Position numbers and translations under genes: made by a program. This document shows, piece after piece, positions 1 through 37,526 of a DNA stretch of 37,526 nucleotides (positions within the stretch are counted from its first letter, which is position 1; each line of letters starts with the position of its first letter). The notes beneath the pieces were generated by a model. The model was not told where the DNA came from. It saw only the letters and a program-made list of their open reading frames with translations, and ran no database searches. The DNA comes from Candidatus Aerophobota bacterium (lineage in GTDB: Bacteria; Aerophobota; Aerophobia; Aerophobales; AE-B3A): positions 1 through 37,526 of the forward strand of contig JAUVZN010000002.1 in the NCBI GenBank assembly GCA_030602545.1, given 5' to 3'.

Positions 1-2
1 AC

Positions 3-272
3 TACAGCCTAACTCCCAAGATCTCTTTTCTGGTTGACATTCTGGGAACCGGGATTTACGCTGGTGCCGGGATAGAGGAAACCTACGTGCAATGGGCCTC
101 AGGAGATGCAGGATGGAGCGATCTTAACTATGTTCTTCAGGCAGGAACGGAAATAGCTCTCGAGTCCCTGTCTCTCATACTGGACGCCTACTATGAATCG
201 GCCAACTTCTCTCTGAAAGAGATAGACACAGGTTTTATCACCTTTGGCGCTCGATTAATTTGGTATCTCTAG
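3..272 (+). CDS. 3' end of a gene that starts upstream of the window; product unknown
   Basis: The frame is open from the window edge (codons from nt 3: YSLTPKISFLVDILGTGIYAGAGIEETY...). It runs into the listed 87..272 ORF and ends at TAG 270-272. No motif recognised. Confidence 0.3.
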   Translation, partial: YSLTPKISFLVDILGTGIYAGAGIEETYVQWASGDAGWSDLNYVLQAGTEIALESLSLILDAYYESANFSLKEIDTGFITFGARLIWYL

Positions 273-417
273 TTCGTTTGGACAAAATGGAACCATTGAT
301 GAAACTTGGTGTTTCGGTGGGAGCTTTGGCTAGGACAGTTATCCCACATTTAAGGAGGTGAAAAGCCTGACCTGATTCAGGAAGAGATTATACATTAATT
401 CCCTAAGACAATCTTGG

Positions 418-1683
418 TCAATACAGATGCTGCTTGAGAAAGGCAAACAGAGCCTTCCAGGCATCTATGTTTGCCTGGCAGTTCGAGTCAAACTCGTAGC
501 TAAAAACTAAGCCGCGACGCATCTGTATGGCTGGCAGATAGGGGATGCTCGTTACGTGACCGGCCCCTTTGTATTTCAGATGCTGGTATGGATGAGGAAA
601 GTTGTTTCGCTGGAGACGATCGATCAACATCTCTGCCATTATCGTGGAAGGCCAGATTGCATCGTTCTCGCCAGAAACCAGCAGTATTGGCCCGTTGATA
701 TTCTCAGCAGGAATTGCGGCTGCTTCCACAGCCCGGCGGTCCTTAAGGCCTCTTTCGTAAGATGCCCGAAAAGCCACTGGTCGCCCGAACATAAGCCTGA
801 CAAGAATGCCGATTGAGAATTTTATCGGCACGAATGGCAACGGGGCGCCCCCACGGGTCCGAGAACTCGTGACTCGTCCCCGGCGAAGACCCTGCCATAT
901 GACTGATCTGGGGGCAAAAGCGGCTACCGCTCTGATCTGGGGAAAATTCGCTCCCAACAACAGAGCCAGCTCACCCCCTTTTGAGTAACCATACACACCA
1001 ATTCGCCTGCTATCAACGGCTTTGTGCTCTGTCAACCAACCAAGAGCATTTTCAAAGTACTCCAAAGGGATTTCAGCCAGTTCGGGTGGTAGCGGATCTA
1101 TGCCGAAGTATGCCAGTGAGAGCACCGCGAACCCGTGTGACGCGAGCAGTTCACCTCGGACCTCATTCAAGCCTCCGTCGGTACCCCCAAGGTGGATCAC
1201 GATGGGATGCGGGCCGACTTCTGCAGGATAGAACAACGTACCGACCAACCCACGCCCCACCACAGGTTCACGAATAATATCGCTCCCTGGAGGAAGAAGT
1301 TGTCGACTGAATTCCATCTGCGCCAAATCCTCGCCATTCGCTTCTACCGTGATGGTGAAACGAAGCGGTTCAAGCTTGCGTTTCTCGAAAGCAGGCACCG
1401 GCTTGTCAATATCATAACCTTCCGGATGCATCGCCCACGTGAGAGCAGTGGGGTCGGTCACGGTAAAGGTGCCGGATTGGGGTGCCTGCTTGGATAAGTC
1501 TACAACGCCATGAGTGTCAGCGATGAACGTACCAAACGCCTGCCATGGCGTTCCCTTTTCGTCCTTTGTCTGCGAACGTACGGTAATTTCCTGCTCCGGA
1601 GCCAAACCGCTTATCCTCAAGGTAAGTGGTTGATCAAGAACCGCTGTCAATGGTCGAACGTCGATCCTACAACTTTTATTCAT
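418..1683 (-). CDS. BAAT / acyl-CoA thioesterase-family alpha/beta hydrolase
   Basis: 421-aa ORF with AAGGAGG 7 nt upstream of the ATG. The N-terminal half is beta-rich. The C-terminal half is a hydrolase with the nucleophile elbow G-Y-S-K-G-G, then SGENDAIWP and GAGH. This two-domain layout is typical of the BAAT/acyl-CoA thioester hydrolase family. Confidence 0.75.
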   Translation of the reverse strand: MNKSCRIDVRPLTAVLDQPLTLRISGLAPEQEITVRSQTKDEKGTPWQAFGTFIADTHGVVDLSKQAPQSGTFTVTDPTALTWAMHPEGYDIDKPVPAFEKRKLEPLRFTITVEANGEDLAQMEFSRQLLPPGSDIIREPVVGRGLVGTLFYPAEVGPHPIVIHLGGTDGGLNEVRGELLASHGFAVLSLAYFGIDPLPPELAEIPLEYFENALGWLTEHKAVDSRRIGVYGYSKGGELALLLGANFPQIRAVAAFAPRSVIWQGLRRGRVTSSRTRGGAPLPFVPIKFSIGILVRLMFGRPVAFRASYERGLKDRRAVEAAAIPAENINGPILLVSGENDAIWPSTIMAEMLIDRLQRNNFPHPYQHLKYKGAGHVTSIPYLPAIQMRRGLVFSYEFDSNCQANIDAWKALFAFLKQHLY

Positions 1684-1942
1684 CAGATTGCCTCCTTGAT
1701 AAAGTCACTGAGGAGAGTTTTTTCGAGAATACTACAGATGATATTCAAATTCCAGTTCATAGTTTCCCGGTCTAATCAAAACGAAGGCAGAGTGAGATAC
1801 CAAGATTTCTAAGTCTAGAAGAAACAAGCAAATCATGCAAGTCAACCCTCCCCAGCCAATGAGGTTAGATAAACTGTAGAGCATTCTTTGGAAAAACGAC
1901 CTCTCCATCAGAGTACCTGAGATATTTTTAGACCATTATCGG

Positions 1943-1971
1943 TTGACAACCAGTAAATTTTATCTTAATGT
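1943..1971 (+). promoter_or_regulatory. candidate sigma-70 promoter for the antiporter gene
   Basis: TTGACA (1943-1948), a 17-nt spacer, then TAATGT (1966-1971), about 120 nt upstream of the 2094 start. Confidence 0.4.
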
Positions 1972-2093
1972 ATGATTTATCCCCAGAGGAGGCTATCGCA
2001 GAATTTTTGAACAAGGGGCACGCTTAGATTTCCTTGTTATGTGGAAAGAACTGACCCGAATAGCGATTCCTGTGAAAGAAAAGGATAAATGAT

Positions 2094-3314
2094 GTGCAGT
2101 CTATCTTAATCGTTGGAATCATAATCTTCACTGGTTTTGTCGTTGGAGAAATAGCTGCCAAGATTAAGCTTCCAAGAGTAACAGGATATATTTTAGCAGG
2201 CATACTGTTAAACCCTGGCCTGCTTCACCTCATACCCCAAGATTTCGTAGATCATACCAGTCTTGTAACCAATATCTCCCTTGCGTTTATTACCTTTTCG
2301 GTAGGTGGCACTCTCTTATTCTCCCACATAAAAAAGCTAGGAAAAGGAATTTTGTACATAACCATATGTGAGGCTGAATTTGCATTCATGGCAATTGTTA
2401 TAGGCTTTCTGGTAACAACCCCTTTTTTTATTCACCGTGTTGACGCCACCTGGTTTACCGTATTTATTCCTTTAAGTCTGATCATCGGTTCTCTTGGATC
2501 GCCGACTGATCCAGCTGCCACACTCGCAGTTGCACACGAGTATCGAGCAAAAGGGGATGTTTCCTCCACCATAATGGGTGTGGCTGCACTCGACGATGCT
2601 ACAGGGATTATAAATTATAGTCTTGCTATCGCTATAGCTGAGGTGTTCATTCTCCACCAAGGTTTCAATTTGCACTCTTCCTTATTGAACCCCCTGGTTG
2701 TTATTGTGGGAGCTATAATATTAGGAATAGCTTTTGGATTCATGTTCAATTTGATCACTTCTTTGATGAAGAAGGAGACAGAGGCCGGTTTTATCGTCTT
2801 AATCCTAGCTTTCTTAGCACTATGTTTTGGCCTTGCAACGCTACTAGGTTTTAATGAGCTTTTGGCGACAATGACTATGGGCATTACCGTCGTTAATTAC
2901 AACTCCAAAAGAGACAAAATATTTAGGATTCTCGAGCGCTCTACCGAACAATTGATTTTTGTGTTATTTTTTACATTAAGCGGAATGCACCTTAACTTTT
3001 CTGTACTGTCAACTTACTATATCCTTGTATTATTATTTGTCCTTTTTAGAACCGTGGGGAAAGTTTCAGGAACTATGGTCGGGGCTTCTATTTCAAAATC
3101 GTCTCCAATGGTTAAGAAGTATGCGGCAGGCGGTTTGATTCCCCAGGGGGGTATTGTGGTTGGACTGGCTCTCATGATCAAGCAGAATCATGCATTTGAC
3201 AGTATTTCTGACACTATTATCAGCGTCGTGGTTGGAGCTACCATTGTGCATGAAATAGTTGGACCTGTTCTTGCCAAGTTAGCACTCAAAAAAGCAGGAG
3301 AATTACATAATTAA
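2094..3314 (+). CDS. cation:proton antiporter (Na+/H+ exchanger family)
   Basis: 406-aa polytopic membrane ORF with a GTG start and AAGGA 8 nt upstream. The N-terminus GFVVGEIAAKIKLPRVTGYILAGILLNPGLL matches the conserved first helices of CPA-type exchangers. About 11-12 hydrophobic segments. Confidence 0.85.
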   Translation: MQSILIVGIIIFTGFVVGEIAAKIKLPRVTGYILAGILLNPGLLHLIPQDFVDHTSLVTNISLAFITFSVGGTLLFSHIKKLGKGILYITICEAEFAFMAIVIGFLVTTPFFIHRVDATWFTVFIPLSLIIGSLGSPTDPAATLAVAHEYRAKGDVSSTIMGVAALDDATGIINYSLAIAIAEVFILHQGFNLHSSLLNPLVVIVGAIILGIAFGFMFNLITSLMKKETEAGFIVLILAFLALCFGLATLLGFNELLATMTMGITVVNYNSKRDKIFRILERSTEQLIFVLFFTLSGMHLNFSVLSTYYILVLLFVLFRTVGKVSGTMVGASISKSSPMVKKYAAGGLIPQGGIVVGLALMIKQNHAFDSISDTIISVVVGATIVHEIVGPVLAKLALKKAGELHN

Positions 3315-3578
3315 TGCTTTAGTGCTAGAGAGGCTTAAGGAAGAAGACCGAAGAGCACATGACAGCATACTCAGGCTTGGCTCTATTTTTCTAAGGTGGG
3401 TCTTTTTTAAATGAGAATGAGCAAAGCGGCAATGGAGCTTATTGCGGTACTGAATCGGAATGATTTAAATTGCGAGCAGTCTGATCATGGGAAAAGATGC
3501 TGGGAGATGCTGGCGGTATCCGCAAAAGAATCTTTTTGGTACAAGATCCTTTTAGTGAAAGAGGCGAAGCTTTGAAAA

Positions 3579-3824
3579 ATGTTGCGTATACGAAAAGTAG
3601 ATAATGGACCTATGTTTAACGTAAGGATGCAGCCAGGAGCGCCGAAAAATGAGATCGTGGGAGTTCAGGGGGAGGCCTTGAAGGTGAAAATTAATGCTCC
3701 TCCGGTGAGAGGGAAAGCGAATAAGGCTCTGGTAGTTTTTTTGGCTGAGGAGTTGGGGGTGAAGAGGTCAGATGTAGAAATCATTAGTGGCCATACGCCC
3801 AAACCCTTGATAGTGTTTTTGTGA
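3579..3824 (+). CDS. DUF167 (YggU-like) protein, probably C-terminally truncated
   Basis: The stretch APPVRGKANKALVVFLAEELGVKRSDVEIISGHT fits the DUF167 signature (G-K-A-N-x-A-L...F-L-A...V-x-I-x-x-G). The ORF ends abruptly (GHTPKPLIVFL*) and overlaps the start of the anSME remnant. Confidence 0.6.
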   Translation: MLRIRKVDNGPMFNVRMQPGAPKNEIVGVQGEALKVKINAPPVRGKANKALVVFLAEELGVKRSDVEIISGHTPKPLIVFL

Positions 3825-4043
3825 AAGAGGATACCCTGGCTATGGCGAATGTCCCAAGCATCGCTTCGTGAAAACACCACAGGTGAGCCGGGATGGAACT
3901 ATCTGTGTAGGGGGTACGAGCGATTCTTCAACCATGTCGACCCCTATATGAGATCCATGATCCGGTTATTGGAGCACCGCATTCCCGTGAAGAAAATCAT
4001 GGAGGCCGTCGAGAGGCCGCCGGTCATCAAGCTTGAGCCGTGA
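3814..4043 (+). pseudogene. 3' remnant of an anaerobic sulfatase-maturating (anSME-type) radical SAM gene, internally frameshifted
   Basis: Two frames read CFCERGYPGYGECPKHRFVKTP (from 3814) and then GEPGWNYLCRGYERFFNHVDPYMRSMIRLLE (listed ORF 3849..4043). Joined, they match the conserved C-terminal Cys cluster and GLNYLC-GY-FF-H-P-M tail of anSME/AslB-type enzymes. The whole N-terminal radical SAM core is missing. Confidence 0.6.
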
Positions 4044-4061
4044 GGTGAAGGGAGGTCACGA

Positions 4062-5636
4062 ATGGCTATTAATAAAAACAGAAAAGAGGATCTTGTCCTC
4101 GAGCGGAGATTATGGCGCGTGCTTCCATGGGTTCTGGTGGCATTATTTTTGTTGGCGAGTGACGTCTGGCCCATGCACGCGCCGGGCACGGATGCCGATC
4201 GTGTAAGGAGAATTCTGCCTCGGTTTGACGCGTACGTAGAAACCACATTCAAACGGAGCGGCGTTCCGGGCATGGCTATTGCCGTCGTGTATCAGGACAA
4301 GGCGCAATACCTCAACTGTCTTGGGATCAGGAAAGTAGGGTCTCCCGATCCCGTAGACGCGGACACCGTCTTTCAGCTAGCATCTATATCCAAATCCTTT
4401 ACTTCGGCCACCATTGCTTCCATGGTCGGCGATGGTTTACTGGGGTGGGATGACAGAGTAATCGATCACTATCCCGAATTTCGCCTCTACGATCCCTGGG
4501 TAACGAATCGGATTACGATCCGGGATCTCCTGTCGCACAGAAGCGGATTACCCGAATACATAGGCGATAAACTCGAATCGGAGTTCAAATATGACCGCGA
4601 GGAAATTCTCTACCGGCTTCGTTATCAAAAACCGATTGCCGGTTTCCGGTCCCGTTACGCCTATCAGAATTTTCTGATCACTGCAGCCGGTGAGACCGCT
4701 GCGAAAGCGGCCGACACGAAATGGTCCGAGTTAGTGGCAGAGAGAATATTCAAGCCGCTCGGCATGAACTCAAGCAGTGCCCTCTTTGCCGATGTTGAGA
4801 AAGCAAAAAATAGGGCCACAGGTCACGTTCGAAAAAATGACAAGATGATGCCCCACACCTTACGCCAACCAGATGCTCAATCCCCGGCTGGCGGCATAAG
4901 CTCTACAATCAGCGATATGGTCAAATGGGTTCGAATGCAGTTGGCGGGAGGGAAGTTCGAAGGAAAGAATATTATTTCTGCCGAAGCGCTGGAAGAAACT
5001 CACAAGCCCCAGACCATTATCCATTCATCAGGCAGCGGCACATCATGCTACGGCCTTGGCTGGTTCGTTGATTATTTAGACGGACATAAGGTAGTGCACC
5101 ATGGGGGCGATTTCGAAGCCGGCATCAGTACCAGTACTTTTCTGGTTCCTTCAGAACAGGTGGGCATTGTGATTTTGACCAATGCCTTCCGGGATGGTCA
5201 TATTCTACACAGTGCTTTGACGAAGACATTTAGCGACCTATTGTTTACCGGGAAAAATGAGACAGACTGGTGGCCCATTATCAAAGAAGAGTTTGAAAAA
5301 GCGTTGGTAGGATCTGTGTTAGATCCGTTTGAGCATCTACCCGAGACACCATCTCCTAAAACACCCGGATTGCCGCCTTCCAGCTACGTTGGAGGATATG
5401 AGAACCACTATTACGGCAAGATCAGCGTGGTTGAGAGAAATAACAGGCTGTCCTTGTACATGGGACATAATAGAATTCCCTATGAGTTAACCCATTGGAA
5501 CGGGAATATTTTTAGGGATGAAAAGACCAATTCCGGGGTCATTTTCAACATAGGCAGTGACGGTAGAGCCTATGAAGTTCTGCTTAAGAGTCTGGATTTT
5601 AACGGAAGGAACGGTCGCTTTATTCGCGCACACTAA
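4062..5636 (+). CDS. beta-lactamase-family serine hydrolase (class C / PBP-like) with an N-terminal membrane anchor
   Basis: 524-aa ORF with a hydrophobic N-terminal segment (VLPWVLVALFLLA). It has the S-x-x-K motif in FQLASISKSF and later YQN and HHGG motifs. The extra C-terminal domain is typical of long members of this family. Confidence 0.85.
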   Translation: MAINKNRKEDLVLERRLWRVLPWVLVALFLLASDVWPMHAPGTDADRVRRILPRFDAYVETTFKRSGVPGMAIAVVYQDKAQYLNCLGIRKVGSPDPVDADTVFQLASISKSFTSATIASMVGDGLLGWDDRVIDHYPEFRLYDPWVTNRITIRDLLSHRSGLPEYIGDKLESEFKYDREEILYRLRYQKPIAGFRSRYAYQNFLITAAGETAAKAADTKWSELVAERIFKPLGMNSSSALFADVEKAKNRATGHVRKNDKMMPHTLRQPDAQSPAGGISSTISDMVKWVRMQLAGGKFEGKNIISAEALEETHKPQTIIHSSGSGTSCYGLGWFVDYLDGHKVVHHGGDFEAGISTSTFLVPSEQVGIVILTNAFRDGHILHSALTKTFSDLLFTGKNETDWWPIIKEEFEKALVGSVLDPFEHLPETPSPKTPGLPPSSYVGGYENHYYGKISVVERNNRLSLYMGHNRIPYELTHWNGNIFRDEKTNSGVIFNIGSDGRAYEVLLKSLDFNGRNGRFIRAH

Positions 5637-6084
5637 AGTTGATAATAAGCACCGGTCTCCGCCTAACAGAGGCCCGGTCCCAAACTTCTATTATCCCTAA
5701 CTCGGTCCAATTCAATATCTCAGATGCAGCTTTAGGCTGAAAAGACGATCTTTAAAATGTCAAAACCGTAAGGGCTACTGAACACTGGGGAGGTTAGCCG
5801 AAATTCTATCTGCAATCTCGGACTTCAGCAGGCAAAAAACCTTTTTTGCTCCCTCATCTTCAGAGCTTCGCTTGAATCAGACCCCATAGGAAATTTTGAG
5901 AAATGTCCAGTTGAGGCCCAGAGTTCTGGATATGTCTTCTCCAAGAGTCATAACAGGATACAGGGAAAGTGCTGAGGCTAAAAAGGTGCCTCTAAAAAAC
6001 AAACTGAATATTAGGTAGCAACTCAACTAATCCAGAAAGACATCCTATGTAAAATGAAGAATTTTCTAAGAGGAATAAATGAAC

Positions 6085-6930
6085 CTAAGCAGCGGGACTG
6101 ACAGTTGTGTTAAATCTATACTCAGCCTTGTTCTTCATCATAGCGTAAATGATGTCACATAGCCTCCTCTGGAGGCAGGTAAGGGCTTCTTTCTTGGTTT
6201 TTCCCTCAGAGATCTTTCTCAAGAAGTACTCTCTGGCTTTAGGATTTCTAGGTCTGCTTGATCTATCAGAGCCGATCTGACAAAGAGCTATGTGGTATAT
6301 AGCAGTGTTGAGTTGGCGTCTAGCCCGGTTAGATTTTTTGAACTTGAGTTTTTCGCCCGAGCTTTTTTGCTGAGGAGCTATACCGGCACACTTAGCTAAC
6401 TTATCACTAGAGCTAAATCGGTTTATATCACCAACTTCAACTGTGAGCTTAGCTGCTGTAACTAGATCAACACCTGTTAATGCAGAAAGCTTCATCCCTG
6501 TTTCGCTAACTAACGGCTCCAGTTCTTTGTCAACAATAGCTATCTGCTCTTCAATGAATCTCAAATGCTTTATTAGGTTCCTGATGATACTTGAGTGCAC
6601 AAGGTTCAGGCGAGAAGGCACAGAATCTTTACCGACCAGCTTCAAAATATTTAAAGCCTTTTTAGTAGAGACAGTGTTATTGGAATTATCCCTCAGGTAT
6701 TGAGCGAGTCTATCTACTCCGATACCCTTAAGTAAAGAGGCTATAGGGAACCTTTTCCAAAAGGCTAAGGCTGCTTTAGAGAAGGTATTCTTAAACATGC
6801 TCTGGTAATAGGGGTACTCTCTGTGAAGCAGGATATGAAGTTTATTTTTGATTCTGCTCTTCTCTTTGACTAAAGAGTCGCGCCGGTTGGACAGCTGGTG
6901 AATCGCTAGATAGACCTCATCGGAAAATTC
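6085..6930 (-). mobile_element. IS110-family transposase remnant lacking the N-terminal DEDD catalytic domain
   Basis: The listed ORF 6085..6798 has the Transposase_20-type core (LTGVDLVTAAKLTVEVGDINRFSSSDKLAKCAGIAPQQKSSGEK...RRQLNTAIYHIAL). The same frame stays open upstream without a start codon (EFSDEVYLAIHQLSNRRDSLVKEKSRIKNKLHILLHREYPYYQS) as far as a TGA at 6931-6933. About 110-130 N-terminal residues of a normal IS110 transposase are absent. Confidence 0.8.
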
Positions 6931-7123
6931 TCAGGATGGAACGCTTCGATGCTAGCATTTCCGCCAAAGGAAGAAAAGCAAAACGGGGCCCATGACCAGC
7001 CGCAAGAACTTGTCCGACCACTTCCCCTATGTGCAGGCAGCGGGATAGTTTTCCCCCAAAATAAGCCGCCAGTATGAGCAGTCCCGGGCAAAGTATTTGC
7101 ACGCATAAAAGGTCAAAACGCAA
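6906..7123 (-). pseudogene. possible 5' stub of a cation:proton antiporter gene, truncated at the IS110 remnant
   Basis: The 68-aa ORF reads GLLILAAYFGGKLSRCLHIGEVVGQVLAAG, which resembles the conserved first helices of CPA antiporters (compare the 2094 gene). It degenerates and stops where the IS110 frame begins. Confidence 0.3.
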
Positions 7124-7181
7124 CAGCCCCTATTCTACACCTAAATCCGTCCCAATTTTGAAGTTTTTTAATAGGGTTGTT

Positions 7182-8864
7182 CTACATCACATTCACCAGT
7201 ACAGTTCCCCAAATGGTAAGGAGAACATTTCCGAATGCAAAGGGCACGGTATATCCCAGGACCGGCACGGGGCTATCCGCTTCTTCTTTTAGCGCATTGA
7301 GAGTAGCAGTGCTAGTTCCCGCCCCGGTCAAAGCACCAAAGAGCAGAACGGGATTCATTTTGAGCACTATCCTGCCGAAGGCCAGGCCAATAATATGGGG
7401 CGTGAGAGTTAAAATGACCCCCGCTAAAATCAGGGATGCTCCGGTCGTTTGCAGGGCGTGGACAGCTCTTGGACCCGCAATCAAGCCAACACAGGCGATG
7501 AAGAGATTCAGTCCCAGGTCGGTGAAGATCCATTGTGCTCCGCTAGGAATCTGTCCAAAAGTGGGATGGACGGCCCTCAGCCAGCCGAACACCAGCCCAG
7601 ATAAGAGAACCCCTCCGCCGACCCCCAGCGTTAACGGTATTCCCATCACCGGTACCATTATTAAACCTAACAAAGTGCCCAGAACACAACCCAGCCCCAC
7701 CATTATCAGATCTGTGGTTACTGTTGGGCGTTCGGGGTACCCCAGGTATTTGACAAGCTTCTCCACATCTTTTTGCGCGCCGGCTATCTCCAAAACGTCG
7801 CATTTATGAACAACAGTGTTTTTCGTGAGGGGCAGTTCATGACCCTGGCGTGTTATCTTTCTCAAAAAACAGCCATGGCCGTGCTCGGTGCTGATCTCAC
7901 CAAGGGTCTTCCCCACCGGCTCGGGGTTGAGGACACAGATATTCATAACCTCACCGACGAGGTCCACTACGCTTCTGTCATCAACCTCGGGACCGATCAT
8001 CTCATCCGCCTTGAGGAACTCTCTACGGTCCCCGACTATTGCGACCACATCGCCCGACTGGATAACCGTGCCCGGCGCGGGATCGATAACCTGATCGGCA
8101 CGCTTCAGCTTCTCGACATCCGCCTTCCTCGGGAACAGCGCCTCGAGTTCCCTTACTGTTTTCCCCAAAATGTTTTCATTCGTAGCGCGATACGCACGAA
8201 GATTAAGCTGCTTGTACCATGAGAAGAGCTCCGGTCTTTTTTCAATTTCCCCAGAACCGCCGGACATCTCCTCTTCCAGTTTTCTGGCCTCGTTCCTCAG
8301 GTCTATTTTCATGAGCCGGGGGATCATTTTGAAAAAGAAGATTAGTCCCGCTGTCCCGAATATGTAAGTTATGGCGTAGGCTACGGCAACATTGCTCTCG
8401 AGTGCAGTCTTATCAGCCGCCGAAATGGACAAGTGCTTGATGGCGCCCTCAGCAGTACCTATCGCCGAGGATTGTGTCATCGCCCCGGCCAGTAGCCCTG
8501 CCGTGGTACCTTTATCAAAACCAAACGACTTCCCCAATAGAATAGCGGTCACTAGTCCTACCAGAGCGAGGAAAAGAGATAACCAGACATAGTGAAGACC
8601 CTCCTTTTTAAGCGCGCCAAAAAACTGTGGGCCCACTTTGTAACCTATGCAGAAGATGAATAAGGCAAAACTGACCGCCTTTAACAGGGGCGGTACTTCG
8701 ATACTCATTTGACCGAGGACGAGCGCGGCAAGAAGGACCCCTGCGGTCGAGCCGATGTTGAAACCGTGGAATTTTATTTTGCCGACAAAATAACCTATCG
8801 CAATGGCCAGAAAGACCGCGATCTGCGGATAACTGCGGCATATCTCAACAATATCATGTACCAT
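7182..8864 (-). CDS. aspT: aspartate:alanine antiporter (AAE family, AspT/YidE/YbjL type)
   Basis: 560-aa ORF with GGAGGG upstream. The N-terminus IAVFLAIAIGYFVGKIKFHGFNIGSTAGVLLAALVLGQ is typical of the family. Two membrane halves flank a soluble middle with two RCK_C/TrkA_C-like segments. It lies 39 nt downstream of the aspartate 4-decarboxylase gene on the same strand. Confidence 0.85.
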   Translation of the reverse strand: MVHDIVEICRSYPQIAVFLAIAIGYFVGKIKFHGFNIGSTAGVLLAALVLGQMSIEVPPLLKAVSFALFIFCIGYKVGPQFFGALKKEGLHYVWLSLFLALVGLVTAILLGKSFGFDKGTTAGLLAGAMTQSSAIGTAEGAIKHLSISAADKTALESNVAVAYAITYIFGTAGLIFFFKMIPRLMKIDLRNEARKLEEEMSGGSGEIEKRPELFSWYKQLNLRAYRATNENILGKTVRELEALFPRKADVEKLKRADQVIDPAPGTVIQSGDVVAIVGDRREFLKADEMIGPEVDDRSVVDLVGEVMNICVLNPEPVGKTLGEISTEHGHGCFLRKITRQGHELPLTKNTVVHKCDVLEIAGAQKDVEKLVKYLGYPERPTVTTDLIMVGLGCVLGTLLGLIMVPVMGIPLTLGVGGGVLLSGLVFGWLRAVHPTFGQIPSGAQWIFTDLGLNLFIACVGLIAGPRAVHALQTTGASLILAGVILTLTPHIIGLAFGRIVLKMNPVLLFGALTGAGTSTATLNALKEEADSPVPVLGYTVPFAFGNVLLTIWGTVLVNVM

Positions 8865-8903
8865 AACTTACCCTCCTAGATGGCTTCACGCGAACCGTCG
8901 GCA

Positions 8904-10496
8904 TCAGCTTTTGGACGACTTCCAACTGTCATAATAATCCGCCAAGAGATCACTTATACCCTTACCAATAGCCTTGTAAGCGCTGTCCGGAAGATTGGCG
9001 AGCGAAACACGCACTGACATGTTCGGCGCGTCAAATCCGCCTCCATCCATCAAAACGATGGACTTTTCATCTGCCAGGCGCCATACAAAGTCTATCGGCT
9101 CGTAGTTTTTCACCAGATGAGCGGCAAATTCCTCGCCGTACCTGGTTCTGGCAAGCGCAGGAATGTCAATGGTTGTATAGTAGTGCGCGTCGTATTGGTT
9201 TTCCGGATGCGGGGTCCCGAGAGCCGCGTACAGCGCTTTGAATCTGTGGGTTACTATAGATTGCGCCTCTTGCTTATACTCTCCTTTTTTATCGATGAGG
9301 CAGTAGAGTGAAAAAAGAGCCATAAGGACCTGCTGTGGTGTCGAAAGGCCGGCGGTGTGATGAAGCGCCACCGACCGGCTGTCGGCAACCATCCTGTCTA
9401 TGAGTTTCATTTTATCCGGATCGAGCACTACCGTGCTGTACCGGTCATACAGCGCTTTTCTGTCTTTCTCGGGCAGCGCGGTGATCATCTTGTCTAAGAC
9501 ATTGTCCTCGTGAATCCCGATGACGCCTAAGCGCCAGCCCGTTGCGCCGAAGTATTTCGAATAAGAATAGACAAGGATCGTGTTCAGCGGGGCAACGGCC
9601 GCGAGCGATCTAAAGTCGTTGACAAAAGTTCCATAAACGTCATCCGTAACAATTATGAGATCTTTTCTTTTCGTCCGGACTAGTTCACCTATTTTTTCGA
9701 GGGTGCTCTCTTGTATACTGACCGAGGTAGGATTGGAAGGATTGACAAGGAAGAAAGCCTTCACTTCAGGATCGGTAAGCTTCTCGATCTCTAAATCGGG
9801 ATATTGCCAGTCCGAATTCTCATTCTGGTTTATCTCAAGCTCAACGAACTCGTAGTCATTCAAACGTGGGATCTCGAGATAAGGCGTGAAGATCGGAGTT
9901 CCCAGCGCGATCTTGTCTCCTTTGTGAAGGAGCTTGTTCTCCATAAGGCTGGTGAAGATGTAATCCATCGCAGCGGTCCCACCTTCGGTCGCGAAAAGAT
10001 CGAACTTTCCAGGAGGCGGGTGTCCGCCGCACATTTCCTGCTCGAGGTACTTATGAACTATCTTCTCGCTGCACATGAGCATCCGGTCAGGTACAGGATA
10101 ATGGTCACCAAGTATGCCGTCCACCATTTCACGGATAAATTCATCAGGATCGATCTTAAGTTCGTCGTGCACGTAAACAAACGCTTCGCGCAGAAACCCG
10201 ACACCGGGGGCACCTGAATGCTTCCCCGCGAACTTCTCGAATCTCCCTGCTATGCCCTTTTTTTCAGGCGTGCCTCCCAGGCGGGGAGGGTGGGGCTTTC
10301 TCTGCGACTCTTCCACGGCGAAAAGCCCCAGCTGAAAGAACCCCTGCCGCGGTGTCATTGTTATCCAGTTAGGGTTCCCACGGCCGGCATTTAGCATCAC
10401 CCTCTCGTGATGTGTCTCTGTCATTGTGATCAGCTTGTTCTTAAGTTCGAAAGGACTCAGGGCCTCATAGCGTCTTTCTTCTTCAGAACCTTTCAT
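8904..10496 (-). CDS. asdA: L-aspartate 4-(beta-)decarboxylase, PLP-dependent
   Basis: The ORF is collinear with remembered AsdA sequence blocks: LSPFELKNKLI, MLNAGRGNPNW, FATEGGTAAM, VNPSNPTSV, VYSYSKYFGATGWRLGV (PLP lysine) and HTAGLSTPQQV. The listed ORF starts at 10529, but ATG 10496 (MKGSEEE) has AAAGGAG upstream and is the likelier start. Confidence 0.9.
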   Translation of the reverse strand: MKGSEEERRYEALSPFELKNKLITMTETHHERVMLNAGRGNPNWITMTPRQGFFQLGLFAVEESQRKPHPPRLGGTPEKKGIAGRFEKFAGKHSGAPGVGFLREAFVYVHDELKIDPDEFIREMVDGILGDHYPVPDRMLMCSEKIVHKYLEQEMCGGHPPPGKFDLFATEGGTAAMDYIFTSLMENKLLHKGDKIALGTPIFTPYLEIPRLNDYEFVELEINQNENSDWQYPDLEIEKLTDPEVKAFFLVNPSNPTSVSIQESTLEKIGELVRTKRKDLIIVTDDVYGTFVNDFRSLAAVAPLNTILVYSYSKYFGATGWRLGVIGIHEDNVLDKMITALPEKDRKALYDRYSTVVLDPDKMKLIDRMVADSRSVALHHTAGLSTPQQVLMALFSLYCLIDKKGEYKQEAQSIVTHRFKALYAALGTPHPENQYDAHYYTTIDIPALARTRYGEEFAAHLVKNYEPIDFVWRLADEKSIVLMDGGGFDAPNMSVRVSLANLPDSAYKAIGKGISDLLADYYDSWKSSKS

Positions 10497-10714
10497 GGTT
10501 CGCTCCTTTCTGTGGCCGTATATTTGCAATAATCTACAGGGACGGTTCCTGTTTTTAGTTGATTCGAGGCCAGACTTGTCCCCTATTTCACCGGATCAGG
10601 ACTCCGGGATAATGGTCAAGCAAACAGAGAATGTTCCCGGCGCGTCCAGGCCTAGCCAGACATCGACCATTTCCCTGTTCTTTTTGTTCGGTTCAATCTT
10701 GTAAATATATGGTT

Positions 10715-11400
10715 TCAGATTTTCCCGTCTTTCTCGTAAGTCCTGGTTTCGACAGAGAAATGATACGGCTCCATCAGGTCAAATTTGACCTCCTCTCCTT
10801 TGACCGAGACGATCATGTAGTTGAAAAAGCCGTCTTTATCCGGGGGAGCGGCGAAGGTTGCCCCACCGCCTCCTAGAGTAACGAAGGGAACTCCTTTTTC
10901 TTCTCCAGCTCGCTCTCCAACCATTTGCGCTGCTGGCCCGTGATTTCCCCCACCTGGTCGGGGACCCGGGTATTCAGAATGATGAAAGTGACGCCCTTCT
11001 GATCGAATGAAAAATAATCTTTCTTCTGTCCGGTCATCCCTATGAAATAGTTGGTGGTTAGAGGATTCTGAAAGTCGTGGTTGCCGGGTACAAAATAGAT
11101 CTTCGGGGCCATGGTCGAGATAAGTTTACCCATATTCGAATATTCTATCTTGAGCTGCTCCTCTGAATCGCTGTAGCCAAAGACAAGGTCACCGGTATGG
11201 ACGACCAGATCGGGGTTGATAAGGTTGGTTTCGGTCAAGATCCTTTTGTAAGCCACGGGTATCGGCACTCCCTGGAAAGCTACTCTCGAGCCACCGAAGA
11301 CCACAAAAATAACATCATCGTCCTTGGTTTCGGCGTGCAGAGCCGGCTGGAGCAATAATGAGAAGACAAAGAGAAAAACAGCGATCTTTTTAAGATTCAC
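10715..11400 (-). pseudogene. secreted metallophosphoesterase, frameshifted and apparently missing an internal segment
   Basis: ORF 10873..11400 has a signal peptide plus the HTGDLV and VPGNHD motifs and ends just after WLESELEKKK. ORF 10715..10924 continues in another frame (GVPFVTLGGGGATF...). The shift lies in the run GAAGAAAAAGG. The HHP/GHxH region expected between the two parts is absent. Confidence 0.55.
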
Positions 11401-12174
11401 GGTCGATCCTCCTTTTCTTTTGGCATTTGAGGATGGTCTCTTATCGTGGTCTTGGTTAGGATACCATCTTTAGACTATAGTGACAAGGGTTTAAATGGAA
11501 GCTTTTAAGGAATATTGTGCTTACATCTGCTCAATTTGAAAGAGAACTGGCCAGTAAGAGGACCAGGGATGAATGATAGGAAAGATAAATATATCCCTAT
11601 GAGTGCAATCAGATATATACAAAAAAATGTCATTCATACGTGAAAATTAAGATATGCAGGTAGGTTTTACGAAGGGAATCATGAATCAATAGTGCCTGAA
11701 GAAATACTTAGTCAAATTCAGAAATATCAAGAGAGAAAAAGAGGAGACGGAGACAATATAAAATCTTTTTATTTTGGGTTGGTAAGACGTAGTCAATGTG
11801 ATAGCGCAATGTCCCCATGCTTTACCAACAAGAAGTCTGGAAGAAAGCTTCCAAAATTATCTAAAAAAGTTTTTAAAAGGAGCCGAAAAAATACATGTGG
11901 TTGGCTGGACTGGAGATGTTGACAACAAATCCACCCCTCCTTAGAAGTCTTGAAGACCGGCTCTCCCCAAGAATACTATCTCTCATAATCAATGGAAAGT
12001 ATAGCATTAAAAACCCAAAATCTAGCCTCGCTGATTATCTAACGCAACACCTGGAACCTATTATCATAACTATCTATCGTTTTCTGTCCGGCCTACGTGT
12101 CAAGTCGTTTAACTAGGTAACCCAGTGGGTTGTTGTTGGGCCATATAAGAGAGAGCTCTGAATAATTCGGAGGT

Positions 12175-12203
12175 TTGACAGTCGGCGGGTGAGAAGATAT
12201 AAT
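12175..12203 (+). promoter_or_regulatory. consensus sigma-70 promoter of the trp operon
   Basis: TTGACA (12175-12180), exactly 17 nt, then TATAAT (12198-12203). Both hexamers are perfect. Confidence 0.7.
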
Positions 12204-12217
12204 TAAACAAGATAATT

Positions 12218-12260
12218 GAGATTAGACTAGTAGAGATAGGCTGAGACGAGATGAGGAGAG
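12218..12260 (+). promoter_or_regulatory. array of nine (G/U)AG triplets; candidate TRAP (MtrB) binding site
   Basis: The triplets are GAG 12218, TAG 12223, TAG 12228, GAG 12233, TAG 12237, GAG 12243, GAG 12248, GAG 12253 and GAG 12258. Spacers are 1-3 nt, and eight of the nine starts lie on an exact 5-nt lattice. Confidence 0.6.
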
Positions 12261-12290
12261 AAGGTACCTGCATTTACCGGGCTCATCTCG
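12247..12290 (+). promoter_or_regulatory. antiterminator hairpin of the trp leader
   Basis: CGAGATGAG (12247-12255) is perfectly complementary to CTCATCTCG (12282-12290). Inner GGTA/TACC pairing (12263-66 / 12275-78) is also possible. The 5' arm lies inside the triplet array and the 3' arm overlaps the terminator. Confidence 0.55.
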
Positions 12291-12303
12291 AGCACGGTTT
12301 TTT
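12276..12303 (+). terminator. intrinsic terminator (attenuator) upstream of trpE
   Basis: ACCGGGCTC (12276-12284) pairs with GAGCACGGT (12290-12298) at 8 of 9 positions. The loop is ATCTC and the stem runs directly into TTTTTT (12298-12303). Confidence 0.65.
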
Positions 12304-12338
12304 AGTGGCTATTTACCCTCCACCTTCTTAGGAGGTGA

Positions 12339-13835
12339 GTGGTGATGTACTATCCCGACGAGGCAAAGTTCAGAGAGCTCGCCAGAAAGGGTAATCTTAT
12401 CCCTGTTTATAAGGAGAGTCTGGCTGATCTAGAAACTCCGGTTTCCGCCTTTATGAAGCTAGGCCAGGGAAGTTTTTCTTATCTTCTGGAAAGTGTGGAG
12501 AAGGAGGAAGGGCTGGGAAGGTATTCATTCTTAGGGATCGATCCCTTTCTTCTTTTCGAATTCAGGGGAACAAAGGTTATCCTCCATGATACTCGGACCC
12601 ATGAAACTCTCTCGGCCAAGAGCGGACCCCTGGAGGTTTTGAAAGAAGTTATGGCCAGATACAAGGTAGTTAACCTGCCGGGTCTACCCCGTTTTTTTGG
12701 CGGAGCAGTGGGATATGTAGGGTATGATGTCATAAGATTTTGGGAAGATGTTCCTCGAGAGAACCCGGATGATTTGAATCTACCGGGCGCCCTCTTTATG
12801 TTTGCTAACATCTTGCTCATTTTTGATCACCGTGACCATAAAATAAAGGTGGTCTCCTATGTTTTTCTGGATGGCAGGAAGCCGCTTGGGAGAATTTATA
12901 AGCAGGCTATTAAGAAGATAGATGAAGTGATGGTTAAGCTAAAGAATTCCTCTCCTGTAGTAGATCTTGGAGAGGGATGTCCAGGAGGCAGCCGGATAGC
13001 AAAAGTTGTATCTAACCTAACCTCCTCTTCTTTTGAAGGGATAGTGATAAAAGCCAAGGAATATATCAGGGAGGGAGATATCTTTCAGGTGGTTTTATCC
13101 CAGAGACTGGCCAGAAAAATATTCACTTCCAGTTTCAATATATACCGAGCTCTGCGTTCTCTTAATCCCTCTCCTTATATGTACTATTTGAGGTGTGGGG
13201 ACTTTGAAATAGTGGGGTCTTCTCCAGAGATCCTGGTGAGAGTGGAAGAAGGGGATGTAACTCTTCGCCCCATTGCTGGAACCAGACACCGGGGAAAAAA
13301 TCAAAGTGATGATAAGGCTTTGGCTAAGGAACTTCTGGCGGATCCCAAGGAAAGGTCAGAGCATATCATGCTGGTAGATCTGGGTCGTAATGATGTGGGA
13401 AGAGTGTGCCGATATGGGACGGTTAAGGTTAGTGAACTAATGGTGGTTGAGAAGTATTCCCACGTGATGCATATAGTTTCTAATGTGAAAGGGAGACTCA
13501 AGCGGAATCTAGATCAATACGACCTTCTCAGAGCTTGCTTTCCTGCCGGAACGGTTTCCGGAGCCCCTAAAGTAAGGGCTATGGAGATCATTGAGGAGCT
13601 CGAATCTACCGCCCGGGGCCTCTATGCAGGAGCCCTGGGGTATTTCAGTTTTTCCGGAAATATGGATACCTGCATTATTATTCGAACTATAATCCTAAAA
13701 GATGGATTTGCCTATATTCAGGCAGGAGCAGGAATTGTAGCTGATTCTAATCCCCGGAGGGAATATCAGGAGACAATGAATAAAGCACAAGCCCTCATCA
13801 GAGCCATTGAGATGGCTGAAGAAGGGTTGGAATAG
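12339..13835 (+). CDS. trpE: anthranilate synthase component I
   Basis: 498-aa ORF with typical TrpE blocks: LLESVE, the PSPYMYY-type motif (NPSPYMYYL), IAGTRHRG, LLADPKERSEHIMLVDLGRND, GAPKVRAMEIIEELE and GIVADS. GGAGG lies at 12331-12335, so ATG 12345 is the likelier start than GTG 12339. Confidence 0.95.
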   Translation: MVMYYPDEAKFRELARKGNLIPVYKESLADLETPVSAFMKLGQGSFSYLLESVEKEEGLGRYSFLGIDPFLLFEFRGTKVILHDTRTHETLSAKSGPLEVLKEVMARYKVVNLPGLPRFFGGAVGYVGYDVIRFWEDVPRENPDDLNLPGALFMFANILLIFDHRDHKIKVVSYVFLDGRKPLGRIYKQAIKKIDEVMVKLKNSSPVVDLGEGCPGGSRIAKVVSNLTSSSFEGIVIKAKEYIREGDIFQVVLSQRLARKIFTSSFNIYRALRSLNPSPYMYYLRCGDFEIVGSSPEILVRVEEGDVTLRPIAGTRHRGKNQSDDKALAKELLADPKERSEHIMLVDLGRNDVGRVCRYGTVKVSELMVVEKYSHVMHIVSNVKGRLKRNLDQYDLLRACFPAGTVSGAPKVRAMEIIEELESTARGLYAGALGYFSFSGNMDTCIIIRTIILKDGFAYIQAGAGIVADSNPRREYQETMNKAQALIRAIEMAEEGLE

Positions 13836-13865
13836 AAAAGATATCCTCTTTGAGGAAGGTATAAA

Positions 13866-14438
13866 ATGATTCTGATTGTCGACAATTATGACTCCTTTGT
13901 ATATAATTTAGTCCAATATCTGGGGGAACTGGGACAGAAACTGGTAGTTTACCGAAATGACAAAATTACCCTGAGGCAGGCAAGGAGAAAGAAAATAGAA
14001 GCCATCGTCATCTCTCCCGGCCCGGGAAGACCGGAGAATGCTGGAGTTTCCAATGATATCATTCAGTACTTCTCTGGCCGGCTGCCCATCCTGGGAGTAT
14101 GCCTGGGTCATCAATGCATAGGACAGGTTTTTGGAGCAAGAATTGTCCATGCAAAACGCCTTGTGCATGGGAAAACCTCGCCTGTCTATCACTACGGAAA
14201 GGACATCTACAGGGGTATCGAGAATCCTTTTATAGCTACCAGATATCATTCTTTAATTATCAAAGAGAATAGCCTACCTGAGTGTCTTGTAAGATGTGCC
14301 TGGACCCAGGAAGGAGAGATTATGGGGATAAAGCATAAGGACCTGTCCGTCTTTGGAGTGCAGTTCCATCCAGAATCCATTCTGACCAAGGTGGGTAAAC
14401 AGGTACTCAAAAACTTTCTCGAAGTACAGGATTTATAG
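13866..14438 (+). CDS. trpG: anthranilate synthase component II (glutamine amidotransferase)
   Basis: 190-aa ORF starting MILIVDNYDSFVYNLVQYLGELG. The catalytic Cys is in GVCLGHQ and FGVQFHPES lies near the C-terminus. Confidence 0.95.
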   Translation: MILIVDNYDSFVYNLVQYLGELGQKLVVYRNDKITLRQARRKKIEAIVISPGPGRPENAGVSNDIIQYFSGRLPILGVCLGHQCIGQVFGARIVHAKRLVHGKTSPVYHYGKDIYRGIENPFIATRYHSLIIKENSLPECLVRCAWTQEGEIMGIKHKDLSVFGVQFHPESILTKVGKQVLKNFLEVQDL

Positions 14439-14481
14439 GTGTCCCGACGTCCTTCTTGATGAGATTTAAGGTGGTGCAGGC

Positions 14482-15492
14482 ATGATTAAAGAAGCTATCA
14501 ACAAAATAGTCGAAGGTTGCAGTTTAGGGGAAGAAGAGGCTGGACGCGTCATGGGAGAAATTATGGGGGGGAGAGCCACCCCCGCCCAGATAGCCTCTTT
14601 CTTAACAGCGCTAAGAATGAAGGGAGAGACGGTAAAGGAAATTACCGGCTGTGCCAGGGAGATGCTCAAGAGAGTTGACTCTTTTAATCTAAAAGAAGAT
14701 ATCTTGGTGGATACCTGTGGGACAGGAGGCGATAGAAGTGATACCTTTAATATTTCCACAGCTACCGCTTTTGTAGTAGCCGGGGCTGGTTTAACGGTGG
14801 CCAAGCATGGCAACAGAGCTCTCTCCAGTCGCTGTGGCAGTGCAGATGTACTGGAGACCCTGGGGGTTAAATTGGATCTACCAAAAGAAAAGGTAAAAGA
14901 GTGTCTTGGGAAAGTAGGAATAGGTTTTCTCTTTGCCCCTCTCTTCCATCGAGCTATGAAGCACGCCCTGGCTCCTCGCCAGGAGATGGGAATTAGAACT
15001 ATTTTTAATATCCTGGGTCCTCTTACCAATCCCCTGGGGGCAAATGTTCGTCTTATTGGTGTATACGATCCTTCTCTTACAGAGACTCTGGCTATGGTTC
15101 TGAAGAATTTAGGGGTGAGGGGTGCATTTGCTGTTTGTGGAGAGGATGGGCTGGATGAGATCAGCATTATGGGAAGAACCAGGACTACTCAACTTAAAGA
15201 TGGATTAATTGAAACTTATTATATAGAGCCCGAAGACTTTGGAATGAGAAGAGCTCCTTTGGAGGAGATAAAGGGAGGCAGCCGGGAGGAGAACGCCTTC
15301 ATTCTCCAGAGAGTGCTGGAAGGGGAAAAGGGACCAAAAAGAGATGTTGTTCTTCTCAATAGTGCTGCTTGTCTGGCAGCGGCAGGCCTGACCGGGGATC
15401 TAAAAGAGGGAATTAAGATTGCTGAGAATTCTATTGACTCAGGAATAGCCAGAGAGAAACTGGAGTTCTTGATTAGCTTTACCAATAATTAG
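14482..15492 (+). CDS. trpD: anthranilate phosphoribosyltransferase
   Basis: 336-aa ORF with DTCGTGGDRSDTFNISTA, KHGNRA and FNILGPLTNP. Confidence 0.95.
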   Translation: MIKEAINKIVEGCSLGEEEAGRVMGEIMGGRATPAQIASFLTALRMKGETVKEITGCAREMLKRVDSFNLKEDILVDTCGTGGDRSDTFNISTATAFVVAGAGLTVAKHGNRALSSRCGSADVLETLGVKLDLPKEKVKECLGKVGIGFLFAPLFHRAMKHALAPRQEMGIRTIFNILGPLTNPLGANVRLIGVYDPSLTETLAMVLKNLGVRGAFAVCGEDGLDEISIMGRTRTTQLKDGLIETYYIEPEDFGMRRAPLEEIKGGSREENAFILQRVLEGEKGPKRDVVLLNSAACLAAAGLTGDLKEGIKIAENSIDSGIAREKLEFLISFTNN

Positions 15493-15552
15493 GTACCAAA
15501 TCATTGATTGAGCTAAGAGATACAGCATGAGAAGAATAAAAAAGGATGAGCT

Positions 15553-16329
15553 TTGATTTTAACCCAGATATTGGATAATAAGCTAAAGGAAATTGCCCAG
15601 CGAAAAAAAAGGGTTCCTCTGCAAGCTCTAAAATCCAAAATAGCCGCCCTTGCCCCGACCAGGAATTTTAGGGAAGCTATATCCTCCCGAGCAGAAATTA
15701 ACATCGTTGCTGAGATTAAAAAAGCCTCTCCCTCAGTAGGTACCGTAACTCAGAATTATGATCCTGAGAAACTTTCCAGGATTTATGAGGAAAATGGCGC
15801 CTCAGCTATCTCTGTTTTGACCGACAAGAAATTCTTTGGAGGGGATTTAGGCGACCTGACCAAAGCTAAGAAAGTTAGCTCTTTGCCCATTCTGGCTAAG
15901 GAGTTTATACTGGATAAGTACCAGATTTATGAGGCCAGGCTTTTGGGAGCAGATGCTATTCTCTTAATTGCTCGTATATTAAGTAGGGAAAAACTAAAAA
16001 AATATTTGGATTTAGCCTCAAAGCTTGACCTGGAGTGTCTGGTTGAAATCCACGAAGAGAAGGAGTGGGAAAAAATTAAAGATCTTCCTCTGGATATAGT
16101 TGGCATTAACAATCGGAATCTGGCAAGCCTCAAGCTAGACATAGGAATGAGCTTTAATCTTATCAAAAAGATACCTTCGGATAAAATAATTGTCAGTGAG
16201 AGTGGAATTGATAGCCGAGAAGATATTCATAGACTAAGAGAGGCGGGGGTGGATGCCTTCTTAATAGGGGAGGCTCTCTTAAAAAGCAGGGATGTGGGAA
16301 GAAAACTGAGAGAACTTGTAGCAAGATAA
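15553..16329 (+). CDS. trpC: indole-3-glycerol phosphate synthase
   Basis: 258-aa ORF with a TTG start and AAGGA 6 nt upstream. It has ILxxILxxK, an N-terminus typical of the family, plus AEIKKASPS, ISVLTD, GINNRNL and ESGI. Confidence 0.9.
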   Translation: MILTQILDNKLKEIAQRKKRVPLQALKSKIAALAPTRNFREAISSRAEINIVAEIKKASPSVGTVTQNYDPEKLSRIYEENGASAISVLTDKKFFGGDLGDLTKAKKVSSLPILAKEFILDKYQIYEARLLGADAILLIARILSREKLKKYLDLASKLDLECLVEIHEEKEWEKIKDLPLDIVGINNRNLASLKLDIGMSFNLIKKIPSDKIIVSESGIDSREDIHRLREAGVDAFLIGEALLKSRDVGRKLRELVAR

Positions 16330-16342
16330 CCTCTTAAAAAAG

Positions 16343-16975
16343 ATGACCAGGATCAAAATTTGCGGAATAACCAACAAGGAGGATGCGTTTGAGGCAGCTC
16401 ATCTCGGAGTAGATGCCCTTGGTTTCGTATTTACTCATAGTCCAAGAAGGGTGACTCCCAGGATGGTTCAAGAGATTGCTCAGCTTCTTCCACCTTTTAT
16501 CTCTCGGGTGGGAATTTTTGTTAATGAGGACAAAGAAAAAGTAGAAAAAATAGCCAAAAGTTGCCATCTGACTACTCTACAATTTCATGGAGAAGAATCT
16601 CCTTCTTACTGTCAAGGATTTAGAGAAAAAATAGTCAAGGCTTTTTCCATCAAGGACACCTCTGTATTAGAAAAGATCCCTGAATATGAAGTAGATGCCT
16701 ACCTTCTTGATAGTTACTCTCCTTTAAGATATGGTGGGACAGGAAAAACTTTTGACTGGGATATTGCCAGAGAAATTAAGGAATTCGGAGTGCCTATTAT
16801 CCTCTCGGGAGGGCTAAATCCTGATAACGTTAAAGAAGCCATAGAAAGGGTTAGACCCTATGCAGTGGATGTTGGTAGTGGAGTAGAAGCAAGGGAAGGA
16901 AAGAAGGATCCAGAAAAACTCAAAGATTTTGTGAGGGCAGTGAGGGGGGCAAATGAACTATTCACGAGTGCCTGA
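16343..16975 (+). CDS. trpF: phosphoribosylanthranilate isomerase
   Basis: 210-aa ORF starting [10 protein letters not shown], then LQFHGEE and [10 protein letters not shown]. It overlaps trpB by 23 nt. Confidence 0.9.
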
Positions 16976-18158
16976 TAAAGAAGGACATTTTGGTCGTTTC
17001 GGGGGAAAATTTGTTCCCGAGACAGTTATGCCTGCTTTGAAGGAATTAGATGAAGCTTACCAAGAGGCAAAGAAAGATAAGCAGGGTTTTCAAAAAGAGC
17101 TGAGCGGGTATCTCAGGGATTATGCCGGCCGTCCCACTCCCCTTTTCCTGGCCAAAAGGTTAACCCATCACCTGGGAGGGACCAGAATTTATCTGAAAAG
17201 AGAGGACTTAGCCCACACCGGCTCCCACAAGATTAATAATACCCTGGGACAGGTCCTGTTGGCCAAAAAAATGGGCAAGACCAGAATTATTGCTGAAACA
17301 GGAGCTGGTCAGCATGGAGTGGCTACAGCTACGGCAGCAGCTTTCTTTGGTCTTCCCTGCCGGGTTTATATGGGGGAGGAAGATATGAGGCGCCAGCGCC
17401 TCAATGTCTTCAGAATGCAGCTTCAAGGAGCAGAGGTAATTCCTGTCACCTCGGGCACAGCTACCCTGAAAGATGCTATTAATGAAACCATAAGGGATTG
17501 GGTAACCAACATCCGGACTACTCACTATGTTTTAGGATCAGTGGTTGGTCCCCATCCTTACCCGGTGATGGTAAGGGATTTTCAATCGGTCATTGGCCGG
17601 GAAACCAAAAAGCAGATCCTCACCTCTGAGGGAAGACTTCCGGGGTATCTCATTGCCTGTGTGGGAGGGGGAAGTAACTCTATGGGTCTTTTCTACCCCT
17701 TTTTGGAAGATAAAGTTGAACTTATCGGAGTTGAGGCAGGAGGATGGGGGCTTTCTACCGGCAAGCATGGAGCGAGCTTGGCCAGAGGAACAGTGGGTGT
17801 TCTTCATGGGTCGAAAAGTCTTCTTCTACAGAATGAGGATGGGCAGATTGTAGCTACGCATTCTCTGGCGGCTGGCCTGGACTACCCCGGGGTAGGGCCA
17901 GAGCATGCTTATCTGAAGGAAACGGGAAGAGCCAGGTACGAAACGGTGACCGACAAGGAGGCTCTGGAGGCTTTTGAACTACTTTCCCGACTTGAGGGAA
18001 TCATTCCCGCGCTGGAAAGCGCTCATGCAGTGGCCTATGTCAAAAAGATTGCTCCTAAACTCGCCAAGGATGAAATTATGGTGATCAATCTTTCCGGCAG
18101 AGGTGATAAGGATGTGGAGCAGGCAGCTAGCATAATTTCCCATCCAGAAGGCAAGTGA
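16953..18158 (+). CDS. trpB: tryptophan synthase beta chain
   Basis: 401-aa ORF with HTGSHKINN (PLP lysine), [20 protein letters not shown] and LSGRGDKD. Confidence 0.97.
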
Positions 18159-18159
18159 G

Positions 18160-18957
18160 ATGACCCGGATAGAAGAAAAGCTCTATCAACTGAGAACCGA
18201 GGGTGAGAAGGCCTTCATTGCCTATCTGACAGCGGGATATCCGGATTTGGAGACTACCAGGGCCTTAATCCTGGAACTGGAGGCACGGGGAGTGGATGTG
18301 ATAGAATTAGGAATTCCCTTTTCTGATCCTCTCGCTGATGGACCTGTTATTCAAAAGTCCTCTCAATGGGCACTGGAGAAGGGGATAAGTTCAAGGAGAG
18401 TTTTGGAACTGGTGAGGAAGGTGCGTCAAAAGACACAGATTCCCCTGGTGCTAATGGGCTATTATAATCCCATCTTTAAATTTGGAGAAGCGGACTTTGT
18501 GAATGTTTCATCGGATGCAGGAGTTGATGGTCTGATAGTTGTTGATGTTCCCCCTGAGGAAGCTGGTCAGCTCAAAGCTGAGGCTGAGAGAAATAAACTG
18601 AATCTTATCTTCCTTCTTACCCCCGTTAGCTCTGAGGAGAGGATAAGATTAGTATGTGAGTGGAGCAGCGGCTTTATTTACTGTGTGTCCTATACAGGGG
18701 TTACCGGAGGGGGTGAGAAGGAGGAGGAGGCACTGGCGAGTTTAGTAAGGAAAGTAAGAACCCTTACCGCCACACCTGTGGAGATAGGATTTGGAATCTC
18801 ATCTCCCGATGATGCGAAAAGGGCATCCAGGATAGCTGACGGGATAATTGTAGGTAGTGCCATTATTAAAGAGATTGCATCTCATACCTCTCACCATAAT
18901 TTGGTTGGTAGGGTGGGGGAGGCGGTGGAGAAGCTAGTTAGAGCGACGAAAACATAA
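18160..18957 (+). CDS. trpA: tryptophan synthase alpha chain
   Basis: 265-aa ORF with ELGIPFSDPLADGPVIQ, YxNP, GVTG and VGSAI. The ATG lies 1 nt after the trpB stop. Confidence 0.95.
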   Translation: MTRIEEKLYQLRTEGEKAFIAYLTAGYPDLETTRALILELEARGVDVIELGIPFSDPLADGPVIQKSSQWALEKGISSRRVLELVRKVRQKTQIPLVLMGYYNPIFKFGEADFVNVSSDAGVDGLIVVDVPPEEAGQLKAEAERNKLNLIFLLTPVSSEERIRLVCEWSSGFIYCVSYTGVTGGGEKEEEALASLVRKVRTLTATPVEIGFGISSPDDAKRASRIADGIIVGSAIIKEIASHTSHHNLVGRVGEAVEKLVRATKT

Positions 18958-19065
18958 CTGTTCAGGAGGAAATAGGTTTGAGGAGATGAGTTTTATTCCC
19001 GCCTGAGATAGGGAAGAACTCTCTTAGGAATTTTGGCGGCAAGGATCTAGTAACTAAAAGGTAAC

Positions 19066-20001
19066 TTAGAAGCGAAGAGAAAGGGAGAACTGGTGAGTAT
19101 TTCCCAGTGTCTGGTTATAGGCGAAGGCATAGTCAAACTTAGTTCCTCCCTTTTTCCTTAGATCTCCCAGAGGGAAGTCAAAACCTATTCCCCCACACAG
19201 AGTCAAAAAGGAATCTTTTTGGAACAACATGCTTGTCCCCGCTCTCAGGGCAAAGCTGGGGGTTATCCACCACTCTCCCCCCAATCGAACATCCTTCAAG
19301 AGATCTTTCCCCGAAATATCGACGTCTAGAGCTAACAGAAGATGAGGGCTGAATCTATAGGCTGTGCCAATTTTTACATTCATAGGGATAGATTCTCTTC
19401 TTCCGGTGCTCCATCGGTTCACCGAGACTAAGTCCTGAACATTAACCCCCCAGGAGACCTTTTCCTTTCGCATAAAATAGGCCAGGTCCATACTGTACCC
19501 AGTGCTTCCTCCCCAGGGACTGGTCTGTTTGAGGTACTTCAAATTTACCCCCCAGGAACTGATTATTCTCCGGGAAGATGATTTGGAGGGAGAGATAAAT
19601 TGTCCGTAGGAATAAGAGAACATATCGCAGTCCCATCTCTCCGGCTCAAGATTGCTGGAGAGGTGAGCCCAGCTAATGCCTCCTGCTCCCATGATGGTGG
19701 GAGGTACCACCCAGAATAAAAAGTTGTAGGCGAGAAGGCCGAGTCCGTAAAGATCACTGTACATAGCTCCCACTTCTTTCTGGGTAAGCTGTACCAGCCC
19801 GGCTGGATTAAAAGTGGAGGCCCCATAATCGTCGGCAACTGCTACGAAACTTCCTCCCATTCCTATGGCTCGGGTACTGGCGGGTAGGGCGGTGAAACCA
19901 CTCTCAGTGACATGTAGATAATCGGTAGCCTCTCCCGGACTAATAACAGGCCAACCTCCTATAAAGAAGAGAAAGATGAAGGAGAGAAAGATTATTTTCA
20001 T
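19066..20001 (-). CDS. outer-membrane beta-barrel protein (PorV/PorQ- or FadL-like; family uncertain)
   Basis: 311-aa ORF with a signal peptide (MKIIFLSFIFLFFIGG...). It has a TRAIGMGGSFVAVADDYGASTFNPAGL motif, alternating hydrophobic strands and a C-terminal ...LSLRF ending in Phe. Confidence 0.6.
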   Translation of the reverse strand: MKIIFLSFIFLFFIGGWPVISPGEATDYLHVTESGFTALPASTRAIGMGGSFVAVADDYGASTFNPAGLVQLTQKEVGAMYSDLYGLGLLAYNFLFWVVPPTIMGAGGISWAHLSSNLEPERWDCDMFSYSYGQFISPSKSSSRRIISSWGVNLKYLKQTSPWGGSTGYSMDLAYFMRKEKVSWGVNVQDLVSVNRWSTGRRESIPMNVKIGTAYRFSPHLLLALDVDISGKDLLKDVRLGGEWWITPSFALRAGTSMLFQKDSFLTLCGGIGFDFPLGDLRKKGGTKFDYAFAYNQTLGNTHQFSLSLRF

Positions 20002-20023
20002 TGAAAAATTCCAGCCACATTCT

Positions 20024-20971
20024 CTACTTATATTCGATTCCTTTTACTTTACTTAAGTATTCTCCCACCATATGAGCAGCCAGGGCTCCCTCACCACAGG
20101 CTACTATAGCTTGCTTTAGGGAGTTCTCTCGCACATCACCGCAGGCAAAGATGCCCTCGATGCTAGTCTCCATATCCCTGTTTGTTTTTACAAATCCATT
20201 TTTGTCCAGCTCTACCAGATTTTCTACAAAATTGGTGTTAGGCTTAAGACCAATGAAAATAAATACTCCTGAGCAGGATAGATTCCTTAATTTTCCCTTC
20301 TCCAGCTCCTTAAGCAAAACTCCTTCAACCTTTCCTTCCCCATAGATCTTTTCAACTTTGGATTTCCAGATTATCTCTACTTTTGCATTGTTAAAAAGTC
20401 TTTCCTGAAGAATCTTTTGTGCTCTGAGCATTCCTCTTCGGTGGACAAGATAAATCTTTCTGGCAAATTTGGTTAAATAGAGAGTCTCCTCTGCCGCAGT
20501 GCTGCCTCCTCCAATCACAAGTATTTCTTCATCCTTAAAGAAAGGTGCATCACAGGTAGCGCAGTAGGAGACACCCCGACCGGTAAGCTCTCTTTCTCCC
20601 TCTACCCCCAGTCTTTTCGGCTTTGCCCCACTGGCCATAATTACGGTGTGGCTTTTATACTCCTTGCCAGACTCAGCGGTAATGATTTTTTTATGCTGAG
20701 ATAAGCGAATTCTTTTTACCTCTTCCTGCTCATGTTTCATTCCCAGGTTCTCAGCCTGCTTTTGCATTAGGCTGATAAGCTGGGGGCCAGAGACCCCTTC
20801 GGGGAAGCCAGGATAGTTCTCTATTCTTTCTGTGAGGAGGATCTGGCCTCCGGGGGCTAGCTTTTCCAAAACTAATCCATCCAGGCCCAGCCTCTGGGCA
20901 TAAATCGCCGCAGTTAAACCTGCTGGCCCTGCTCCAATTATTACCAGATCATAGGTTTTCATCTCAACCAA
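20024..20971 (-). CDS. trxB: thioredoxin-disulfide reductase
   Basis: 315-aa ORF with the FAD motif [12 protein letters not shown], the redox-active C-A-T-C-D ([11 protein letters not shown]), the NADPH motif [11 protein letters not shown] and GIFACGD. Confidence 0.92.
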
Positions 20972-21128
20972 AAAGAGGCTCCAAGTTAATTGGGCTGATT
21001 ATACGACGCTTATTAGGCTTGTCAAGCGAAATTCTTTGACGGTGGTGATGCTCAACACTTTCTAACAAGAGAGCCTATTACTTTAAGAAAGTAAGAAGCT
21101 CTGGAGGGCAAGCAGGAGCACTCTGAAA

Positions 21129-22286
21129 TTATGGTTTTATGGTAGCTCGCATGCATTTCCAACTTTTAGCAGTTCTAAGAGCATCCATTACTCCTTCCTG
21201 GGTCAAATCAAACCAATGGGTTTGAATTTTCTGCCACGGGTACCTACCAAGAGTTCTATCAATGAGGGATATGGCGTCGGAGACGGTATTTGGAGGATAG
21301 CCTTTGCTTCCCAGGACTGTTAGATCTTTTCGCAGGATGCGGTGCCAGTTGGTCTCAACTGGACCTGCATCAGTAAAAACTCCCATTTCTACGTAGATTC
21401 CTCCACTTCGGACCATCTCCAACCCTTCTGGAATAGCGGAAGGCACTCCAGTACAATCTATAACAACGTCCCCACCTCTCCTGTTGGTTAGCTCCTTCAC
21501 CTTTTCTATTCTGTCCTCAGGAGCAGTTACTTCACTAATGTTAATGGTATAGTCTGCTCCAAACTCCCGACACAGACGATTCCTTGGCTCTTCCGGTGAT
21601 CCAATAACTATAATTTTCCCAGCCCCGGATTCCCTGGCTACTATCACACAGAGAAGCCCAATAGTACCTGATCCCTGAACTACTACAGTTTGTCCCAGCC
21701 CAAATCCTTCTCTGGCAAAGGGTATACCCCCTAAATAGGAGCGCTCTATTGCTCTAATTGCAGATGATAAAGGCTCCACCAGAGCCCCTATTTCAACTTT
21801 CCAGTGGTCCGGAAGTTTGAAGATATTGGTGTTGGGATAGATATCAAAGTCAAAGTACAATTCTTCACTCCAGGAGCCCCAGAGATGAGGAGGATTAGCT
21901 GCTCCTATGCGAGCGTATTGAATCTGCTCATCACATATGTTTTCCCTGGCTCTGGCTATCCTGCAATTGTAACATTTCCCGCAGGGGATAAGAGGAGGTA
22001 TGGTAATTAAATCTCCTTCCTTTAATTTCTTTCCGGTTCGGTCTTCTCTAACTTCATCTCCTAGCTTGGATATTACCCCGGAGAATTCGTGCCCCAGTAT
22101 TAGCGGCCACTCAAGAGGTGTTGGCCACTTACCATCCCATATACCTATATCTGTACCGCATATGCCGGAGGCCTTAATCTCAATCAAGCCTGACCTTTTA
22201 TGAACCTCTGGTTCTTTAAACTCCCTTATCTCGACCGGTGATCCAGGTCCCTCAAAGAGGGCTGCTCTTACTTTATTCATTGGCAT
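21129..22286 (-). CDS. zinc-dependent alcohol/polyol dehydrogenase (MDR superfamily)
   Basis: 385-aa ORF with GICGTD and GHEFSGV (catalytic Zn), CGKCYNC...C (structural Zn) and the Rossmann motif VVVQGSGTIGL. The second ATG at 22280 has better spacing from GGAGGT than 22286 does. Confidence 0.85.
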   Translation of the reverse strand: MPMNKVRAALFEGPGSPVEIREFKEPEVHKRSGLIEIKASGICGTDIGIWDGKWPTPLEWPLILGHEFSGVISKLGDEVREDRTGKKLKEGDLITIPPLIPCGKCYNCRIARARENICDEQIQYARIGAANPPHLWGSWSEELYFDFDIYPNTNIFKLPDHWKVEIGALVEPLSSAIRAIERSYLGGIPFAREGFGLGQTVVVQGSGTIGLLCVIVARESGAGKIIVIGSPEEPRNRLCREFGADYTINISEVTAPEDRIEKVKELTNRRGGDVVIDCTGVPSAIPEGLEMVRSGGIYVEMGVFTDAGPVETNWHRILRKDLTVLGSKGYPPNTVSDAISLIDRTLGRYPWQKIQTHWFDLTQEGVMDALRTAKSWKCMRATIKP

Positions 22287-22418
22287 ACCTCCAGATTCTA
22301 AATGGTTTTGATAACATCTTTCTGAAAGGGAAGGATGGTGAAAGAATGGCTGAAAAGTGGTTTGATGGTAAGAAAACCACTCCGGCTAAGGTAGGATTTG
22401 ATTTTATCTGAGTTTCTA

Positions 22419-22461
22419 GCTTACTTCCCTGGGGGAAGGGAAGTAAGCTCCCTCCCCCAGG
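22419..22461 (-). terminator. two overlapping, mutually exclusive GC-rich hairpins between tctC and the dehydrogenase gene
   Basis: GCTTACTTCCC (22419-29) pairs perfectly with GGGAAGTAAGC (22438-48). CCTGGGGGAAGGGA (22428-41) pairs with TCCCTCCCCCAGG (22449-61) with one bulge. There is no U-tract on the minus strand, so terminator function is uncertain. Confidence 0.35.
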
Positions 22462-22468
22462 CATTTTT

Positions 22469-23473
22469 CTACTTCTTTATGTAGCCTGCTTCAACAAAGA
22501 AACCTAGCAGTTCAACTACGGCTCTTTCCTCGTCCTCAATCATTTTGCCAAAGTCCCCGCCGATCCTTGGTGCAATAAGGGTCAATCCTCTCTCAGTTGC
22601 TTGCTTGATGTATTCTGGATTAGTGGTAGCCGCATAGAACGCTTGCTTCAGCTTAGCCAATACCCCCGGCGGAGTTCCAGCAGCAGCACAAATTCCTCTG
22701 GTAGATGCGCCTACTATCTCAATGCCTGTTTCCTCTTTAAAGCTAGGGACATCAGGAATTAGTGGATAACGCTCAGGCCAGAGTACAGCCACAGCCTTTA
22801 GACTCTCCTCAAACTTGAGCACATCGAAACAGTTTGATATCAACACATCGGTTTCCGCTCCCATTAGTGCTTTGGCTGCAGGAGCGCCTCCCTTATAGGG
22901 CACATAGGTGAACTTTGCTCCCGTTGTTTGTTCTATCTTATACATTGCTAGCTGATCATCCGATAGTGGACCGTCAGCTCCCAGCACCAGCTCTCCAGGA
23001 TTCTGTTTAGCATACTCTATAAGATCATTTACAGTGTTAAAGCGAGCATCATCCCTTCTCACCATGATGGTATTAGGATCGGAGATGTTGACGCCTACAG
23101 CATCGAAGTTTTCCAGTATTGGCTCAAATGCGGTATCTCTGGCAGCAGCTACTAGATTGATGGCTGGCATGTTGATAAATCCAATAGTGTAGCCATCGGG
23201 TTTGCTCCTGGACAGAGTAGTCCAACCTATCTCTCCTCCAGCTCCGGGTAGATTCTGTACCCACACTGACACTCCAAGTTCTTTCTCCAGATAGGGTATT
23301 AGCATTCGGGCAGCTGCATCGGTACTTCCTCCTGCTGAATAGGAAACAGTTAGCCTGATTGGGCCGGTGGGATATTCCTTCTCGGCTATAGCCATTCCGC
23401 TAAGGAAAAGGGCACTAAGCCCCAGAACCAGCACTCCGAGTACTATCAGCCTTACCATACTAAATTTCTTCAC
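22469..23473 (-). CDS. tctC: tripartite tricarboxylate transporter substrate-binding protein (Bug/TctC family)
   Basis: The mature protein has a signal peptide (LIVLGVLVLGLSALFLSGMAIA) and the Bug-family blocks SAGGSTDAAAR, NLPGAGG, VPYKGGAPA and DGYT. The listed ORF starts at 23521, but GTG 23473 (VKKFSM...) follows AAGGAGG. Confidence 0.85.
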   Translation of the reverse strand: MKKFSMVRLIVLGVLVLGLSALFLSGMAIAEKEYPTGPIRLTVSYSAGGSTDAAARMLIPYLEKELGVSVWVQNLPGAGGEIGWTTLSRSKPDGYTIGFINMPAINLVAAARDTAFEPILENFDAVGVNISDPNTIMVRRDDARFNTVNDLIEYAKQNPGELVLGADGPLSDDQLAMYKIEQTTGAKFTYVPYKGGAPAAKALMGAETDVLISNCFDVLKFEESLKAVAVLWPERYPLIPDVPSFKEETGIEIVGASTRGICAAAGTPPGVLAKLKQAFYAATTNPEYIKQATERGLTLIAPRIGGDFGKMIEDEERAVVELLGFFVEAGYIKK

Positions 23474-23546
23474 TTTAGATACCTCCTTTCTATTGAAGTT
23501 TGTGGTCCTTGAAAATCTCACCTCCCTTCAAGTATTTTTTAATTTC

Positions 23547-25058
23547 CTAAAGTCCCTCTTCTGAAATTACCTCCGTGGTGGCTCGTTTGTAGATTGACCA
23601 TCCCAGAGAAAGACCCGTAATTATCATAAAAACCAGGGCTATGGGACTGCTCATGAAAAAGAACAGTAAATTAGTCCCTCGGGCATGAGCAATAGTTATG
23701 GAACGAGCCAGGTTTTCCTCAGCCAGAGGCCCCAGAATCATTCCCAGGATAATGGGAACTAAGGGGAATTTGAGTTTTCGCAAGGCATATCCCAAAAGTC
23801 CCATTCCAAACATAAACCCTACATCAATAAGACTGCAGCGGATAGCATAAGAACCAATTGCAGAAAGGACAACAATCACTGGAGCCAGAATCCCTCTGGG
23901 GATGAGCACCATCTTGGCCAGATATTTGACAAACAAAAAACCAAAAGAGGAGTAAAATAGTTCATTCAAGATCATGCTTAGCATAAAAGCATAGGTAATG
24001 GGAGCATGTTGAGTAAATAGCTTGGGACCGGGAATCAAACCGTGAATCATTACTCCCCCCAGGAGTGCCGCAGTGCACTCATTACCCGGTATTCCCAAGG
24101 TGAGCATAGGAATGAGGCTTCCCCCAGTTACTCCATTATTAGCTGCCTCTGGAGCAACTACACCCTCAGGAATGCCTGTGCCGAATTTCTCCGGGGTCTT
24201 GGATAGCCTCTTAGCCTGGTCATAAGCTACAAAAGCAGAAATAGTTGCTCCGGGACCCGGAACTGCTCCGATACCTATACCAATCAAAGCAGAACGTATG
24301 GAAGTCCATTTGAGTCTATATAGTAGTTTCCATCCCGGGAATATCCGTCCTATCCTGGGTACAGTTACCTGTTTTTCTTCTCCTCCTCTTTCTACCAGTA
24401 CCATAGCCTGAGAGACAGAGAAAAGCCCAATGAGAGCCACAATAAAAGGTATTCCGTCGTAAAGGGAAGCAAATCCAAAACTGAACCGCATAAATCCTGT
24501 CATGGGGTGCATTCCGATAGTGGCGAGTACTAGGCCCAGCAGGGCAGTAATCAACCCTTTAACTATGGACTTTCCAGTAACAGAGGCAACAATGGTGAGA
24601 CCGAATATCACCAACCAGAACATCTCCGCAGAGCGGAACTTTAAAGCCACTTTTGCCACTTGAGGAGCAGCGAACAAGAGGACCAGTGCGGACATAAGCC
24701 CACCGGTGACAGAGGCAAAAATAGCCAGTCCTAACGCTTTCCCCGCCTCTCCCTTCTGGGTCATTACATAGCCATCATAAACAGTAGCCGCAGAAGCTGG
24801 CGTTCCCGGTGTGCGCAGCAAAATAGAGGCAATGGAACCCCCATAGATGGCTCCACAATAGATACCTCCCAGCATGATTAGGCCCGTAGCCGGACTTAGG
24901 GCAAAGGTCATAGGTACCAGCAAAGCGATGGACATAGTGGCAGATATCCCCGGTGTTGCTCCTAAAAGAAGACCTGCGCTAGATCCCAACCAGCAGAAAA
25001 AGATATTATATGGGGTAAAGACGACACTTGCGCCTTGAGCTATGTTCTCCAGCATCAT
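23547..25058 (-). CDS. tctA: tripartite tricarboxylate transporter large permease
   Basis: 503-aa polytopic ORF with TctA-type blocks: GATPGISATMSIALLVPMTF, LLRTPGTPASAAT and LGIPG. Confidence 0.9.
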   Translation of the reverse strand: MMLENIAQGASVVFTPYNIFFCWLGSSAGLLLGATPGISATMSIALLVPMTFALSPATGLIMLGGIYCGAIYGGSIASILLRTPGTPASAATVYDGYVMTQKGEAGKALGLAIFASVTGGLMSALVLLFAAPQVAKVALKFRSAEMFWLVIFGLTIVASVTGKSIVKGLITALLGLVLATIGMHPMTGFMRFSFGFASLYDGIPFIVALIGLFSVSQAMVLVERGGEEKQVTVPRIGRIFPGWKLLYRLKWTSIRSALIGIGIGAVPGPGATISAFVAYDQAKRLSKTPEKFGTGIPEGVVAPEAANNGVTGGSLIPMLTLGIPGNECTAALLGGVMIHGLIPGPKLFTQHAPITYAFMLSMILNELFYSSFGFLFVKYLAKMVLIPRGILAPVIVVLSAIGSYAIRCSLIDVGFMFGMGLLGYALRKLKFPLVPIILGMILGPLAEENLARSITIAHARGTNLLFFFMSSPIALVFMIITGLSLGWSIYKRATTEVISEEGL

Positions 25059-25066
25059 TTATCCCC

Positions 25067-25495
25067 TTAAAACAGAATTCCTCTGGGGAGCCCGATTCTC
25101 AAAATATGCCAAAACAGAGTATATGTAAATGCGCTTACCAGTATACTAGTGGCCAGAATGTAGTACTTGTTTTTTATACCTAATAGATAGGTCATAGAGA
25201 GCAAAAATCCAAAAGTACTAACCACGAATCCAATCACACCTATGCAGATAATGTAGACTATAGATACCCCTACCAGCAGAATAATTCTGAGTTTAGGTAT
25301 TTTGCTCGCTCCCGCATTCCCTCCTTTTAATTTTAGTCCCCCGGTAATTAAAAGATGAAGGGAACAGAGCCCGAGCAGTATAAGGAGAACCTGAGGCCAT
25401 CGGCTTCCTTCAGCCGGATACGACAAACTCAATATGAACAGGAAACCAGTTATAGAAAGCACAATTAGCGCTGCTATCCTATCTTTGTTAAACAT
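25067..25495 (-). CDS. tctB: tripartite tricarboxylate transporter small permease
   Basis: 142-aa ORF with four TM segments, immediately upstream of tctA. Size and position fit TctB. Confidence 0.75.
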   Translation of the reverse strand: MFNKDRIAALIVLSITGFLFILSLSYPAEGSRWPQVLLILLGLCSLHLLITGGLKLKGGNAGASKIPKLRIILLVGVSIVYIICIGVIGFVVSTFGFLLSMTYLLGIKNKYYILATSILVSAFTYTLFWHILRIGLPRGILF

Positions 25496-25712
25496 ATCTT
25501 GACCCTTCCGCTATGCTTGGTAGGGGAAAAAAGTAGCTCTCCCCTTCTAAATCTTTTCCTGAAAGGTCAAACTCTACATTTACAACATACTTATCTCTTC
25601 TTTCCTTGTCAAATAGATGAATTAAGACGCCCCCCTTTTCATCACAGCGAAGTCCTTGTGCTAATCGTCGGGCAACTTCCAAAGAAAGTGTAGGGTTCCC
25701 GCTTAAAGCCAC
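25488..25712 (-). CDS. small hypothetical ORF (74 aa), possibly a gene remnant at the island junction
   Basis: GTG start with a TAA 12 nt upstream in the same frame. It overlaps the tctB start by 8 nt. No motif recognised. Confidence 0.25.
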   Translation of the reverse strand: MALSGNPTLSLEVARRLAQGLRCDEKGGVLIHLFDKERRDKYVVNVEFDLSGKDLEGESYFFPLPSIAEGSRYV

Positions 25713-25883
25713 CTGGTGAACCGATTAGATTTGACACTACCCTGCACAAGGAAGATGGTTCGAGTCCTATCCGGGTCCCCGAACCCAACACAATACGAAC
25801 CAACCTGAAATAATCATCAAAGGTCCCACAATCAACCTAACCCGGGACCAAGAAATCAAACGTTTTACTAGGAGGCAAAGACC

Positions 25884-27104
25884 ATGGAAAACGAAGGTAA
25901 AGAGCGCGAAAAGCAGACAAACGTAAACTACTGGATCCAGGCTCTACTAGGCTGGGGCGTCGGTGATCTTGTATACCTGATTGCGAAACTAGCGAAAAAA
26001 GAGAAACCTACTCTCAGCGGGCTAGTTTCTTCTGGGATGGCAGGAAGTATAGGGATGCCGTTGGCAGTTTGGGGAATCCCCAAACTACTAGAGGTGCAGA
26101 GGCAGGCTCAAAGAAACTCTTCTTTCAGGCAGGTAGCAGTCCCTAGCTATGCCTCGATGCTAGCGAGTAGTGCTCCCGTAGAGAAGACAACTTCCCGGGT
26201 GAAAATACCCCCATTCTGCCCACCAGCAACGCCGAGAACTCACGAAGTGAAGCACACTAATCCCAAACAGTATCCCTGGCTCGATATTCTTCCTCCGGGT
26301 TCTGTAACCTTGATCATAGGAAAACCTGGAAGCGGAAAAAGCGCTCTGGGCTATTTTCTCTTGGAAAGACTTCATTATCGAACTAGCTGCTATGTGGTCA
26401 ATTTACCTAAGAGAGCTCATCGAAACCTCCCTCTTTGGCTAGGAGTAGTTGAAAGCTTAGAGGAAGCTCCACTTGATGCTGCTCTTCTCGTAGATGAGGG
26501 AGCTTTACAGTTCTCGGCACGGATGAGCGCTAGCGAGAAAAACCGGAGACTCCTCGAGGCTATCTCATTGGCAAGACAGAGAAATCAAATCATCATCTTC
26601 ATCGCTCAGGAGGCAAGCTACATAGATATCAATATCGTACGGGGCCTGACTACCCTCATCGTAAAAGAGCCAGCCCCCCTGCAGATGCTCCTTGAGCGAG
26701 TTGAGCTAAAGCAGTTTATTCAGAGAGCGAAAGGAGAGTTCGAAAGAATAGAGGAAGATAAAAGATGCTGGGCCTACATCGCGTTCAGTCCCGGTGGCTA
26801 TCAGGGGATAGTACGGGTAGCTAAGCCAGACTTTTTCTCTGATGCTCTCAGCAAGTGCTACGCTCTTCCCGATCAAGAGACCGAGGACAAAGGAGGCCAC
26901 ACGTTATCAAAAGAGGAAAAGAAGAAGAAAGCCTACGAGTGGTATAGAGAAGACCATCTATCCGTGAGAAAAATTGCTCCGCGCTTAGGGGTGAGCAAAT
27001 CTACCGTGTCCAACTGGATTAAGGAGGAGAAAGAGACAAGAAAAAGGATGCATGACTTTATCACCAGACTAAGGATCCGGGCAGGGACATACATGGAAAA
27101 GTAG
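25884..27104 (+). CDS. membrane-anchored Zot-like P-loop NTPase with a C-terminal helix-turn-helix
   Basis: 406-aa ORF with AGGAGG upstream. Two N-terminal hydrophobic segments are present (YWIQALLGWGVGDLVYLIA; LVSSGMAGSIGMPLAVWGI). Walker A is GKPGSGKS (aa 146-153) and Walker B is LLVDEG (aa 201-206), followed by RQRNQIIIFIAQEASYIDINIVR, as in Zot/phage-assembly-type ATPases. The C-terminal SVRKIAPRLGVSKSTVSNWIKE is a classic HTH. Confidence 0.7.
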   Translation: MENEGKEREKQTNVNYWIQALLGWGVGDLVYLIAKLAKKEKPTLSGLVSSGMAGSIGMPLAVWGIPKLLEVQRQAQRNSSFRQVAVPSYASMLASSAPVEKTTSRVKIPPFCPPATPRTHEVKHTNPKQYPWLDILPPGSVTLIIGKPGSGKSALGYFLLERLHYRTSCYVVNLPKRAHRNLPLWLGVVESLEEAPLDAALLVDEGALQFSARMSASEKNRRLLEAISLARQRNQIIIFIAQEASYIDINIVRGLTTLIVKEPAPLQMLLERVELKQFIQRAKGEFERIEEDKRCWAYIAFSPGGYQGIVRVAKPDFFSDALSKCYALPDQETEDKGGHTLSKEEKKKKAYEWYREDHLSVRKIAPRLGVSKSTVSNWIKEEKETRKRMHDFITRLRIRAGTYMEK

Positions 27105-27127
27105 ATAAAAGCCTTTAAAATAAGCAA

Positions 27128-27202
27128 TTGGACTGTCCAGATCCGTCCAATTGGACACTTTTTGGACAGGAATTGGACATGGTTTGGACAGCCCGTGTCC
27201 AA
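27128..27202. repeat. iteron-like array of eight (T)TGGAC(A) motifs
   Basis: Direct TTGGAC copies start at 27128, 27151, 27162, 27173 and 27184, and the last four are spaced exactly 11 bp apart. Inverted GTCCAA/GTCCAG copies lie at 27135-40, 27145-50 and 27197-202. A perfect 12-bp palindrome, GTCCAATTGGAC, spans 27145-27156. Confidence 0.7.
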
Positions 27203-27567
27203 GTCTTAAATTGATATTTAAGATCGGAAATCGGTAACTCTCTGTCAGCTTCTCCGAGTGATCAGGGGGCAGAATATCGTCGGTTACTTCCCCAATTGGC
27301 CCCCAGTGCTATTAACCAGCCAGGATCTTTCACAAGAAGACCAAATTCGTAGTCTGAAAAACCGATGAAGGTCTCAAAAAGGCAGCTTTGACTAGATTCT
27401 TGGGGTGTACATGAGCGCCGCTCACCACCAGAACGTGGCCAAGGAGAGTTTCTGTAGGTAAGAGTTGACCAGTGAGTCTCTTTTGTCAAATCAGATGCCA
27501 GAGGAGAGACCTCCTGGAGAACAACAGGCATTCGCAGATGAAAGCCTGTAGCGGATCTTGCCTTTTA

Positions 27568-27609
27568 GGAGAGTCGAGCCGTTGCGCTTTGAGGCTCTGC
27601 TCCTTTTTT
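27568..27609 (+). terminator. candidate intrinsic terminator
   Basis: GGAG..GAGCC (27568-27580) pairs with GGCTC..CTCC (27593-27603) as 5+4 bp with an internal loop. TTTTTT follows at 27604-27609. Confidence 0.4.
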
Positions 27610-27689
27610 AATTTAGAGGAAACTCGCCACCCGTAAGGGCGGGGGTATCTATTCTCTTTGCCCTGTTTTCTCTCTCCCCTATCGACTTT

Positions 27690-27719
27690 TTGACAAACTC
27701 GTATATTGTGTGGTATTAT
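27690..27719 (+). promoter_or_regulatory. candidate sigma-70 promoter P1 in an ORF-free region
   Basis: TTGACA (27690-95), an 18-nt spacer, then TATTAT (27714-19). Confidence 0.45.
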
Positions 27720-27951
27720 TTAGACAATATTTCACACAGAACCAATCTTTGAGAACTTGTTGCCGCCCGGAGCTGTAGCTCTGATGGCCTGGCGAACAAT
27801 GATGTTGGCTTGCGCGGCGCTGAATAGCTTACGGCCTATCGCTCGCCTCAACTGTAGCAGCGATACCCCAGAATCTACTTTCCCTGGTTGAGTGAGACAA
27901 CACCCTCTAGCCTGCCACAGTGTCTATCTATCGTCTTCTATCACACCATGG

Positions 27952-27980
27952 TTGACAAAATAGTCTTTATTTACTATAGT
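27952..27980 (+). promoter_or_regulatory. candidate sigma-70 promoter P2 upstream of the beta-propeller gene
   Basis: TTGACA (27952-57), a 17-nt spacer, then TATAGT (27975-80), about 230 nt upstream of ATG 28213. Confidence 0.5.
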
Positions 27981-28212
27981 AAACATCCCTTATGATATAC
28001 GTGGATATGGCTAATAGAGAACTGGACCTTTGATAACTCACCAAAAGCTAAGAAGGATGTAAGCTAAGAAGGCGAGCCAGTCAAAAGAATAGGGCGTACG
28101 ATGAGAGGCCCCTTGCCTGGCATAGCAGGAAAGGACTGAAAGGAGGATGCCTATTGCACAAGATCTAAGATCGGTTTTTGCCTGATTTTAAGCTGCAAAA
28201 AGGAGGGAACAG

Positions 28213-29181
28213 ATGTTTAGGAGAACTCTCGTCAATTTGATTCTGGTGCCGGCAATGCTCCTGACCCTGGGGGTGAGCCTGATCAGCGCCGCCCCGGTGG
28301 GGGAGGAGGTCCGAGGCAGCGGCCCTGGCTTTGGATCACCTTTTGGCATCGCTGTGGAGTCCGATGGCAGTCTGGTGGTGCTAGATTATGGTCTCGAGGC
28401 ACTGGTGCGTGTTGACCCGATCAGCGGGGAGCGCACTATCCTTTCCGATGCCAGCACCGGCCCTGGCCCTGCGTTTAAAGCACCTCGGGGCATTGCCGTA
28501 GAATCCGATGGCAGTCTGGTGGTGGTAGATTATGGTCTCGGTGCACTGGTGCGTGTTGACCCGATCAGCGGGGAGCGCACTATCCTTTCCGATGACAGCA
28601 CCGGCCCTGGCCCTGGCTTTGGATCACCTCGGGACATCGCCGTGGAGTCCGATGGCACTCTGGTGGTGACAGATCCTGGTCTCGGTGCACTGGTGCGTGT
28701 TGACCCGGTGAGTGGGGAGCGCACTATCCTTTCCGATGACAGCACCGGCCCTGGCCCTGGCTTTAAAACACCTTTCGGCATCGCTGTAGAATCCGATGGC
28801 AGTCTGGTGGTGGTAGATCGTGGTCTCGAGGCACTGGTGCGTGTTGACCCGGTCAGTGGTGAGCGCACTATCCTTTCCGGTGGCCCTGGCCCTGGCTTTG
28901 GAGAACCTCGGGGCATCGCCGTAGAATCCGATGGCAGTCTGGTGGTGACAGATGCTGGTCTCGAGGCACTGGTGCGTGTTGACCCGGCCAGCGGTGAGCG
29001 CACTATCCTTTCCGGTGGCCCTGGCCCTGGCTTTGGAGAACCTCGGGGCATCGCTGTAGAGTCCGATGGCAGTCTGGTGGTGGTAGATGATGGTCTCGAG
29101 GCACTGGTGCGTGTTGACCCGGTCAGTGGGGAGCGCACTATCGTTTCCGATGCCAGCACCGGGCGGTGGACTGGACTTTGA
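28213..29181 (+). CDS. secreted NHL-like beta-propeller repeat protein; the last blade is displaced by a 1-nt frameshift, so the coding sequence probably extends to 29266
   Basis: GGAGGG lies upstream and a signal peptide is present (LILVPAMLLTLGVSLISA). Seven copies of GPGxGFxxPxGIAVESDGSLVVxDxGLxALVRVDPxSGERTILS follow. An eighth copy (GGGLDFEAAFGIAVESDEQFEVIDPGLEAISGSS*) reads in the +1 frame from 29162 to TGA 29264-66. Confidence 0.8.
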   Translation: MFRRTLVNLILVPAMLLTLGVSLISAAPVGEEVRGSGPGFGSPFGIAVESDGSLVVLDYGLEALVRVDPISGERTILSDASTGPGPAFKAPRGIAVESDGSLVVVDYGLGALVRVDPISGERTILSDDSTGPGPGFGSPRDIAVESDGTLVVTDPGLGALVRVDPVSGERTILSDDSTGPGPGFKTPFGIAVESDGSLVVVDRGLEALVRVDPVSGERTILSGGPGPGFGEPRGIAVESDGSLVVTDAGLEALVRVDPASGERTILSGGPGPGFGEPRGIAVESDGSLVVVDDGLEALVRVDPVSGERTIVSDASTGRWTGL

Positions 29182-29266
29182 AGCAGCTTTTGGCATCGCC
29201 GTAGAGTCCGATGAGCAGTTCGAGGTAATAGATCCCGGTCTTGAGGCGATCTCAGGAAGTAGTTGA
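28318..29266 (+). repeat. near-identical coding tandem repeats with periods of 144, 144, 144, 135 and 135 bp
   Basis: The marker ACTGGTGCGTGTTGACCCG recurs at 28401, 28545, 28689, 28833, 28968 and 29103. Long stretches between copies are identical at the nucleotide level. Confidence 0.9.
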
Positions 29267-29406
29267 GGAGAGGGAATGAATTTTAAAGGTCTCAGGCCCG
29301 CTGTATTCGCCAAGTAATACGGTGGTCTCATTTAGACAGCCTGACAAAGTCATGCCTCCCTATCAATACAAAGGAGAGCCACTGAGCACAAGAGAAAGCA
29401 GATAGA

Positions 29407-30044
29407 CTAGCTAATACCTCTTAGAATATCAAGGAACCGGTTCTGTTTGATCCGGGTCAGGGGCTCATCGAAACATGGGAGGGGCTTGTCTAAACCCAGG
29501 AGGGAGAGATTCCTCTTGTTTTCAGGATCACCGGGTCTGGCGGCGTCTACGCCAGTCTGTGGGAGCAGCCCCGTGCTGAGCTTTCGTACCTGAGCTACCA
29601 GGCTGATTTCCCCCAGTTGAAAAACTTTGGCAGCGGGCCTGACCACCGCTCCTTTCATGTTTGACCGTACCCCGGTGGATGTCGTTGTTCTGGAAGGCCT
29701 CGGGGTACGGCACTGAAGATCCGGTTCTTTTTCAGACAAGGGGTATGCTCCCTTGCTTCTCTCAAATCACGATGTCCTGAAGGCACCAATCTTGACAAAC
29801 GGGGCATGGTTATCCTCATCGCCAGCCTAAGCCACTCTCTCCTAAAGAATTCACCCAAGCCTATTGGCCGGTAAGTCCTTAGTTTGCTTTCCTGGATCAT
29901 AAGTCTTTTTCCGGTTAATCGCACCAAAAAGTGCAATCTCGGCCAGGGCCCTGCAAAGAGATTGGCAGGTGCTGATGCTGCACTTTTTATGAGAGAGATA
30001 GGCCTTGAAGCTGGATTGGAGACATTCATAATCGCTCTGTTCAT
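29407..30044 (-). pseudogene. unidentified gene apparently split by a frameshift (ORFs 29655..30044 and 29407..29739)
   Basis: Two minus-strand ORFs in different frames overlap by 85 nt. No motif recognised, so coding status is uncertain. Confidence 0.2.
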
Positions 30045-30117
30045 AATTGCTGGTGTTAAGGTCGCTTCAATAATCTCGAACTGGCTACAATGGGTGAAAT
30101 TATGAATGGAATAATAA

Positions 30118-30362
30118 TTGTATCCAATCGGAATAATCCATTGGCGTTATGAAGAAACTGAAGACACTCCTGTCCAGGGAACTCATGTGAGCAACTTTAA
30201 AGGTGGAGGAGGTAAAACTACCAGAGCAGTTAACCTCTCTCGCGTTTTAGCCCCTAGACTCAAGGCATTTCCGTGGTAGATTGCGAGTCTTGGGGGCAGT
30301 GTAACAAGCTCCGCTCCGTAAATTTCAGATACAGTAGATCTATGAAAATCATTTTCTGGTAA
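30118..30362 (+). pseudogene. ParA/Soj-type partition ATPase remnant (N-terminal ~60 aa only, frameshifted)
   Basis: Frame 1 reads THVSNFKGGGGKTTRAVNLSRVLAPRLKAFPW*, which carries the deviant Walker A K-G-G-x-G-K-T-T. Frame 2 continues VVDCESWGQ... (compare VLxIDxDPQG) and stops at 30360-62. The rest of ParA is missing. Confidence 0.5.
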
Positions 30363-30376
30363 GTTTAAACTGCTAT

Positions 30377-31315
30377 TTAAGATGGAAACCGAAACTCGTG
30401 GCTGCCCGCCGACCGGCGTAGGTGCAACAGGGACTTGAGTAGATTCCCCTTGACATCGGGCACTTCATCGGGAGTTGCGGCCAATATTGGCAATTGATTT
30501 GTCCGATCAAGAAAAAGCTGACGTATCTCCCTAGGGATGTGATGTTTGGAGACGACAAAAACATAGTAGAAGCCACCAATGAACATCGTGTAGGAAATGT
30601 GTCCGTCGCGCGTTCTAACTCGTCGAGGACTTAGCCAAAACCTTCTGAGCTGTTCGTTGCTCGCCAGGTCGTTGGGATCGAATATGATTACGGTCATGAA
30701 ACAGCCGTAGTCATCCTCCGCCCCGGAGTCCTCGTCCAGTATCATTCTTCTCATTGTTTCTTGGTGACGACGGCCAAGTCTGACTTCGCTGAACTGCTTC
30801 AGCTTGGAGACACTCATGCGCCATAGCAGGGACATCTGAAAGAGCTTGAATTTGTCATACTCAACGTTCTCATATAGGACAACTCTAGTCCGGACCGACT
30901 TCACTTGCTCTGACTTTCCTGGGCTATATATGACCCAGCGGGCGTATCCTTCCCATTTGGATATGCGGTTCTCACAATCACCGCACAGAAGCTTCTCTTT
31001 CAATCCCTTCTGTCTTAGCTCGAGCTCCCCCATTCCCTCATCCGTCCTTTTCACTATTGTAAATCGCTGTTTGCCGTCGTAGAGGCCGCTGCATTCATAT
31101 ATGAACTCAGGAATTATGTGGGAGTCCTTCAGTTCCCGTTCCTTCAAGCAGAGTTTGCATTTCATGGCTGAACCCTTCCACACAGTTAGGAGTGACGCAA
31201 CGATGATCACAGTCCGCCAGATTATCCCACAGAAGAAAGGCAAGCGAAAGAGTAAGGTGGTCTGGTAGCCACTAGAACCAAGTCTGCTACGGAGGCTCCT
31301 CGTGGCCCGCTCCAT
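30377..31315 (-). CDS. double-CxxC (zinc-ribbon / possibly HNH-like) protein of unknown function
   Basis: The listed ORF is 312 aa. An internal ATG at 31165 (MKCKLCLKE..., 262 aa) is preceded by GGAAGGG. The longer form would add a basic N-terminus and one TM segment (FFCGIIWRTVIIVASLLTVW). Motifs are C53-x2-C56, DSHIIPEF and C111-G-D-C114-E-N-R. Confidence 0.65.
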   Translation of the reverse strand: MERATRSLRSRLGSSGYQTTLLFRLPFFCGIIWRTVIIVASLLTVWKGSAMKCKLCLKERELKDSHIIPEFIYECSGLYDGKQRFTIVKRTDEGMGELELRQKGLKEKLLCGDCENRISKWEGYARWVIYSPGKSEQVKSVRTRVVLYENVEYDKFKLFQMSLLWRMSVSKLKQFSEVRLGRRHQETMRRMILDEDSGAEDDYGCFMTVIIFDPNDLASNEQLRRFWLSPRRVRTRDGHISYTMFIGGFYYVFVVSKHHIPREIRQLFLDRTNQLPILAATPDEVPDVKGNLLKSLLHLRRSAGSHEFRFPS

Positions 31316-31488
31316 AACCGTGAACGCATCTGCAGTAGCGAGATGAAATCGTCTCTAGTCACCCGGTGTGAATATAGGTCTACGCGGCGCCTCGGCCAGG
31401 AATTCGTCGAAGCTTAAACATGCATTTAATTGACCCACGAATCAACTAAATTCCCATTTAAGTGAAACTCACCTCAAAAGTATAGAGT

Positions 31489-31519
31489 CGTGCACCGATT
31501 TTTTCTTCTCGGTCGCACG
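31489..31519 (-). terminator. hairpin 17 nt downstream of the SIR2 gene stop; weak terminator candidate
   Basis: On the minus strand, CGTGCgACCGA pairs with TCGGTGCACG (10 bp, one bulge, 10-nt A-rich loop). Only a short U run follows after 9 nt. Confidence 0.3.
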
Positions 31520-31535
31520 AATTAGAACTCACCAA

Positions 31536-34500
31536 CTATGCCGATTGCTGTGCAAGCCGCCCCAGCTCGTCCGCGCTCGGGCAACCCAGTCGGGCCAGGT
31601 GATTGCAGAGGAGCCGCAGCTGAGGACGCGGGACGGTGGAATCAACAAGACTCCGGACCAACTGCTCCACTTCTCTGCAATGTAGAAAGGGTTCGTGAGC
31701 ATTTGAAAGGAGATGTTGAAGCAGGCGAGTTAATGGCTCCGGATACTTGCGAGCGAACTTCTTTTCCACGAGTTCATAGTAAAGCTGGGTGTGCTTGAGA
31801 TCGGGAGCGGAGGTGGCGCAGATTTTCTCCACCACTACCGGAAAAATCGGCTCGAGTGGGAGGATCCATAGCAGCATTTCCGCCTTTTCAGCTTCACTGA
31901 GTAGCAAGGGAACCCCTGTGTTTCGCTGCGACCAATAATCATCCATCCAACGGCGCCACAAGTCTTGTATAGATTGCTTATTCACACCAAGAAGTTGGGA
32001 ACCTATGCTAGAGGCCCAGCTTTTGTGACTGCCTGGGTCGGCTTCCAACAGAAATTGCTGCAACCAGCCGTCGCTCATGGGGTTGCTTGAGCTATACAGT
32101 GCAATACTCGCAAGGTGCTCACAGAAACGCTCACGCTTACTCAAGAGCTCGCTCGATAATTTGGGAAAAGCCTGCTCGTAGAGGGGTAACAGGTTGGGGA
32201 GGAGTGCTTCGTGCCATCGTCCCCAGTCAAGATATCCGTGCCAGGCCTGTTGAGCCTGTCTTTCATCCCCGGACCAATCAAGCAAAGGTAGGATTTTCTC
32301 TCGGCACCACTCAGCATCTAGAGCAAACAAGAAGCGGAGTTGACTCGCCAGCAGTACTCGTCCCAGTTCAGCTGTAGAGGACGTGCCGGAAATTGCTTTC
32401 TCAAAGTACTGTTTGTATTTCATGGGAAGACCCCTCCACCTTTGCCCAGTCTGAGCGTGTCTCTTTGAAAGTGCGCGTAGCCAGAACTCCACAGTCTTAC
32501 CTCCCGGATGATTGATAGCTCTTAATAGCCAGTCCTGCGTCTCAAGATCTTCCTCGTTCAAAAGGTTTTTGGCACACGCGTCAAAGAGTTTACCAGCAAG
32601 GTTTTCGGCCAATGACAAACAGGACAACGGAATCACGCCGTGTTCCCTGCTGATTCCCTGTTCTAGAAGTTCTGCTACAGAATGTGGAAACCTCAGGAGC
32701 TCTCCGCGATGCGTAACCAGATTGAGGACTCTCCTCCATTGATTCTTTGTCAATGGAGTCTTCTGCCAACCACTCAAGACACTTCCCCAGATATCCGACC
32801 TCCACTCCCTTCTTTTCGCGAGAGCCACCACAAGCTGCCAGCTCCACCTGAAAGACTGGCCTGCTGCGTTCGTGATTGCAATTAAAAGGCCTTCTCGGTC
32901 TGGCCCGGCAAACTCATCTCCTTGATATGTGAGGAGCCAACCAACCTCCTCATCCGGATTCTTATTCAGTAGCTCTTCAACGGTCACTGGACTTCGCGTC
33001 CCCTCCCACTCGACAGTCCAGGTACGAAAATCGAGACGGTCCGGTGGCCTGAAATCGGGATGGGCTTCCTCCATTGCTTTGAGCCGGTCTGCAGCCAAGG
33101 AGCAACTAGGTGCTGCGCGACACAGCCAAACGAAGAGGTTGTATGCCCGCTTTTCACGTCTCCTCCTGCCAAGGGCCTTCGCATCCGGTCCCACCGGACC
33201 ACGGTCAATGCGTTTCAGAAGACGCGTTCGGGCTGGTCTGCTAGCATTTGCATAAACCTGAGCCAGGAGGCGAAAGACCTCGTGTTTCAGATGAGAGACA
33301 TATAAATAGTCGTTGTCCAGGAGCCAGCCGATCTTTTCATCTGAATCCATTTGCGGACTTTCGGTAACGCCATGAATAGCAAGTCTTTTCAGCAGTGGAA
33401 CGCCAGAGGTACTCCATGCCTCAATTGCTGCACGAGCCCGGCCAGGCTCCTGCTGAAGCATCCATTCAATGAGGTCGCGAGCCGCATCAATAACCAGGTC
33501 TAGTTTGTCGCCGTAGCGGTCTTGTTCGTGGAGCTCTATCGCCGAACGAAGGAAGCTTACCGGATCCGAGTGCTCGGTAGCCTGACCCATAGCGCGGAAG
33601 GAAAAGTGAGCTTTGATTAGATGGTTGGTCAGAAGAGGTTCTAGTTCCTGATAGAAATGGGCAAAATTAGGTCGAAAAATGACTTCCCATGACCGCTTCA
33701 GCAAGTGCTCGTCCCCCTCAACAACAATGTCTGCGTCAACCTTTTGCGTCTGCGAGCCACTTTCATCAGGTAAGCTAAAGTGAGACCTCAGTTTCAAGTG
33801 TGGCCTACTGAGATATTCAAAGAGTAAGAGAGCCGTGATTTTGTCCTCTGGGTATTGACAATGCTCAAGAACATAACCCAGCAGACGTAGTGGCTGGTTC
33901 GACGGTTCACCCCTGAGCAAGACTGTGACCCACCTTGCACGAGTACATGGATCAGTACGCGGCTTACCAAAGGCCAGTATGTGAGCAATCGCTCTCTGAA
34001 GGGCCGGGTTAAGCTGTTGTCCTTGGCGCTCAACAAGGGCCAAAGCATCGTCAGGATATTTGCATGCGAAGTTTTGTGCAAACCAGGTCGCTAGCACTTC
34101 GACCTTTTCATCTACGGGCTCATTCGGTTGAAAGAGCTTTCGAAGTATACCTTTACTTTCTACCCAACGTAGCCATTCCGGAGTGTGTGAGTAGCGCGCA
34201 AAAAATCGGAGAGTTACCAAATCCGTTAGAGCACCCTCAATGTAATCAGCAGTCTCTTTGTCGAGCGGCGGAGTCGATCTGACAATGTCCCTAATCTGCT
34301 GCTCGTGATCCAGCGCTCCCATTTTGCTAAGCCTGACCCAAGCAGCGAGGGCTTTAGTTAGTGCCCTATGTCTGTTAGGTTCATCGCTCGGGCGGTAAGG
34401 GACGGGGACAATCCCAAGGAACTTCCAGCGTTCATCTTGTCCTGACGGTGTGAATGCATAGCGGGAAGTCTTTGGCACCAGACCACGTGCCAGATACCCC

Positions 34501-35111
34501 ATGACTGGGTCGTCGTGACTGTACCCTACGAAAACGACCGTATATTTGGCGAACATGTCATACAAGAAGCGAGTCGCCCAGCCCTCGGTAAGATAGGCCC
34601 GACCGAAGTCGGCATCTGTCAGAACGAGACTTTGCGCCCCCTTGTCTACGAAACCGTGCAAATACACAAGCCCATTGAATTCCCGACCAAGGGGGAGTGC
34701 CGGTCCGCAGTAGACCTCCAGGTCCTCCTTGAAGAGCTTCTGAGCCACGATTGAGAAGTGTCTGTCGAAGTTCGTCGTAACAACACGAACTGTGGCGGGC
34801 GATTGGAAAAGCGACAATATGGAATAGTGCAGCCGGGTAGCCTTTGAGCCAGGGTCACTAATCATCTTCCAAGCTCTACGATGAACCAGGACACCCCTTT
34901 CCGCCTCTAACCTACCTAGGAACCGATCGAGCGGCTCGTCTTTTGCGGGTACTAAAGCTCCTGCCGCTACTTGCATCGCCAATTGCTCGAAATCCGGTAA
35001 GTTTGAAGGTGGGCCAATAGAAATGCCTGCACCTGCAAAGACCACCAGCTCTTGATTTCTTTGGGCATCTATGAGAGATTGTGGAAGGTCGACACTCTCT
35101 GTGATCCGCAC
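31536..35111 (-). CDS. large SIR2-domain protein: N-terminal SIR2_2-type NADase-like domain plus a ~930-aa helical C-terminal region (DSR-like defence candidate)
   Basis: 1191-aa ORF with a GTG start and GGGGG 9 nt upstream. The ordered SIR2_2 hallmarks are VVFAGAGIS (aa 23-31), VVTTNFD (Asn114), LVYLHG (His152), LVLTDADF and VVFVGYSHDD. No Walker A/B motif is present. The remainder is Trp/Leu-rich and predicted helical. Confidence 0.85.
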   Translation of the reverse strand: MRITESVDLPQSLIDAQRNQELVVFAGAGISIGPPSNLPDFEQLAMQVAAGALVPAKDEPLDRFLGRLEAERGVLVHRRAWKMISDPGSKATRLHYSILSLFQSPATVRVVTTNFDRHFSIVAQKLFKEDLEVYCGPALPLGREFNGLVYLHGFVDKGAQSLVLTDADFGRAYLTEGWATRFLYDMFAKYTVVFVGYSHDDPVMGYLARGLVPKTSRYAFTPSGQDERWKFLGIVPVPYRPSDEPNRHRALTKALAAWVRLSKMGALDHEQQIRDIVRSTPPLDKETADYIEGALTDLVTLRFFARYSHTPEWLRWVESKGILRKLFQPNEPVDEKVEVLATWFAQNFACKYPDDALALVERQGQQLNPALQRAIAHILAFGKPRTDPCTRARWVTVLLRGEPSNQPLRLLGYVLEHCQYPEDKITALLLFEYLSRPHLKLRSHFSLPDESGSQTQKVDADIVVEGDEHLLKRSWEVIFRPNFAHFYQELEPLLTNHLIKAHFSFRAMGQATEHSDPVSFLRSAIELHEQDRYGDKLDLVIDAARDLIEWMLQQEPGRARAAIEAWSTSGVPLLKRLAIHGVTESPQMDSDEKIGWLLDNDYLYVSHLKHEVFRLLAQVYANASRPARTRLLKRIDRGPVGPDAKALGRRRREKRAYNLFVWLCRAAPSCSLAADRLKAMEEAHPDFRPPDRLDFRTWTVEWEGTRSPVTVEELLNKNPDEEVGWLLTYQGDEFAGPDREGLLIAITNAAGQSFRWSWQLVVALAKRREWRSDIWGSVLSGWQKTPLTKNQWRRVLNLVTHRGELLRFPHSVAELLEQGISREHGVIPLSCLSLAENLAGKLFDACAKNLLNEEDLETQDWLLRAINHPGGKTVEFWLRALSKRHAQTGQRWRGLPMKYKQYFEKAISGTSSTAELGRVLLASQLRFLFALDAEWCREKILPLLDWSGDERQAQQAWHGYLDWGRWHEALLPNLLPLYEQAFPKLSSELLSKRERFCEHLASIALYSSSNPMSDGWLQQFLLEADPGSHKSWASSIGSQLLGVNKQSIQDLWRRWMDDYWSQRNTGVPLLLSEAEKAEMLLWILPLEPIFPVVVEKICATSAPDLKHTQLYYELVEKKFARKYPEPLTRLLQHLLSNAHEPFLHCREVEQLVRSLVDSTVPRPQLRLLCNHLARLGCPSADELGRLAQQSA

Positions 35112-35582
35112 TCGTGATCACCCCCCTTCGTCTAAATCCGAGCCTCATATAGCTCCATCAGGACGTGTCCCGCGATAGTACCTGAGATAACGTGCACAAA
35201 TGCCAGAACGCCCCTTGTTCGGAATGGGGTGTCTTAGAATTCGTTCTGCAAAGCCATCTTATGTGGTGCAGAATTGTGTCTTGTTTTTGCCCTGCTGAGG
35301 GAGGATTTTTGCAGCTTGAGTGGGAGTAAGAAGGATTGTCCTTTTGAGAGCAGAACGTATTCTCTTAGAGTGACCGGTTCGTTTCCAGTCAGACGTCTGC
35401 AGATCGGGCTGTGCAACCCAGACTTGACCTCGAGTACATGGTAGCATACTCCAGCCCTGTGTCAAACTTCGCTGCCTCGCAAAAGTTGCTGCAATTAAAT
35501 ATGTATAGTGCCACATGACCTCTTGCTATGATGTAAGAGAAACGTAGTATAGTGAGTAAGAAGCGACAGGAGGTCATAAACA

Positions 35583-36451
35583 ATGATCGTATCCAGCAGC
35601 CAGCAAAAGATTCACCTTGAGGAACGGCTGAGAGCGAAGACAATGGAGCAGATGTTCTTGGGATCCATCCAGGAAGGAGCTAACTGTCCGCCCTTGTTGC
35701 TCGGGCAATCCTGGATGTTGCAAAGTCCACCTTCAACCTCGGGGATGTAGGCAATGAGGACTTCAAAAAGATAAAACCCGGACAAATGAAGGTGATCGGG
35801 GTCTCCGCCTCGGAGCCGGCCGGAAAACCCCTGAAAGAGTGCCTCCTCGCAGAGGCGGTGATTACCCTCGACGGCGGAATAGAGGATCAGGCAACTCGTA
35901 TCGCTGGTGGCAAGAGCGGAGTTACAGCCCTTCGCCGAAAAAGACTCCTTCGTATTACCACCGAAGCACTGGAGCAGGATGTCCTTCTTACCCGGGAAGA
36001 TATCGCCTACAGGATTCTCAACTGCGGTGTACGCACCGCGACCCGTGATGTCAAGTACTTTCAGAAGCAAGACATTCATGTTCCCCTCAGAGGATGGTAT
36101 AAGGATATTGGTCCCACCATCACCCACAAAACTCAAGTTGTGGAGCACTTCATCAAACGGATTCAGCCTTCGGAAATTGGACGTAGGACCTACCATTCAC
36201 TGAAGGCGGTGGAGCGATACATTCTCCACTTTGCCAAGGTAGCCTATCTTACGTCTCAGTATGAGAGCAGTCTCTCATACTGAGAGATAGCCTTCCTGGT
36301 TGGCATCTGTGAGAGACTAGTCAAAGAGTATCAGAGTCTCTACCAGAGGTATAACAACTCTACCTATAGAGAGCGTCTCAGAGAGATTACCTCGCTAGCT
36401 CACGATTCCTCCCCCCCTCTCAAAGACAAAAAAGGGGGGAAACTCCCGTGA
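35583..36451 (+). pseudogene. DUF1670-type gene, disrupted by an N-terminal frameshift and an in-frame TGA
   Basis: ATG 35583 has AGGAGG 9 nt upstream. That frame stops at 35750, and the homologous continuation (ALVARAILDVAKSTF...PGQMKVIGVSASEPAGKPL...) is in the next frame from 35684. The core LLTREDIAYRILNCGVRTATRDVKYF...PLRGWYKDIGPTITHK...IGRRTYHSLKAVERYILHF matches my memory of DUF1670. After TGA 36281-83 the same frame continues EIAFLVGICERLVKEYQSLYQRY to 36451. Confidence 0.6.
36254..36285. repeat. perfect 14-bp inverted repeat with a 4-nt loop, containing the in-frame TGA of the first DUF1670 gene
   Basis: TCTCAGTATGAGAG (36254-67), loop CAGT, then CTCTCATACTGAGA (36272-85). Confidence 0.9.
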
Positions 36452-37252
36452 AACAAGACTGGCGAACTACCTACTACCGGCCAATGATGGGGAAGAGTTT
36501 TGAGGCTGCACTGACTCAGTTCGTCACCCGAGAGTTCCCGTTCCTTCAGGGAACTATGGTGGTGAGCCTTTTTGTCAAAGAGCTGAGAAGACTGGTTGAA
36601 GCCTATTATCCACCCACCTCGTATCTGAGGCCAGGGCAGATGATCTGGCTGGCAGTGAATAAGAATGAGAAACTGGGGTACAAGAAATCAATCACCGAAA
36701 CCAAAACAAAGCCTGTAGTTTTAACGATTCTTCATCCGGACGATATCTCGAAATACCTGAATGGTGTACTTCTAGGTGATATTAGACGCGATGCCTGGGT
36801 ACGCCTTTTCCAAGAGGCAGAGGAGCAAGGCGCAGTTCTCTCCGAGATCGATGTAGCTACCATCTCCAAGGTATGTCCAACTCTTGTATCCAGGCGCATT
36901 AGAGCTTACGAGAAGGAGCAGAGGACTATGGTACCTCGTAGGGGTACCATTCATGATCTGGGCCGAAGCGTTAGTCACAAAGCAACTATTTGCAGAAAGA
37001 AACTCACTGAGAACAAAAGCACCTCACAAATAGCCCAGGAGACCCATCATACTCCCGAAGCAGTAGACAGGTATCTCAAAGGACTCTCTCAGGTTGTCGA
37101 TCTGCACCAAAAGAGGAATGATCATCAAAGATATCTCGTTTGTCACCTCGATGAGTAACGGACTGGTTAAACAGTACGTGAAGCTGGCAAAGAGTCTTAA
37201 ACCAGACGACAGAGATTCTCTAAAACAGGCTCCCCAGGAGGAAGAAACTTGA
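36448..37252 (+). pseudogene. second DUF1670-type gene, frameshifted near its 3' end
   Basis: Its GTG start overlaps the upstream frame's stop (GTGA). The core is PGQMIWLAVNKNEKLGY..., GAVLSEIDVATISKVCPTLVSRRIRAYEKEQRTMVPRRGTIHDLGRSVSHK and IAQETHHTPEAVDRYLKG. The listed ORF stops at 37158. The conserved tail (GMIIKDISFVTSMSNGLVKQYVKLAKSL...) reads in another frame from 37118 to TGA 37250-52. Confidence 0.6.
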
Positions 37253-37526
37253 CTTTTGGTCAGGTGGCACCATTAGCAGTTTAAGCTCACAAAAAAGACA
37301 GCAGATCTCTTCTAAATCCTAGCAAGTATCGACTAGTTTCAGATGTTACTATTACTCCTGGGCAAATATTGGGGTCTAAATCGAAACGGGCTGACGCACC
37401 GGAATTGAGACTTGTGTTAGGGAATAAGTGTGGGACCAAACCTGAAGGTCCACCAGCCAGCGGCTTCCTCCTCAAACTGATCTGTCCTCTTTTGTATAAA
37501 AGTAGGATATCGACCGCTTTCTCCTA

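Follow-up and report, generated by a model that had tools for sequence, protein, structure and literature searches.

A putative TRAP-type attenuator in the leader of the trpEGDCFBA operon of a Candidatus Aerophobota bacterium

The stretch of DNA analysed here (37,526 nucleotides, hereafter the window) carries a tryptophan operon, trpEGDCFBA, in which each gene has an NCBIfam equivalog match. A short leader with its own promoter lies directly upstream of trpE, and the genes immediately 3' of it are therefore those of tryptophan biosynthesis, as expected for a TRAP attenuator.

12345-13835, plus strand: trpE, anthranilate synthase component I (TIGR00564, E=2.5e-176)
13866-14438, plus strand: trpG (NCBIfam equivalog)
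14482-15492, plus strand: trpD (NCBIfam equivalog)
15553-16329, plus strand: trpC (NCBIfam equivalog)
16343-16975, plus strand: trpF (NCBIfam equivalog)
16953-18158, plus strand: trpB (NCBIfam equivalog)
18160-18957, plus strand: trpA (NCBIfam equivalog)

The conserved ATG at 12345 was taken as the start of trpE, since the GTG found at 12342 in the window reads GTA in the relatives and the trpE products called in these are 496 aa long. The proteins of the window share clusters of at least 90% identity with those from MAGs named 'Candidatus Aerophobetes/Aerophobota bacterium', and by this similarity the host is assigned to Candidatus Aerophobota and not to the Bacillota, being no relative of Bacillus. 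This phylum has been grouped with Poribacteria and Hydrogenedentes, in the vicinity of the PVC superphylum (PMC3909097). The gene near trpA which the earlier note had read as a beta-barrel outer-membrane protein encodes a product that has a signal peptide, ends in ...SLSLRF and matches UPF0164 weakly, and for which structure prediction gave no usable model (pLDDT 34); this part of the earlier reading is only plausible.

Within the leader the following elements were recognized or predicted.

12175-12180, plus strand: -35 hexamer TTGACA (sequence read, promoter scan)
12198-12203, plus strand: -10 hexamer TATAAT, after a 17-nt spacer (sequence read, promoter scan)
12218-12260, plus strand: nine (G/U)AG triplets, the proposed protein-binding site (sequence, shuffles, conservation)
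12247-12255, plus strand: predicted antiterminator 5' arm, CGAGAUGAG, within triplets 7-8 (pair probability)
12259-12265, plus strand: AGAAGGU at the 3' edge of the array, complementary to ACCUUCU at 12322-12328, anti-Shine-Dalgarno (comparison, fold)
12276-12303, plus strand: predicted terminator hairpin with U6 at 12298-12303 (pair probability; 0/28 bases vary)
12282-12290, plus strand: predicted antiterminator 3' arm, CUCAUCUCG, common to the terminator (fold; invariant in relatives)
12313-12345, plus strand: predicted Shine-Dalgarno (SD) hairpin, in which GGAGG at 12331-12335 and the A of the start codon pair with the anti-SD at 12313-12327 (minimum-free-energy fold)

The sigma-70 promoter at 12175-12203 scored 12/12 against the consensus in the promoter scan, in agreement with its earlier description as a perfect TTGACA-17-TATAAT. 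Its -35 hexamer is unchanged in four relatives, with which similarity begins approximately 25 nt upstream of that element and becomes near-perfect from GGAGGTTTGACA onwards. Based on the usual distance of 6-8 nt from the -10 hexamer, transcription is predicted to start at about 12209-12211. Downstream, the nine triplets begin at 12218 (GAG), 12223 (UAG), 12228 (UAG), 12233 (GAG), 12237 (UAG), 12243, 12248, 12253 and 12258 (all GAG) and are separated by the spacers at/ac/ta/a/gct/ac/at/ga, of 2, 2, 2, 1, 3, 2, 2 and 2 nt, so that eight of the nine starts fall on an exact 5-nt lattice (12218+5k); the earlier note had given these same triplets, spacers and lattice, and all of its coordinates proved right. 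Two further overlapping triplets, TAG at 12231 and GAG at 12256, are absent from that note.

With a chain defined as triplets whose starts follow one another at 4-6 nt, no second chain of nine occurs on either strand of the window, and the runner-up has four. Nine triplets were reached in none of 300 shuffles of the entire window that preserved dinucleotides (maximum, seven), and when the purine-rich leader was shuffled alone at least nine were obtained in one of 5000 trials. No chain of seven or more triplets was found in 80 distant trpE loci, 72 of which have at least 150 nt upstream. A metagenome scan with TrpE yielded relatives at 50-59% identity only, which served as negative controls, and a scan of viral contigs for the leader returned a single match, judged to be due to chance. 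A TRAP site consists of 11 U/GAG repeats spaced by 2-3 nt, which the protein contacts through K37, K56 and R58 (PMC7430163; PMC11725872). Judged on the sequence, the number and spacing of the Aerophobota triplets fit this definition (PMC7430163), and what would count against the TRAP type is that one spacer is only 1 nt long and that there are nine triplets instead of 11.

The end of the array is engaged in what is predicted to be a switch between two structures. CGAGAUGAG (12247-12255) is perfectly complementary to CUCAUCUCG (12282-12290), and this helix is present in the minimum-free-energy fold. The terminator arms, ACCGGGCUC (12276-12284) and GAGCACGGU (12290-12298), form eight pairs around the loop AUCUC and run into T6 (12298-12303), with one G.A mismatch (12280/12294), because of which the hairpin was missed by a simple terminator scan. 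Positions 12282-12290 are common to both helices and, consequently, antiterminator and terminator cannot coexist; the mutual exclusion that had been proposed between them, with the antiterminator drawing on triplets 7-8, is correct in its complementarity, coordinates and shared segment. The RNA from 12210 to 12303 was folded either free or with 12218-12260 forced to be single-stranded, a check that the earlier note had called for. In the free RNA the antiterminator has a pair probability of 0.94-0.95 and the terminator of 0.02, and upon constraining the array the former falls to 0 and the latter rises to 0.85-1.0. For a Bacillaceae control leader, minimum-free-energy folding recovers no antiterminator, and therefore this fold test is no validated classifier and is not diagnostic alone.

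Alignment of the relatives' leaders, also proposed in the earlier note, gave the pattern expected there, with fixed triplets and varying spacers, albeit as a weak test on four close sequences. These are the four distinct leaders of the window, L001, L002 and L004 (L001 and L003 are identical and were counted once), and the operons are 90-99% identical, which leaves few substitutions and effectively two lineages. Variable bases amount to 0/27 in the triplets, 0/28 in the terminator, 3/16 in the spacers and 20/70 in the rest of the leader. The triplets differ from spacers and rest combined with a Fisher p of 0.0017 (0.045 against the spacers alone), and the terminator from spacers and rest with a p of 0.0009. 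Within this set the comparison thus points to selective conservation of both triplets and terminator. With regard to covariation, antiterminator and terminator are invariant in the four sequences, which is evidence neither for nor against the helices.

A second hairpin may add a layer of control. The SD hairpin has 91% of its cells paired across the four sequences, with one-sided changes only, and in the window the prediction includes it whether the array is free or blocked; being conserved and burying the SD, it may contribute translational control, as in B. subtilis. Moreover, the pairing of AGAAGGU (12259-12265) with ACCUUCU (12322-12328) has 96% of its cells paired, one pair reading A-U, G-U or G-C among the relatives, and it forms in the free RNA of L004, where the SD is partly freed, but not in that of the window. 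This pairing might possibly link protein binding to the translation of trpE.

Taken together, folding, shuffle statistics and conservation pattern uphold the view that the leader follows the RNA logic of the B. subtilis trp leader, and we consider it probable that trpEGDCFBA of this Candidatus Aerophobota bacterium is under the control of a protein-mediated transcription attenuator of the TRAP type known from B. subtilis. According to this model, transcription would begin approximately 7 nt past the consensus promoter, and the first 50 nt or so of the RNA would present the nine (G/U)AG triplets with a 5-nt period. At low tryptophan the array would remain free, its last triplets would pair with 12282-12290 to form the antiterminator, and the polymerase would read on into trpE. 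At high tryptophan the triplets would be wrapped by an RNA-binding protein of several subunits that tryptophan activates, most probably a TRAP ring (MtrB, PF02081) whose gene would lie in another part of the genome; this would prevent the antiterminator, allowing the hairpin at 12276-12298 with its U6 to form and to stop transcription near 12303.

The gene for such a protein was sought extensively. As the earlier note had stated, the window holds no mtrB-like ORF: the best E-value in tblastn and phmmer searches was above 2. Neither these searches nor an HMM built on 427 sequences of the TRAP family gave a match in the window, in L001-L004, in the flanks of the relatives or in the 80 trpE loci, the control locus L104 scoring E=4e-41, and no TRAP gene is present in the window and L001-L004, about 86 kb of DNA of the lineage. 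Among 1.84 billion representatives, searched exhaustively with HMMER, there were 127 TRAP representatives; the most divergent were followed to their source and species genomes were scanned with the P0243 subfamily, and none of the sources named for them is from Aerophobota. About a dozen TRAP or TRAP-like contigs from metagenomes and genomes were rejected as candidates for the host genome, since their G+C content or tetranucleotide composition differs from that of the window (tetranucleotide correlations below 0.7 for TRAP contigs, compared with above 0.9 for true relatives), and P0371 proved to come from a Bacillaceae locus of the usual sort. Nothing was found in the literature on TRAP in Aerophobota or under KEGG K06285. 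The earlier note would not have expected TRAP in a diderm, and this stands in that the host is no relative of Bacillus, but the premise is weakened by MtrB/TRAP-family annotations in MAGs of WOR-3, Hydrothermales, Synergistales and Halanaerobiales, and the annotation of TRAP in these other diderm lineages makes its presence in Aerophobota plausible.

Among metagenomes and unannotated MAGs there are, in addition, about 60 clusters of TRAP-like proteins of 72-86 aa, a divergent, environment-only clade in which the RNA-contact motifs ERLDxGEV and [IV]R[IV]RG are retained and the tryptophan-binding loops GLTRGxDT and QFTEHTSA are missing. It could be argued that the same RNA logic operates in Aerophobota with no canonical tryptophan-binding TRAP, the reader being a member of this clade, in which case tryptophan or another signal would have to be sensed differently, the tryptophan loops being lost, or an unrelated protein that arose by convergence. 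The failure to find canonical TRAP in the lineage DNA speaks for such a reader, although this absence concerns a small fraction of the genome; so do the Planctomycetota label of one TRAP-like cluster, given that Aerophobota lies near the PVC group, and the G+C content of the TRAP-like contig L101, which equals that of the window (47.8%). Nevertheless, the tetranucleotide correlations of L101 and L102 (0.60 and 0.50) are in the range of unrelated loci and below those of most chunks of the window, no TRAP-like protein has been placed in Aerophobota, and a GAG/UAG lattice is exactly what canonical TRAP reads. A non-canonical reader thus seems to us rather unlikely.

That the leader is no switch at all, but a purine-rich sequence serving mRNA stability or enhancing translation, with a terminator that is leaky, constitutive or irrelevant and a resemblance to TRAP sites due to chance, is still more doubtful, and we regard it as improbable. 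The array does lie within a purine-rich stretch, the folding z-scores of the leader are modest (-1.9 and -1.3), and among such close relatives conservation could partly reflect a short divergence time. However, the rarity of nine triplets in shuffles of the leader alone, the freezing of triplets and terminator while spacers and other leader positions vary by 19-29%, and the way in which array, antiterminator and terminator overlap just ahead of trpE, a design specific to TRAP, all speak against it. Outside Bacillus, trp operons are commonly regulated by T-boxes and leader peptides, and sensing of tryptophan by a T-box (tRNA-Trp), a leader peptide with Trp codons or a riboswitch has therefore to be considered, as does a 26-codon ORF (12251-12331) overlapping the terminator. 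Yet this sole leader ORF (MRREGTCIYRAHLEHGFLVAIYPPPS) has no Trp codon and its stop is not conserved in L004, and the leader, in which the U tract is reached after about 95 nt, lacks the length needed for a T-box. Furthermore, no Rfam family reaches its gathering score anywhere in the window, and between 11400 and 12500 neither a T-box (RF00230) nor Trp_leader matches even at E<=10; no Rfam model recognizes even the control TRAP leader, so this silence excludes a T-box and is uninformative on TRAP. Sensing of this kind is barely credible here.

TRAP, a textbook example of attenuation mediated by a protein, is regarded as a speciality of Bacillus and the Firmicutes. In the same vein, its regulatory network has been described as a product of evolution 'in Bacilli' (PMC11725872). 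Leaders of the TRAP type are of a known kind, and what is unexpected in the putative example described here is its phylum, which is uncultured and near the PVC group. Either the RNA site and its ring protein have moved or persisted far beyond the Bacillota, or another protein reads the same repeat code, and with the Aerophobota leader and the MtrB annotations of WOR-3, Hydrothermales, Synergistales and Halanaerobiales in hand the evolutionary range of TRAP becomes directly testable. As a compact natural variant, with nine triplets and a clean thermodynamic switch but lacking a 5' stem-loop, the leader could also serve mechanistic and synthetic-biology work.

Compared with the leader of B. subtilis trpEDCFBA, the Aerophobota leader likewise has several (G/U)AG triplets spaced 2-3 nt in its 5' part, 3' triplets that overlap an antiterminator in competition with an intrinsic terminator, the whole lying just before trpE, and a hairpin able to bury the trpE Shine-Dalgarno. 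It differs in having nine triplets instead of 11 and one 1-nt spacer; in its array, which lies about 9 nt from the predicted start and hence leaves no room for a 5' stem-loop of the Bacillus type; in an operon, trpEGDCFBA, with its own consensus promoter outside any aro supraoperon; and in its host, Candidatus Aerophobota, in about 86 kb of whose lineage DNA no TRAP gene was found. A genuine uncultured Bacillaceae locus (folE-mtrB; aroF-aroB-aroH-trpE) has a leader of this kind too, in which the triplets number 11. Nine triplets are enough for TRAP binding, as the sites of B. subtilis trpG (pabA), trpP and ycbK have approximately nine; these coincide in part with the ribosome-binding site and control translation alone, whereas in the Aerophobota leader about 70 nt separate the array from the downstream SD, and a terminator is coupled to it. 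With T-box and Trp-codon attenuators the leader shares control of a trp operon through the choice between terminator and antiterminator, and it differs from them in its lack of an Rfam match, of Trp codons in its ORF and of sufficient length. HutP of the B. subtilis hut operon is similar in that a ligand-activated oligomer reads repeated NAG triplets and decides between terminator and read-through. Its site comprises six UAG triplets in two groups of three, spaced by 4 nt, and its binding prevents termination. A site of the HutP type was rejected on this basis, since the nine triplets of the Aerophobota leader are contiguous, with spacers of 1-3 nt, and are placed so that binding would favour termination.

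By the anatomy of its sequence, the leader upstream of trpE belongs to the TRAP-site class, named after the ring protein (TRAP or MtrB, PF02081) that reads (G/U)AG triplets in the trp leader of B. subtilis. The elements concerned are:

12175-12203 (+): promoter, TTGACA 12175-80, 17-nt spacer, TATAAT 12198-203, 12/12 sigma-70 match
12218, 12223, 12228, 12233, 12237, 12243, 12248, 12253, 12258 (+): starts of nine (G/U)AG triplets, read from the sequence
12247-55 / 12282-90 (+): antiterminator helix, CGAGAUGAG / CUCAUCUCG, perfectly complementary
12276-84 / 12290-98 (+): terminator hairpin, 8 pairs and one G.A mismatch, then U6
12313-12345 (+): Shine-Dalgarno (SD) hairpin, pairing GGAGG (12331-35) and the start-codon A
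12259-65 / 12322-28 (+): AGAAGGU at the array's 3' end, complementary to ACCUUCU in the anti-SD strand

Promoter and triplets lie where the earlier note had placed them; the former is the sole perfect match found by a promoter scan within 10800-13000, and the claimed 5-nt lattice is exact for eight of the nine starts. Defining a chain as triplets whose neighbouring starts are 4-6 nt apart, the array is the only 9-triplet chain on either strand of the window, the runner-up having 4, and no dinucleotide-preserving shuffle of the whole window reached this length in 300 trials (maximum 7); 1/5000 did when the purine-rich leader was shuffled alone. Among 80 distant metagenomic trpE loci (TrpE 50-59% identical; upstream sequence of 150 nt or more in 72), neither a chain of at least seven triplets nor a TRAP gene was found. 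The ORFs that follow match trpE, G, D, C, F, B and A at NCBIfam equivalog level, and trpE is taken to start at ATG 12345, since relatives read GTA at the window's GTG 12342 and their called products have 496 aa.

The antiterminator complementarity and its overlap with a second hairpin, both proposed earlier, were borne out, segment 12282-90 being common to the two structures. Upon folding of 12210-12303, which spans the predicted start through the U tract, the free molecule displayed pair probabilities of 0.94-0.95 for the antiterminator and ~0.02 for the terminator; forcing 12218-12260 to be single-stranded, which mimics a bound protein, made the antiterminator impossible and raised the terminator pairs to 0.85-1.0. 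This predicted switch matches the logic that the earlier note had recognized in B. subtilis, where TRAP, activated by tryptophan, contacts 11 U/GAG repeats at 2-3-nt spacing via K37, K56 and R58, preventing the antiterminator and allowing the terminator (PMC7430163; PMC11725872). Folding is taken as support for the switch, not as a diagnostic; simple minimum-free-energy folding recovered no antiterminator in the positive control, a bona fide uncultured Bacillaceae locus (spoIVA, hbs, folE-mtrB, hepS/menH/hepT, ndk, aroF-aroB-aroH, trpE) whose trp leader contains 11 triplets, one of the spacers being long, and a strong terminator.

The same operon is present on four contigs of close relatives, L001-L003 (Logan, ENA assemblies) and L004 (JGI 3300029812), its DNA identity being 90.6-98.7%.

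Variable positions in the leader (12204-12344) among four distinct sequences
triplet bases: 0/27
spacer bases: 3/16 (12226, 12240, 12241)
terminator and U tract: 0/28
remaining leader positions: 20/70

By these counts, the triplets are frozen and the spacers drift like unconstrained leader positions (Fisher p: triplets versus spacers and rest combined, 0.0017; triplets versus spacers alone, 0.045; terminator versus spacers and rest combined, 0.0009), a pattern that a triplet-reading protein would be expected to leave, with few substitutions and effectively two lineages contributing. The antiterminator and terminator helices are invariant in the four sequences and so yield no covariation evidence. 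The SD hairpin is kept in relatives via one-sided changes (91% of cells paired), and one pair of the 12259-65 / 12322-28 helix reads A-U, G-U and G-C across them. In L004 this helix is predicted in the free RNA, partly freeing the SD, and the SD hairpin returns in the blocked RNA; for the window, folding predicts the SD hairpin whether or not the array is blocked.

Beyond the -35 hexamer, clear similarity to the relatives fades within ~25 nt in the upstream direction, and blastn of 10500-12175 against L001-L004 and the rest of the window gave no similarity. Next to the trp promoter the window has ~770 ORF-poor bp (11400-12174), no convincing gene being found in 11400-12339 (940 bp), and relatives have secG or HIT-family genes (L001 4380-4650, L004 7438-7690). 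Farther upstream, relatives carry gap-pgk-tpi-secG (with extra genes in L004); the window instead has a phosphoesterase and, at 7182-10529 (-), an aspartate 4-decarboxylase beside an aspartate:alanine antiporter (AspD/AspT), a pair that forms a proton-motive, decarboxylation-driven energy module. A 237-aa IS110/IS116/IS902-family transposase domain protein (6085-6798, -), which precedes the rearranged region by ~5 kb, may be connected with the synteny break. Elsewhere in the window, a possible defence gene (31536-35111, -) encodes 1191 aa with a SIR2-like domain at the N-terminus and DUF4020 at the C-terminus; a DUF1670 protein is encoded nearby (36448-37158, +).

The host is far from Bacillota, given that 90%-identity clusters join window proteins with those of 'Candidatus Aerophobetes bacterium' (TET43076.1, TET28956.1, TET27536.1; NCBI and UniRef names), now Candidatus Aerophobota, an unplaced candidate phylum that phylogenomics groups with Poribacteria and Hydrogenedentes, near the PVC superphylum (PMC3909097). 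A diderm envelope had been argued from one gene:

19066-20001 (-): putative outer-membrane barrel protein, 311 aa, adjoining trpA, in all relatives

Its signal peptide, C-terminal ...HQFSLSLRF and weak UPF0164 match (E=0.02) make a beta-barrel plausible but do not prove it; the single-sequence AlphaFold model (pLDDT 34) is uninformative.

We consider it likely that the leader acts as a TRAP-type attenuator and that its reader is a ring protein of the TRAP family, encoded elsewhere in the genome. As already remarked for the window, no TRAP gene is encoded there, nor in L001-L004; together these come to ~86 kb, a minor fraction of a genome. When 1.84 billion cluster representatives were searched exhaustively with HMMER, only 127 TRAP representatives were returned. 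By source names, family members occur beyond classical Bacillota in candidate division WOR-3 (MEO0275874.1 and others), Candidatus Hydrothermales, Synergistales (MDD4365360.1), Halanaerobiales and one genome labelled Planctomycetota. When contigs of the most divergent types were compared with the window by G+C and tetranucleotide composition, r was -0.03 to 0.69 (G+C 36-63%), against 0.92-0.96 for true relatives; none was assignable to Aerophobota, nor does any source name read so. The WOR-3 and Hydrothermales homologues (P0210, P0300-P0319) carry HTEILSxGE and KIVG in place of the Bacillus HSEKLDKGE and KVRG, so that I, S and V stand at the positions of RNA-contact residues K37, D39 and R58; these proteins may read another RNA motif or none. 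Several G+C-rich lineages outside Bacillus have the TRAP gene directly upstream of or close to that for 6-phosphofructokinase, not beside folE (directly upstream of pfk in L085, L086 and L090-L092; pfk, PAS histidine kinase and TRAP-like gene in L087-L089), and the (G/U)AG lattice is absent from these contigs (L085-L092).

The main rival, to which we give a modest chance, keeps the RNA logic and replaces the reader, by a TRAP-like protein without tryptophan-binding loops or an unrelated protein. In its favour, ~60 clusters of TRAP-like proteins of 72-86 aa from metagenomes and unannotated MAGs (P0243, P0276, P0279, P0405-P0462; L087-L089, L101-L103), in two subclades and including one genome labelled Planctomycetota, keep IKALEDGV, ERLDxGEV and [IV]R[IV]RG (listed also as [IV]R[IV]RG[KH]AE), counterparts of E36/K37/D39 and K56/R58, without the GLTRGxDT and QFTEHTSA loops. 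In L101 the gene adjoins a Na+:neurotransmitter-symporter-family transporter. A purine-rich leader devoid of regulatory role is improbable, fitting poorly with the triplet statistics and selective conservation. Control by a T-box, leader peptide or riboswitch is barely credible: Rfam gave nothing at gathering score across the window, and within 11400-12500 neither T-box nor Trp-leader was matched even at E<=10. The TRAP leader of a true Bacillaceae locus was likewise unmatched, so that this silence excludes a T-box and is uninformative on TRAP sites. The sole ORF within the leader (12251-12331, +; 26 codons) runs over the terminator and the 3' arm of the antiterminator. It probably encodes no leader peptide, since it has no Trp codon and its stop is not kept in L004.

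A literature search found no published account of TRAP or TRAP sites outside Bacillota. Annotation pipelines already name MtrB in several diderm lineages, which weakens the earlier note's view that TRAP would be unexpected in a diderm. What is new is a TRAP-type leader in an unexpected phylum; the kind of system and the diderm annotations are known. The predicted SD hairpin and its possible link to the array resemble the TRAP-dependent translational control of trpE in B. subtilis, and may be a second, weakly supported layer of control. In contrast to the B. subtilis leader, the present one, from a host in Aerophobota, has nine triplets instead of 11, one 1-nt spacer and, since the array begins ~9 nt from the predicted start site, no 5' stem-loop, and it precedes an autonomous trpEGDCFBA operon with a consensus promoter.

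Follow-up and report, generated by a model that had tools for sequence, protein, structure and literature searches.

A divergent Dsr1-family defence sirtuin from Candidatus Aerophobota, with a predicted NADase domain and a long helical sensor

The window (the whole stretch of 37,526 nucleotides that was analysed) carries on its minus strand a gene for a 1191-residue protein, in which an N-terminal SIR2-type domain is followed by a large helical region, and a second, shorter gene lies downstream in the same direction. The features are as follows.

31536 to 35111, minus strand: complete coding sequence of the Dsr1-family protein in the open reading frame list, 1191 aa, GTG start, stop codon at 31536-31538
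34377 to 35111, minus strand: SIR2-type NADase domain, N-terminal, residues ~1-245 (Pfam, structure model, Foldseek and PDB profile search)
34770 to 34772, minus strand: codon of the predicted catalytic Asn114, in the TTNFD motif
34656 to 34658, minus strand: codon of the predicted catalytic His152, in the YLHG motif
31539 to 34367, minus strand: all-helical sensor, residues ~249-1191 (AlphaFold2 secondary structure; collinear with the curated Dsr1 sensor)
33720 to 33803, minus strand: the single beta-hairpin within the sensor, residues 437-464 (AlphaFold2)
31602 to 32069, minus strand: DUF4020 match (Pfam PF13212), residues 1015-1170, in the C-terminal part of the sensor
35118 to 35128, minus strand: Shine-Dalgarno-like AAGGGGGGTGA, 7-17 nt upstream of the GTG, read from the sequence
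35438 to 35465, minus strand: sigma-70-like promoter, by consensus match only: TTGACA-16-TACCAT with TG, ~330 nt upstream
30377 to 31165, minus strand: orphan gene, 262 aa, co-directional, 370 bp downstream of the Dsr1-like gene

The open reading frame is real and intact, as indicated by its homologues, which are full-length at 1170-1210 aa, by its start column, and by an identical copy of the protein on an independent Logan contig. The GTG start is supported because M1 is a nearly invariant column in the alignment of 113 relatives and a Shine-Dalgarno-like run lies upstream. The promoter candidate agrees with the consensus at 10 of 12 positions; its support is weak, since the promoter scan returned 8 sites compared with 4.1 +/- 2.3 in shuffled sequences.

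The SIR2 assignment was made from several comparisons. Pfam SIR2_2 (PF13289) matches residues 110-225 (34437-34784) with E = 2.4e-15, and all of the motifs that the earlier note had listed for this family are present, namely VVFAGAGIS (residues 23-31), VVTTNFD (110-116), LVYLHG (148-153), LVLTDADF (162-169), and VVFVGYSHDD (192-201). Asn114 and His152 are invariant in the 113 relatives, as are T112, T113, D116, and H118. The two residues align with N133 and H171 of DSR2, as had been proposed, H171 being the position altered in the deposited ‘DSR2 H171A’ structures, and they correspond to N127 and H166, which are invariant in curated Dsr1. In the AlphaFold2 model, the SIR2 region consists of strands alternating with helices, consistent with a Rossmann-type fold. 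The best Foldseek matches are the SIR2 NADases DSR2, KomC, ThsA, and Avs5, with TM scores of 0.59-0.69 for the SIR2-only chains of DSR2 and KomC, and of 0.38-0.42 for full-length ThsA chains. A PDB profile search likewise retrieved the SIR2 domains of KomC, ThsA, and DSR2. ThsA (Thoeris type I) and KomC/HAM-SIR2 share a related SIR2-type NADase domain with the protein (E = 5e-6 to 6e-4 in the PDB profile search; Foldseek TM ~0.4-0.65 for the SIR2 domain), but lack the 940-residue helical sensor; their activation depends on a small-molecule signal or on partner proteins. The PADLOC match to ThsA is marginal (E = 0.0016).

The C-terminal region was modelled with confidence (pLDDT 89.2 and pTM 0.76 for the whole protein, with sensor pLDDT mostly above 90). 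Trp makes up 3.4% and Leu 14.7% of residues 260-1191, which are almost wholly helical in the model, in agreement with the earlier description of a Trp/Leu-rich helical C-terminus; the three Trp-rich helices quoted there were located at residues 861-881, 957-978, and 1052-1063, and all eight of the quoted peptides were found. The DUF4020 match has E = 2.1e-9 and scores 37.8 bits against a cut-off of 22.7. Together with the SIR2_2 match and more than 1500 full-length homologues, this places the SIR2/DUF4020 identity of the protein far above chance. The absence of a P-loop also stands: no Walker A motif ([GA]xxxxGK[ST]) was found in the 1191-aa protein in a motif scan, and no NTPase family appears among its Pfam or PADLOC matches. 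An Avs/STAND NTPase receptor was rejected on these three scans, which revealed no P-loop module between effector and sensor.

Sequence comparison places the protein in the Dsr1 family, broadly defined as single-gene defence sirtuins with SIR2 and DUF4020 regions. Three PADLOC Dsr1 models match it (PDLC04167, E = 3.6e-83; PDLC02183, 7.7e-73; PDLC04166, 5.6e-28) and jointly cover residues 3-330 and 523-969, the matches being judged by E-value, without the PADLOC per-model coverage thresholds. The NCBIfam Dsr1 model matches with E = 2.8e-100, its best stretch being residues 433-1139. When a profile of 113 clade sequences was aligned with five curated Dsr1 proteins by hhalign, the two were collinear over 1105 columns (profile positions 7-1143 against 2-1237; probability 100%, E = 2.4e-84). 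The earlier note could not decide between DSR1 and DSR2; the SIR2_2 and DUF4020 matches, the three PADLOC models, the end-to-end alignment, and the lack of any Dsr2 match now make the assignment to DSR1 clear. It had also been suggested that the C-terminal sensor might be new. It is instead assigned to the known Dsr1 family, as a search with the sensor alone returned at least 2738 clusters at 50% identity (in the complete-length matches, the sensor begins at about residue 285-340), and the trigger of the E. coli member has been published (PMC13581612). The protein is a distant relative within a known anti-phage family, and not a new kind of system.

The relationship to the E. coli-type proteins is distant. 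The protein scores 336.8 bits against NF041818, below the equivalog cut-off of 1400, whereas a PGAP-annotated E. coli plasmid Dsr1 scored 1674.1 bits; three clade relatives scored 313-337. On this score, it is classed as not an equivalog of E. coli-type Dsr1, the type whose trigger was determined. Identity to PGAP-annotated dsr1 genes in tblastn is 26-27% (residues 3-1137 to 3-1141), and in BLASTP the SIR2 domain is 32% identical, and the stretch of residues 524-1020 is 23% identical, to the E. coli plasmid Dsr1. At ~25-27% overall, the divergence is large enough that ligand specificity may differ. The protein shares with E. coli-type Dsr1 an SIR2_2 NADase with GAGxS, TTNFD, and YLHG motifs, followed by a helical sensor ending in DUF4020, and both are single genes without an NTPase that may lie on mobile or variable DNA; however, it is ~70 residues shorter (1191 compared with ~1263-1282 aa) and falls in a separate clade. 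That clade is large and divergent, and is made up mainly of environmental bacteria (Acidobacteriota, Chloroflexota, Gemmatimonadota, Firmicutes, and others). Relatives occur in at least 440 GTDB species of many phyla, in a wide and patchy distribution. The clade is under-annotated, its members being called ‘hypothetical’, ‘DUF4020 domain-containing’, or even ‘protein deacylase’, and its proteins fall below the NCBI equivalog cut-off despite end-to-end homology to Dsr1 and an intact catalytic site. The value of the gene itself lies mainly in annotation, and it opens no new mechanism.

The genomic surroundings differ from those described earlier. No plasmid or IS gene was identified adjoining the Dsr1-like gene, in place of the plasmid and IS debris previously noted, and the sole transposase remnant, of IS110 type (6085-6798), lies at a distance of 25 kb. 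On its upstream side, the gene is flanked by two that encode DUF1670 proteins of unknown function. A block of raised GC was not borne out either: the GC content of the gene is 0.525 compared with a window mean of 0.478, within the range of 0.40-0.61 of the other window genes, among them a thioesterase gene (0.532) and an Asp-Al permease gene (0.521). Nor was the supposed defence-island context found in the window, PADLOC, run on ten window ORFs that include both flanks of the gene, having detected no further defence gene. Homologues elsewhere often appear to adjoin defence genes. ORFs within 4 kb of the homologues matched 144 PADLOC families (137 ORFs), compared with 43 families for ORFs at 6.5-10 kb (150 ORFs), counted at E ≤ 1e-10 with redundant model families, crudely called ORFs, and no formal enrichment test; the nearby families include DISARM, type I and IIG R-M, and BREX components. 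A relative of 78% identity adjoins SLFN_AlbA_2, a type I R-M methylase, and an integrase fragment. Because no window neighbour is conserved across 92 homologue loci, the gene contexts of the relatives of 78% and 62% identity differ, and the Walker A motif is absent, the protein is predicted to act alone, without a conserved partner gene or NTPase domain.

Studies of other family members provide the basis for a functional model. DSR1 was shown to deplete NAD+ and to protect B. subtilis from phi29, the depletion being transient and without culture collapse (10.1101/2021.12.14.472415), and NARP1 phages overcome DSR1 by rebuilding NAD+ (10.1101/2024.02.11.579819). The sensor of EcDsr1 (WP_029488749.1) is homologous to that of Avs7; among the genes of phage ZL19, the major capsid protein was the unique activator of EcDsr1, and disruption of the NADase domain abolished toxicity (PMC13581612). 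The same study describes in Dsr1 and Avs7 homologous sensors of bilobed shape, which envelop the HK97-fold major capsid protein, and reports capsid protein as the trigger of both tested proteins with this sensor, SeAvs7 and EcDsr1, whose effectors differ (PMC13581612). The sensor encoded in the window is homologous to the Dsr1 sensor, the link to Avs7 (SeAvs7, PDB 9N00/9N01/9YIX) being drawn from PMC13581612 only. Avs7 differs in that it contains a STAND NTPase, uses a Cap4 nuclease as its effector, and forms tetramers with EF-Tu, whereas the protein described here has no P-loop and an SIR2 effector.

From this literature we infer NADase activity, protection from phage, and the nature of the trigger, and the earlier reading of a single-gene, NAD+-depleting defence sirtuin with a helical sensor holds in that sense, its function being transferred to the clade by homology. 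The protein is probably a divergent Dsr1 that works as a self-contained, one-protein anti-phage sensor-effector, combining a helical receptor with NAD+ hydrolysis by its SIR2 domain. The receptor would be the helical region of residues ~249-1191, which ends in DUF4020. From its homology to E. coli Dsr1 and to the Avs7 sensor, it would most likely wrap a phage structural protein made during infection, probably the HK97-fold major capsid protein. Ligand binding would relieve autoinhibition of the N-terminal SIR2 domain, and the freed domain would convert NAD+ to ADP-ribose and nicotinamide by means of Asn114 and His152. The loss of NAD+ would stop phage replication, via either transient depletion or abortive infection. 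That the trigger in this clade is capsid protein is a more tentative proposal, with a chance that falls a little short of even. If the capsid sensing of E. coli Dsr1 holds here, the clade would constitute a wide natural series of capsid receptors, in which the adaptation of one sensor scaffold to various phage capsids could be studied.

Several other explanations were weighed against a capsid-sensing Dsr1. One possibility, considered unlikely, is that the protein is a Dsr1-type NADase effector whose divergent sensor recognises another phage component, perhaps a different structural protein or a complex of nucleic acid and protein, or that its NAD+ depletion is transient and non-abortive. The ~25-27% identity to PGAP-annotated Dsr1, far below the NF041818 cut-off, leaves room for such a difference, and the published trigger comes from one E. 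coli protein and one phage gene library (PMC13581612). In addition, the behaviour of the family varies, since in B. subtilis the depletion caused by the DSR1 under test was transient and the culture did not collapse. Against this, the sensor is collinear with that of curated Dsr1 over its whole length, and capsid protein triggers SeAvs7 and EcDsr1 despite their different effectors (PMC13581612). The clade may also be taken to sense a phage protein other than capsid on the grounds that it lies below the curated Dsr1 cut-off; this is the more modest of two proposals, the other being that the locus is a two-gene mini defence island with the orphan as its new item, and the pair taken jointly is doubtful.

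A DSR2-type protein appears very improbable. DSR2 senses the phage tail tube protein and has no DUF4020. It resembles the protein described here in placing a large helical repeat sensor behind an SIR2 NADase, and in its aligned catalytic Asn and His (Bacillus subtilis; PDB 8K98, 8WY8, and others). DSR2 chains are indeed at the top of the Foldseek matches, with E = 1e-8 to 1e-5 and alignments of ~1170-1280 columns, because DSR2 is the only solved protein in which an SIR2 domain precedes a long helical repeat region. Of the structural comparison proposed in the earlier note, the confident helical model stood; global likeness to DSR2 did not, with a TM score of only 0.19-0.25 and ~12% identity. 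Sequence similarity in the PDB profile search is confined to SIR2 residues 6-199, no significant profile or structural similarity to the middle and C-terminal domains of DSR2 was found outside the SIR2 domain, no Dsr2 model matched in PADLOC or NCBIfam, and the C-terminus is explained by the DUF4020 and Dsr1 models. A housekeeping NAD-dependent protein deacylase with no defence role is equally implausible. The NCBI names of two homologues (‘SIR2 family NAD-dependent protein deacylase’ and ‘NAD-dependent protein deacetylase’) would suggest it, but the canonical sirtuin family (Pfam SIR2, PF02146) was rejected, as SIR2_2 was the sole sirtuin family matching at E ≤ 1 and no deacylase NCBIfam model matched; furthermore, the nearest solved relatives are the defence NADases KomC, ThsA, DSR2, and Avs5, and a 940-residue sensor, a patchy cross-phylum distribution, and a variable context fit a housekeeping enzyme poorly. 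Hardly credible is a two-gene system formed by the Dsr1-like gene and the orphan 370 bp downstream. The two share a strand, no terminator-like site separates them, and an independent contig carries both as well. However, the orphan adjoins none of the other fetched loci (tblastn matched only the duplicate contig of the window), the relative of 78% identity has a different downstream gene, and homologues of the orphan lack a Dsr1 neighbour in the five contexts examined.

The orphan is the less-charted item at the locus; it may represent a nuclease-like, single-gene defence family, anti-phage (or phage-borne), that has so far gone unrecognised. The 262-aa protein is uncharacterised and its predicted fold is confident, with no PDB match. 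It carries a conserved CxxC...SHIIPEF...CxxCE motif, and its homologues reside repeatedly in defence islands.

The Dsr1-like gene forms a single, uninterrupted reading frame in the ORF listing:

31536..35111, minus strand: Dsr1-like ORF, 1191 aa, GTG start

The GTG start is credible, since position 1 falls in a nearly invariant Met column of the alignment of 113 relatives and AAGGGGGGTGA lies 7-17 nt 5′ of it. A second copy of the identical protein was found on an independent 5.1-kb assembly contig. The peptides quoted in the earlier note were all located at the implied positions, placing the Asn at residue 114 and the His at residue 152. The reported lack of a P-loop was borne out by the absence of a Walker A motif from the protein, and residues 260-1191 were indeed rich in Trp (3.4%) and Leu (14.7%).

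Profile searches agreed with the reading of the N-terminal domain as SIR2_2, which Pfam matched at residues 110-225 (E = 2.4e-15), and also placed DUF4020 at residues 1015-1170 (E = 2.1e-9), both above the gathering score. The architecture had been likened to DSR1 and DSR2 with no choice made between them; in PADLOC, three Dsr1 models matched the protein (E = 3.6e-83, 7.7e-73, and 5.6e-28), and ThsA and the other SIR2 models gave marginal matches only. The NCBIfam Dsr1 model, NF041818, matched with E = 2.8e-100 and 336.8 bits; its equivalog cut-off is 1400. Similar scores, 313-337 bits, were obtained for three relatives (78%, 47%, and 40% identical to the window protein), and one E. coli Dsr1 named by PGAP scored 1674 bits. 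BLASTP against E. coli Dsr1 revealed 32% identity over the SIR2 domain and 23% over residues 524-1020. The PGAP-named Dsr1 genes of five proteobacterial plasmids served as the curated comparison set, and hhalign of the 113-member clade profile against this five-protein profile gave a probability of 100% (E = 2.4e-84) over 1105 collinear columns, spanning clade positions 7-1143 and curated positions 2-1237. This collinearity indicates that homology to Dsr1 runs the full length of the protein and takes in the region 292-523, which BLAST had missed, and the suggestion that the C-terminal sensor might be new is thus not supported. These profile comparisons assign the window protein to the Dsr1 family in the broad sense, as part of a distinct and deeply diverged clade; it is not the NCBIfam equivalog of the E. 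coli type.

The putative active site is strongly conserved. Across the 113 aligned sequences, T112, T113, N114, D116, H118, H152, and G153 do not vary, as had been anticipated for the predicted catalytic Asn and His, and the glycine-rich GAGxS loop is nearly invariant. A profile search of PDB sequences upheld the proposed catalytic equivalence, pairing the TTNFD Asn with N133 of DSR2 and the YLHG His with H171, the position altered in the deposited "DSR2 H171A" structures. The AlphaFold2 model, calculated with the 113-sequence alignment as input (mean pLDDT 89.2, pTM 0.76), consists of an alpha/beta domain that extends to about residue 245 and, beyond it, a region that is helical almost throughout, interrupted by one beta-hairpin at 437-464.

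Membership of the DSR2, ThsA, Avs/STAND, and canonical deacylase groups was considered in each case and rejected. DSR2 shares the overall plan, and its chains topped the Foldseek search of the PDB, yet the global TM was only ~0.2 at ~12% identity, so DSR2 is regarded as an architectural analogue of the window protein and not as its family. The Dsr2 models of PADLOC and NCBIfam did not match the protein. The SIR2-only chains of DSR2 and KomC aligned with TM values of 0.59-0.69, and full-length ThsA chains with ~0.4. A single-sequence PDB search for a solved structure of the sensor returned nothing significant, and the PDB profile search gave matches confined to SIR2 domains, with none on the sensor.

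Studies of Dsr1 itself suggest how such a protein might act. In B. subtilis, DSR1 protects from phi29, with NAD+ depletion that is transient and occurs without collapse of the culture (10.1101/2021.12.14.472415), and the NAD+-rebuilding pathway NARP1 lets phages overcome DSR1 (10.1101/2024.02.11.579819). A 2026 study reported that the Dsr1 sensor is homologous to that of Avs7, that the major capsid protein is the one gene product of phage ZL19 to activate E. coli Dsr1, and that disruption of the NADase domain abolishes the toxicity of E. coli Dsr1 (PMC13581612). Cryo-EM revealed the Avs7 sensor as a bilobed domain of helical repeats wrapped around the HK97-fold capsid protein; the same work names the Avs7 structures 9N00, 9N01, and 9YIX, and includes a census of 9,097 Avs7-sensor proteins (PMC13581612). 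By homology, the window protein would be expected to work like Dsr1: its sensor would most likely capture newly made capsid protein, capture would release the SIR2 domain, and NAD+ hydrolysis dependent on Asn114 and His152 would then halt phage replication. The invariant active site argues strongly for NADase effector chemistry; that capsid protein is the trigger is a less firm expectation, given identity of only ~25% to the protein tested.

Proteins of this kind are widespread. At least 1531 homologues of the window protein were found in a large protein database, and of the 120 matches listed, nearly all are 1160-1216 aa long and contain SIR2_2, in most cases together with DUF4020; the highest identity among those listed is 78%. 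Used alone in an exhaustive search, the sensor (residues 290-1191) recovered 2738 clusters at 50% identity (E ≤ 1e-3), 969 of them at E ≤ 1e-30. Among the best 150 of the 2738, the sensor starts at about residue 285-340 in complete-length matches; shorter matches, with the sensor starting close to the N-terminus, may represent fragments or a different architecture. Several proteins of ~920-1040 aa (P0019, P0246, P0250, P0261, P0284, P0290, P0298, and P0336, among others) contain a complete Dsr1-type sensor beginning 27-132 residues after the N-terminus, and therefore have no full SIR2 domain; these could be truncated gene calls, or sensors with a different effector or none. Relatives are encoded in at least 440 GTDB species, from Acidobacteriota, Chloroflexota, Gemmatimonadota, Proteobacteria, Firmicutes, Planctomycetota, Verrucomicrobiota, Actinomycetota, and other phyla, and just one full-length copy was found on viral contigs. 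The closest relatives belong to the WGS set SDBS01, cited by three papers that deal with metagenomes of deep-sea and marine sediment. Under-annotation of a very large environmental clade of Dsr1-like proteins is the chief practical outcome.

The genomic surroundings of these homologues provide rough support for an association with defence. ORFs within 4 kb of homologues (n=137) matched 144 PADLOC families at E ≤ 1e-10, including DISARM DrmA/DrmD/DrmMI, type I and IIG restriction-modification, and BrxH, compared with 43 families for ORFs at 6.5-10 kb (n=150), a crude comparison, given mechanical ORF calls, redundancy among the families, and a "far" set that may itself fall within islands. The 78% and 62% relatives occupy unrelated contexts. 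The former has as neighbours an integrase fragment, a giant SACS-domain protein, SLFN_AlbA_2, and a type I restriction-modification methylase, a defence-island-like context with further unannotated genes, and the latter is surrounded by methyltransferases and an ABC transporter. Two genes lie directly downstream of the 78% relative in its fetched loci, followed by those for SLFN_AlbA_2 and the methylase:

L084 4762-6249 and L085 5212-6699: 495-aa protein with no Pfam match
L084 6400-10746: 1448-aa SACS-domain protein

When eight neighbours from the window were searched by tblastn for conserved partner genes against 83, and then 92, loci, none recurred beside homologues.

Elsewhere, the window resembles ordinary chromosomal DNA and encodes a thioesterase, a Na+/H+ exchanger, a beta-lactamase-family protein, a permease, an aminotransferase, oxidoreductases, and tctCAB, together with the following features, the last five of which are near the Dsr1-like gene:

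6085-6798, minus strand: IS110-type remnant, 237-aa ORF
12339-18957: trp operon
25884-27104, plus strand: 406-aa AAA+/HTH protein, between tctB and the NHL gene
28213-29181, plus strand: NHL-repeat (beta-propeller) protein with a hydrophobic N-terminus
30377..31165, minus strand: 262-aa orphan, co-directional, 370 bp downstream of the Dsr1-like gene
35786-36283, plus strand: first of a tandem DUF1670 pair just upstream of the Dsr1-like gene
36448-37158, plus strand: second DUF1670 protein

The earlier note had placed the gene among plasmid and IS debris, in a block of higher GC. Searches of the flanking and gap ORFs with Pfam, PHROGs, and NCBIfam turned up neither a transposase nor a plasmid function beside the gene, and no PADLOC defence gene was recognised adjoining it. 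The ORF at 6085-6798 matches only the C-terminal Transposase_20 domain, and is probably an IS remnant; it is the sole transposase-like sequence found in the window. The 1.2 kb at 29182-30376 contain no recognisable gene, only ORFs of 73-129 aa without a Pfam match, and blastn of this gap against plasmids returned nothing. A search of the window for island markers found no tRNAs and no Rfam families, and the flanking repeats were just short and imperfect, consistent with chance. The GC argument for foreign origin was also rejected, since the value for the gene (0.525, against a window mean of 0.478) lies in the range covered by the housekeeping genes of the window.

The two DUF1670 proteins share 30% identity over 108 aligned residues, and the first may be truncated, as it matches only positions 43-196 of the 220-position profile. 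Neither matched PADLOC, PHROGs, or NCBIfam, and no mention of DUF1670 was found in the literature searched. The NHL gene consists of six DNA repeats in tandem, 135-144 nt long and 86-90% identical, suggesting recent repeat homogenisation or expansion, and its GC content (0.613) is the highest among the 25 window genes measured. In the 406-aa protein, residues ~140-250 weakly match P-loop ATPase families (Zot, AAA_22, and AAA_16), and the C-terminus carries an HTH_23 with weak resemblance to the HTH domains of transposases and of small terminase subunits; the protein may regulate a mobile element.

The orphan is given as 312 aa (30377-31315) in the ORF listing and is called at 262 aa on the independent contig, the length adopted here. 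As a conserved partner of Dsr1 it was ruled out, being absent from beside the homologues in the same tblastn searches. It matched no Pfam, PADLOC, or NCBIfam model, and its three PHROGs matches, the best at E = 2e-30, are to families of unknown function. Its 134 homologues, of ~230-280 aa, share a nearly invariant CxxC...SHIIPEF...CxxCE signature. The AlphaFold2 model is confident (pLDDT 90.2, pTM 0.88); it found no meaningful match in the PDB (best E = 0.048), and one structural match, to an uncharacterised myovirus protein (TM 0.64). The orphan can reasonably be put forward as a candidate defence gene not yet described. Of the five contexts examined, four place its homologues among defence genes, including SIR2-HerA, nSTAND3, a caspase-family peptidase, SMODS, restriction enzymes, a KAP NTPase, a PLD nuclease, and GmrSD; the fifth contains Hypoth_Ymh and a ParE toxin-antitoxin pair.
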